A stretch of DNA of 64,000 bases from a virus (IMGVR_UViG_3300042458_000756:7704-71703); one strand, 5' to 3'. Shown: positions 1 to 64,000, counted from the stretch's first letter. Program-made: numbers and translations. Notes: generated from the letters alone by a model not told the origin.

Positions 1-2
1 AG

Positions 3-497
3 CATGACCTTATTCATGATTGCAGCTTCTTGTCTAGCAATCGCCATCTTGTTCTTTATTTCATCAAGACCTTTTGCAACCATTACGTTATATTGCATAT
101 GGCCTTGTGCGTTTTTACCCACAGGCTGTACTATTGCTTGCTGAAGCATTACTTGCTGCTTAGCAAGATCTCTAATTAATGAGCTTGTTTTCTTTGTATG
201 GCCGCTCCAAGCATTATAATAATCGTTGAGCTTGAGGCGACCTCTATCTAAGTTCTTACCGAACTTGTCTACGTCTGAAGATAGTGATACAAAGTGTTGA
301 GAGAACTGGCCTGTTGATGTAAGCGTTGTAGCAAACGACTTGTTCATCACTGCAATTTGGTTTGCAAGCTTTGCGTTTGTTCCCGCTGTTGTTTCTTGTA
401 ACTTTACGAGTTGGGCAGTAACCGCAGCTAGTTGAGCTCTTAAGCTCGTGAAGTCTGCGTGGGCGGTAATATTGGTCGTTATTACATTATCTGCCAT
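3..497 (-). CDS. Tape measure protein, N-terminal part (runs off the window)
   Basis: Not in the ORF track. Reads MADNVITTNITAHADFTSLRAQLAAVTAQLVKLQETT... with no stop to the window edge; helical; directly downstream of the tail assembly chaperone. Confidence 0.85.
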   Translation of the reverse strand, partial: MADNVITTNITAHADFTSLRAQLAAVTAQLVKLQETTAGTNAKLANQIAVMNKSFATTLTSTGQFSQHFVSLSSDVDKFGKNLDRGRLKLNDYYNAWSGHTKKTSSLIRDLAKQQVMLQQAIVQPVGKNAQGHMQYNVMVAKGLDEIKNKMAIARQEAAIMNKVM

Positions 498-506
498 ATA
501 TATATG

Positions 507-881
507 TTACTCTATAGAGTATCCTAATCCCGCTCCGACACCAAATCCAGCTTCCGCTGCAAAGCCACCTTGTAATGAAACAACATCGTCTGCTGATGCG
601 TTAATACCGAGTGCTCTTCTTCTAACGTCTTCGAAGGTTGATCCCTCCCCATTTTGATTACTGCTTTCATTTAATTCAACACCCTGAATTAAAGCTAAGA
701 ACTTTCTTTTCTCTTCTTCAGTTTTTTGCATTGACTTAAAAGTCTGGACCATCTCTGGCATTGAAAGACTATCTTCTAGTTCTTCGTAATTTTTCCAATT
801 ACCTAAAAGAAATACTTCCCCTTCTAAAGCGGCTAAATCTAGTTCTGACCAGCCAGTACTGTTGCCGCTAGTAGGTTTGGG
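507..881 (-). CDS. Tail assembly chaperone C-terminal extension (-1 frame, gpT-like)
   Basis: The frame of ORF 507..761 is open upstream to the slippery site (PKPTSGNSTGWSELDLAALEGEVFLLGNWKNYEELEDSLSMPEM...); lies between chaperone and tape measure. Confidence 0.8.
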   Translation of the reverse strand, partial: PKPTSGNSTGWSELDLAALEGEVFLLGNWKNYEELEDSLSMPEMVQTFKSMQKTEEEKRKFLALIQGVELNESSNQNGEGSTFEDVRRRALGINASADDVVSLQGGFAAEAGFGVGAGLGYSIE

Positions 882-1171
882 TCGTCCATCTTAATTCCTC
901 CGCATACTTCAAGAATGCGATTGATTGTTGGAACGTCAAGTGTGTCTTCAAATGCGTCAATATCTTTAACTAGCTCTGGGAGTTGCTTTTCTAAAGCCAC
1001 TGCACATGCTTCAATTAAAATTGTTAGTGTTTCGTCTTCTGATGTTACTTCTGCTGTCTTTTGAATGACTATCATAAACTTACGAAGCTCTTTAATTGTT
1101 AAAGGCTTAAGTTTAACTGTTGCGCCATTTGCTAGTTGAATTTCTTCAACATCATATACTGTACTTGCCAT
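839..1171 (-). CDS. Tail assembly chaperone (gpG-like)
   Basis: 110 aa between major tail protein and tape measure; GGAGG RBS; slippery heptamer near its 3' end. Confidence 0.85.
   Translation of the reverse strand: MASTVYDVEEIQLANGATVKLKPLTIKELRKFMIVIQKTAEVTSEDETLTILIEACAVALEKQLPELVKDIDAFEDTLDVPTINRILEVCGGIKMDDPNLLAATVLAGQN
875..881 (-). promoter_or_regulatory. -1 ribosomal frameshift slippery heptamer C CCA AAC
   Basis: X XXY YYZ pattern in the chaperone reading frame; the -1 frame opens three codons upstream of it and stays open to 507. Confidence 0.75.
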
Positions 1172-1230
1172 TTTAATCCTCCTAGGATCTTGTCTTAATT
1201 ATTGTATCATATTCAAAATACAAGAGCAAT

Positions 1231-1256
1231 AGAAAACCCCCCAATTTCTTGGGGGG
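1231..1256 (-). terminator. Intrinsic terminator after major tail protein
   Basis: CCCCCCAA/TTGGGGGG stem followed by TTTTCT on the minus strand. Confidence 0.7.
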
Positions 1257-1281
1257 CAATCTATTAATTAAATTAAATTAA

Positions 1282-1974
1282 TTATGCTACTAGGACACGG
1301 TCAACGATAACGCCGTATTCCTTGCCTGTCTTTGCTTCTACTGGAAGCAAACGGAAGGTTACTGGGAATGTTGTTGCTGCGTTACGTGATAGTGAGAACT
1401 GTGACTGTTGTACAGAAAGAACACGACGAGCATAATATACACGCTCTGCCTTTGTTACGCCTTCTGTAGGTGCCTGTCCAACTGCTACTAGCTGACGCTC
1501 TGTTGGTGCAATACCAAGAGCTCCTGCTTCTAGACCAATTGTAGATGTCTTTGCATCTGTTGCACCTGCTGTTGCTGGTGATCCTGCTTGTCCGAATACT
1601 GCAAGAACGTTCTCAAGAGTACCTTCTGCAAGCTCTGTTGCAATCATAACTTCCATTGACTCTTTGAAAAGCTTTGCTGAGTCAAGAAGCTGATCTACTG
1701 TTACTGAACCGTATGATGGGTTGTAAGTAATTTGAAGACCGTTATTTGTAAAACCTACGTTTCTCCACTTTGCAGCGTTTGCTGGCAAGTTAAGAGTGTC
1801 TGCGTATGGTACTGTTGCTGGTACTGGTGGTGTTGCTCCTGCTGCTTTTACAACAAAGCTTACACCGTCGGTTGAACCTGGCTCCATGTCTTCCTTGTAG
1901 TTTGCTGATGTTGAATCAAGTGCTGACAAGAATAGTGGAGAAGCTCCAACTAGAATATTTTTGGCTGATGCCAT
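1282..1974 (-). CDS. Major tail (tube) protein
   Basis: Position after the tail terminator; WRNVGFTNNGLQITYNPSY..VTVDQLLD tube-protein pattern; start placed at MASAKN after a GGAGG RBS. Confidence 0.85.
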   Translation of the reverse strand: MASAKNILVGASPLFLSALDSTSANYKEDMEPGSTDGVSFVVKAAGATPPVPATVPYADTLNLPANAAKWRNVGFTNNGLQITYNPSYGSVTVDQLLDSAKLFKESMEVMIATELAEGTLENVLAVFGQAGSPATAGATDAKTSTIGLEAGALGIAPTERQLVAVGQAPTEGVTKAERVYYARRVLSVQQSQFSLSRNAATTFPVTFRLLPVEAKTGKEYGVIVDRVLVA

Positions 1975-2092
1975 TTGTATTACCTCCATTAAATAAATAT
2001 ATATATTGACTTACTTTTAAATCTAAATCAAAGCTGGCTAGGCTCTCTTTTTCCTCTTGCCTAATTCTACTGGATAACTATACTAAAAGCAA

Positions 2093-2602
2093 CTAGTTGA
2101 ATCTGCCGCTTTTGTCTGTAGTCCTTGAATACTTGACTTCTAGGATCACATCTGTGGACATAAAGCCCTTTAGCTCCAGGGACGGATCTATGGGAGATGT
2201 CTCTACAATATGGATGCTGTGAAACTTTAGCTTGCTAGGCCTATTTGTATCATTTACATCTACTGCCGATTCGTCCATTCTTCTAAATAGATCAGTCATG
2301 AGGTTTCTAATCTCATATATTTCCGTTACGTCTGTGGAGTATATTGTAAATAAGATCTTCTCGCAGCATATCAACCAGTTCTCTTCATATGACATCCCTA
2401 TCTTGTCATAGATTATATGCTTTTTGCCATTTAAAAATTGGTCCATTTCTGGGGATTGCTGTACTGGGATGATTGGAATTATCTCTTTTCCGAGATTATC
2501 TGAATAGTAGTCATAGGCATCAAATATAAAAGAATCTTTTAGTTCTTTCCATAAAAATTTACGGAGCTCAAACATTGCGTCTATTTTATAGTCTACGGTC
2601 AT
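2093..2602 (-). CDS. Probable tail terminator/completion protein
   Basis: 169 aa immediately upstream of the tail tube gene; assignment by synteny. Confidence 0.6.
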   Translation of the reverse strand: MTVDYKIDAMFELRKFLWKELKDSFIFDAYDYYSDNLGKEIIPIIPVQQSPEMDQFLNGKKHIIYDKIGMSYEENWLICCEKILFTIYSTDVTEIYEIRNLMTDLFRRMDESAVDVNDTNRPSKLKFHSIHIVETSPIDPSLELKGFMSTDVILEVKYSRTTDKSGRFN

Positions 2603-3387
2603 AGTGAGCCTCCAAATGCTGCATCCAAGGATGCGTCTGCCTGTATCCTTATTTTACCAGGGGTAAAGCTATATTGCACTTTTTTAATATTCATAGGTAC
2701 TCCCAGAGCCCTTGCCATTTTTAAATTAAATATTCTTTGTAGGCCTGATGATTTTATTGAAGAGTTTACTAATTGCCCGCCAAAAAATCTTCCATAAGAT
2801 AGTGAGAACTGGTGAGATGCTTGTGCCCCACCAGGCTTCCTAACGGTCACTGAGGTGCCTTTGGGCATAAAGACTGTTTCACCATCCATCTCGAATACAA
2901 GGCGCTCAGCGGACCTTGGGCGGATTACTATGGGCATTCCAGCTTCCATCACGTCAGCTTTGTTTCCAAATACATATTTTTTCTTTTGTTTTTTATTTTT
3001 AGTGGGTACAGATGATTTTGATAATTTAAAATTATAGTTTACTCTAAATGATAGACCTTCCATTTCAATTGCATAAAGATGAAATAATCTAGAAGAAGGT
3101 ATGCCTGTTTTATTCCATTCATAAACATGATGCAATGATCGGGGCCTTGTTCTTGCTTGGGAATCCATATATAGCCCAAAGTCTTTTTCTATCTGATTAA
3201 AGATAGTTGTTTTAAATAGATTTTTAAATGATTCGTTTGTGGTTAATTTTGAAAGGACTGCGGCCTCATAATATAAGAATGCTGATATTTGTGCAACTGT
3301 ACTGTCCTTGATAACTCCTGGGACTGAGCCTGCCATTAATCTTTCTAGGCCGCTTGCTGTTTGAATTAAAGCTACGCTAGAATCCAA
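2599..3387 (-). CDS. Probable neck/tail completion protein
   Basis: Synteny between head closure and terminator; TTG start at 3387 chosen to limit overlap (the track extends it to 3441). Confidence 0.5.
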   Translation of the reverse strand: MDSSVALIQTASGLERLMAGSVPGVIKDSTVAQISAFLYYEAAVLSKLTTNESFKNLFKTTIFNQIEKDFGLYMDSQARTRPRSLHHVYEWNKTGIPSSRLFHLYAIEMEGLSFRVNYNFKLSKSSVPTKNKKQKKKYVFGNKADVMEAGMPIVIRPRSAERLVFEMDGETVFMPKGTSVTVRKPGGAQASHQFSLSYGRFFGGQLVNSSIKSSGLQRIFNLKMARALGVPMNIKKVQYSFTPGKIRIQADASLDAAFGGSL

Positions 3388-3802
3388 TTTCCTGATTCTC
3401 CGATCTCTTTGCAATAGAGTTGTATGCAAGGACATTACCAAATGGATCGGTAATCGGGGTAGAGCTTATAACCTCAAATACTGTTGGGGTATTGTTTGGA
3501 TAGTTTATTTCTTTCCATACTACGTTGCCGTTCATATCTCTAACGTTAGTAACCTTCTCTCTATACGTTATTGGGTCTGGAGTTCTTATCTCAAGCATTT
3601 GCTCATTCATATACTTGTTGTTAAATGTTTGTTTGTCTCCTCCTCTGCCTGTACCAGAATTTGAAATCATTCCTTTTGCAGAACATGGAACAGACCTAGT
3701 GAATATCCACTCTTTTTTAATAGCACCAGTATTTTCATCCTGAGTGTCTAATTGAAGGTAGATATCTAGCTTCATTGGCATTAATGAAGTTGCTAGGCTC
3801 AT
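3377..3802 (-). CDS. Probable head closure (stopper) protein
   Basis: 141 aa beta-rich protein with QDENTGAIKKEW hairpin pattern; synteny. Confidence 0.6.
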   Translation of the reverse strand: MSLATSLMPMKLDIYLQLDTQDENTGAIKKEWIFTRSVPCSAKGMISNSGTGRGGDKQTFNNKYMNEQMLEIRTPDPITYREKVTNVRDMNGNVVWKEINYPNNTPTVFEVISSTPITDPFGNVLAYNSIAKRSENQEIGF

Positions 3803-4774
3803 TTAGAATACGACCATGCCATTTGTTACATATGGCGCAAGCAGTTGATCCGCGTATAAATTTCCAGTTCCTCTGTGTGCGTCTTCCATAAACTCAAACT
3901 TCCAGTCAAATGTGCTTATGTTTTTTACGTATTTATCTTTCCATGCACGATCTTGCTCAAAGTATTGTTTCATTAAAATTTTACAAGCTTCTTTAACATT
4001 GTCTGGAACATAGTTCCAGCCAAATAAACCTTCAACCTGGTATCTAAGGTCTTTCTTAAATGTTCCAGAATGACCCCTGCTATTAACTGATGGGGTAACC
4101 ATTCCGTTTGCTGAGTATATTGTGTCGTCTTGAAGATCTTGTAGATTAACTCTGACTCCGTAATTTGATTCAGAAACTATTGGTATATAGAACCAGTTGT
4201 TTACGGAAAGCGCAGAATCAAATACTTTAACATCTTGCTCATAAAGTTTTGTAATTTGCTCTATTCTAATTGGAAGCGGAAGAATGTCTGATCCGTGACC
4301 TTGTGCAACTTGTGTGCCTATATAGCTATGAAAAAATTGATTTGTATACGCTTCAATTAATTTTCTAGCATATTTCTCTGCTTGCTGTAAATCATTATAT
4401 GTTTTATGATTTGGGTCAGAAGGGTCCGTCCCAATATTCAAATCGTCAATTACATCGTATATATTTACATACGGCGTAACAATATCTACCATTTGAATGT
4501 TTGAAGAAGATACACCAGAGACTGAATAAGTCCATTCAATTCTAAGCTTTTTAGGTTGGCTTGCGATTGTATGTGGAATTATAATTTCATACGTTCCGAT
4601 ATCTGTATCTAGTTTTGTGGCAGTATAAGTTGCTATTGTAGCGCTTAGAGTACCAGATGGTAATGCTTCTTTTACTACCGCAGTTACACTACCAGTTGCA
4701 TCTGTTATTTCTCCACCCCAGTATAATTTAAATCTTACTGGTGAAGCTTGCTTTACATATATTTCTGCCATCAA
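3803..4774 (-). CDS. Head-to-tail adaptor with an N-terminal beta-rich extension
   Basis: A..LIEAYTNQFF and GLFGWNYVPDNVKEACKIL motifs typical of gp15/gp6-like adaptors. Confidence 0.75.
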   Translation of the reverse strand: MMAEIYVKQASPVRFKLYWGGEITDATGSVTAVVKEALPSGTLSATIATYTATKLDTDIGTYEIIIPHTIASQPKKLRIEWTYSVSGVSSSNIQMVDIVTPYVNIYDVIDDLNIGTDPSDPNHKTYNDLQQAEKYARKLIEAYTNQFFHSYIGTQVAQGHGSDILPLPIRIEQITKLYEQDVKVFDSALSVNNWFYIPIVSESNYGVRVNLQDLQDDTIYSANGMVTPSVNSRGHSGTFKKDLRYQVEGLFGWNYVPDNVKEACKILMKQYFEQDRAWKDKYVKNISTFDWKFEFMEDAHRGTGNLYADQLLAPYVTNGMVVF

Positions 4775-4787
4775 CTTATGTTAACGT

Positions 4788-5180
4788 TTAGTTATAGAAG
4801 TCTTGAACTTCCTTTGGTGTCGCTAAACGAAAACCCTCCTCTGTATCAAAGATTTTTTGAGCATCATCTTCAGACATTGCTATAAAAGGATGATCTTTTG
4901 TAAAGGTATATCCGTGGATATCGTATCTGTGATTATCTCTTGTCATTCTTACAAGCAGGGTATCTTCTGGTTGCGCTTTTGGATCAAACTTTGGAAGAAT
5001 TTCAATTTCTTCTGTGTCTCTTTCAATTGCCTCTACCGTACTTTGATATACACTCCAGGTAACGCCTTCTTCTGCTAGAGCTGCAATAATGTCTTTTTTG
5101 TTCTTTAGGCCTTCTGTATCAACTGCAAAATCTGTTGCAATTACTTTTAATTCAGCCACCTTTAATGTGTCAAACGACAT
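4788..5180 (-). CDS. Protein with Rho-N/HeH-like N-terminal domain
   Basis: LKVAELKVIATDFAVDTEGLKNKKDIIAAL matches the Rho-N-like pattern often found just after capsid genes. Confidence 0.55.
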   Translation of the reverse strand: MSFDTLKVAELKVIATDFAVDTEGLKNKKDIIAALAEEGVTWSVYQSTVEAIERDTEEIEILPKFDPKAQPEDTLLVRMTRDNHRYDIHGYTFTKDHPFIAMSEDDAQKIFDTEEGFRLATPKEVQDFYN

Positions 5181-5235
5181 ATTTTATTTCTCCTTTTTCT
5201 AGGTCCTTTAATTATAGCATTGTTAAATTTAAATG

Positions 5236-5266
5236 AAAAGCCCCCAAAATTAATTGGGGGCCTTTC
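5236..5266 (-). terminator. Intrinsic terminator after major capsid gene
   Basis: GCCCCCAA/TTGGGGGC stem with a T-rich tail on the minus strand. Confidence 0.7.
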
Positions 5267-5287
5267 TGTAGTCTAATTCTTAATTAA

Positions 5288-6337
5288 TTAAGAAGCAACC
5301 TTAACGTTCTTTACAACGACCCAAGCGTCTGCCTGCTCGATTTGAACGCCAACACGAGTATACATTGTGTACTCAATTGTGTCCTTACGTGGCTGGAAGA
5401 AGCGGTAAACAGTTACATCACGCTTGATACCAATAACTACGTTATTTGGGAATGTCAAGTGGACGTCTCCGTGTGAACCTGATGGGGTTGCGTATGTACC
5501 TGTCTGTGTCTCAGGAAGCAATGGAACTTCAATGATTGGAATACCAAATGCGTATGGAGCTACATATCCTGCTGGACCTCCAAGAACAGGAACATCGCCA
5601 CGGATAATGCCAGAGGCAATATCTTGTGGAGTAACGTTCTGAATGTTCTGTGAGTTAGAGAACAAGTAATCTTGGATCAAGTTTGATCCAGAAAGGAAGC
5701 GAAGGTCTGTACGACGTTGCTTGTACTTACGTGGCATTGCCTTAAGAGCCTTGTTGAAGATCTCACGGGAAATTCCCGCACCTGCTGCATCTACTACGCG
5801 ACCATGTGTCTTTGCCTTCTTAACTGCACCGTCAAATGACTTGTACAGAGCATCGGCTGAAAGTGATGTGTCACCGTTAAGAATAAGATCTTCGATGTCA
5901 TTTCCAGCTTGTGTTGCCATCATACGTGCAATATGATCTTCAAGATCTGCACCTTCGATGTTGTCTTCTAGAGACTCAGTTGAAAGTTCCCAGTCCATGC
6001 GGAGCTTCTTTGTTGTGAGAGAGATCTTTGAGAATGTTACGCCTTGGTTTATGGCTGTGTTTTCTCCTTCGGATGCAAGCTTTACAAGCTTTTCTCCTAC
6101 TGACATACGATCAATTTCTGTTGTGTCTGATTTCATACGAACCGTACGTGCAACTTTACCAATTACGGTAGCATCGAACATATAGTCCAAGAATCTTGCT
6201 GATTGTTCTGGGTTTAGAAGTCCACCGTTGCCATTTTCTGAAGCAACATGAACGCCTGAACCACCTGTTGAAGAACCGAAACCAGTTGATACTGTTGTAC
6301 CAGCTGCTGCGGCCTTTTCTAATAATTCATTACTCAT
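5288..6337 (-). CDS. Major capsid protein (HK97 fold)
   Basis: GGLLNPEQS..F, LSTESLEDNIEG, EDLILNGDT motifs; follows protease/scaffold. Confidence 0.92.
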   Translation of the reverse strand: MSNELLEKAAAAGTTVSTGFGSSTGGSGVHVASENGNGGLLNPEQSARFLDYMFDATVIGKVARTVRMKSDTTEIDRMSVGEKLVKLASEGENTAINQGVTFSKISLTTKKLRMDWELSTESLEDNIEGADLEDHIARMMATQAGNDIEDLILNGDTSLSADALYKSFDGAVKKAKTHGRVVDAAGAGISREIFNKALKAMPRKYKQRRTDLRFLSGSNLIQDYLFSNSQNIQNVTPQDIASGIIRGDVPVLGGPAGYVAPYAFGIPIIEVPLLPETQTGTYATPSGSHGDVHLTFPNNVVIGIKRDVTVYRFFQPRKDTIEYTMYTRVGVQIEQADAWVVVKNVKVAS

Positions 6338-6358
6338 TTTTATTTCACCTACCTTATT

Positions 6359-7711
6359 TTAGTTAAAGATTTCATTTACGGAACCGAGGAAAGCTCCAGA
6401 CCATTTTGATTTTGATTTGGTAAATACCTCAGACCCGCCAAGGTCAGAGGACTTCTTAATTGCGGTATCGCCTTCTACGGCATCAACCTGCTTTTGAACA
6501 CCATCAATGGTGCCCTTTATTTCTGTCACAGCAGCACTAAGTGCGCTGTGCTTTTCTGCCAACTCAGAAATTCTATCGTCGACGCTTTTGCTGAAAGCTT
6601 CTACAGATGTCTTAATCTCTGTAACTTGTGCAGCATTTGCTTCTGTAGCTTTTGTGAGTGTCTCTGCGAAAAAGCCTTTGAGATCGCCTAACATTTTTGC
6701 AAAATCAGGTTCATCAACCATAACTTCTACTGTATCGGCTGCTTTTTCAACGTTGTCGGCAGAGGCTTCTTCAGTTGCAACTTCTGCAACTTCTGATGAT
6801 TTGTCAAAAAGATCGACATTTGCTTCATCTGCTGCTGGAGCTTCTACGGCTACTGCGTCAGTTGATTCGATTGCTGCTTCTGCTACTGGAGCTTCTACAA
6901 CATTATCAATGTTTGTATCTGACATTTTATTACCTCCTTCTACGTTTGCCTGTTTTGCTAATTGTGTTTCAGGCAACGGTAATCTTGACTTCTTAAATGA
7001 AGCAAGAATCTTATCTATTTCTTTTGACTTGTTAATATCTGAACTTTCTACCCAACCAATTAGCGAGGCTGGTTTTCCAGATATAGGTGAATCAAAAGTT
7101 TTTTCTGTAGACATAAACACTGAGTCGCTGTCTTCGCAATAAAAAATATTTTCTGTTACTACATTTGTAGCAAGGCCTTTGTAAATCATTTGTCCGTTAA
7201 CCTTTTCGATTGACAAAATATTACATAGCTCATTTGCTGGTGAGTCAACAATTGAAAGTTCAACTAGATCGTAGTCCTTGATAAATCTGACTGCTTCTCC
7301 TGTTGCTTTGTTAACTTCGTTGTCTGACTCTTTAATCTTTCCGCCAATTGAAAAACCAGAAAGAGTGCCATCAAGAACTTTTTCCCAAGTATCTTGTGCA
7401 CCCTTTGAAATGTATGAAGTTACATAAACGCCATTGTAAAAAGTTTGAGATTTTTGGTCGTAGTATGTTTCTGGCTTGAATGAAACAACTTTACCAACTG
7501 CATTTGACTGATGCATCTCACGGAGATTTCCTCTGAAGTTTTCAAAAGCTTTTACGCTTGCTTCTGCTGTGACTACATCGCCTGTCTGGTCAACATTGTC
7601 TAATGTTGCAAAACCAGATACAGTTCTATTTTCTCGATTGACCTTAGTAAACGGAATCGACAAATGTAGATTTTCGCCATTACTAGACCAATGGCCTTTT
7701 TCAATGTTCAT
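6359..7711 (-). CDS. Prohead protease fused to acidic/coiled-coil scaffold
   Basis: LREMH, GFSIGG and ELSIVDSPAN motifs of HK97-type prohead proteases; acidic Ala/Glu-rich C-terminal half. Confidence 0.9.
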   Translation of the reverse strand: MNIEKGHWSSNGENLHLSIPFTKVNRENRTVSGFATLDNVDQTGDVVTAEASVKAFENFRGNLREMHQSNAVGKVVSFKPETYYDQKSQTFYNGVYVTSYISKGAQDTWEKVLDGTLSGFSIGGKIKESDNEVNKATGEAVRFIKDYDLVELSIVDSPANELCNILSIEKVNGQMIYKGLATNVVTENIFYCEDSDSVFMSTEKTFDSPISGKPASLIGWVESSDINKSKEIDKILASFKKSRLPLPETQLAKQANVEGGNKMSDTNIDNVVEAPVAEAAIESTDAVAVEAPAADEANVDLFDKSSEVAEVATEEASADNVEKAADTVEVMVDEPDFAKMLGDLKGFFAETLTKATEANAAQVTEIKTSVEAFSKSVDDRISELAEKHSALSAAVTEIKGTIDGVQKQVDAVEGDTAIKKSSDLGGSEVFTKSKSKWSGAFLGSVNEIFN

Positions 7712-7764
7712 ATGGTTAATTTTAGTGGTTTATCTACTATAACGCAAATAACAGTTGATTAAAC

Positions 7765-9354
7765 TTATTTGACTTTTGGACCATCGCCCTTGGGGTTTCT
7801 GGCTTCTCCGCTTTTATCTGGGGCATTGGCGGATCTTTGCTGATCTCGCTTTTTATTTCCAGTAGATTTTGCTTGCTGGTCAGCCACCTGCTGTGGCTTT
7901 AAATCTACCATTTCGTCCCCGCCGTCAACGGTTGTCATATTCTTTCTAATACGAACTTCGTTTGGAGTTATTACCTGCATTCTTAAATAAATTTCATCAA
8001 TACGGCTTTGAGTCTCTTCATCAGTAAGGCTAAGCTCGTTAAATTTTAATTGTACGACATCTGTCTTTTCGGCAATTAAATAATTTAATTTCTTTTCAAG
8101 TCTATCCTGTGAAGGTCGGCAAACCTGTTCCTTAAATGTCTTGTCCGCATCTCTGGCAGCTGCTAGGTTAATTCCTTCTGGAATACCTATCTTGCTAATT
8201 GGAACACGGTGAGCTAATAGGATTTCATCTCTATTAGACTTACGATAGATATTAAATGAAGACTCTTGTTCTCCTGCTTCAATTGGCTCCATCTTAAATT
8301 CAGTCTTTGAGTCTGGAGTATCGGCTGGGAGTGGAATATAAAGGGATCTGTGATTCTTGCCTTTTAGCCCAACCTGGAAAAATTCAAGCAATTTTCTTTC
8401 TGACTCTGGTGAAAGCTTTGCTCCCTTTACTGTAATAATATATCTTGGGACCGCCTTGTTTTCAAAGTAGTCTAAGTTATATCTGCCAGCAAATTCATTT
8501 CCTGCCAGCGCTTGCTGTGCTGCAATAATGTCTGGGACTCCGTAGTAGTTATTCATTGGAGTGTACTTCTTTAAATGGATAATTTCATTTGGTCGATCTT
8601 CTTGACCAGCAATTGGGCTTGGTGTTTCAAGGTCTCCAAAATTTCTAAAATAGACTGCCTTGCCATAAAGCAATTGAATAAATCCATCACGTAATCTACG
8701 TACACGCATTGTCTTGGCTGGTATGTGGCCTATGTAGCCTATGTCTCCAGCAGTTGTACGTCCAACCTCTATGTAGCCGTTTCCAGTTGCCTCAAGGTCC
8801 GTGTAGGCCTTTATAAGGGTCTCTGTAAATGACTCCTCTTCGTTGCAATCATCGAGCCAGCGATCTAACTGTGTTTTAATTCTATCAATTTTTGCACGTG
8901 CTCTGTCGACCTGCTTTTGATCGGTTATGGCATCCATTGCATCTTTTGCTTTTGATGTCTCAGTAAACATATATCCTAGACCAACAATATTAGAAACCTT
9001 TGCATTAATTGCTGCGTAATTGTATGTTGAAACTTCATATATTTTTGAAAGATATTCTAAATTATAAGTTGGCTCGACAAGGTCAAATAAAGCATATCCG
9101 CTAATTGCTTGCTGCAAAAGGTTTTGTTGTGTTCCTGCGCCGTCGACTCCTACAAAAGCCTTTGAAAAATCACGATTAATTTTGCGCTTAAAGTTTGTTC
9201 CAAGTCCTCTAAGTTTTTTAATTTCTTCTAAGCCCATTTTAAATGGGTCTTCTGACTCTTCTGCTTTTTGAAAATGAAACCAATCAGATGTATTTGAAAT
9301 GTCAATTGTATTGGAAGAGCTGTCGTCTTCTAAAACTTCTATATTGCGTGTCAT
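7765..9354 (-). CDS. Portal protein
   Basis: TGNGYIEV, EIIHLK...YYGVP, YFENKAVP, ITPNEVR motifs of HK97/PBSX-type portals. Confidence 0.92.
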   Translation of the reverse strand: MTRNIEVLEDDSSSNTIDISNTSDWFHFQKAEESEDPFKMGLEEIKKLRGLGTNFKRKINRDFSKAFVGVDGAGTQQNLLQQAISGYALFDLVEPTYNLEYLSKIYEVSTYNYAAINAKVSNIVGLGYMFTETSKAKDAMDAITDQKQVDRARAKIDRIKTQLDRWLDDCNEEESFTETLIKAYTDLEATGNGYIEVGRTTAGDIGYIGHIPAKTMRVRRLRDGFIQLLYGKAVYFRNFGDLETPSPIAGQEDRPNEIIHLKKYTPMNNYYGVPDIIAAQQALAGNEFAGRYNLDYFENKAVPRYIITVKGAKLSPESERKLLEFFQVGLKGKNHRSLYIPLPADTPDSKTEFKMEPIEAGEQESSFNIYRKSNRDEILLAHRVPISKIGIPEGINLAAARDADKTFKEQVCRPSQDRLEKKLNYLIAEKTDVVQLKFNELSLTDEETQSRIDEIYLRMQVITPNEVRIRKNMTTVDGGDEMVDLKPQQVADQQAKSTGNKKRDQQRSANAPDKSGEARNPKGDGPKVK

Positions 9355-9689
9355 TGTACTTTACCGCCTCTTGATACAGAGTCTTTATAAACTCCTATGT
9401 CATATGGATCTGGGGGAAGTCCCCATCTAAGTCTTTGTTCTTGCTCTTCAAGCTCTTCGTTGTTGATCTTTCTTCTTCCAGAAAGAAATTTAGGCTGGCC
9501 CTCATGAATACCGTATGAGCGAACCTCTCTAGCCAAAGCATCGATTTTGGATCTATTGCCTTTGATTGCCGTGATCGAAAGAAAATTGCCATCATCATCT
9601 CCAATCCATCTGCCATCAGGCATTTCCCAGACGTATATGCCAAGGGTTGTCTCTTCGACAATTTTAGTGTTTTTCTTTAAGATATCCAT
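9351..9689 (-). CDS. Hypothetical protein coupled to the portal gene
   Basis: ATGA overlap with portal; TGGTATGAT extended -10 just upstream. Confidence 0.7.
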   Translation of the reverse strand: MDILKKNTKIVEETTLGIYVWEMPDGRWIGDDDGNFLSITAIKGNRSKIDALAREVRSYGIHEGQPKFLSGRRKINNEELEEQEQRLRWGLPPDPYDIGVYKDSVSRGGKVQ

Positions 9690-9751
9690 AGACCACAATC
9701 ATACCATTATCTGAGACCAAAGTCCAGATTTATGCCATGCCTTTGCAAATA

Positions 9752-11557
9752 TTAAAGACTTACTGACAGCGGCTCTACAGAAGTCAATGTAAATGAGGTA
9801 GCGTCATTCCCGTTTGTTGCCTCAAATATAGTCATGCTGGTGTCATCTATAACCTTTACAATATTCCCTGTATATAGCAGATAGTGCTGAGCTATCTTGG
9901 CCTGTGTGAGTGCCTCTTGATATATAGCCAAATTGTTATACATGCTTCCAATTCCTGATTTTGAATCTGTCTGGTTTTGATTAAATTTTAAGTTAGATGC
10001 AGCCGAGGTAAAGGTTATAACAACATGGTGAGGAAGCCCTACTGACATAAAGTCAAAAACATTTGTCTCGGCTGTCCTATTTATGCCATTTACATATATT
10101 GAAGAAATTGCTGTTTTAGATATAACTCCAGAAGATGACCATTCATATATTTTTGAAGAAGCAGATACCAATACATTTTCTCCTAATTCTGGAGTGAATA
10201 TCATTTCAACTGATCTGACATCTGGTATATTGTTTAAGCTAAACCCATGCCCATTATGCATCTTTAATCCATTATTCTTATTGTAAGATAGAATTCTTCC
10301 ATTGTTTCTTGGTAAGGCGTAATCAAAATTTGATGATACATAATACCCAGAGTTATCGCTATAAAAATTTTTTGAACTATAAAACAATATCTCTAGATTT
10401 CTTAATATAGGTTGATACTTGCTTGTGTCATCTGATGACATGGTGACTCTTAACTCTAATATATCTGCTATCTGATTATCATTTTTATTATAGTATGGGA
10501 GGGGACTTCCATTTTTACATTCTTCCCATTCCGCCCCATCTATTCTTACCTCAACCTTAATTCCTTTTACATCATTAGACCAGTATATTTGGCTGGTAGA
10601 TATGTCTAAATAATCAGGAACAATAAAATAATCTGTAAAAGAATGGCTTACTGCAACTGGGTCGGTGGTTTCTGGTAAATATAAATAAGATCCATCATTA
10701 GACAAAGACATTCCGCTTGCAGATACATCTGCCCAGGATCTTGATAGCGGATAAGAAAATTTAAACTTTGGTTTAATTGCAGAGGAGTTCATGCTAAACA
10801 TATATCCACCGTCAGCATTAACGATTTGAGATGGATTAATTTCTTTTATTCCCTCAAGGTAGTGTTGCTTAATTTGATTTGGGGAAAGATTAAAGTTATA
10901 AAATCCCACACAGTCAATAACAAATTTTCCATCTGCTGGTCCTGTTTTAAAATCAATAGATGAGTTGGAAAATCTATATCCATCTACTGAAGCTGTGTCA
11001 ACAATGGATCCGTTTACATAAAGAGAGATTGATGCATTTTGAAATATACCAACTACGTAAAGGGACTCTGTTTTAGATGCAGTATATTGAGTTTCGCTTG
11101 ATCCAACTTTAAAAACAATGTTTCCATTTTTGTAAAAAATACCTGCATTTATTGATGTGTCTGCAACTATTGTTATGTCGCTTTCAGTTGGAGGAAGAAC
11201 GCACCAAGCTTCAATTGTAAAAGAGTCGTCGGCATTATGTTCGTTTGCAATTCCCTTAGAAATATAATGAATTGCTGTATATGGGAGGATCTGTGTGCCC
11301 CTGATCCCGCCAGAAATTAAAGGCATTAATTCTTTTGTTGATGCATTTACTGCGTATCCATTATTTATATTTCCAGAGTAGTCGTAAACTGGTAGCCCGC
11401 TTAATGCAGAGTATGTAAGACCGCTATCTTTTAATTGTTGATAAGTTGCAAATTGAGAAATTAATCCTGTGTAAGATGTTGCATCTCCTGATGTAACTTC
11501 GTCTAATAAATAAAATGATGTTGGGTGGTCATTTAAGACTACGCTTTTGTATGACAT
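9752..11557 (-). CDS. LamG/ConA-like lectin domain virion protein
   Basis: SY.S.VL.D.P..FY.LDE start, FTIEAW and ISLYVNG motifs; second LamG-like unit at the C-terminus. Confidence 0.75.
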   Translation of the reverse strand: MSYKSVVLNDHPTSFYLLDEVTSGDATSYTGLISQFATYQQLKDSGLTYSALSGLPVYDYSGNINNGYAVNASTKELMPLISGGIRGTQILPYTAIHYISKGIANEHNADDSFTIEAWCVLPPTESDITIVADTSINAGIFYKNGNIVFKVGSSETQYTASKTESLYVVGIFQNASISLYVNGSIVDTASVDGYRFSNSSIDFKTGPADGKFVIDCVGFYNFNLSPNQIKQHYLEGIKEINPSQIVNADGGYMFSMNSSAIKPKFKFSYPLSRSWADVSASGMSLSNDGSYLYLPETTDPVAVSHSFTDYFIVPDYLDISTSQIYWSNDVKGIKVEVRIDGAEWEECKNGSPLPYYNKNDNQIADILELRVTMSSDDTSKYQPILRNLEILFYSSKNFYSDNSGYYVSSNFDYALPRNNGRILSYNKNNGLKMHNGHGFSLNNIPDVRSVEMIFTPELGENVLVSASSKIYEWSSSGVISKTAISSIYVNGINRTAETNVFDFMSVGLPHHVVITFTSAASNLKFNQNQTDSKSGIGSMYNNLAIYQEALTQAKIAQHYLLYTGNIVKVIDDTSMTIFEATNGNDATSFTLTSVEPLSVSL

Positions 11558-11564
11558 CCCAAAC

Positions 11565-12734
11565 CTACTTTTCTTCTAGTGATTTTACTCTTGCTGTAAG
11601 TTCTTGTACCGCTTTAATTAATGGTGAAATAAACTCTTCATATCTTAATGCCTGTGTTCCTTCTAAGTCATTAACATCAGATATTAGCCAGCCGCCAAAA
11701 TCGGCAACTCCAGAAGCATCTAATACTGATTTAACTTCTTGTGCAATTAGACCATAATGTGTTCTGTTTCCTTCAATTTTATTATACTTAACGGGATGCA
11801 AATTATTTATAAAGTCTAGCCCGAGGTCAGAGGTTACTACATTTTCTTTTGTTCTTGCATCAGAAATTGTTGTGGCGTTATTATTTGAATATATATTTTT
11901 CCAGCCTCTTGTTACACGATCAGTACCAGCATTTAGAGGACCTATAAGGCCCAAGCTAAATGTATTATTTGTTAAGGGGAACCAGTTTGAATTTACTCCG
12001 ACTGGAGATAAGTCTGTTGCTCCATAGTTTAATGAAATTCTTGTAGTAATTGGATCTATAACGGCATTGGTACCATTTGCTCCAGGTGCTCCAGGTGCTC
12101 CAGGTGCTCCGTCTGCGCCAGGTGCTCCGTCTGCTCCAGGTGCTCCGTCTGCGCCACGTGGAATTACAAAATCTAAAAGAACATTGCTGGAGGTTCCACT
12201 ATTTGTAACTACTGCGTTTGATCCTGGTAGGGATGTTGAAGTTGAGTTAACTGTTATGGTTGCGGCTGCATCTCCTTTAGGTCCAGGTGCTCCAACAGCA
12301 CCGTTAGTTCCGTTAGTGCCAGCTGCGCCTGTTGCGCCTGTATCACCTTTTGGTAAAACTAAATTTAATACTTGGGATGGAGAAGTTCCTGTAATTGTTG
12401 CAGATGCACTTACTCCTGCAGTAACAGTTCCAATTGATAATACGTTAGAGGGTCCTGGGCCGCCAAGAATTCCGTCTTGGCCTCTTGGTATATTGAATGT
12501 TAAAGATTGTGCAGGAGATGTTCCACTGATAGTTACGGTGGCACTTTGTCCAGGATTAAGTGTATTTGTTGCTGCTACGCTTAACACGTTAGCAGGGCCT
12601 GCTATTCCTTGTGGGCCAGGGTTTGCAGCAATAAATGCAGCAATGTCTGCGCCTAAAATACCAAGGTCCCTAGGTACGTCGGGTGAGTCCGAGTAACTTG
12701 GGAAACGCCATCCATTAACACCTACTGTTGCCAT
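11565..12734 (-). CDS. Collagen-like fibre with C-terminal intramolecular chaperone (peptidase S74/ICA)
   Basis: Gly-X-Y runs (GAPGADGAPGAD); ISDARTKENV, GLIAQEV, LRYEEFISPLIKAVQEL. Confidence 0.88.
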   Translation of the reverse strand: MATVGVNGWRFPSYSDSPDVPRDLGILGADIAAFIAANPGPQGIAGPANVLSVAATNTLNPGQSATVTISGTSPAQSLTFNIPRGQDGILGGPGPSNVLSIGTVTAGVSASATITGTSPSQVLNLVLPKGDTGATGAAGTNGTNGAVGAPGPKGDAAATITVNSTSTSLPGSNAVVTNSGTSSNVLLDFVIPRGADGAPGADGAPGADGAPGAPGAPGANGTNAVIDPITTRISLNYGATDLSPVGVNSNWFPLTNNTFSLGLIGPLNAGTDRVTRGWKNIYSNNNATTISDARTKENVVTSDLGLDFINNLHPVKYNKIEGNRTHYGLIAQEVKSVLDASGVADFGGWLISDVNDLEGTQALRYEEFISPLIKAVQELTARVKSLEEK

Positions 12735-12750
12735 TTTTTAATTATACCAC

Positions 12751-13368
12751 CTATGAAATTATCTTACTTGTTTTAAACATAAACGCTGGGCACATGTATT
12801 TGTTGCCAGATATTAGCGGGGTTGAGGCGTGAAAATATGGCTTAACTGAAGGAAATATAACCAGGCTACCAGCTTCTGGCTTGATCTTTATTTTTTGCTC
12901 TGGAAAAGAAAGTTCTCCTCCAGTGTAATTATCATTTAAATACAACACAATTGATGCAGTAAGCCTAGCCTCTTCATCGTCCTCTTCGCAATCGATGTGT
13001 GGACCCATCTGAGCTGGTGGGAAATACTTGCTTATTCTTACTTCGTTTGGCAAAAAGCCAAGATCTTTTCCCAATGATTTTGAATAATCTTCAACGCACA
13101 AATTAATAGCATCTAGTATTGTAGATACGACCAAGGCATACCTTTTATTAATTTCATTATCTGTTTTTGATATGGTAAAGGATCCGACCTTATACTCGCC
13201 AAAAACATCATTTTCATTATTACTAGAAACCCATCTCATCCATTTTGTTAAATGAGGGTTGTCATAAGATATCTTGTCTAGTGTTTCTATTTCTTCAACA
13301 AACTCACTTGGGTTTGGTATAACGTTTTTATAATAATAGATATTGTCATCTAAAATTTCTTTAATCAT
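12751..13368 (-). CDS. 2OG-Fe(II) oxygenase, prolyl-4-hydroxylase-like
   Basis: HID...YLNDNYTGGEL...YFH...K. Confidence 0.9.
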   Translation of the reverse strand: MIKEILDDNIYYYKNVIPNPSEFVEEIETLDKISYDNPHLTKWMRWVSSNNENDVFGEYKVGSFTISKTDNEINKRYALVVSTILDAINLCVEDYSKSLGKDLGFLPNEVRISKYFPPAQMGPHIDCEEDDEEARLTASIVLYLNDNYTGGELSFPEQKIKIKPEAGSLVIFPSVKPYFHASTPLISGNKYMCPAFMFKTSKIIS

Positions 13369-14063
13369 TCTCTACCTTCTGGCATTACTGGTCTTCCTTC
13401 TGGGGTTGCCCATTTTTTATAAATTTGTTCCTGCTCTGCTCTAACAGCCTTTAGCTCCATGTCCCAAGCTTCTCGTTGTTTGTCGGTATATACAATGCTT
13501 GCATCATCCCAAAACGATCCTATTGTGTATCTAATGCCACCCTTTACTGTTGTAACCATGTGCTCTCTTGTATGCCCGCCAGCAAAAAATGCGCCCAATC
13601 CAATTTTTGGCTTGATGTCAATACTTCCATCCTTAAATTTTAAATGACCGCCTTCAAAATTATCATTCAGGTAAATAAACACTGCATACTTACTTCTTTC
13701 AAAAGCAGTTGGGTTTCCAACTTCATCTGAGTTGTCTGAGTGATAGTCTGCAAAAGCTCCTTCAAGCCACCTTTGTGCGTGATAGCTAACTTCTGAGACT
13801 TCAAAGCCTAGCAATTCTTCGGTTTTAGATTTTATTTTTTCTTTAAACTGATTAAAGAAATCTTCTGGCAATCCAAAAAGTTTTAAATTTGGGTCGGACG
13901 GCCAGTAGCCCATAGCCTGTGAGCCGTAGAAGGATATCTCATTCCATTTTAATATTTTGTGTTCTACCAAAAAATCAAAATAATTTATAATAGCAGAGCA
14001 AGTTTCTGGATCTATAAAATTCTCTACTATAAAAAATTCGTCTCTTATCTTTGGCATAGTCAT
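13365..14063 (-). CDS. 2OG-Fe(II) oxygenase, prolyl-4-hydroxylase-like
   Basis: HSD...YLNDNFEGGHL...EHMV...RY. Confidence 0.9.
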   Translation of the reverse strand: MTMPKIRDEFFIVENFIDPETCSAIINYFDFLVEHKILKWNEISFYGSQAMGYWPSDPNLKLFGLPEDFFNQFKEKIKSKTEELLGFEVSEVSYHAQRWLEGAFADYHSDNSDEVGNPTAFERSKYAVFIYLNDNFEGGHLKFKDGSIDIKPKIGLGAFFAGGHTREHMVTTVKGGIRYTIGSFWDDASIVYTDKQREAWDMELKAVRAEQEQIYKKWATPEGRPVMPEGRE

Positions 14064-14064
14064 A

Positions 14065-14847
14065 TTAGTACCCTAAATTCTTTCTATCTGAGTACTTCAT
14101 GTTTGCTGGATTTTCTTTTTCAATTCTTTTTTGCTCCATCTTAGCCCAGGTATAAGCACCCCAGTGCTTTTGATTTGCAAGCCATTGTGGGTGCCCATCA
14201 TAATAGTACTGTATGAAGTTTCTAATAAAAAACTTGTTTCCATTTCTAATCGTTCTAACTCCATGAAAATATGGATCTTGTGATGGAAATACAAGTATGT
14301 CGCCAGCCTTGGGCTTGTATGGATAGTATTGGTCGTTCATGTAAAACTCTATATCGCCACCTTCATAGTCATCGTTAATATATGTTGTGCAGGTAAGCAA
14401 AAATTTTGGACCAGGCATATCTCTTTCTGAAATGATAAAATCTGTATGGTACTGCATAGACATTTCATTGCCCATAGTATCTACATTTGCATCGTATTTT
14501 GAAAAAGATGATGTCATTAATTTAGCCGATTCTGGCAAAACAATTCCGTATGTCTTTTTGTAATCTTCAATGGCAGTGTTGTAAGCCTCATAAACTCTGT
14601 CTGAAAGAAACTTTTCTTCATCATATCTTGGACCAAACTCTCTGGGCTCGTTCTCATTATGTTTTTGCTGTGAGTAGCTTCCAAAAATTGACCACTTGTC
14701 CCAAGTTCTTAAATAATATCTTCCTGCCGCATCGGCATCAGATTCCTTCATTATTCTGTACAATTCATCTGCATCTGGCAGTAGTCCCTGATAAATCCTT
14801 ACATTTGGCAAAAGCTCAAAAGATGTGTATTCGTAATTAGTTGTCAT
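14065..14847 (-). CDS. 2OG-Fe(II) oxygenase, prolyl-4-hydroxylase-like
   Basis: HTD...YINDDYEGGDI...YFHGV...KF. Confidence 0.9.
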   Translation of the reverse strand: MTTNYEYTSFELLPNVRIYQGLLPDADELYRIMKESDADAAGRYYLRTWDKWSIFGSYSQQKHNENEPREFGPRYDEEKFLSDRVYEAYNTAIEDYKKTYGIVLPESAKLMTSSFSKYDANVDTMGNEMSMQYHTDFIISERDMPGPKFLLTCTTYINDDYEGGDIEFYMNDQYYPYKPKAGDILVFPSQDPYFHGVRTIRNGNKFFIRNFIQYYYDGHPQWLANQKHWGAYTWAKMEQKRIEKENPANMKYSDRKNLGY

Positions 14848-15511
14848 TGTCTATCCTACCTAGTCTGGTTATTGTCCAAAAGAATGGTGCGGTATATCTT
14901 GTTCCGCTTGTTACTTTTGTTACCCCATGAATATAGTTCTTATCTCCTGGGAAAAAATATGCTGCTCTTGCTTTGGGCTTAAATTTAATATTTTGAAGTG
15001 GGAAGAATAGCTCTCCGCCTTCGTAATCATTATTTAAATAAAACACTGTTCCTATGTCGTACCATGGAAACTCATTTTCTGTTCCAGCGTCTGGGCCTTC
15101 GTGTAGCTCCTTGTCAGCATGAGGAAACTGCATCGCTCCAACTGGCCATCTAACAATGGCTGCTTCTGTCGGTGAAACTTCTACATCAAATTTTTCTCTA
15201 ATAAATGGAGTCATTCTTTGGATAACTAGATTTAGAATTCTGACAACTTCTGGGTCTGCTTTCATTAGTGAGTCTTTAGTAGCAACTCTATCTTCCCACA
15301 CTCTGTGATCATAAATAATGTTTCCATTTTCATTCCACTGAGATTCAGTAACATCCCACACTGTGTTATTTCTTGCAAAGTTTAAAAGGTACTCTTGCTC
15401 TTCAAGAGTCACCATATCTTCTAGCTCTACAACATTGTCTGGTGAGGTTCCGAAATGCCCTGAAGGTGTTATTGACTGTCTTGCAAATCTAGCTCTTTTT
15501 GTATATTCCAT
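14837..15511 (-). CDS. 2OG-Fe(II) oxygenase, prolyl-4-hydroxylase-like
   Basis: HAD...YLNNDYEGGEL...YIHGV...RY. Confidence 0.9.
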   Translation of the reverse strand: MEYTKRARFARQSITPSGHFGTSPDNVVELEDMVTLEEQEYLLNFARNNTVWDVTESQWNENGNIIYDHRVWEDRVATKDSLMKADPEVVRILNLVIQRMTPFIREKFDVEVSPTEAAIVRWPVGAMQFPHADKELHEGPDAGTENEFPWYDIGTVFYLNNDYEGGELFFPLQNIKFKPKARAAYFFPGDKNYIHGVTKVTSGTRYTAPFFWTITRLGRIDNDN

Positions 15512-15518
15512 TTTTCAC

Positions 15519-16247
15519 CTATTCATATTTCTTTAAAGATCTAACGGTTAGCTTGTATGCCCCGCCGTCTTTGGTTCTAAATTTTTTTGCTTGCTGGTCA
15601 TGTCTTTTTTCTATTTCTGACTTAGAATAGAATTTTTTTTCCATCTTCCAGTCTTCTCTTTTATATGGAATTAATTGCATATAAGGTGTTCCCGCTGGTA
15701 TGGTGCCCTCAAAATCCTTTTTGAGAAAAAATGGCATTAATCCAGGAGTGTCCATCTTATCATTATCTATTATAGCAGAGGTGGTAGTAAATGGTAAGTC
15801 AAATCTATTTATTGGGTGAACATACATTACGCTGTATCCTTCTGGGACGGATGGTGCCCAGTTAGGATACCAATGAAAATGAAAATCGTCGTGTCCAGTT
15901 GGTACTGGGAATTCTTTCATGGGTTGCCTTGAGCCAACAAAATCCTCATATCCAGATTCTGTTTTTACGGTTGTGATTCCGTTAGCGTTTTTTTTAAATA
16001 CTATATTGCATGGAGTTACATACATATAGCCACTAATAAATATGTCCAAAAGTCCTGGGCAAGATCTGAAAGTTCTAACTGGGCCTCCTTCTGTATTTAA
16101 GTACGGCTCGTTTGTCTCAGGATTAATCTCAAATTTTTGTGCATCTTTAAACCAATTTGGCATTAATGATTTTGTGGTATGAGGAGCATAGGATTCAGAA
16201 ATAATATTATATAACCTATTGGAATGAAAAGTTATTTTATTTGTCAT
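15519..16247 (-). CDS. DUF6065-related hypothetical protein
   Basis: SCPGLLD, PEGYSV..HPINRFDLPF, IPAGTPYMQLIP; shares the AGTP...P ending with its neighbour; no HxD..H triad seen. Confidence 0.5.
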   Translation of the reverse strand: MTNKITFHSNRLYNIISESYAPHTTKSLMPNWFKDAQKFEINPETNEPYLNTEGGPVRTFRSCPGLLDIFISGYMYVTPCNIVFKKNANGITTVKTESGYEDFVGSRQPMKEFPVPTGHDDFHFHWYPNWAPSVPEGYSVMYVHPINRFDLPFTTTSAIIDNDKMDTPGLMPFFLKKDFEGTIPAGTPYMQLIPYKREDWKMEKKFYSKSEIEKRHDQQAKKFRTKDGGAYKLTVRSLKKYE

Positions 16248-16941
16248 TTACTCTCAACCTTAAAGTTTTTGTTTCGTGTTCACCAATAGTATTGCCTTTG
16301 TGATCAGTTGCATTTCTATAAAACCCAGCCCATTTGCCAGACATATTTATTTTATCTATTGTCATTCCATAAGCTCTTCCATCATATGGAGACCCTACAT
16401 AACCTTTCCCATCGTATAAGTCAACCTCGTAATTATTGATTTCTTTTAATGAGACTGGCAAAAATACGGCAACAGGTGTGCCTGCTTTTACTGTTATTAT
16501 TTTACCTGGCGATGTCACCCTCCAAACTACGGGAACCTCGGCAGAGAAAAAAGATGTGGTTAGCAATGTTGTAAATGCCTGTGCTCCATCTATAAAAAAG
16601 TTTGGAGCAGGCATAGTTAATATAGTTGTGTCTTTATCGGTTTTAAAGGTTAAGCCAGTAATAAAGCTTATGGTTGCATTTGCCCTGTTTGTGTGTACAT
16701 ACTTTTCACCAGAAAGTATTTTTACATGAATGGACTGGCTATCTGAGATGCCGTCCCAAATAAAAGAAATATCTTCTGGGAAGGAGATTCCCCATCCTAG
16801 AGTGTTAGATAAACTAACTGGAAAACAGTTGTATGCATGTCTGTCAGCTGTCTGGTCCATCCATTCCCTGTTTACTTTTACCTGCTCTATTTTGGCGGGG
16901 CTGTCTCCTGTTTTAAAAACATCAATTTTACGCATATCCAT
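16237..16941 (-). CDS. DUF6065-like protein
   Basis: REWMDQT..RHAYNCFPVSLSNTLGW resembles the DUF6065 N-terminal signature as recalled. Confidence 0.65.
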   Translation of the reverse strand: MDMRKIDVFKTGDSPAKIEQVKVNREWMDQTADRHAYNCFPVSLSNTLGWGISFPEDISFIWDGISDSQSIHVKILSGEKYVHTNRANATISFITGLTFKTDKDTTILTMPAPNFFIDGAQAFTTLLTTSFFSAEVPVVWRVTSPGKIITVKAGTPVAVFLPVSLKEINNYEVDLYDGKGYVGSPYDGRAYGMTIDKINMSGKWAGFYRNATDHKGNTIGEHETKTLRLRVNDK

Positions 16942-17626
16942 CGGTATACTTCTTTTCTATTTCTCTGTAGGCTGGTGTGTGAGGAGCCTCTAGGTAATCT
17001 AGCATAGTTACAATAGAGTATTTTGTTCCACTTGTTACTGGAAGCGATGCGTGTGAAAATAAATAAGATGAAGGGAATAGATAAAGATCCCCAGCCTTAG
17101 GCTTTATTTTTAAATTAAATTTATCAAAAAATAGCTCCCCGCCCTCGTAATCATCGTTAATATATCCAACAGAAGATAGCACACAAATATAAGAGTATCC
17201 ATGATCAGAGTGTACTTGAAAATGCTGTCCTGGACCGTATTTAACAAAGTTAAAAGACTCCCAATAATTTAGTGGTGCAAGGTTAAATTTTTGTCTATAG
17301 TCTTCTACTGGGCCCAGCTGTGCATCCTTAGCGTCCTCCCATATCGATTCTAGTTTAATTTGATCTTCGCTTTTGCCATCATTATCTTGCTTGTTTTTCT
17401 TAATCTTAAAATCAAATGCGTCTCTATACTTTAAGTTGCTTGAAGCGTATCCAGTTGTGGCCTGCTTCCATTTATAGGTTGCATGGGGCGAATCTGAATA
17501 CCCAACACCTTCGGCATCTGGGTCTCTAGACAAACAATCTTCAAGTCTATTTATAAAATCCATGTCTTTTGGAAATATGTTTCTATAGACGAGCACTCCT
17601 GGTGCTAAAACTTCTGGCTGGTTCAT
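16928..17626 (-). CDS. 2OG-Fe(II) oxygenase, prolyl-4-hydroxylase-like
   Basis: HSD...YINDDYEGGEL...FSH...KY; close paralog of 17628..18326. Confidence 0.9.
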   Translation of the reverse strand: MNQPEVLAPGVLVYRNIFPKDMDFINRLEDCLSRDPDAEGVGYSDSPHATYKWKQATTGYASSNLKYRDAFDFKIKKNKQDNDGKSEDQIKLESIWEDAKDAQLGPVEDYRQKFNLAPLNYWESFNFVKYGPGQHFQVHSDHGYSYICVLSSVGYINDDYEGGELFFDKFNLKIKPKAGDLYLFPSSYLFSHASLPVTSGTKYSIVTMLDYLEAPHTPAYREIEKKYTDGYA

Positions 17627-17627
17627 A

Positions 17628-18326
17628 TCAATCTCCCTTAATTATTTTATCTTGTTTTCTTTTTTTAATAAGTTGTGAAAAGTCTTCACCGTGATGATCG
17701 TCATTGTAGTCTGTCATAGTTACAATAGAGTATTTTATTCCCTCTGATATTGGCATGGCGGCATGAGAAAATAAATATGTCGATGGGAATATGTAAAGGT
17801 CACCAGATTTTGGTTTAACCTGAATTCCTATTTTTGGAAAAACAAGTTCTCCTCCAACATAGTCTTCATTAATATATCCTACCATGGAGACTGTAGCAAC
17901 ATAAGAAAATCCATGATCTGCATGTTCTTTAAAGTAATTTCCTGGTCCGTATTTAACAAAGTTAAATTGTTCCCAGTAATTCATTTGTATATTGTACATA
18001 TTGCAGTAATCAATTAAAGCTGGGTTTTTAGCATCGTATGTATCTTGCCATATTGAATTTAATACATCGTATTCGTTACTTAAACCAAAATTATTTTTTC
18101 TTATTTTAAAATCAAAACAATCTCTATAGTCTGAGTCTTTTTTATCAGTGCCAACTTTGGCTTTTTGCCAACTATGAAGACTAGACAAAGAAAGCTCTTC
18201 CTCTAGTCTTTGGGAAAGATTTAATTCTTTTTTAATTACATTTCTGTAAACCCAAAGTCCAGGGAAAAGCTGTTCTTTTGAAGACCACGTCTCCGACAAA
18301 CTGTTTTGCATTAAACTACCTATCAT
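17628..18326 (-). CDS. 2OG-Fe(II) oxygenase, prolyl-4-hydroxylase-like
   Basis: HAD...YINEDYVGGEL...FSH...KY. Confidence 0.9.
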   Translation of the reverse strand: MIGSLMQNSLSETWSSKEQLFPGLWVYRNVIKKELNLSQRLEEELSLSSLHSWQKAKVGTDKKDSDYRDCFDFKIRKNNFGLSNEYDVLNSIWQDTYDAKNPALIDYCNMYNIQMNYWEQFNFVKYGPGNYFKEHADHGFSYVATVSMVGYINEDYVGGELVFPKIGIQVKPKSGDLYIFPSTYLFSHAAMPISEGIKYSIVTMTDYNDDHHGEDFSQLIKKRKQDKIIKGD

Positions 18327-18376
18327 TTATTCATTATGACATTTATAAACATAAATGTCAATATAGAACAATAACA

Positions 18377-26877: not shown

Positions 26878-29091
26878 TTACCCAACCTGAATATAAATAT
26901 CTCCAGCAACCATTCCAGAAGCTGGTAGGACGCCAGTATTATTATAGAATGTTTTTGCTCCAACGGGAATTGTTGTTATTGATCCCAAAGAAACTAGTTG
27001 TCCATTAATTCCAACATAATTATTTGCAAGCATAACATTTGTAACTGTCGCTGTATCAGCTAAAGTAACTGCTGTTCCAGCAATTTTGCTTTTATCTATT
27101 GATGCTGATGCGCTTATATCTGTGTTTACTATTGTACCGTCTGCAATTTTTGCAGAAGTTATAGAGCTGTCTGCTATTGTTGTAGACAGTCCAGTTACTG
27201 TAGCACCAGAAAAATCTACTGTTCCAGTAAATACTGGTGATGCTTTAGTTGCATAGCTTGTTAAGTTTAATGTTGCCCATGAAGCAGATGTGCCATCTGT
27301 AGTTAAATATTTACCAGTGTTGTTAATTTGTGGTGGTAAGGCTGTAATTCCTGTTACCGTAGCACCAGAAAAATCTACTGTTCCAGTAAATACTGGTGAT
27401 GCTTTTGTAGCGTATGTTGTTGATGCAGTTGATATTGCCAACTTGGCATCTAATGCTGATTGGGTGGCTGTGGAAATTGGCTTTAGTGCATCTGTGGTAT
27501 TGTCTACGTTTCCGAGTCCCACCATTGATTTAGTAACACCAGAAACTGTTCCAGTAAATGTTGGAGAAGCAAGTGGCGCATATGTTGATGCGGCAGTTGC
27601 TGAGGATAGTTTAGTTCCAACTAATGTTGTTAATGCTGTTCCTGCTGTTTCATCTGTAGCAATATAATCTGCAATTTCTTTAAGGGTATCGAATGTGGCT
27701 GGTGCACCATTTACAACTGTAGCTATCTGGGAAGCAATGTCTGAAGTTCTTGCAATTGTTGATGGTATTACTGTGTCAAGAATTTTTCCACTAGTAACTC
27801 CAATTTTTGCATATCCTCCTGCTAAATCTGCATCCGCTTCCATTACATATCCGTCTAGTCTATTGTCTAGATTTGATATTGTTACAAAGTTATTTCCTAC
27901 ATATGTCATTATTTCATCTGTAGCGGCGTTAATGTTTACATATACGTCTGTAAATCTGGTATTGTTTGCAGCTGAAGCTCTTTCATTTGTAAAGTAAAGA
28001 TTTGTAGAGCCTTCTGCTACTGCATCAGTATTTCCAGAAAAAGTTGAACCACCGCCAGATCCTGTTGCGCCCGTAGCGCCAGTGGCTCCTTGTGGAATTG
28101 TAAAGTTTAGTATTGCTGCTGATGTTGTGCCTGAGTTTGTTACAGAAACAGATGAACCAGGTGTTCCTGTTGTAACAGAGCCAACTGTTATTGTTGCTGC
28201 GGTTCCAGGCGCTCCTGTAGGACCAGTATCTCCAGGTAAACCTTGTGGACCTGTTGCGCCCGTAGGACCAGTATCTCCAGGTAAACCTTGTGGACCTGTT
28301 GCGCCAGTGGCTCCAGTGGCTCCAGGTAAACCTTGTGGACCTGTTGCGCCAGTGGCTCCAGGTAAACCTTGTGGACCTGTTGCGCCAGTGGCTCCAGGTA
28401 AACCTTGTGGACCTGTTGCGCCAGTGGCTCCAGGTAAACCTTGTGGACCTGTTGCGCCCGTAGGACCAGTTGATCCACCACCAGAAGACAAACCAGAAAC
28501 TGCTGTTGATATTGCAGAGTTTCTATTTATTACTTCTGTTGCAATTGCGGAGTTTGTGTATGTAGCTGACAACGAAACAGCGTCTGCTTTGGCTGCAATT
28601 ACTTTTGCAGATGCATCGTCAGATGCTGCAGCTATTGCTTGTGTTTTTGCTGTTGCAATTGCTGCTGTTGTAGAAGATGCTTGTGTTGCAATAGCGGCGT
28701 TTCTATTTGTAGTTTCAGTTGCAATTGCAGAAGATATCGCTTCAGATACTGCATCAATTGCTCTTTGATTTGTAAAATACTTATTTGTTGAACCTTCTGT
28801 GATGGAGTTTGTAGTTAAAGCTGCTATTGCTGCTGCGAAATCTCCTCCTACTGATATTGAATCTGGTAGCTGAGATGAAGGAATTTTTCCAGAAGAGTTT
28901 AGTGTGGCTAGGCCATTGGCTTCTCCAGCTTTAAATGCATAGGAAGTTGTTGCATTCCATCTTGACCCATTACCAATTTTAAACTTTAGGCTGTCTGTTT
29001 CGATGCCTAATTCACCTGGTAATAATATAGGGTTGTTGGACACCCAGTTTGCTGCTGTGTCTCTTCTGAGTTGTATTCTTAATGATGCCAT
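26878..29091 (-). CDS. Fibre protein with Mtd_N-like N-terminus and collagen domain
   Basis: [29 protein letters not shown]; ([12 protein letters not shown])n; start placed at MASLRIQ. Confidence 0.8.
28200..28470 (-). repeat. 36-bp-period collagen repeat ([12 protein letters not shown] / [15 protein letters not shown])
   Basis: Near-identical ctccaggtaaaccttgtggacctgttgcgccagtgg units. Confidence 0.9.
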
Positions 29092-29092
29092 T

Positions 29093-29551
29093 TTATGAAC
29101 CTCCTGCATCAACAATTATACCATCGTTGTCTGCAGAACTTCCTCCTTCTAGAATTTCGTCTTGTACTTCTATAACACTGCCTTCTGGGTTTCCGCCATC
29201 AAGCAATGTTTGGTTTTCAAATGTTCCGCCTTGATTTGATATTGAAGGACTTTGTCCATCGTATCCGACTACAAGCGGCAATACTAGATTGGGAGAATCG
29301 GCAGTATTTGTTTCCTTAAATGTAATCTTATTCTGAACATCAATTGTATGAACATTTCCATCAAATGTATGGGTGTGCATGTAAAATGGTGTTGGATCTG
29401 TACTGGGAGGGGTTAGTTCTACCCAGACAATACCATTATATATTCTTAAATTCTTACTGACTACGTTAAAATAAATATCTCCGACTGTGGCTATATCAGG
29501 GTTCTCCATAGAAGTAAGAAGATTAAGTGCAACCTTCATTTGTCTGGACAT
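29093..29551 (-). CDS. Putative virion protein
   Basis: GDIYFN...LRIYNG..W motif; acidic DGG repeats. Confidence 0.55.
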
Positions 29552-29555
29552 TTTA

Positions 29556-30740
29556 TTATCCTACAACTACTACTTTATATTCTCCAGCTGACGGGGCTAT
29601 TGCAAAGTCTACTGTTACTGTATTTGAGCTAGTTCTTTTTACATCAGCTTCGACTTGTGCAAATGGGGATGCCGCTTCAAATATTTGAACTGTTACATCG
29701 GCTGTGCCTAAGTTGTGTGTTATTGTATAGGATGTGGCAGATGCACCAAGTGTTTCTGCATACTTTCTAGCAATTGCATGGTAGGCTGTTCCATTATTAG
29801 TTAATGTCCATGTATCAGATGTTTCATTCCATAGAATTTCTACGTCTGTCTCTAGTCCACGCTCTACTGTTATTCCTGCGTCTGTTGTTGGGGTGCCAGC
29901 AAAATTACTATTTAGTTTTACCTTATTATCTTCAATATTAATCTGTGTTGTGTTTACAGAGTTAACGGTTCCAATAACATTTAAGTTTCCACCAACTTGT
30001 AAGTTACCAGTAATTTCTACGTTGTCTGGCAAGCCTACTGTTACGGCTGCATTGTGTCCACTATTTGGAGAAACAGTAACTTCGTTTGCTGTTCCAATAA
30101 TAGTTGCTACATAGTCGCCTGTTGTTTGTGAATCTAAATTAATATCTTTTACGGTTACTACGCCTGCATTTACATTAAAGTCTGCTGCATCAAAAGAAGC
30201 AATACCTTTATTTGTTGTAGATGCATCTTCCCCAGAAATTGTAATCGTGTTGTTTGTTACAGCAACATCAATTCCTTCTCCGCCATTTACAGCCAATCCT
30301 TCTGTAAGAAGAGATATCGCGGTAGTTCCAGTGTCTCCAGTTATTGAAAGATCAGTTGCAACATTTACTTCGCTGGCAGCAGTTAGTCTACCTTGCTGAT
30401 CTACTGTAAATGTAGGTATCTTTGTTTGTGATCCATATGTTCCAGCAGTTACTGCTGTGTCGTCTAAATCTAATGTTGTTACGCCTGATGAATCTGAGTA
30501 AGTTCCTGTTAATCCAACTCCGCCAGCAATAGAGGAACCAATTAAATCTTGAATTACTTCAGTAGATCCAGATGTTGGTGTCCACTCTGTTCCGTTGTAG
30601 AAATAAAGTACATGTGTTCCTGTATCAAAGTAAATTTGACCAGCAACTGGTGATGAAGGGGCAGCCCCTAAATTTTGGATTCTAGCATTAAGGAGCTCAT
30701 TCTTATTGAGATCAATGCTAACTAAAAACTTTTTTGCCAT
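29556..30740 (-). CDS. Fibre/virion structural protein
   Basis: GQIYFDT, VTAGTYGS..IPTFTVDQQGRLTAAS and C-terminal ITHNLG domain. Confidence 0.7.
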   Translation of the reverse strand: MAKKFLVSIDLNKNELLNARIQNLGAAPSSPVAGQIYFDTGTHVLYFYNGTEWTPTSGSTEVIQDLIGSSIAGGVGLTGTYSDSSGVTTLDLDDTAVTAGTYGSQTKIPTFTVDQQGRLTAASEVNVATDLSITGDTGTTAISLLTEGLAVNGGEGIDVAVTNNTITISGEDASTTNKGIASFDAADFNVNAGVVTVKDINLDSQTTGDYVATIIGTANEVTVSPNSGHNAAVTVGLPDNVEITGNLQVGGNLNVIGTVNSVNTTQINIEDNKVKLNSNFAGTPTTDAGITVERGLETDVEILWNETSDTWTLTNNGTAYHAIARKYAETLGASATSYTITHNLGTADVTVQIFEAASPFAQVEADVKRTSSNTVTVDFAIAPSAGEYKVVVVG

Positions 30741-30752
30741 TTTCTTTCTCCT

Positions 30753-31187
30753 TTATGACAGATATGCTGTCCCTGAAAACGGTTGCGCCATAGTCAGTGT
30801 TATTTGATTAATACTATTATAGTCTATTCCAGTTTCTAATATGTCTCCAGCGCTGGACTTCACGGTTACATTTGGGTTGAACCCAAGATTATGATTTATC
30901 CGAACTGAATATATGCCATTGACTGGGCCAGTTACTTGTGCCATTTCCCATGGATAGGTCAAAGAAATTTGTTTATCCAGGATAAAGCTATTGTTTATAT
31001 TCCAGGTATTTGTTGCAGCTTTGGGACCCCAAAACCTTGTTGTGTTTGTATCAAAATAAAAGTCTCCTGGCACTCCCAATGTGTTGTCTGGGTTTCCGCC
31101 TCCACTTATTATTGTTCTTCCAGGGGCTCCAGTAGACCTTACTACAACAAGTGGGTTGTTTTCTGTGACTATTAACCTTGTTGCCAT
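30753..31187 (-). CDS. Virion structural protein
   Basis: GDFYFDT...FWGPK and INHNLGFNPNVTV...FSGTAYLS. Confidence 0.65.
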   Translation of the reverse strand: MATRLIVTENNPLVVVRSTGAPGRTIISGGGNPDNTLGVPGDFYFDTNTTRFWGPKAATNTWNINNSFILDKQISLTYPWEMAQVTGPVNGIYSVRINHNLGFNPNVTVKSSAGDILETGIDYNSINQITLTMAQPFSGTAYLS

Positions 31188-31531
31188 TATACTGTTACCG
31201 CCCTATTTAATGTCATATATCCTTCTAATAATCTTGTCTTATTGACACTAGGATCAACCAGCACAAGATCGTATGCAGATTTTGGGAAAAACATTTTGTT
31301 TGTTCTATCTGCAGATATCGATATTTGTATTTTGCCTTCTACTGGACTTATGGTTAGTCCGTCTTGTTCTGTTAATGTAAACGCTAGCTTTTTTCCGCCT
31401 TGAGTATCTCTAACTTGAAGTTTTGCTGTGTGGTTATGAAGCTGAATGGGTGTTTGATCTTCGTCTAGGTATTGAACCTCAAACGTAAACGTTGTATTTT
31501 GATCAACTTCAAAATTCTTTTGCGCTGCCAC
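31187..31531 (-). CDS. BppU-N-like small Ig-fold virion protein
   Basis: VDQNTTF, AKLQVR, AYDLVL, RLLEG pattern. Confidence 0.6.
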   Translation of the reverse strand: MAAQKNFEVDQNTTFTFEVQYLDEDQTPIQLHNHTAKLQVRDTQGGKKLAFTLTEQDGLTISPVEGKIQISISADRTNKMFFPKSAYDLVLVDPSVNKTRLLEGYMTLNRAVTV

Positions 31532-31599
31532 ATTTACCCCTAAATTAGAAAAGCCCTTATGCCAATTTTAGCATAAGGACCTTCCCAATCAACTACAAC

Positions 31600-31839
31600 T
31601 TAGGCTTTGTTGACAAATCCAAAATTCTTATCGTTTGGATTTAATGCCTTTAAAATTACGGGTGCGACTGCTGCAACTCCGCCGAGCAATAAATCTCTAG
31701 GATTTGTATTGCCTGTCATATATAGCGCTAATGCTGCTGAAAGAAATGCTCTTCCGTAGCTTGCTAATGCTGCTAGTATCTGTTCTTGCATAGTTACCTT
31801 TCCATCTTTATTTAAATCTGCTTTTGCAAATTTAGCCAT
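31600..31839 (-). CDS. Putative holin with N-terminal EF-hand-like loop
   Basis: Two hydrophobic segments, LASYGRAF...ILKALNP.D..FG; DLNKDGKVTMQE at the N-terminus. Confidence 0.6.
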   Translation of the reverse strand: MAKFAKADLNKDGKVTMQEQILAALASYGRAFLSAALALYMTGNTNPRDLLLGGVAAVAPVILKALNPNDKNFGFVNKA

Positions 31840-31908
31840 TTTATTATCTCCTTGTGGGCAATTTGCCCTTGGAATTTTCGGCCTTGGCCGAATACTATAA
31901 TTCTACCA

Positions 31909-33843
31909 CTATGCTGAAATATCTACAAGCTCGCAATTACCGTCTGAGCTACAGGCAAGGGTGGCAGAGGGTGAAGTTCCATCTTCTGTCTCATAAAATG
32001 AAAGGTCTTCCCATCTAATGCTCTTTGGCATTTTCCCCAAAAGGCTTTCATATTCTTCTTTTGAAACCTCTTGATATGGCGCCTGCTTGTATGTGTGGTC
32101 TGAGTGAGGAAGGAAAGAAATTCCAGAAACCTCGTCAAAATTCTTATATACCCAAGCGCCAACTTCCATCCACTCTTCTTCTTTTACAGAAACAGTAATA
32201 GATGGCTTGTGCTCACACCATGCACGTTGATAAACTAGCCAAATGTCTAAGTGCTGAATAGCAGTTAAGTCGTTTCTAACAATTGAGCCTTCTGGTGCTT
32301 TTACTGGAAACGAAAAAACATATGTTTCGTTTGGCTTCATTACATCATCTTCTACTGGGATGCCGACTTCCTTTAAAAATGTAGAAATTGGATCCCCTTT
32401 TGAGCCACGAACAGTACGAATGTAATATGGTGAATGCCATGGGTGCATTCCTGAAGATACTCCAACTAATTGAGATACCGTTCCTGAAGGTTTTACGCAT
32501 GTAATAGCTGCTGACTCTGGGATTCCAATTTTTCCAGATTCTTCTCTGTTAATCTCTCTTGCTTTTTCACGCAATGTCATTAGAAATGACTCAAGCATAA
32601 CTATATCTTCTTTGCCAGACATAAATTTGTGACCAAACTGTCCAGTCAATGAAACTCCAAGAAGTCTTTCTTCTTCTGTGTTGTCTTTCCAAATTTTACG
32701 AAGATACTTAAAGTCTGTTAGGGTTGATTGCCAAGTCCCAAGAATTGTTGCAAGCTCAACTTTGCGCTGGATGTCTTTCTTTGTATCGTTTTCACGTAAT
32801 ACAACTTCTGAAAGGTTACAAAACTGATAAGGACGTAAAATAATTTCTGAACACGGGTTAGTTCCGTAGTGTATATCTGGATCTCTTCTTCCAAACTTTG
32901 ATGCTTGGGCTTGAGCTGCGGCCACATTGTATATGCCTCGCTCTCCTGATTTTGAGTCATATAAAGATTTCCATTCTGCAATAAATTGCTCCATCTGTGG
33001 CTTTCTTGAATATGCAACAGAATTGTTTGACAAAGCACGTTGTGGGCTTTGCTCCCACCAATTTCCTGATTTGGCTTGAGCCATTTCAATGTCATTAATA
33101 TTTGAAAGAGATATCATTGCTGATCTGCGAACCCCTCCAACTACAACAACCTCACCAATCTTGCACATAATGTCATGGCATTCAATTGGCTTTAAATTTC
33201 TTCCTGCAGCGTTCTTAAACTTTGCAATTGTAAAATCAAATAGATTAATAAGCGGCTGTGGTCCTGAAGACCTTCCACCCATGGTCTTTAATCTTGCGCC
33301 TGCGGGACGAACTTTAGAAACATCAATAGCTGGAATATGTCCAGTCCAAAGTAAAGCAAGCAATTCACGATAAGCTTTTGCCCAACCTTGTTTTGAATCT
33401 TCAACAACAATTACTGTGTCTGATTTTTCAAGTTTCTCTGGGACTGACGGGAGCTTGTTAATATATTTATATTCTACTGAGAATCCGACACCAGTTCCAC
33501 ACATAAGAACATACATTGTTTCATCAAATGAGCGGGGAGAATCAACTGGAAGAAAAGCACAGTTGTATCCAGCCACATTATCTCTTTCTAGAGCAGCACC
33601 TGAAGTCATTACTGATCTCATAGATGGCATTACATTTCGTTCAAAAACAAACTCTTTTAATTCCGCAACTAGCTTTTCATTTGGAATATAATTATAGTTT
33701 GTTTTTAAATGATTAGTCATAAAGTTAAAGTATCTATCTACTGTTTCTCCCCATGTTTCTCTACGACCTTCTGTTTCTACCCATTTTGCATATCTAGATA
33801 GAGCAATAAAGTTTTCATAAGGATTTTCAATAGTTTGTGACAT
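31909..33843 (-). CDS. nrdJ: Class II (B12-dependent) ribonucleotide reductase
   Basis: RRETWGETVDRY, YNCAF, GGVRRSAMI, GTNPCSEI, TCVKPSGT and C-terminal Cys pair; no small-subunit gene nearby. Confidence 0.93.
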   Translation of the reverse strand: MSQTIENPYENFIALSRYAKWVETEGRRETWGETVDRYFNFMTNHLKTNYNYIPNEKLVAELKEFVFERNVMPSMRSVMTSGAALERDNVAGYNCAFLPVDSPRSFDETMYVLMCGTGVGFSVEYKYINKLPSVPEKLEKSDTVIVVEDSKQGWAKAYRELLALLWTGHIPAIDVSKVRPAGARLKTMGGRSSGPQPLINLFDFTIAKFKNAAGRNLKPIECHDIMCKIGEVVVVGGVRRSAMISLSNINDIEMAQAKSGNWWEQSPQRALSNNSVAYSRKPQMEQFIAEWKSLYDSKSGERGIYNVAAAQAQASKFGRRDPDIHYGTNPCSEIILRPYQFCNLSEVVLRENDTKKDIQRKVELATILGTWQSTLTDFKYLRKIWKDNTEEERLLGVSLTGQFGHKFMSGKEDIVMLESFLMTLREKAREINREESGKIGIPESAAITCVKPSGTVSQLVGVSSGMHPWHSPYYIRTVRGSKGDPISTFLKEVGIPVEDDVMKPNETYVFSFPVKAPEGSIVRNDLTAIQHLDIWLVYQRAWCEHKPSITVSVKEEEWMEVGAWVYKNFDEVSGISFLPHSDHTYKQAPYQEVSKEEYESLLGKMPKSIRWEDLSFYETEDGTSPSATLACSSDGNCELVDISA

Positions 33844-34039
33844 TTACTATACGACCTTTTCTCCGCCTTGCGGTGCTAATTTTAAGTGAAGTCCTAGTGT
33901 ATCAAACTTTTATTTAATGGTCTAGGGGTTAAAAATATTTTTAAAAATATCATTATGTGAGATAGTGTTTTGGTCAACTAACTTGACAGATCTTTGTATT
34001 TAATGATACTCTTAGAGTTCGTTATCTCTATAGGAGGAA

Positions 34040-34594
34040 ATGCCAATGGAGAATATAAAGCAACAGTTTAGCGATTTAGTTCGTGACTGGACAATAATAG
34101 CAGTGACAACACTGTTTTTGTTTTCTGGACAACCATCATCTAGCGCTTTAACTGTAGTAGCACCTTTAGTGAAAACTGAAGCCCAATTAAAGCAAGAAGT
34201 CTTAGATAGCTTTAGTAAAGAAATTTACAAACCATCTGAGATGCTTACAGACAAAGAGTTAAAACTATTACTTGAGACTGTAGGATTCGAAGGAGTAGGC
34301 CTTAAAAAAGCTTGGTCCATAGCAAAGCGTGAATCTAATGGAAGACCGCTTGCATATAACGGGAATAGGAATACAGGAGACAGTTCTTACGGACTGTTTC
34401 AGATAAACATGATTGGAAATCTTGGTCCTACAAGACTTGAGAAATTTAATCTACAGAGTAACAAAGAGTTATTCGACCCAGTAACAAACGCAGAGATAAC
34501 GTACTATATGACTAATGGCGGTATTGATTGGTCAGCTTGGAAGGGTATGACCCCAAGAGCTAAGGAATTTTTATTAAAATTTCCGACAAAGTAA
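34040..34594 (+). CDS. Exported lysozyme-like/SLT lytic transglycosylase
   Basis: N-terminal hydrophobic segment; IAKRES, SYGLFQIN, LFDP..NA, WSAW motifs. Confidence 0.85.
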   Translation: MPMENIKQQFSDLVRDWTIIAVTTLFLFSGQPSSSALTVVAPLVKTEAQLKQEVLDSFSKEIYKPSEMLTDKELKLLLETVGFEGVGLKKAWSIAKRESNGRPLAYNGNRNTGDSSYGLFQINMIGNLGPTRLEKFNLQSNKELFDPVTNAEITYYMTNGGIDWSAWKGMTPRAKEFLLKFPTK

Positions 34595-34604
34595 AGGAGA
34601 TGGG

Positions 34605-34814
34605 ATGAGGATACAATACGTATCAACCTACATCTCCATGTCAGAAGAAGGATTGGTTGAAAAGCTTTTATGCCCAGTAGACCAATCCATTCTTTTTTGT
34701 AATCAGACTATTTCAGATGAGGTATACTTATATTGCCTATCTTGTGAGTATAAAAAAGCATTAGGGCTAGCAACTTATCAGAATATAGTTGCTCAGGTGG
34801 ATAAAAATGTGTAA
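34605..34814 (+). CDS. Small Zn-ribbon-like protein
   Basis: CPVD...CLSC; AGGAG RBS. Confidence 0.6.
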   Translation: MRIQYVSTYISMSEEGLVEKLLCPVDQSILFCNQTISDEVYLYCLSCEYKKALGLATYQNIVAQVDKNV

Positions 34815-34897
34815 AGAAGAATGTATTTGTAAATTAGAAACTGAGTCTGCTCCAATTCAAGTGACAGACGCAATGGGTAGAGAGGTTTTTTGGCTAG

Positions 34898-35116
34898 ATG
34901 CAGGAAGACCAGAAGGACAATAATATATCAACCTCTGATTTAGAGGATAATTTACCTATGGTAACTTATATAATGCTTCACAGAATATATGACGTATTGA
35001 CGCTATTGGCAAATAAAGTTGTCGGTGGAGAAGATACTCAAAAAATGGTAGAATATCATAACCAGGGCTATCTGCTTGGACCAGCCCCATCATTTAAACC
35101 AAACGAGGAAGAATAA
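34898..35116 (+). CDS. Hypothetical protein
   Basis: ORF in operon. Confidence 0.6.
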   Translation: MQEDQKDNNISTSDLEDNLPMVTYIMLHRIYDVLTLLANKVVGGEDTQKMVEYHNQGYLLGPAPSFKPNEEE

Positions 35117-35117
35117 A

Positions 35118-35306
35118 ATGGAAAAAGAAAAAGTAGTGCTTTTAATGCTTGAAAAATTAAACAATGACACACGATTTGCTGGCGTATCTAGCGGAGCAGA
35201 TATTGCAGACGTAGAACAACAAATAATTAAAAACCAGCCGTTCCTTGAATGGCAAATGGGTAACATGTACGACACTCTTGTTGAAAAAGGTATTATTATT
35301 CCTTGA
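35118..35306 (+). CDS. Hypothetical protein
   Basis: Start at MEKEKVV after GAGG, abutting the previous stop. Confidence 0.6.
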   Translation: MEKEKVVLLMLEKLNNDTRFAGVSSGADIADVEQQIIKNQPFLEWQMGNMYDTLVEKGIIIP

Positions 35307-35336
35307 CATTAAATCTTTATTAACTTATAATAAAGT

Positions 35337-35403
35337 GTTGGTTGAGATTATTCTCCCAATTGTAAAGCCCCCTTTTGGATCCGCCTCCGAAGGGGGTTTT
35401 TTA
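35337..35403 (+). ncRNA. Candidate small RNA (about 65 nt, two hairpins)
   Basis: TTGACA(35303)-17-TATAAT(35326) promoter, no ORF, ends in a GC stem plus T-run. Confidence 0.5.
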
Positions 35404-35430
35404 CATCTCTGGTGGTATAATAATTATATA

Positions 35431-35589
35431 ATGGCAAGGGACCACTTTTCGCAAGCATCAAGGAATCCTAGGTATAACAGCAGTTTTTATAAAAACCAGG
35501 AGTCTAAAGAAGCCACGTCGGAAATCAAAATTGAATTATTTTTTTTAAAAATATTTTCTAAACTAAAAAGAATGGCTGGCAAAAAATAA
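35431..35589 (+). CDS. Small basic hypothetical protein
   Basis: MARDHFSQ..., TGGTATAAT just upstream, TAATG coupling to the next gene. Confidence 0.55.
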   Translation: MARDHFSQASRNPRYNSSFYKNQESKEATSEIKIELFFLKIFSKLKRMAGKK

Positions 35590-36428
35590 TGTTTACAGAT
35601 AATCCAAACGTTGAGCAAATAGCAGACCAGGTCTGGGTATATAGAAACTTTATAACAGAAGAAGAAAACGAAACTATACTGCGTCTTATGAAAGAGCATG
35701 AAGAGTCATACAAAGACTCTAAAGATGCGTTTATTTTTGAAGATCAGTATATAGACTGGTACAAGGACAAAACTGGACCACTGATGCCAGAGCTTAAGCC
35801 AATATGGGACAGAATATCTATGTTGATATATCCAGAACATTACATCCACCCACAGCTTTTTGTAAATGTTATGCGTCCTGGAGATGACGGAATGTTTGTA
35901 CACGCAGATAGCCCTGGCATGAATATGGAACACGATTTAACACAGCTAGACCGATGGTCAACATGCTGCAGACTTAGCCATGGAATTGTTGCTTATTTGG
36001 GAAATTACGAAGGCGGAGAAATATTTTACCCAAACATAGAAAAAGACGGCACAGTTAAGGATCGACCAGGAGACCCAGATGATTGCCTTCAGGTAAATGT
36101 TAGACCTAGAGATATTGCAATACATGGAGCCACTCACCCTTGGGAACACGGAGTAAGGCAAATAACTAGTGGGATTAGATTTGCTTATTCAAACTTCTGT
36201 ATGGAAAAAGAACACGCACCAGGAACTTATGAATTGTTTAACCCAGACAAGCACCCTTTGATGTCGGACCCAGAAGAGATTAAACTTTGGAACAATACTG
36301 TTTATCCTGAAACAACATTTTGCAAAAAGAAATGTATTTGTGGTCAATCAGCAGATTTTCCTTATTGCGATAACACCCACAAGATTATTAATAAGAAGAA
36401 ACAAGAAGAAGGCAATTCAGACATTTAG
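35589..36428 (+). CDS. 2OG-Fe(II) oxygenase fused to a CDGSH-type Fe-S domain
   Basis: HAD...YEGGEI...WEHGV...RF; C-terminal CICGQSADFPYCDNTH. Confidence 0.85.
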   Translation: MFTDNPNVEQIADQVWVYRNFITEEENETILRLMKEHEESYKDSKDAFIFEDQYIDWYKDKTGPLMPELKPIWDRISMLIYPEHYIHPQLFVNVMRPGDDGMFVHADSPGMNMEHDLTQLDRWSTCCRLSHGIVAYLGNYEGGEIFYPNIEKDGTVKDRPGDPDDCLQVNVRPRDIAIHGATHPWEHGVRQITSGIRFAYSNFCMEKEHAPGTYELFNPDKHPLMSDPEEIKLWNNTVYPETTFCKKKCICGQSADFPYCDNTHKIINKKKQEEGNSDI

Positions 36429-36483
36429 TGCGAAAGTGCAAAAGTGAAAAAATTGAAGTGCGGCGGCGGTAGAAGAACCCATT

Positions 36484-36753
36484 TTAGAATTTAGCATCAT
36501 ACAGGGGATCTCCACTATATTCGTATATTAGATTCATTAATAATAAACAGCTTGTATGCGATTCTAAGTACCATATGTCACATACCCCTGAACTTGCATT
36601 CAAACATTCCTCTAATCGGCTCTTGAGACCTTTTAAGACCCATTCTAGCGAAGACCTAGCCATAAGATTGTTAGCTTCAAAATAATTATTTTCTTGATAT
36701 CGAACTTCGGCTAGATATTTCGCTAACTTGTCCGATATGTCCTTATTTATCAA
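36484..36753 (-). CDS. Hypothetical protein
   Basis: 89-aa ORF only. Confidence 0.5.
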   Translation of the reverse strand: MINKDISDKLAKYLAEVRYQENNYFEANNLMARSSLEWVLKGLKSRLEECLNASSGVCDIWYLESHTSCLLLMNLIYEYSGDPLYDAKF

Positions 36754-37083
36754 AATAGACCTATTACGACATATATAGCAATTAAGCTGAAGATTTGTAA
36801 AGCTCTATAGACTGGGAAGTTCATCGTCTATGTCCTCATTTAGGTCAAAATCAAAGATTTCTCTTTCCCCCGCCCAATTTAGAAATTTAGACAATGCAAG
36901 TCCTGAAAGGATTGCTGTCGCAATTAGACTTATCAATGCCCATAACTTCTTCATATATATCCTAGTTGACTGAGATTATTAGTATCGATATCATGATTAC
37001 TAATAGAATACAAATTGATCTTACTTTTTTTCTTCTTGGCCATTCTTGAGGTACTTTTACATTATTCATTTTCTACTCCATTG

Positions 37084-37158
37084 TAGGGATATTGGGATTT
37101 GAACCCAAAGTCGTTTGTATATAAGACAAATGCTTTAACCAGATTAAGCTATATCCCC
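37084..37158 (-). tRNA. tRNA-Ile(UAU)
   Basis: Cloverleaf: GGGGATA/TATCCCT acceptor, GCTT/AAGC D-stem, TTTGT-CT TAT AT-ACAAA anticodon arm, TTGGG-TTCAAAT-CCCAA T-arm, discriminator A; CCA not encoded. Confidence 0.88.
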
Positions 37159-37377
37159 TAGTTTATATATAGTTGTAGGATTAACCCACATATATTAACT
37201 AGGACTACTATAATCCCGATCTTAAGCATTAATTTCATTTCCCGCCCTTTGTTTGCTGAACAACTTTTTCTATGCACTTTGTGCAAAAATTCTCAAGTAT
37301 GCCTTTAGCGTTAATACGCTCTACATACTTTGGGTTTTCGCAAAAGTCACATTTCATAATATTAGTATACCATGATT

Positions 37378-38283
37378 CTAGTCAACTGCTTTTACTACAT
37401 ATACAGTTGTATTGTTTGCATCGTGACTTTCCTGAGCTTTTTGAAGAGAATCATATACTCTGCACTGCCAGCCAAATTTTGCAAATCCTTCTTTTTCTTT
37501 TTCTTTAAGCAATGCCTCAAACTCTTCTTCTGGCATAGAATTTTTTGTATTAACAAAATCTTCTTTAAACGATGCCGTTAAGAATTGACGAACATAAAAC
37601 TTGTTTCCTACTACTGGTGTAACTGCATGATATAAGTCTGTTCTAAATAGCAGACCGTCTCCAGCCTCCATCTTATATCTAATTGGTGGATCAATCATAC
37701 GACACTGTTGTTCTTTTCCAGTACAATCTATATATGTCGATAAATCTGCATCTTCAGTATTTATAAGAAGTATTTCTCCACCTTCATAATCATCGTTTGT
37801 ATAAATGTTGAAATTGAAGATGTGAGGAGTTCCTCCAAACCAAGGTCTGCGATCTTGATGATATTCCATTGAAAGCTGAAGAGACTTGTCTGTATTTTCT
37901 GATTCTAGAATAACTACATCTGCAGAGCAATATGAAGGATGCTCTCTAGCTTCTTGCATTGATGTTGGAATATTTGGATCTTCATTTATTAGTTTAAAGT
38001 AATCTTCGTTTAAATAGTTTTCTTTGTAGATCTTCATAGCGTCCCAGAAAATATCTAAAAATTCTCTAAGATGTGCTCCACCTTCATTTTTACATACTTC
38101 ATATGATGGATCTTGATATGGGTATGCTTTTGAATATTGACCCCATGGTCTCCAGTCTTGCCAATCGCCAAACCACTGGTCATTATTTGTCTTTGATCGT
38201 ATAATAAAATCTTGAGTCGCTGCTGGGTCCTTTAAAGTATTTTTAAAAAGGATTACATCTTTTGTTAATAGTTTGTGTTCCAT
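37378..38283 (-). CDS. 2OG-Fe(II) oxygenase
   Basis: HQD...YTNDDYEGGEI...LYHAV...KF; similar to 14065..14847 (W..W..WG.YS, KF.VR.F). Confidence 0.85.
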   Translation of the reverse strand: MEHKLLTKDVILFKNTLKDPAATQDFIIRSKTNNDQWFGDWQDWRPWGQYSKAYPYQDPSYEVCKNEGGAHLREFLDIFWDAMKIYKENYLNEDYFKLINEDPNIPTSMQEAREHPSYCSADVVILESENTDKSLQLSMEYHQDRRPWFGGTPHIFNFNIYTNDDYEGGEILLINTEDADLSTYIDCTGKEQQCRMIDPPIRYKMEAGDGLLFRTDLYHAVTPVVGNKFYVRQFLTASFKEDFVNTKNSMPEEEFEALLKEKEKEGFAKFGWQCRVYDSLQKAQESHDANNTTVYVVKAVD

Positions 38284-38940
38284 TTATCCCCCTAATATGT
38301 CTCTTGCCCAAAAAGGCCATTCTTCTGCCCAGCGTTTTCCAGTTTCTGAAGATAGCCAGTCCTTACATCCTCTAATTGTATCAGTTCTCCATTTTAAATA
38401 TTCTTCTTGGTCCCAGTTTGTTCCTGGTTTAGTTTTATCGTATACTACAAATGTAACAGTTCTCTTGTTATCTCCCGCTGCCGATTCTGCACCGTGCAAT
38501 ACAGCAGAAGATTGAACTACTAGGTCGCCTTTGTGTGGTTGCATCCATGTATTTGTTTCTGGATAGTAAAGTCGTCCTCCATCCATTTCTGCTAGGTATA
38601 TAACTCCGCCAAAAGATTTTTTATGTGGATGAGGGTCGTATGCCTGGTCGTCGCTGTGAATTCCAAATGGTTTACCTGGGACTGAGTACCAGTGTAAAAA
38701 AGTATTTACATCGTATTGATCTTTATCAAAGATTTCTTTAACTCTTTCTACAAGCTGGCGTAGCATGGGAACTTGCAATAAGAGTATTCCTTTATTACTA
38801 GGGTTTTCGGTTATCTCACCGATTTCTTGTGCCATCCTAGATTGTTCAAAAGCTAAATCACATAGCTCTTCAGAGATAAATCCTCTGTATACATATGCAG
38901 AGTCATTTATTTTTTCCCAACCAGTAAAATCCATATACAC
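38284..38940 (-). CDS. 2OG-Fe(II) oxygenase
   Basis: HSD...YLAEMDGGRL...VLHG...KR. Confidence 0.85.
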   Translation of the reverse strand: MYMDFTGWEKINDSAYVYRGFISEELCDLAFEQSRMAQEIGEITENPSNKGILLLQVPMLRQLVERVKEIFDKDQYDVNTFLHWYSVPGKPFGIHSDDQAYDPHPHKKSFGGVIYLAEMDGGRLYYPETNTWMQPHKGDLVVQSSAVLHGAESAAGDNKRTVTFVVYDKTKPGTNWDQEEYLKWRTDTIRGCKDWLSSETGKRWAEEWPFWARDILGG

Positions 38941-39414
38941 ACCTTTTCTCGTTATATAAATTATACCATTCTGCTGATTAGGATTGACTAATGGGGCTAA
39001 TTATTTTAAAATGTTAATATAATTTTTTGGAGTTGTATCACTTGATCTTAGGTCTTAGGTCTTACTATATATTTAATATTTATTATTTATTGATTTACTG
39101 ACCCCCCGACCCCCCTATTGGAAGTATACTATTTCTATTTTCGATGTCAAGCTTCCCACCAAAAAATATTTTTTTTGAGATTTTACAAAATGTTAATATA
39201 TCTTTATCTTGTACGATACACACTATAAAAAAATTCGGACATTTTGGATAGACCGCACATATTGAGCGTGAGTGTGTCCTATATCACAGGGTTTTTCTAA
39301 GATTTATTTGCGACACGCCCGAGAAACACCTCTAAATGTCAGTCCCCCCTGCTATGCTTAAGGTATAAAGAAAAACAAGCGGTAAAGAAATCCGCTAACG
39401 AAAGGAGCAATCAA

Positions 39415-42400
39415 ATGCTCACTCAAAAAACACTAGACGCAATCGTCTATGAATACCAACACGGGGGCGTGAAGTCCAACCACCCCGAATTGACTACCTA
39501 TGAACGCAAGGCGTTGCTAAAGCACCTCTTTAGCCTACCGACCTATTGCGCTTGTTGTGTGAGGTAAATCACACACGACACTAGCCCCAAATGGGTCTAA
39601 ATGTCAGTAGGTCGTGATAGTCTTACGACATACAAATAAATAAAGAATTAGAGCGTGAGCCTAGCAAATAATCCGAAAGGTGAGCCTAGCAAATAATCGC
39701 TCTCAACAAAATAACCAACTAACGAAAAGGATAGAAAATAAAATGACAATCACTTACTCACTATGGGACGGCGCACAATTCCTAGGTTTCTTTACAGCAA
39801 CTAGCGCAGACGAAATGAACAAGACAGTAACCGAACTACAAAAGGTTTCTAAAAATGTAGTAGCACACCTACGAAAGGTAGAACAGAACTAATGTCATAC
39901 GCATACTCTTACCAAACTAACTCAATAGATAAATACGCCTCTATCCAATCAGATGTCGCAGACGCATACGCTTACCTTGATGAAGTAGATGAGGAACAAC
40001 CTCCACTTGATGACTTTGATGACTCAGATGATGAACAACTAGCAAAACTATACTCACTAACTTGGGAAGGCTAATAAATGACTATCGAACTAAATGAATA
40101 CGGCTTAATGATTGACCTAGGCGACTTCCTCTATGTATCTCTAGGGTGGGCGTTCATTATCTTGACCGCTCTAGTTATTGTCGGCGTTAAGGTATACAAT
40201 AAGATAAAGAATAAGCGAGTAGCGGATACATTCGTAACCGATACAACTACTAACGATTTATGGAGTAACTAATGACTACTAATCGCATACTAACTACACT
40301 AGTCCAATTAGGTATCGGTATCCCCGCCCTACTTATGGCTCGCCTTGTATGGCGTGAGATCGTGTCCGATTATAGGGAGTGGGCTAAATCACACTAACGC
40401 TACGGCGTGTCGGCTTGACAAAGTCAAGCTGGCCCGCAAAGGCACGGGGTCGGGCGTGTCGTTACGGGTACCTACTAGAACCCCTGGAATTTTGTGAGAT
40501 TTATCACATAAAAAGATTTCTTGAAATACGGCGTGTCGTGTTGATAATGTCGGTGTGCTCGTGTATAATACCATTATAACCACAACGAAAGGTCGATAAA
40601 ATGACACTAGATGAATACAAGGCTTATGTAGAAGCCACACGCAAGGAAAGCCTACTAAAGGCTATCGCAACAATGTCAGAGGCTAATGATAAGATGTCCT
40701 CACTATTCAATACTAAGGAGGCAGACTAAATGGGTTATGTAGAAATCTTTCGCATAGATAACGAGGGTGCGGGTTGGGTAGATTTATCCGAGGCAACACC
40801 AGATGAACTATTCAACATTGAATTAGGATTACTAAATGAAGGGGCGTTTGAATAATGGCTAGTAATTGGACAACATTCGCAACTGTAAGAGATTACCCTA
40901 GCGGGCTAATGAATGAATGCGTATGCGGGCAAGTAGTCCTTGCGCCAAAAACACGACACGAGAATTGCGAGAATAAATAAATGAAAAGATACACATTCGG
41001 CGTTTGGCTAGACATAGACGCAGAGGACGAAAATCAGGCGGTGTCTTTATTTGATAGCGTTGTGAAAAACACTTTTGTTTCAGACTCTTATTGTTTTGAA
41101 TGGAAAGAGGTCGCAGATGAAATCGCAATTTGAAAAAGATTTAGAAATAAAAGAAAGTTTTATTGATTTACTAAATGATGTTTATCCAACTGTAAAAATT
41201 GGTTATTCAACTTTTACTCCCGCCGAGATTTTGGAATGTTGCGACCCTGTTGCTTTTTCTATCGGACTAATTGAACACGAGGACTATCTAGCAGAAATGG
41301 AAAACGAATGAGCGATTTATTTGGATTTGAAAAAGCAATTCAGCTCGATCATCTTACCGATAAACAAATAAACGAATTAGAAGAAATTCTAAAAGATTAT
41401 CAATAGATAGCGGCGTGTCGCCTTGACAAAAGGTGATCCGCCCGCAAAAGCACGGGGTCGGGCGTGTCGTTATGAAAGAGTTATAAAACCCCTGGAATTT
41501 TACGGCGTGTCGATTTGACAGACAAAACGGACATATCTATGTGATTAGTATCACACCGCTTGAGCGTCTCAATATTTGGAATTACTGGCTAGTAATGTGA
41601 AAATGTCAGCCCTATCCGCTATAATTGCGGTATAACCAAACGAAAGGTGACAACTTATGTCAGCAAATGTCTATTCCGTAGCAAACCTACTTGTAGGAAA
41701 AATGTATTACTCTCGCTCAGTATCGGGCGAAATTATTGACGCAGAAAAAACCGATAAGGTCTGGTATGCGGATTGCGATAGTTATCGAATTCAGGTAAGA
41801 GCGCAAAACACTTTCAGAGATACTTATCGCTATGTAGCCGTAAAGGTAGGTGAATAAATGTTAGATACAAAATACATTGACGAAACCGAATTCTATTTCA
41901 TAAAAGATGAAATAAAATTTCATTGTGACGAAAGCCAATTTGTTTATGTGTGTAAAGCACACGGCGAGCAAATGGGTTGCTACTATTGCGAATTTAACTA
42001 TGATGAGAATTGCGAGTGTGAAGGATAATGATAAACTCAGTAATGCGTATAGATTGCTCAGATTGTAATTCAACTGGACTAATCTTTTTTGGAGATAACA
42101 ATAATTTTGATGTCGAAACTTGCGATTGCGATTTCGGCAAAGAGCAAGACTCATTTTTTAACTAACGAAAGGGAAACTAATGTATAAAATAACTCTAGCC
42201 TATGACGGAAATGCGCCACATTGGCAAGGCGATTACTATGATGAAATGGAAGCGTGGTCAGCGTTTTTCAAATTCACCGATTGGGGATTTGCTGATGAAT
42301 TCTCAACTGTAAATATTTACACTCCCGAATTGAAATGCTATACAAAAAACTTTTATCGTAGCGGAATGGTGGTAGCAAAATGATGACACGCAAAGACTAT

Positions 42401-42571
42401 GTAGCAACCGCAGAAATTCTAAAGTATGCTAGCGATAAAACTCACCCCGCTTTATTTTCTAAAATCGTAAATGATTTCGCTGAAATGTTTGCGAAAGATA
42501 ATGAGCGATTTGATGTAAAACGATTTCACGAAGCGAGCAATTACAATGTTCCTAAATTCACTTCAAGATAA
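39415..42571 (+). other. Cluster of very small early-type genes (e.g. 39415..39567, 39743..39892, 39892..40074, 40078..40272, 40272..40397, 40601..40729, 41657..41857, 42180..42383, 42380..42571)
   Basis: Co-oriented 40-70 aa ORFs, many after AACGAAAGG RBSs or TAATG coupling; no recognisable domains. Confidence 0.7.
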
Positions 42572-42820
42572 AGTAAAACGCATTCAGGAATTGCGCCGCA
42601 GTAATGCGGCGCAACCTGTTCGCAATAAAAAAAAATACACACGCAAAATAAAACATAAAAATAAATTCGATCAATAGCCCACAGCTCGGCCCGCAAAGGT
42701 ACGGGGTCGGGCGTGTCGTTAAGACTGTGATCTAAAACACCCTGGAAAATTGGGCGTGGCGTGGAAAATGTCAGTCTAATCTGCTATAATTCCAATATCT
42801 ACCAACGAAAGAGGTCCATT

Positions 42821-43030
42821 ATGGAACTATTTACAGTATCTTGCTTGAACTATGAAATTTGTGGCGCTCAAGAAACTTTTGACAATGATTCAGAATATGA
42901 AATTTATGGCGATGATTATATCTGCGCTGAATGCTATGCGTCTGAGGAAATGGAATTCTTTGAAACTATTGGCTGGGCTGATTCTGATGCTCTTGCTTCC
43001 GCTGGATTTGGAATGGATGAGGATTACTAA
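42821..43030 (+). CDS. Small acidic Cys-containing protein
   Basis: ACGAAAGAGG RBS; C....IC...CAEC; ends DSDALASAGFGMDEDY. Confidence 0.65.
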   Translation: MELFTVSCLNYEICGAQETFDNDSEYEIYGDDYICAECYASEEMEFFETIGWADSDALASAGFGMDEDY

Positions 43031-43061
43031 TATGTCAGACCCAACCGCTATAATTACCCCT

Positions 43062-43781
43062 ATGAAACTGAAACGCTCTAACGATAGAAAGGTGGCTAAC
43101 CTTGTCACAAAAAATGGAAAGCAAGCGGCAATTGCTAACACTTTCGGATTACCTGCTGGAAAAGCTTACTCGTGCCCTGGTGCCACTAGTATTTGTGAAA
43201 GCGTTTGCTACGCAGGAAAACTCGAAAAGTTATTCCCTGGAGTAAAAACTAATCTGCTACACAATTGGGAATTGCTACGCAATGCCGATATGGATACAAT
43301 GCTTATTCTATTAGATGAGATGATTGTAGAATTTATCGCCGATTGTGAAAAGAAAGACGCTCCTAAGTTATTCCGTATCCACTGGGACGGGGACTTCTTC
43401 AATGATACTTACGCATATGCCTGGAAAGTAATCATTACTAACCACCCCGATGTTCAATTCTGGGTTTACACTCGTGTAAAGTCTGCAGCGCTTATTCTTA
43501 AGGATGTCTCTAATTTATCTCTTTACTATTCCACCGATGATGAGAATAAAGAAATAGCATTCGATTTGAAAACTAATTCTAAGGTCCGCCTTGCTTATCT
43601 AGGGAAGACATTCGCTTCAACCGAAGACACGATGAAAGAATTGACTGGCAAGCCTGGCGCTAAGTGCCCTGAGAATATGAAAAGTATTCCGCTTATCTCT
43701 AGCAATGGGTCCGCCTGCGTTTCTTGTGGCCTATGTGTTTACGGTAAAGCAGATATTAGATTTTCTGCGAGTAAAAAATAA
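43062..43781 (+). CDS. Gp88-like (radical-SAM-related) phage protein
   Basis: FGLPAG..SCPGATSICESVCYA, FRIHWDGDFF, FWVYTR, C-terminal CVSCGLC; leaderless start 7 nt after TATAAT. Confidence 0.75.
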   Translation: MKLKRSNDRKVANLVTKNGKQAAIANTFGLPAGKAYSCPGATSICESVCYAGKLEKLFPGVKTNLLHNWELLRNADMDTMLILLDEMIVEFIADCEKKDAPKLFRIHWDGDFFNDTYAYAWKVIITNHPDVQFWVYTRVKSAALILKDVSNLSLYYSTDDENKEIAFDLKTNSKVRLAYLGKTFASTEDTMKELTGKPGAKCPENMKSIPLISSNGSACVSCGLCVYGKADIRFSASKK

Positions 43782-44113
43782 TGTATGACTTTATCGGATC
43801 CATTCTTGGAATTGGATTAATTGCATTCTTGTGCTCACCAATTGTGCTAGCCGTGTACATGTGGAATGGCGCAAAATTTGATGATGATAATGACGGAATA
43901 GAAGATTTGCCTAATCGTTGGTAACGGCGTGTCGGCTTGACAAAGTCAAGCTGGCCCGCAATGTTGTGGGGGGTTATCCACAGGCTTACGAGAGTTATCC
44001 ACAACCCCTAGAATTGTGAGTATTATCACAAAAGCTGCGACACGCCCATAATGGATTAGGTAATGTCAGTGGCAAATGCTATAATACTCTTATCCAACAA
44101 CGAAAGGTAACAA

Positions 44114-44320
44114 ATGACACCAGTAGAACACTCACTCAAATTCGTAACCGAGTTTGACGAAACACATCCTATCGCAAAACAATTCTTACAATTAGATGAA
44201 CAATCACAAATTGCTATGCTAGAGTCAATGCTAAAAGATTTATTGGTATCTGCTATCCAACCAGTAATTGACCACATCAACGAAAACGGCTCATACGCAA
44301 TTCTAAAGGTGGCTAACTAA
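44114..44320 (+). CDS. Hypothetical protein
   Basis: AACGAAAGG RBS with promoter upstream. Confidence 0.7.
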   Translation: MTPVEHSLKFVTEFDETHPIAKQFLQLDEQSQIAMLESMLKDLLVSAIQPVIDHINENGSYAILKVAN

Positions 44321-44583
44321 TGGGATACACAACAGCGCTAGATTTATCAGACTTAGGATTAGAGCAAGGTATCTCTATTCACTTACAAGGTAATCACTAC
44401 CCACCCGTTCCACTTTCTATGGTGAAGCCGTGTATCGATGCTATCGATGCTTGGTGGGATGAGGATTCAGATAGGTTGATCGAAATGCCTGAAGGCGTAT
44501 CTTATCGAGGAGATAAGTTTGCCCCCGCCCACGCAATAATTGACCAACACCACTTACACGCTTGGCTACAAGAAAGTGATTAG
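44320..44583 (+). CDS. Hypothetical phage protein
   Basis: HLQGNHYPPVP...HHLHAW; TAATG coupling. Confidence 0.7.
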   Translation: MGYTTALDLSDLGLEQGISIHLQGNHYPPVPLSMVKPCIDAIDAWWDEDSDRLIEMPEGVSYRGDKFAPAHAIIDQHHLHAWLQESD

Positions 44584-44677
44584 CATCACACAATAACTTT
44601 CTCAAATAATGAGATAGGGCTAGACTAATGTCAGACCCCAATGCTACAATACTACCTAACAAAGAAAAGAGGCAAAA

Positions 44678-44857
44678 ATGACAATAGAAGGAAAACTCTA
44701 TCAGGTCGGCGATTTATTCACCAGCCTAAAGTCAAAAAAGACAGGTGTTATCAAGGAGATACACCCACAGGCATCTGGCTCGGTGCGTGTGCTACTGGAA
44801 CTACCTAGCAGGGAAACTCGCTGGACTTCAGTATCAGCCAAGACACTACTTGGCTAA
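44678..44857 (+). CDS. Small SH3/KOW-like protein
   Basis: Not in track; MTIEGKLYQVGDLF...TGVIKEI...VRVLL; own promoter and RBS. Confidence 0.6.
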   Translation: MTIEGKLYQVGDLFTSLKSKKTGVIKEIHPQASGSVRVLLELPSRETRWTSVSAKTLLG

Positions 44858-45024
44858 TAAGACGGAGGCATACACCATAATCGGGTGCTAAGCCACGAAA
44901 CAGGGACAGTTTAGGAGAGTATCTAGTCCAATGTCGTAAGTAAGAACTCTCCCCCCTTCGGGGGAAATGTCAGACCCCCCTGCTATACTATCCATAACAA
45001 CAACCAACGAAAGGTAATAAATAA

Positions 45025-45441
45025 ATGAGCAGACAAATCACAGTAAAGGTCGCAACGACCAAAGTAATCAAGGCACTAGAAACTCGTCTAGCAACACTAG
45101 AAAAAGACTATGCCACACAAGGCGCAAATGAAGCAAAGTATCAAAAGTCAGTAGAAGCGTGGCGCAAGGAAATTGGTAAGTGGGCTATTGCTAACTTCTC
45201 AAAGGCTGAGAACCTTCGCACAAACTATCGCTCTTGGAACAACACTCTCAATGTTGATTTTGACATCATCACAAAAGAGGGAACTTTCCCTACTGAACCT
45301 GAAAAGGATTTTGAGGTTATCCATCAGCACAGTTATCGTGAGATGAAAGAGGACATCACAAATGCTCTCACAATTCTCAAAATGACAGATGAGGAAACAG
45401 TAAATGCTTCCACAATGAAGCAGATTGCTAAGTATCTCTAA
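45025..45441 (+). CDS. Hypothetical protein
   Basis: 138 aa, promoter and AACGAAAGG RBS. Confidence 0.75.
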   Translation: MSRQITVKVATTKVIKALETRLATLEKDYATQGANEAKYQKSVEAWRKEIGKWAIANFSKAENLRTNYRSWNNTLNVDFDIITKEGTFPTEPEKDFEVIHQHSYREMKEDITNALTILKMTDEETVNASTMKQIAKYL

Positions 45442-45548
45442 ATAGGTTTTGGGGGGTTAGCACACAAAGTCTAGACACCTAAACCCAAACGACCTGAGTA
45501 AGTCGCCAAACTGCTCTCCTTCGGGAAACTACTAACAAAGGTAATACA

Positions 45549-45809
45549 ATGGCAAATCGTTTCAGAGTAGAAATCTACGATGCTAACAAAGCAAATGACA
45601 TCACGATTTATTCAGATCAAGGTGTTGATAAAGAATACTTAACTGAATTAGTATTCAGCAACATCAGAAACTTTAGCGGAAAGATTAACGCTTATGTTTT
45701 TGATAATGTAAAAAAGAAAAAAACAACTGCGATGTTTCTTGATGAGAGCACAGTTGAGTTTAGTAAAAATCTAATTAGCAATGCTAAAAAGGTAGAGGTG
45801 GGGATTTAA
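45549..45809 (+). CDS. Hypothetical protein
   Basis: 86 aa, AAAGGT RBS. Confidence 0.7.
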   Translation: MANRFRVEIYDANKANDITIYSDQGVDKEYLTELVFSNIRNFSGKINAYVFDNVKKKKTTAMFLDESTVEFSKNLISNAKKVEVGI

Positions 45810-45986
45810 TCTCCAGCTCGGCCCCCGCTTTTGGGGGGTTATCCACAGGTTTACGAGTGCTTGTGGATAACCCTGAAAGTTTGTGATAATGATCACACCG
45901 CACAATTAGGACAAATGACTATCTAATCTAGACAATGTCAGTGGGGTCTGTTATACTTACAACTAATCAAACGAAAGGAAATAAAA

Positions 45987-46991
45987 ATGGCTCATAATCT
46001 AGAAATGGAAAATGGCGAAGTTGCTTTTGCGCTTCGTGGTGCTCCTGCTTGGCACAATCTCGCTAACCGAATCTTTACAAAAGATGAGGAAGTTACAACC
46101 AGTCTAATGCTTGAAGAAGCAAAGTTGGCTAATTGGAATGTTCGCTTATCTCCAATCACTGAGCACATTCCAGAATCTTGGAATGATGTATCTACCGCAT
46201 CTCTTGTCATTCGTGATAACCCATTCAATGGCGCAACTGATGTTCTCGCAACTGTTGGCAAGCGTTACAAGCCAGTTCAAAATGAAGAACTGTTTGCGTT
46301 TGCTGATGCTATTCACGACGCTAATGCTGATTGCCGTTGGGAATCTGCTGGCTCATTAAAGAAGGGCAAAGTGGTATTTGGAACTGTGGACATTCCACGC
46401 ACAATGGTTCTTGACCCACAAGGCGCTAATGATGAAACAAAACTCTATTTAATTGTTTGGACATCTCACGATGGTTCTGTTGCTGTTCAAGCAGCCGTTA
46501 CACCTGTTCGTGTTGTTTGCCAAAACACTTTGAATCTTGCTATGCGTAATGCTAAGCAATCATTCAAGATTCGTCATACACAATCTGTTGAAGGACGAAT
46601 TCAAGTTGCTCGTGAAACTCTTGGGCTTGCTCTTGGTTACTTTGATGAGTTTGAAGTTGAGGCTAAGGCTCTCTACTCTCAGGCAATTACTGATGCTGAG
46701 TTCTCTAAGTTGATTCAGACAATTTATCCTAAGCCTGAAAAGGATTCTAAGGGTGCGCTAAAGAAGTGGGAAAATAAGGTTGTTCTACTTGATGACCTTT
46801 ATCATAACTCACCAACTAACGCTAACATCAAGGGAACTAAGTGGGGTGCGTTTAACGCTCTTACTGAACGCCTTGATTATTATCGTTCAGGTCGTGGTAA
46901 CGGCGAAACTCTTATGGCTGGAGCATCGGGCTTTGACCCAGTTCTAACTGCTGAAAAAAATAAAATCAAGAAATTGATTTCTGCTTTCTAA
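45987..46991 (+). CDS. DUF932 family phage/plasmid protein
   Basis: MAHNLE, PAWHNL, YKPVQNEE, ESAGSL..GK.VF, SHDGS, TPVRVVCQNTL, GTKWGAFNALTE. Confidence 0.9.
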   Translation: MAHNLEMENGEVAFALRGAPAWHNLANRIFTKDEEVTTSLMLEEAKLANWNVRLSPITEHIPESWNDVSTASLVIRDNPFNGATDVLATVGKRYKPVQNEELFAFADAIHDANADCRWESAGSLKKGKVVFGTVDIPRTMVLDPQGANDETKLYLIVWTSHDGSVAVQAAVTPVRVVCQNTLNLAMRNAKQSFKIRHTQSVEGRIQVARETLGLALGYFDEFEVEAKALYSQAITDAEFSKLIQTIYPKPEKDSKGALKKWENKVVLLDDLYHNSPTNANIKGTKWGAFNALTERLDYYRSGRGNGETLMAGASGFDPVLTAEKNKIKKLISAF

Positions 46992-47039
46992 ATAAATAAA
47001 ATCCTGAGCAAGATTTAAAACTGCTCACAATTTTTTCTT

Positions 47040-47113
47040 GGTCTGTTAGCTCAGTTGGTTAGAGCGCTACCCTGTCACGGTAGAGGTCGACGGTTCAAGT
47101 CCGTTACAGATCG
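47040..47113 (+). tRNA. tRNA-Asp(GUC)
   Basis: GGTCTGT/ACAGATC acceptor, GCTC/GAGC D-stem, CTACC-CT GTC AC-GGTAG, GACGG-TTCAAGT-CCGTT, discriminator G. Confidence 0.92.
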
Positions 47114-47240
47114 CAAAGCGCCCGCAATATTAAGGGGAAAAAAAGTGTGTTACGTCTCACATAAAAAAAACCCTGAAATCTATTGCGGATGTCAGTGGCG
47201 TCGTGTACAATACTCCTATACAACAACGAAAGAGGTAAAT

Positions 47241-47669
47241 ATGTCATATGAACGGACGAAGGGCTATACAGGAAATGTCCTGGATGGCAAGAAGCTTGCT
47301 AAGATTGCAAATGATATTTATCGTGCACAATATAGCAATGACTTTAGCGAATGCACGGTTGATAACTTATTACTAATTGAATTAGAAGAGAAGAATGTAT
47401 TTGGGGATCCTAAGTATGCGGTCCTATGCTCTGAAGGTGTTGGCTGGGAACAAGATGAATATGGTTGCCTAGAAATACCTACAAACATTGGGCAGATGGG
47501 TCTATGGAATGGAAGAGTCTTTATCTCAGTAGAGACTGTTAAGTCTTGTCAGACTATCTTTAAAGAAGATGTATCAAATTACATTAGGACCTTTGGCTCC
47601 CGCCTTGATTCTAACTGCTCCCTATGGCAGTCCAAAATGTCAGTGGAACCTGTTACAATACTCGGATGA
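47241..47669 (+). CDS. Hypothetical protein
   Basis: Start at MSYERT after ACGAAAGAGG; the track's upstream extension overlaps the tRNA. Confidence 0.7.
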   Translation: MSYERTKGYTGNVLDGKKLAKIANDIYRAQYSNDFSECTVDNLLLIELEEKNVFGDPKYAVLCSEGVGWEQDEYGCLEIPTNIGQMGLWNGRVFISVETVKSCQTIFKEDVSNYIRTFGSRLDSNCSLWQSKMSVEPVTILG

Positions 47670-48319
47670 GCACAGACCTAGTATCAACCAAGTATACATT
47701 TGCCTGCGACCCAGATGAATGTGATTGTTTAATCGAACTAACATCATCTGACGGATTTGGATTCCCGTCGGGTGTGATGCAAATCACTTGCCCGTGTGGC
47801 CGTAAGCCAGTCTTATTGTCAGCGGTCACTGCTACAATTGCTCCAACAAACCAAACGAAAGAGGAAACAATGGAACCAACTACAACACCAATCCCTGAGT
47901 CATATAACTCTAATCTATTGGTAACCTACAAAGTAATCCGTGGCTATTCAGATGCAGAATATGCAACTGATAAAGTTACATCTATTGAGTGGGACTTACA
48001 CAATGGACGCCAAGCACAAAAGCAAGCAAATCTTTATTTGTCTAAGATTGACACAGTTAAAGATATTATCACTGAAGCATATGCCGATTCAGATGACCAA
48101 GAAACACTTCGTTCAATTGCTGAAGCGCTTGACATTCCATTGACACGAACAGTTGAGTGGTCTGCATCTGTTGAGGTTAGCGGAACCATTGAATTAGATT
48201 TGCTTTCTGATTATGACACTGACATTGAGTCAGAGATTACAGATGCTCTTTATGTTGAAGCACAGAACGGCAACATTGAAATTGTTGACCAAGAAGTATG
48301 TAATGTGCGTGAGAACTAA
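47666..48319 (+). CDS. Hypothetical protein with N-terminal Cys cluster; internal start at 47870 likely
   Basis: CDPDECDC...CPCG; leaderless start; internal promoter and RBS. Confidence 0.65.
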   Translation: MSTDLVSTKYTFACDPDECDCLIELTSSDGFGFPSGVMQITCPCGRKPVLLSAVTATIAPTNQTKEETMEPTTTPIPESYNSNLLVTYKVIRGYSDAEYATDKVTSIEWDLHNGRQAQKQANLYLSKIDTVKDIITEAYADSDDQETLRSIAEALDIPLTRTVEWSASVEVSGTIELDLLSDYDTDIESEITDALYVEAQNGNIEIVDQEVCNVREN

Positions 48320-49229
48320 TGTACTTTGAGTTGACCGCTCCCGATAGGCTATCTCTTGAGATGGCTTATTGGGATGCACAAATCACAGGGCTCGACCCTG
48401 AATTTATGCCGCCATTGACATTCAACATTGGAACTGGTAGTATTGAGAAAGTTAGTCGCATTCGTGATAAGTATAATTTAAAAGAATCGTACTGGTCAGA
48501 AAAAGAATCGACAGGATACTAGGAGATAAAATGTCAGATTATAAAGATGGATTTCAAGACGGGTACAAGTTTGCTCGTGAAGAACTAATGGAAAAGTTGT
48601 CAGAGATTGACATCGCTGACATTGACTCTTGGATCCTTGACCGTCTTTCAGAAATGATTGAGGGTGGCAACCTGTGATGGCTGAATGGCTTAAGTGTGAT
48701 CAGTGTGCAGCTCAGGCAATGTGGGAAGCAAAGAAAGACACGATGTCTCTTTATTTTTGTGGACATCATAAGAATGAACAAGGCGAGCCCCTTGTGGACT
48801 GGGCCGAAGAAATGGTACAATTACTCAACTACGAGCAACAACTAACAAAGGCGGAATAAAATGGGCGACAGAGCAAACTTTGGTTTCAGAGATTCCAAGG
48901 AAAATATTGTATTTCTATATGGACACTGGGCAGGGCACCGTATGCTAGAGAATTTAGCGGACGCCGTGCAGATTGCACATCCACGTTGGAATGACGAGGC
49001 ATATGCAACACGTATTGCTATCAGTCAAATGATTGGTGATGAATGGCCTAGCGAAACAGGCTGGGGCATTAGCGTTAATGAATTGGCCGACAATGAGCAC
49101 AAGGTCCCTATTATTGATTGGAAGAATAAAACATTTACATTAATGGAAGAGGACCTGCAGACTGTAGTATTTAGCACAAGCCTTGAGGCATTCGTCGCTA
49201 AGTATTGTAGTCAACTAAGTATGGTATAA
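48319..49229 (+). other. Four small genes: 48319..48522, 48531..48677, 48674..48859 (CDQC..FCGHH Zn finger), 48861..49229 (MGDRANF..LYGHWAG)
   Basis: Coupled ORFs with RBSs. Confidence 0.7.
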
Positions 49230-49235
49230 TTAATC

Positions 49236-49397
49236 TAGGACCTTGGTCCTGGTTTTAATACAGAAATGAAATGGTGCGTCTAACTAGTCTACGGGCCAGG
49301 CGCTAAGTAAAGCGGTTTATTTCTTTCGTTGGAAATCAGCAGCCATATTCATTACCCCCTAGTCAGCTTCAACTCTGAGCCTAGGGGGAATTTTTTT
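49236..49397 (+). ncRNA. Candidate structured RNA (about 160 nt)
   Basis: TGGTATAAT at 49222-49230, several stems, terminator CCCCCTAG/CTAGGGGG plus T-run, no ORF of note. Confidence 0.4.
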
Positions 49398-49569
49398 GCC
49401 CGCAAGGGCGAGGGTAACATATCTCTTTTACGAGGTCAATAGCAAAACTCCTGAAAATTTGTGATCTTGACCACAAAGCTGAATAATGTGGGGTGTATCA
49501 CACCCAAAATCTATTCCAAATGTCAGTGGTCCATTGTATAATTGGAACATATCAACGAAAGGATATAAA

Positions 49570-50361
49570 ATGCCAAATTGGTGTTATAACACATTAACTA
49601 TCCAAGGACCTAAGTCTGAGGTAGATATGATTAAAGATAGATTGAATGCTCCATTTACATTAGCAATGGAGAATCACGGTATGGGTGATATCTCTTCTAT
49701 GGGTTTCCCCACCAAAATTAAACAGGTTGAATATAATAATCCTGTGTTTGCTTTTCATAACATCCACTCATATAAAGATGACGGCATTACTGATGAAGAA
49801 TATGCTTGCCAACCTAATCGTGGAGATATAGATATTCAGAATGACCCTGATTGGTTCCGCAAATCTATTGAGTTTGCTAAGACTCAAAAGGATTGGTATT
49901 CGTGGAACAATTCTAATTGGGGAACCAAGTGGGATGTTGCAGTATCAGATGATGAGAAGTATTCTAATACAGAACTACTTGAATATAAATCAGAAGGTGA
50001 TGACAACTGGCTTGTCTATAAATATGAAACTGCTTGGTCACCTGCTGTAACTATCTTAACTAAACTAAGTAATCTTGTTCCTAACTGCCTGCTTACATTA
50101 GAGTTTGAGGAAGAGACAGGCTGGGGTGGGGAATATGAGATTGTTCGTGGTGAAGTAAAAGAACTATTGGCATATGAGAACCGTTGCTATGCTTGCCAGT
50201 CTTTTGATTGTATTGACTATTGCGAGAATGACTGCGGTGAATTCTGCTCAGAATGCAATGAGGGCTCTTGGCAGGATGAGGTGGCTATGAAAGAATGTCA
50301 GACCCATATGGTATTATTACCTTTGAAAACCTACACACAGGAAGAGGCACTAAATGTCTAG
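49570..50361 (+). CDS. DUF1281/YubB ferredoxin-like family protein
   Basis: MPNWCYN.L.I.G, WYSWNNSNWGTKWD, YETAWSP, EE.G..G. Confidence 0.85.
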   Translation: MPNWCYNTLTIQGPKSEVDMIKDRLNAPFTLAMENHGMGDISSMGFPTKIKQVEYNNPVFAFHNIHSYKDDGITDEEYACQPNRGDIDIQNDPDWFRKSIEFAKTQKDWYSWNNSNWGTKWDVAVSDDEKYSNTELLEYKSEGDDNWLVYKYETAWSPAVTILTKLSNLVPNCLLTLEFEEETGWGGEYEIVRGEVKELLAYENRCYACQSFDCIDYCENDCGEFCSECNEGSWQDEVAMKECQTHMVLLPLKTYTQEEALNV

Positions 50362-52129
50362 TTTCTTAGAAAATGAAAATGAAATGTTGATTGACGCAAT
50401 CTTCTCTGAAATTGGAGAACAACTCGTTGAAGATTGGATGAACTCTAATTTAGATGAAGGGCAACTATATGCCGATTGGTGTGTTGCCGATATGTCTAAC
50501 AGCAATTATCTAAAAGGCAGGTTCAATCAGTTTCACAATTTAAGTCCAACAGATAATTACTACCTACAATGGGATGAGAACGCAGAATGACATACTATAA
50601 CTTCGTAATTAAATTACACGGTGCCGTTGGTGCTAATAGCGAAGAAGAAGCAATTGAAAAAATCAATGGACATCTTGATGACCTTGGTCAAGTAGAAAGT
50701 ATTATTAAGTATGACTTAGGTTGGCCTGAGACATCTTGGGAATTGGAGGAACAGTAATGCTAGGTTATACTGAATCCGATCTAAATAGAATGATTAATGC
50801 TATACACGATTCAAAGCTTTTCTATCTTAGGACCCCGTCCGATTTAATGGACAAGGAGCCTTTGAGGAAAGACTTGGAAGACGCTGTTAGTTTCTTGCAA
50901 GGTTTGTGGGCGGAGGGTTACTTTGACCACACAGACTAAATCATCATACTTCTTGGAGTATATGAAGTTACATCTAATTAGTCTTAACCAGGACTTAGAG
51001 GGTGATTATAATGTTCAATCTAAGATTAATATCCAGGGACAAATTATGGCAACCGAGCATTTATTGTCAGTGGCAACTGATATAATGAATAACTCTAACG
51101 AAAGGTATGAATAATGAATATAACATCTAGAGAAGTTACTTATCGTTCCGCCGTTGAACAAATATTTTTTGAGGACGGGACAGAATTAGTAATCACAGTC
51201 GGTGCTCCTGCCGAAGGCGGAGGAGATATCGATATCGAATATAACTGGGTAGACGGGAAGCCTGATTGGGCAGACTACTTAGATGAATCAACACTAGTGA
51301 ATTATGAGGTAATCTAATGAATCAAGAAGACATTGGTCTACCACCACATTTACAGCGTATGGTCAATGCTGGAGTATCGGGCCTTGACATTATGCACGGA
51401 GAACTAAAGAATCTAATGCTCATTGCTGAGCAAGACTTGGCAGACGCATTAGAACAAGAAACATTATCTGAAGAGGCAATGGATTCTATGGTCCGAACAG
51501 AATGTGAAGGGCGCCTAGATACTCTGGTAGAACTATATAATCTAACATACCAACTATCATTTGCTATAGGAGAAAGGCAGGGGCAAAAATGACTCATTAT
51601 GAGCCAAGCTTGGAAATCCTTGAAATGGAATACTCTTGCTCACCTGGAGGAGTAGATACATTTGAAGTGTATGATAAAACAGATATACCTTTGTCTGTTC
51701 CAATATATGAGACTGAATCTTTGACGGATGCTGTGCTCTACTGTTATAATTTAGGAAAAGACTTTACTGTCAAAACATTAGCGGAATGGAATGAAAGGGA
51801 GTTAGCATATGAAGCCTGAAGATAAAGATAAACTCAACGAATGTTTAGAGATTCTTGATTCCACCGACCTTGGATTATCCCTGGTTTGGCTATGGACTTG
51901 GTCTACCATTAACAACATCTTTGAGGATGAGACCTACAAGCAGAACTGCACCATAGACGAGATGTGGGACCACCTCTGTGAGGCCGTGGAGGCGGGCCAG
52001 GGCTTCTCTCTGGAGTACGGGGCGGAACAGCACAATGATGATGTACTTGAATGGATGATGAATCGTGAATACATTGTAGACACAATGTTTGAAGAAGAAG
52101 AGGAAGAAGACGAAGATGAAGATGAGTGA
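50354..52129 (+). other. Run of small acidic hypothetical genes (50354..50590, 50757..50939, 50923..51114, 51114..51317, 51317..51592, 51589..51819, 51809..52129)
   Basis: Tightly coupled co-oriented ORFs. Confidence 0.7.
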
Positions 52130-52370
52130 TCAGTACATCAATGATCAATTAAATACAGCACAAAAGCTTTTGTGGGGTGGATCCGAAACAGAAAATATTG
52201 AGGCCCATAACATCATTGCTAAATTAATTAAAGATCGTATTGAGCAAGTAAATCTTTCGTAGGGGCCAAATTCGGCGGTTACGATACAACTTAATAAACT
52301 CCTGAAAGCTATTTACAATTTCGTGAATAGTTGATATAATAAATAAAACATCTCTTGAAAGGGGATTCAA

Positions 52371-52520
52371 ATGACAACAAAGCGTGAATATCTAAAGCAG
52401 CAAGGCATTACAGTCGGTGTACGTGGGCGCTTCTCAGGAGCAGCCAAGGTAGCTCTAGCGGAAGCTGTAGCCAAGGGCGTTACATTTACTGCAGAGACTC
52501 CAGCCAAGAAGGCTAAGTAA
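52371..52520 (+). CDS. Lsr2 DNA-binding-domain-like small protein
   Basis: Not in track; MTTKREYLKQQGITVGVRGRFSGAAKVALAEAVAKG...; TTTACA-17-TATAAT promoter and GAAAGGGG RBS. Confidence 0.7.
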   Translation: MTTKREYLKQQGITVGVRGRFSGAAKVALAEAVAKGVTFTAETPAKKAK

Positions 52521-52605
52521 TCCAGGGTGGAGGTCGGGGCTTCGTTGGTCCTTGACCTCCTCTCTTATTTTTGGTACAATTGACAGTTAGGCGGAAGGCG
52601 GACAT

Positions 52606-52983
52606 ATGAGTAAGACACAAGAAATCAAAGTAGCAGAATCATTAGTTAATCTAATGGATGACCATTGGTTTAATCCAACTATCTTTGGTCGATATCTGGC
52701 GGAACAGCCAATCTATACAATTGACCGAGTTATGGAAATGATTGTTTCAGTAATTGCTGAGCAAGCAAAGATGTATGATGTATATTCAAATCAAGGTACA
52801 TATACAGAAGGTTTAAACTTAGCCAATGAACTAAATGAATGTATCAAAGCATACCAGCAAGATAACAACTTAGTTAATCTTAAGTTGCCGTCCCGTTCTT
52901 ACAAAGTAAAACGGGAAGAATCAAAAGAAAGAACATATCAATTTGGATGGCGGGAAGAGAAAGATCCATTCAGTCAACCATAA
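52606..52983 (+). CDS. Hypothetical protein
   Basis: 125-aa ORF, last of the plus-strand block. Confidence 0.7.
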   Translation: MSKTQEIKVAESLVNLMDDHWFNPTIFGRYLAEQPIYTIDRVMEMIVSVIAEQAKMYDVYSNQGTYTEGLNLANELNECIKAYQQDNNLVNLKLPSRSYKVKREESKERTYQFGWREEKDPFSQP

Positions 52984-53041
52984 GGCATATACAATGAATA
53001 GATGAATGCCTGGTTAGATAGATAAACATATCTAGCCCAAA

Positions 53042-53062
53042 TTATCCACAGGGTTATCCACA
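53042..53062 (+). promoter_or_regulatory. Pair of DnaA boxes (others at 43974, 43995, 45839, 45862)
   Basis: Exact TTATCCACA / TGTGGATAA matches. Confidence 0.7.
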
Positions 53063-53863
53063 TCCTGTGGATTTTTTGTGTGTGGGCATGAGGGCAACAT
53101 TTTGTATTTACGACAAGCTATTTTAAATCCCTGAAATTGTGGGCAAATTTTTCTATTTACGAAGGCTTGACAAAATCCCCTGAAAATGCTACACAATATG
53201 TCTAAATGATTAATTATACATATAGAATGTCGACAAATGTGTAGAGAATATGGCAGAATATGGCAAAATTCCTTGCATAATCTATTGACAAATATGGATC
53301 AATATGCTGCTATATATGGCTATTGACATTACGTTAAGTATATGGGATGCTCAATTACATATGTATGTTTAACTATATATAACTATAGTATATGATATGC
53401 TATCTATAGTATAAATTCTCCACTATGCTCCACTTTACTCCACTATATAAGCCTTCTAAGGGCTATATGAGGGGAGATAAATGGGAGGGGGATATAGGAG
53501 TTAGGAGCTAATTTATTGCAATTTGCTCTTGTTCTTAGATGGTCTTCTAGACCAATCTGGAGCTTTATGTGCAGTAGTTCCTCTAGATGTAGACTCTATT
53601 AGGGCTTTATTCTTATCTAATGCTTCTTGGGCATATTGAAGCTGTTGATCCCAATTGAACTTCCGTTTTTTTGCCATATCTATATTATACTATATTAGTA
53701 TAATTCTAGTCAACCATTATCTTACTGAGCATTCCAGACACACAAATGGGTCATCGTCAGCCTTATAAAACAGGATCTTGCATTCGCTGCATGCTACCTT
53801 ATATGGCTCTTTTTTAACAAACTTATTATATGATGATTCGAACTTATCCATTGATCTATTGTA

Positions 53864-54148
53864 TCATTTCTTGGGATTAGTTCGATTGAAGACATCTCTT
53901 AATAGTTCTATTGGTGAGGTTAGGACTTCTTCTTCCAGCCCGCCGTATTTGTGCAGAATCTTCAACAGGATCCCCGCTATGAATAGGTCATCTGCAAATG
54001 CCATCCAGGGAAATAGTATATCAAATGGGTCAATTGGAACAGATAGGTACATAACGCACAATATGGCTATGACCTTGATATGGATAGGGCATCTATCAAA
54101 TTGAGCCTTGTAAGGCTTAAATAAAGCATTTAGTCGTTGTTTTAACAT
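53864..54148 (-). CDS. DUF1232 (YkvA-like) membrane protein
   Basis: YLSVPIDPFDILFPWMAFADDL motif. Confidence 0.7.
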   Translation of the reverse strand: MLKQRLNALFKPYKAQFDRCPIHIKVIAILCVMYLSVPIDPFDILFPWMAFADDLFIAGILLKILHKYGGLEEEVLTSPIELLRDVFNRTNPKK

Positions 54149-54206
54149 GTAGCCTTATTGTAGCATTTAAGTCACGTAGTGACAATATGGTCTCTACTTT
54201 TCGACT

Positions 54207-54842
54207 TCACTTTTTTTCGACTTCAATTAGATCAAAATCTACAAATGTACCTCTATTTAGATACTCTATAGCTTTGCTGAGTATATTTACATCATCTCTC
54301 AGTAGCCCAATGCCACCATTACATCCACTACATAGAACGCCTCTGATGCATTTACCACAGATTGTCTTGCCATTACAGCATGAATGGTCATGATCAACGT
54401 TAAACTTGCCACCAGGAAACTCTAGGTTACAGATCAGGCATTTACCACCCTGTAGGGCAATTAAGGCCTCTATTTTTTCGTATGTAGTTCCATAGGTCCT
54501 CTTATATCGACTTCTACGAATTCTTTCTCTATTGCGCTTCCAGTCCTCTTCATTCCAATTTTCGTCTTTCCGCCTTCTAGCGTTTGCAGCTGCCCTATCC
54601 CTATGCTTCATCATCCATACATCATTTTGTTTTTGCTTATGATAGTCCTTCAGACCCCTAGCATTTTCATTGGTACGGCATCGCCATTCATGAGGATTTT
54701 TGCCCTTTTTAAATCGTTGCTGATGAAATACATACACAGCAATTGATGGCCCACAAACAGCGCATATCACTTCTTGTGTTTCGTGCAGGTCTCGATCTAA
54801 CCCTACAAATGAATGCTTAACTCTTCCGTTGCCTGTCCTCAT
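54207..54842 (-). CDS. Endonuclease VII-family nuclease (possible homing endonuclease)
   Basis: QGGKCLIC, VDHDH, IRGVLCSGCN..IG...DD...L..AIEYL. Confidence 0.88.
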   Translation of the reverse strand: MRTGNGRVKHSFVGLDRDLHETQEVICAVCGPSIAVYVFHQQRFKKGKNPHEWRCRTNENARGLKDYHKQKQNDVWMMKHRDRAAANARRRKDENWNEEDWKRNRERIRRSRYKRTYGTTYEKIEALIALQGGKCLICNLEFPGGKFNVDHDHSCCNGKTICGKCIRGVLCSGCNGGIGLLRDDVNILSKAIEYLNRGTFVDFDLIEVEKK

Positions 54843-54891
54843 ATAGTAATTATACTATATTGATATAGTTCTGGTCAACTACTTTATAGGG

Positions 54892-55236
54892 CTATTTCAT
54901 TGCTTTCTTGACTTTTTTTAGCGCTCTATGAAACTTTACGTATCTAATTGGATTCTTAAAAAATTTAAGTGGAAGCTTTACTTTTTTCTTTGTCATGCTA
55001 TCTCCTTGTAAGTGTATTTCATTTACTGGTTCTTTAGACCAGTGTATGTAAGATCTAATATAAACTGCTCCGTATGCTATTGCTGCAAGAATAAATCCGT
55101 ACTGCTCAGTAGTAATTGCATACACAGTCCATAGACATTCATTTACTAATAATACAAGCCAGGCCCATATGACTTTACGTCCTACAAAAAATGTTCCTGT
55201 TACGCCAATTGCTGCCAATACATATGACCACCACAT
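54892..55236 (-). CDS. Small membrane protein, PnuC-like half
   Basis: Three hydrophobic segments with W/G pattern; basic tail may be a fused second gene. Confidence 0.5.
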   Translation of the reverse strand: MWWSYVLAAIGVTGTFFVGRKVIWAWLVLLVNECLWTVYAITTEQYGFILAAIAYGAVYIRSYIHWSKEPVNEIHLQGDSMTKKKVKLPLKFFKNPIRYVKFHRALKKVKKAMK

Positions 55237-55248
55237 TACAGTTCTTCC

Positions 55249-55755
55249 TTATTCCTTTACGTCAAAGAAGAGGATAATGTTTGCTCGTTCCCCAACCAAA
55301 ATCTCATTAACTGAGTGCGGGTAGTTTTCATCACCCTTAAAATAAACTAATGTGCCTGGGTTTGGCTTATAAGGAGTTGGAATATTATTATCATAAAATA
55401 ATATCTCTCCGCCCTCATAGTCACCTGTAAGGTAAAGCAACGCAGAGTAGCCAATTACCCCATAGCCATCTACACCACCGTATGCATCGGTATGGTATCC
55501 AAGATCTTCGCCTTCACACAATACCTGATACAAAACTCTATTGATTGATATTCTGTCTTCTGGGAATCCAAATTCTTTTTGAATATTCTCAACAATTGAT
55601 TTAACTCTAACATAAACTTCATGGCTAGGATCAAATGGGTACAGCTGCTTACTAAGTCTTCCCATTGGGTTACGCTCAACTGTTGACCTTAAGAACATGT
55701 GAATTTCTTTGGCCGATTCTTCTGAAATAAAATTATCTACTACCGTTGGTTGCAT
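55249..55755 (-). CDS. 2OG-Fe(II) oxygenase
   Basis: HTD...YLTGDYEGGEI...YPHSV...ER. Confidence 0.88.
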   Translation of the reverse strand: MQPTVVDNFISEESAKEIHMFLRSTVERNPMGRLSKQLYPFDPSHEVYVRVKSIVENIQKEFGFPEDRISINRVLYQVLCEGEDLGYHTDAYGGVDGYGVIGYSALLYLTGDYEGGEILFYDNNIPTPYKPNPGTLVYFKGDENYPHSVNEILVGERANIILFFDVKE

Positions 55756-55832
55756 TTGAATTCCTCTTTTCTGTGTGAAGTACAAGTATATCATTTAATA
55801 TATTAAAGCAGTTAACTAAGCTACATCTAATA

Positions 55833-56063
55833 TTAAGCTTCAGGTGAAGGAGTCGGACCTTCGTTGTCAGGTTCGGAACCTGGAGTACTGCCGTTATACG
55901 AACCTGAAATATTCTTAGGAATAATTCGCTTAATTTCGTAGCAACAGATTGGGCACTCTCCGATGTGCAAACTATTACCTGAATCTAAGATAACCATTTC
56001 GGTTAACCTTCCTTCTACATTCTTATTACAAGGAACGCAGAAAGCACTCAACATTACTGTCAA
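55833..56063 (-). CDS. Small Zn-ribbon protein whose tail overlaps the tRNA
   Basis: FCVPC...GECPIC. Confidence 0.6.
   Translation of the reverse strand: MTVMLSAFCVPCNKNVEGRLTEMVILDSGNSLHIGECPICCYEIKRIIPKNISGSYNGSTPGSEPDNEGPTPSPEA
55838..55908 (-). tRNA. tRNA-Arg(CCG)-like, possibly degenerate
   Basis: TTCAGGT/ACCTGAA acceptor, GTAT/GTAC D-stem, CCAGG-TT CCG AA-CCTGA (one mismatch), GAAGG-TCCGACT-CCTTC (atypical T-loop). Confidence 0.65.
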
Positions 56064-56329
56064 TGAGCATCCGCTTCACGTAGCCATTGATCTTCCCATA
56101 AGCCCATTAATGATTCGTTACCAATATCATCAAAGTAATAACGCTTGGCGTTACTATTGTAAGTCCACCCGTACCATCTATCTCCTTCTGACCATGTTAG
56201 ATTAGTTGGTCCTTCTTTTTCATATTCCCACATTGATCTGTCTACAGATTGATATAATCTTACTTCATCGAATACTGCTTTGCGAAGTGGATCCCATCTA
56301 AATATTCTATTAACTAACCAATCAATCAT
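56060..56329 (-). CDS. Hypothetical Trp-rich protein
   Basis: Start at MIDWLV; ATGA coupling downstream. Confidence 0.55.
   Translation of the reverse strand: MIDWLVNRIFRWDPLRKAVFDEVRLYQSVDRSMWEYEKEGPTNLTWSEGDRWYGWTYNSNAKRYYFDDIGNESLMGLWEDQWLREADAH

Positions 56330-64000: not shown

Follow-up and report, generated by a model that had tools for sequence, protein, structure and literature searches.

The window considered here is a stretch of 64,000 nucleotides of viral DNA (IMGVR_UViG_3300042458_000756:7704-71703), from a phage family that is abundant in lakes. Its early block consists of nine modules, each of which has a copy of a gapped, oriented motif behind it; the last module is followed by two copies, and none precedes the first. 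Each early-gene module is thus closed by the motif at its 3' end. As the preliminary description stated, all ten copies lie between ORFs. The copies, together with the terminator, promoter-like sites and repeats that accompany them, are as follows.

39337..51086, + strand: span with about 18 promoter-like sites of the form TGTCRG-N10-TAnnnT, the early block's ordinary promoters
40446..40489, + strand: motif copy 1, GGG-N13-TTACG-N16-CCTGGAA, with GCCCGCAA at 40432 and GGCGTGTCG in the N13 spacer
41454..41497, + strand: motif copy 2, a TTATG variant, with GCCCGCAA at 41440 and GGCGTGTCG in the N13 spacer
42703..42747, + strand: motif copy 3, a TTAAG variant with a 17-nt spacer, GCCCGCAA at 42689 and GGCGTGTCG in the spacers
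43970..44013, + strand: motif copy 4, a CCTAGAA variant, with GCCCGCAA at 43954 and two direct DnaA boxes (43974 and 43995), one per spacer
45835..45878, + strand: motif copy 5, with inverted DnaA boxes in both spacers and its GGG forming the 3' arm of a hairpin, CCCCC-GCTTTT-GGGGG
47134..47178, + strand: motif copy 6, with a TGTG..CACA palindrome across TTACG and GCCCGCAA at 47120; a tRNA-Asp (47040-47114) ends 20 nt upstream
49412..49456, + strand: motif copy 7, with GCCCGCAA at 49398, directly behind a hairpin and T-run (~49352-49397)
52263..52307, + strand: motif copy 8; a sigma-70-like promoter, TTTACA-N17-TATAAT (52312-52340), starts 4 nt later
53044..53078, + strand: intrinsic terminator with inverted DnaA boxes and TTTTTT, closing the last early operon
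53092..53136, + strand: motif copy 9, opening the terminal tandem pair; the intrinsic terminator (at 53044-53072) lies 20 nt upstream
53141..53185, + strand: motif copy 10, second of the tandem pair, with TTGACA in its spacer and no + strand gene behind
53186..53512, no strand assigned: repeat region, 68% A+T, with three CTCCACTWT repeats at 10-nt phase and two copies of CTATTGACA

A regular-expression scan of the window for GGG-N13-TTA[C/T/A]G-N16/17-CCT[G/A][G/A]AA returned ten matches on the + strand, at the positions first reported, and none on the - strand. The same strand count was obtained over the entire 71,703-base contig (71.7 kb), where no copy lies beyond the early block, and also for the two-box core without GGG. 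For the strict core, TTACG-N16/17-CCTGRAA, seven occurrences were observed against 0.05 expected (sd 0.22, maximum 1) from 100 dinucleotide-preserving shuffles. The geometry bears out the earlier account: the gap from GGG to TTACG is 13 nt in all ten copies, the box variants are confined to one TTATG (41454), one TTAAG (42703) and one CCTAGAA (43970), and the spacer from TTACG to CCT is split evenly between 16 nt and 17 nt, with five copies of each. The GCCCGCAA box that had been noticed upstream of six copies was found 14-16 nt before GGG in copies 1, 2, 3, 4, 6 and 7. The motif extends over about 45 bases as a gapped core and about 58 bp with all four boxes (45-60 overall). The spacers also host other sites, as had been claimed, namely GGCGTGTCG in copies 1-3, DnaA boxes reading TTATCCACA in copies 4 and 5, and the TGTG..CACA palindrome in copy 6. 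Copies 9 and 10, which are 49 nt apart, border convergent - strand genes, and form the tandem pair described at the edge of the early region.

The gapped-motif scan was extended to relatives, where the motif was likewise confined to the early block and to one strand, with its spacing conserved. Among related lake-phage contigs, the 409 copies present in 80 loci all follow the gene strand, with none on its complement, and five complete genomes (105-120 kb) carry 7, 8, 7, 7 and 8 copies on one strand within about 11 kb, with none on the other. No copy was found in the middle and late regions of this contig and the five complete relatives. The two lengths of the TTACG-to-CCTGRAA spacer again occur with similar frequency, 145 of the 306 unique copies having 16 nt and 161 having 17 nt, and a position-by-position profile gives the full consensus GCCCGCAA-N6-GGG-N13-TTACG(A)-N16/17-(AAAA.C)CCTGRAA-TTTT. 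In this profile CCTG is followed by an AT-rich RAATTTT, reading CCTGRAA-TTTT-G, and in more than half of the copies a CRP-like palindrome begins 3-4 nt behind CCTGRAA. A terminal class of copies has a TTGACA box inside the motif spacer, and DnaA boxes are present inside or beside several copies.

The motif acts at the level of DNA and not as an RNA fold. Across the 306 unique copies, covariation between the two spacers gave a paired fraction equal to the shuffle expectation in all registers tried, pairing around the CCC/GGG boxes was likewise at shuffle level, and no Rfam family overlapped a copy at E <= 1. A structured RNA element was therefore rejected, there being no compensatory base pairs and no overlapping Rfam match. 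The idea that the motif is itself an intrinsic terminator was rejected as well, as internal covariation is lacking, the hairpin lies upstream of the motif, and 235 of 392 copies have no T-run. An integron attC-type site fails on the same lack of inverted-repeat covariation and on the absence of an integrase among the Pfam hits. Free spacers that do not covary point to a DNA site that a protein would read, and the fixed length of these spacers fits the geometric recognition by a protein complex that was originally put forward.

The position of the motif relative to hairpins and promoters is similarly regular. A stem of at least 5 bp ends 14-50 nt before TTACG in 226 of 321 unique copies (70%), against 44 of 321 (14%) for shuffled sequence, and where a T-run is present (157 of 392 copies) its last T falls at -39 to -27 in 118 cases. 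In the window, canonical terminators adjoin copies 7 and 9. On the other side of the motif, a TGTCRG promoter lies 10-110 nt downstream in 246 of 333 unique copies; of the 18 such sites in the window, 16 read TGTCAG and two TGTCGG, and two (40179 and 40674) are inside ORFs. Nineteen related loci have complete 10-kb flanks. Read in order along these, promoters (P) and motifs (M) form a series that begins with P in all 19 and ends with M in 17, ten of them ending in MM or MMM. The sole MM away from the end of the block is in locus L031, where one P comes after (MMP).

This arrangement is suggestive of a polar, protein-bound terminator or insulator at the ends of modules, similar to a stoperator, and this is the explanation that we tentatively prefer, although we would put its chances at well under even. 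A sequence-specific protein or complex would read the four boxes (GCCCGCAA, GGG, TTACG(A) and (AAAA.C)CCTGRAA-TTTT) over about 58 bp, and RNA polymerase arriving from the upstream module would reach the bound site just as the terminator-like hairpin is transcribed, and be halted there. If polymerase is halted at the motif, then each module would be insulated and driven only by its own promoter and the host inputs to that promoter. The doubled terminal copy would shield what lies behind it, namely the convergent genes and the repeat region. In support of such a role are the promoter-first, motif-last order, the register of hairpin and T-run upstream of the motif, the reading as DNA, and the single orientation in 80 loci. 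Against it, the 16 or 17 nt between the main boxes is the geometry of a sigma-70-family promoter, the DnaA boxes and CRP-like palindromes in the spacers and flank are host-regulator sites typical of promoters, and 58 bp is long for a simple blocking protein. Moreover, the complete intrinsic terminators before copies 7 and 9 make an extra stop appear redundant there.

The main rival to a polar terminator is that the motif is an alternative promoter, with TTACG as a -35-like and CCTGRAA as a -10-like box, used by host RNA polymerase together with a phage or host specificity factor. We regard this as unlikely, while allowing it a real chance. It would provide each module with a second entry gated by DnaA, a CRP-type regulator and others, and the terminal pair would fire into the AT-rich repeats, perhaps priming replication. 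Several features recall sigma-70-family promoters: the two boxes are 16-17 nt apart, inside the 16-18 nt range of such promoters, and occur equally at either distance; the motif extends upstream; and sites for regulators, including the palindrome behind CCTGRAA, lie within and beside the spacer. The AT-rich RAATTTT behind CCTG and a span of about 58 bp that resembles a polymerase footprint are also in keeping with this. In addition, the tandem pair beside repeats of 68% A+T resembles phage origins that use tandem promoters, such as that of T7, and the relative G003 encodes a WhiB-type factor. Yet neither TAnnnT nor TATAAT recurs at a constant distance within 60 nt downstream of the motif, TTACG makes a poor -35, and the motif is missing from all middle and late regions. 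The order of elements is also contrary to a promoter, since the first module has no motif before it and copies 9 and 10 have no + strand gene to transcribe. No sigma or RNA polymerase gene was found by Pfam among the scanned ORFs of this contig and of the other 47 kb of G003, and Sigma70_r2 (PF04542) had no match in the five complete relatives, a search that very divergent factors would escape. (A PF00940 search was uninformative, as its control was silent.) The same two observations, the lack of a polymerase or sigma gene and a block that is opened by an ordinary promoter and closed by geneless motif copies, run counter to the earlier proposal of promoters for a virion-carried polymerase, and both they and the missing TAnnnT are compatible with a polar terminator.

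Counting against an alternative promoter as well, no enrichment of the motif was found in actinobacterial genomes. Each of 401 Actinomycetota genomes held 0-5 matches, as did the reversed control, in a sample that may not include the host and in which a small regulon would be undetectable; two of the genomes, G127 and G325, are unpublished, and the result is independent of both. The sequence-specific protein or complex that would read the motif is more likely a product of the phage than of its host. The phage encodes RecA, RuvC and a Cas4-like nuclease. A binding protein is not apparent among the early ORFs, where Pfam and PHROGs gave no helix-turn-helix or repressor match, which counts against a protein-bound terminator. 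Two proteins queried against a protein atlas matched only unnamed viral clusters.

A somewhat more doubtful alternative is that the motif is an upstream operator only, that is, a regulator site for the next promoter with no part in ending the upstream transcript. The frequent TGTCRG promoter 10-110 nt downstream is consistent with this, and the ends of copies 6 and 8 are 4 nt from the -35 position of the promoter that follows. In the terminal class, with TTGACA inside the motif spacer, a bound protein would cover a promoter. However, only 405 of 1167 TGTCRG promoters have a motif within 250 nt upstream, the distance between motif and promoter varies from 10 to about 110 nt, and the first promoters of the block have no motif. 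Nor would an operator account for why the motif is strictly asymmetric and keeps register with the hairpin and T-run before it.

A comparable slot is occupied in a related phage by a different element. In Streptomyces phage Jay2Jay, whose portal is 57% identical at best among its cluster, the early terminal-repeat block carries a GTCCGG-N3-CGGAC palindrome in 13 copies over 14 kb; like the TTACG motif, it is a repeated operator-like site between a GC-rich terminator hairpin and an early promoter. To our knowledge these palindromes have not been described. Unlike the TTACG motif, which is absent from this 14-kb stretch, the palindrome is short and directionless, with no sequence likeness to the motif. 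Its repetition in the same slot would suit an operator as well as a terminator or insulator at module ends.

The closest precedent for a polar terminator is found in cluster A mycobacteriophages, whose repressors halt elongation at asymmetric sites between genes, with an effect that depends on site orientation (PMC9283540). These stoperators, the sites of L5 gp71-type repressors, are likewise asymmetric actinophage elements, present in many copies within short gaps between genes and oriented along the direction of transcription (PMC9283540). They differ in being contiguous 13-mers, distributed genome-wide and bound by the monomeric immunity repressor of a temperate phage, whereas the present motif is gapped, with four boxes over 45-58 bp, and is restricted to one block of about 11-13 kb, where binding and blocking are putative. 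The phage itself also differs from stoperator phages, with no repressor or integrase hit in the scanned ORFs.

A second parallel is provided by the PeSLs of T4-type phages, which are small composite terminator and promoter cassettes between small early genes, kept while the flanking genes are swapped (PMC4122927). The hairpin before most copies, the promoter behind most copies, and the cassette-limited homology at copies 1-4 are all PeSL-like. PeSLs, however, conserve only a stem-loop and an ordinary sigma-70 early promoter, whereas here an additional oriented and gapped element without a promoter consensus is present between hairpin and promoter. As a by-product of polar termination, the conserved cassette of hairpin, motif and promoter may serve as a PeSL-like recombination island, a point of homologous exchange where relatives would swap modules.

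That recombination is instead the primary role of the motif, with cassettes exchanged between co-infecting relatives by a site-specific enzyme or through a homology patch, seems improbable. The cassettes of copies 1-4 are common to 40-77 of the 80 loci, with homology confined to the intergenic region on both sides in 14, 34, 21 and 19 loci, respectively, and copy 6 has one-sided homology limits in 45 of 65 loci. Contigs from RNA libraries contain the joints 40443>41501, 42661>43927, 44085>45968 and 45855>49444, the last of which joins the TTACG of copy 5 to the inside of copy 7. PeSLs are a precedent for such exchange in T4-type phages (PMC4122927). Breakpoints do coincide with the motif at the cassettes of copies 1-4 and 6 and at several RNA-library joints, but many fall elsewhere: similarity also ends at many motif-free gene borders (for instance 51100, 51300 and 51550), and copies 5 and 8-10 have few or no cassette-limited matches. 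Together with the lack of an integrase or recombinase hit in the scanned ORFs, this speaks against the site-specific cassette array that had been envisaged. RecA, RuvC and the Cas4-like nuclease suit homologous exchange, which needs no fixed boxes with free spacers.

An equally improbable role is that of a polar barrier or origin accessory linked to replication, in which the copies would stop or steer forks that leave the repeats at 53.2-53.5 kb, much as Tus-Ter or rDNA terminators do. The single orientation throughout, the DnaA boxes inside or beside several copies, and the position of the tandem pair, which adjoins three 10-nt-phased repeats and three DnaA boxes, are consistent with a fork barrier. 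The repeat region (53186..53512) may mark either an origin of replication or a terminus of the genome, and its status as an origin is itself only inferred. No Tus or RTP homologue was among the Pfam hits of the scanned ORFs, and transcription better explains the one-to-one link with transcription units. Tus-Ter and the TTF-I Sal boxes behind rRNA genes are repeated binding sites for protein, placed with one orientation where transcription units end, and they block polymerases from one side; they belong to different organisms, with no sequence likeness to the motif and no homologue among the Pfam hits.

Least probable of all is a signal for stopping DNA entry or for strand nicking, a role that has been suggested for repeats of phage T5. 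The untranslated region of the T5 terminal repeat (the injection-stop region) carries repeats and DnaA boxes on the distal side of the first-expressed genes; no sequence likeness or shared geometry with the present motif was found. Restriction to one strand within the presumed first-expressed block, and nearby DnaA boxes, would agree with such a signal, as would the finding that at least 13 of the 87 IMG/VR stretches matching a motif pattern lie no more than about 1 kb from where a contig ends in the terminal repeat region. Contigs are, however, expected to end in AT-rich repeats from assembly alone, and ten sites over 13 kb at operon borders better fit a role in transcription.

A bolder version of the polar terminator, which we consider doubtful, is a nucleoprotein 'gate', in which a phage complex on the four boxes would use the free spacers as slots for host DnaA, a CRP-type regulator and other factors, and would stop RNA polymerase, and possibly replication forks coming out of the adjacent repeats, from one side. 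If such a gate exists, it would represent a counterpart in bacterial viruses of Tus-Ter or of rDNA terminator and fork-barrier sites, and the early region would be a set of independently switchable modules.

A pattern scan of the window for GGG-N13-TTA[C/T/A]G-N16/17-CCT[G/A][G/A]AA returns ten matches on the plus strand and none on the minus strand, which bears out the ten one-strand copies of the preliminary description and their positions (copies 1 to 10, from 40446 to 53141). The whole 71,703-base contig, whose bases 7704-71703 make up the window, likewise has ten plus-strand and no minus-strand copies, also when the GGG box is left out of the pattern, and the strict core TTACG-N16/17-CCTGRAA was seen seven times against an expectation of 0.05, with a maximum of 1 in 100 dinucleotide-preserving shuffles. 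The finer claims of that description stand as well: the gap from GGG to TTACG is constant at 13 nt and that before CCT is 16 or 17 nt, the variants TTATG, TTAAG and CCTAGAA occur once each, six GCCCGCAA boxes lie 14-16 nt upstream, the spacers host GGCGTGTCG, DnaA boxes and a TGTG..CACA palindrome, and the last two copies form a terminal tandem pair.

The contig represents part of the genome of a tailed phage. Its minus-strand genes include those for capsid, protease, portal, tail fibre and ribonucleotide reductase, and some 40 small ORFs (the early block), nearly all without a known family, occupy the plus strand between 39.4 and 53.0 kb. The 334-aa DUF932 protein in this small-gene block has its relatives mainly in actinobacterial phages. 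A tblastn search found relatives of it in 312 IMG/VR stretches, the best 80 of which (92-98% protein identity, contigs up to 120 kb) serve here as related loci. Streptomyces phages of about 121-134 kb have portals related to its own, with an identity of 57.7% at best, and Pfam GP88 was found in the phage's ORFs. In a complete relative, G003, a WhiB-family gene (L082:19701-20000) lies just past where the studied contig ends; its product is a candidate for modifying host sigma A. Because of the portal and DUF932 relatives, GP88 and this WhiB-type protein, we assign the phage to an actinobacterial host. The AhpC-like gene is an ambiguous pointer that differs from the actinophage signal elsewhere in the genome, its best cellular matches being to Burkholderiales (65-67%), with the top three on short MAG contigs. 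The remaining 47 kb of G003 encode a tape measure, tail proteins, DnaB, primase, DNA polymerase III alpha, RecA, a Cas4-like nuclease and RuvC. The phage family is common in lake metagenomes, the early block being present at least in part in at least 24 lake or freshwater runs among those listed (18 DNA and 6 RNA). Outside the early block, the window carries the following features.

11565-12734, 19842-21992 and 26878-29115: collagen-repeat, Peptidase_S74 and Mtd_N tail-fibre genes, adjoining the oxygenase paralogues
12751-18326, minus strand: eight tandem paralogues of 205-260 aa, six matching the 2OG-Fe(II) oxygenase family and one DUF6065
54892-55236, 57526-58574, 61629-61931 and 31909-33843, minus strand: host-like metabolic genes (PnuC-like transporter fragment, CMD family, AhpC/TSA peroxiredoxin, thioredoxin, B12-type ribonucleotide reductase)
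37083-37158, minus strand: tRNA Ile-TAT
55837-55908, minus strand: tRNA Arg-CCG

Since they adjoin tail-fibre genes, the oxygenase paralogues may be fibre-modifying hydroxylases.

The polarity of the motif extends to the relatives. The 80 related loci (1.33 Mb) contain 409 copies of the full motif, every one of them on the gene strand; of the two-box core, 443 copies lie on that strand and 2 on the opposite one. Five relatives rated 97-100% complete carry 7, 8, 7, 7 and 8 strict-core copies, on a single strand over about 10-13 kb with none on the other, and a reversed control pattern gave 0-1 matches. A scan of all IMG/VR with an 18-base version of the motif hit 87 stretches, and the eight least similar to the phage studied here were inspected. 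Two of these, L222 and L247 (59-60% G+C), have none of the family's features, and their matches look like chance, being about as many as expected; in the remaining six (32-38% G+C), the motif lies in the context typical of the family's terminal class. By BLAST, 78 of the 79 other stretches share 16-100% of their length with the phage studied here. As inspection and BLAST overlap thus place nearly all 87 hits in the family, the motif appears specific to it. Across 401 Actinomycetota genomes the core pattern is not enriched, with counts like those of the reversed control (at least one match in 132 genomes, at most 5 per genome), which gives no support to a host regulon site in the genomes sampled; the sample includes the unpublished genomes G127 and G325, and the statement does not rest on either. 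No published account of the motif was found among the papers listed for Stanwilliamsviridae or for freshwater actinophages, and a letter search for its boxes returned only unrelated papers. The phages described in PMC10202952 are of 39 kb and lie outside the family studied here.

A position-by-position profile of 306 unique copies, counted from the T of TTACG or from CCT, extends the motif to the left, with g-CCC-g-CAA at -30 to -23 from TTACG, T-R at -19/-18 and GGG at -16 to -14. The three GGG positions are G in 293, 302 and 295 copies, though the search pattern did not demand GGG. To the right, TTACG is followed by A (198/306), then by an A-run at -6 to -3 before CCT (206-249 copies at each position), C at -1 (251 copies), CCTGRAA and TTTT; the spacer from TTACG to CCT measures 16 nt in 145 of the copies and 17 nt in the other 161. 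A TGTGA-N6-TCACA palindrome begins at +10, past TTTT, in over half of those profiled. The spacers are otherwise free in sequence and sort into classes by the recognisable sites they bear: a pair of DnaA boxes whose second member is direct or inverted; in the copy behind tRNA-Asp, a TGTG..CACA palindrome with its centre at TTACG; GGCGTGTCG; GTCAATA; and TTGACA, which belongs to the terminal copies.

In seven registers tried, the N13 spacer pairs with the N16/17 spacer no more often than shuffled sequence does, and the positions around the CCC and GGG boxes likewise stay at the shuffled level. For this absence of covariation, a hairpin that would join the two spacers, or CCC to GGG, is rejected for RNA and DNA alike. 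No Rfam family overlaps any motif copy, the only matches being tRNA-Asp and two sub-threshold chance hits. Because pairing stays at shuffle level and Rfam overlap is absent, the motif is read as acting at the DNA level, not as folded RNA. To our knowledge, no consensus for sigma-54, sigma-32, ECF-type (GGAAT/GTT, GTAAC) or T7-type promoters, lambda boxB or IncP nic fits both boxes and the spacing. A role in DNA entry or nicking seems very improbable.

The motif stands in a set context, and the elements that accompany it in and beside the early block are as follows.

39337-51086, plus strand: about 18 TGTCRG-N10-TAnnnT sites, with a TGn ahead of the -10 box in many and a AACGAAAGG leader after each
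39558, 40493, 41540, 44015 and 45882: five perfect TGTGA-N6-TCACA palindromes (CRP/GlxR-type)
40404-44046 and 39319, eight plus and two minus strand: ten GGCGTGTCG boxes, confined to the left, variable half of the block
47040-47114, plus strand: tRNA Asp-GTC, inside the block, flanked directly by the DUF932 gene and by motif copy 6
52371-52520, plus strand: Lsr2-like ORF of 49 aa, matching only the start of the family (PHROG 6269, E = 2e-7), with an RGR motif
53042, 53054 and 53064-53078 (inverted): three DnaA boxes, just upstream of the repeat region
53186-53512: repeat region behind the tandem pair, 68% A+T, with three CTCCACTWT at 10-nt phase, two CTATTGACA and repeated AATATGG

Three of the five perfect palindromes begin 1-3 nt past motif copies 1, 4 and 5. 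The GGCGTGTCG boxes contain GACAC, the core of WhiA sites. The region matching 53186-53512 is a contig end in many IMG/VR contigs of the family.

Of 321 unique copies, 226 are preceded by a stem of 5 bp or more, including 3 or more G-C pairs, whose end lies 14-50 nt ahead of TTACG; in shuffled sequence the count is 44 of 321. A T-run is present in 157 of 392 copies, its last T at -39 to -27 in 118 of those 157, and copies 7 and 9 of the window lie directly behind complete intrinsic terminators. Downstream, a TGTCRG-type site and the shared AACGAAAGG ribosome-binding leader follow at 10-110 nt in 246 of 333 unique copies. By the letter consensus of RecA-NDp, these promoter-like sites, none of which occurs in the window outside the small-gene block, are putatively of the RecA-NDp/PafBC type. 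PafBC works via a non-palindromic RecA-NDp motif (PMC6789036, PMC8223512). The TGTCRG-type promoters do not need the motif, because only 405 of 1167 have one within 250 nt upstream; a hairpin lies upstream of 89% of promoters with the motif versus 65% of those without, and is not discriminating. That the motif is an upstream operator of the next promoter and nothing more is distinctly unlikely in our judgement.

The most telling result is the order of promoters (P) and motifs (M). In the window, a motif copy stands behind each of nine modules, two behind the last, and none in front of the first. The series opens with P in all 19 related loci with full flanks and closes with M in 17, ten of them with MM or MMM; MM never occurs away from the block's end, the single further MM, in locus L031, being followed by one P. 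This order is a grammar of start ... stop and not that of a second class of starts. An alternative promoter is unlikely, for all that the 16/17-nt spacing and the 58-bp span are promoter-like.

Our preferred reading, a tentative one, is that the motif would be a protein-bound polar boundary. A factor would occupy the four boxes directly behind a terminator-like hairpin and, once bound, would halt polymerase coming from the upstream module. Hairpins without a U-run would become effective through the bound factor, which would also shield the promoter that follows, with the host inputs belonging to it, and the doubled copy would close the block before the convergent genes and the repeat region. 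The polar boundary is favoured because of the P...M grammar, the register of hairpin and T-run and the strict polarity, because no -10 box was found, nor any alternative polymerase among the ORFs scanned, and because an operator-like palindrome fills the same slot in the Streptomyces phage Jay2Jay (L084, 1-14000). Thirteen GTCCGG-N3-CGGAC palindromes occur there in 14 kb. In the early terminal-repeat block, most of them have a hairpin of the GGGCCC-TTCG-GGGCCC type on one side and a TTGTA..TAGACT promoter on the other; we know of no description of this repeated site. The stoperators of mycobacteriophages (PMC9283540) provide a precedent.

Against the polar boundary stand the promoter-like dimensions and the regulator sites inside the spacers, the redundancy of two copies with complete terminators, and a binder that was not found among the ORFs scanned. 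Sigma70_r2 has no match in five complete relatives, and the Pfam and PHROGs hits of the scanned ORFs include no sigma factor, RNA polymerase, integrase or helix-turn-helix repressor. For 38-63 ORFs of the early block and its neighbourhood, the same two databases gave no DNA-binding family except the 49-aa Lsr2-like piece. Lsr2-like proteins are DNA-bridging, and this ORF may encode a minimal binder of AT-rich DNA. Twelve early proteins are common to all 19 fully flanked relatives, and the two tried in a protein atlas (231 and 138 aa) fall in unnamed viral clusters only. The repeat region behind the tandem pair could be a replication origin or genome end, and DnaA boxes occur just upstream of it and in one spacer class; we give little credence to the motif as a replication barrier or origin accessory.

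The cassettes of hairpin, motif and promoter are also exchanged. For copies 1, 2, 3 and 4, a similarity segment covers the motif in 40, 71, 59 and 77 of the 80 loci, and in 14, 34, 21 and 19 of those both segment ends are intergenic; there, therefore, the regulatory cassette alone is shared and the neighbouring genes differ. For copy 6, similarity stops just past the promoter in 45 of 65 loci, and copies 5 and 8-10 show little cassette-limited similarity. RNA-library contigs (runs X19-X22) carry joints 40443>41501, 42661>43927, 44085>45968 and 45855>49444, the last of which links TTACG in copy 5 to copy 7, and represent variant phages; these sequences are contigs, whose ends and gaps are not readable as transcript ends. 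Contigs from two studies end at 45822, 13 nt ahead of copy 5, which is a weak hint at most, and the finding that none of 32 of the 1235 RNA-library pieces extends at least 31 nt beyond a motif copy both ways is not counted as evidence. Similarity ends also accumulate at many gene borders without the motif in a histogram against the 80 loci, which rules out the motif as a unique breakpoint. Because of the cassette-limited similarity and the variant joints, and despite the ends elsewhere, the cassettes behave in module exchange like the PeSL cassettes of T4-type phages (PMC4122927). We see the exchange as a consequence of cassette conservation and not as the motif's purpose, and a recombination signal is improbable.

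Whichever reading holds, the motif marks joints where these phages swap early genes, in an early region that is unusually legible, with ordinary actinobacterial-type promoters, host-regulator boxes, hairpins and an oriented element in set order. If the motif is a promoter instead, it suggests that actinobacterial RNA polymerase can be redirected in a manner not known so far. If it is a protein-dependent polar terminator or insulator, it would provide a compact part for insulating actinobacterial transcription units, and the stoperator principle, with a modular site of much larger size, would reach beyond temperate mycobacteriophages to a lytic-looking, uncultured lineage.
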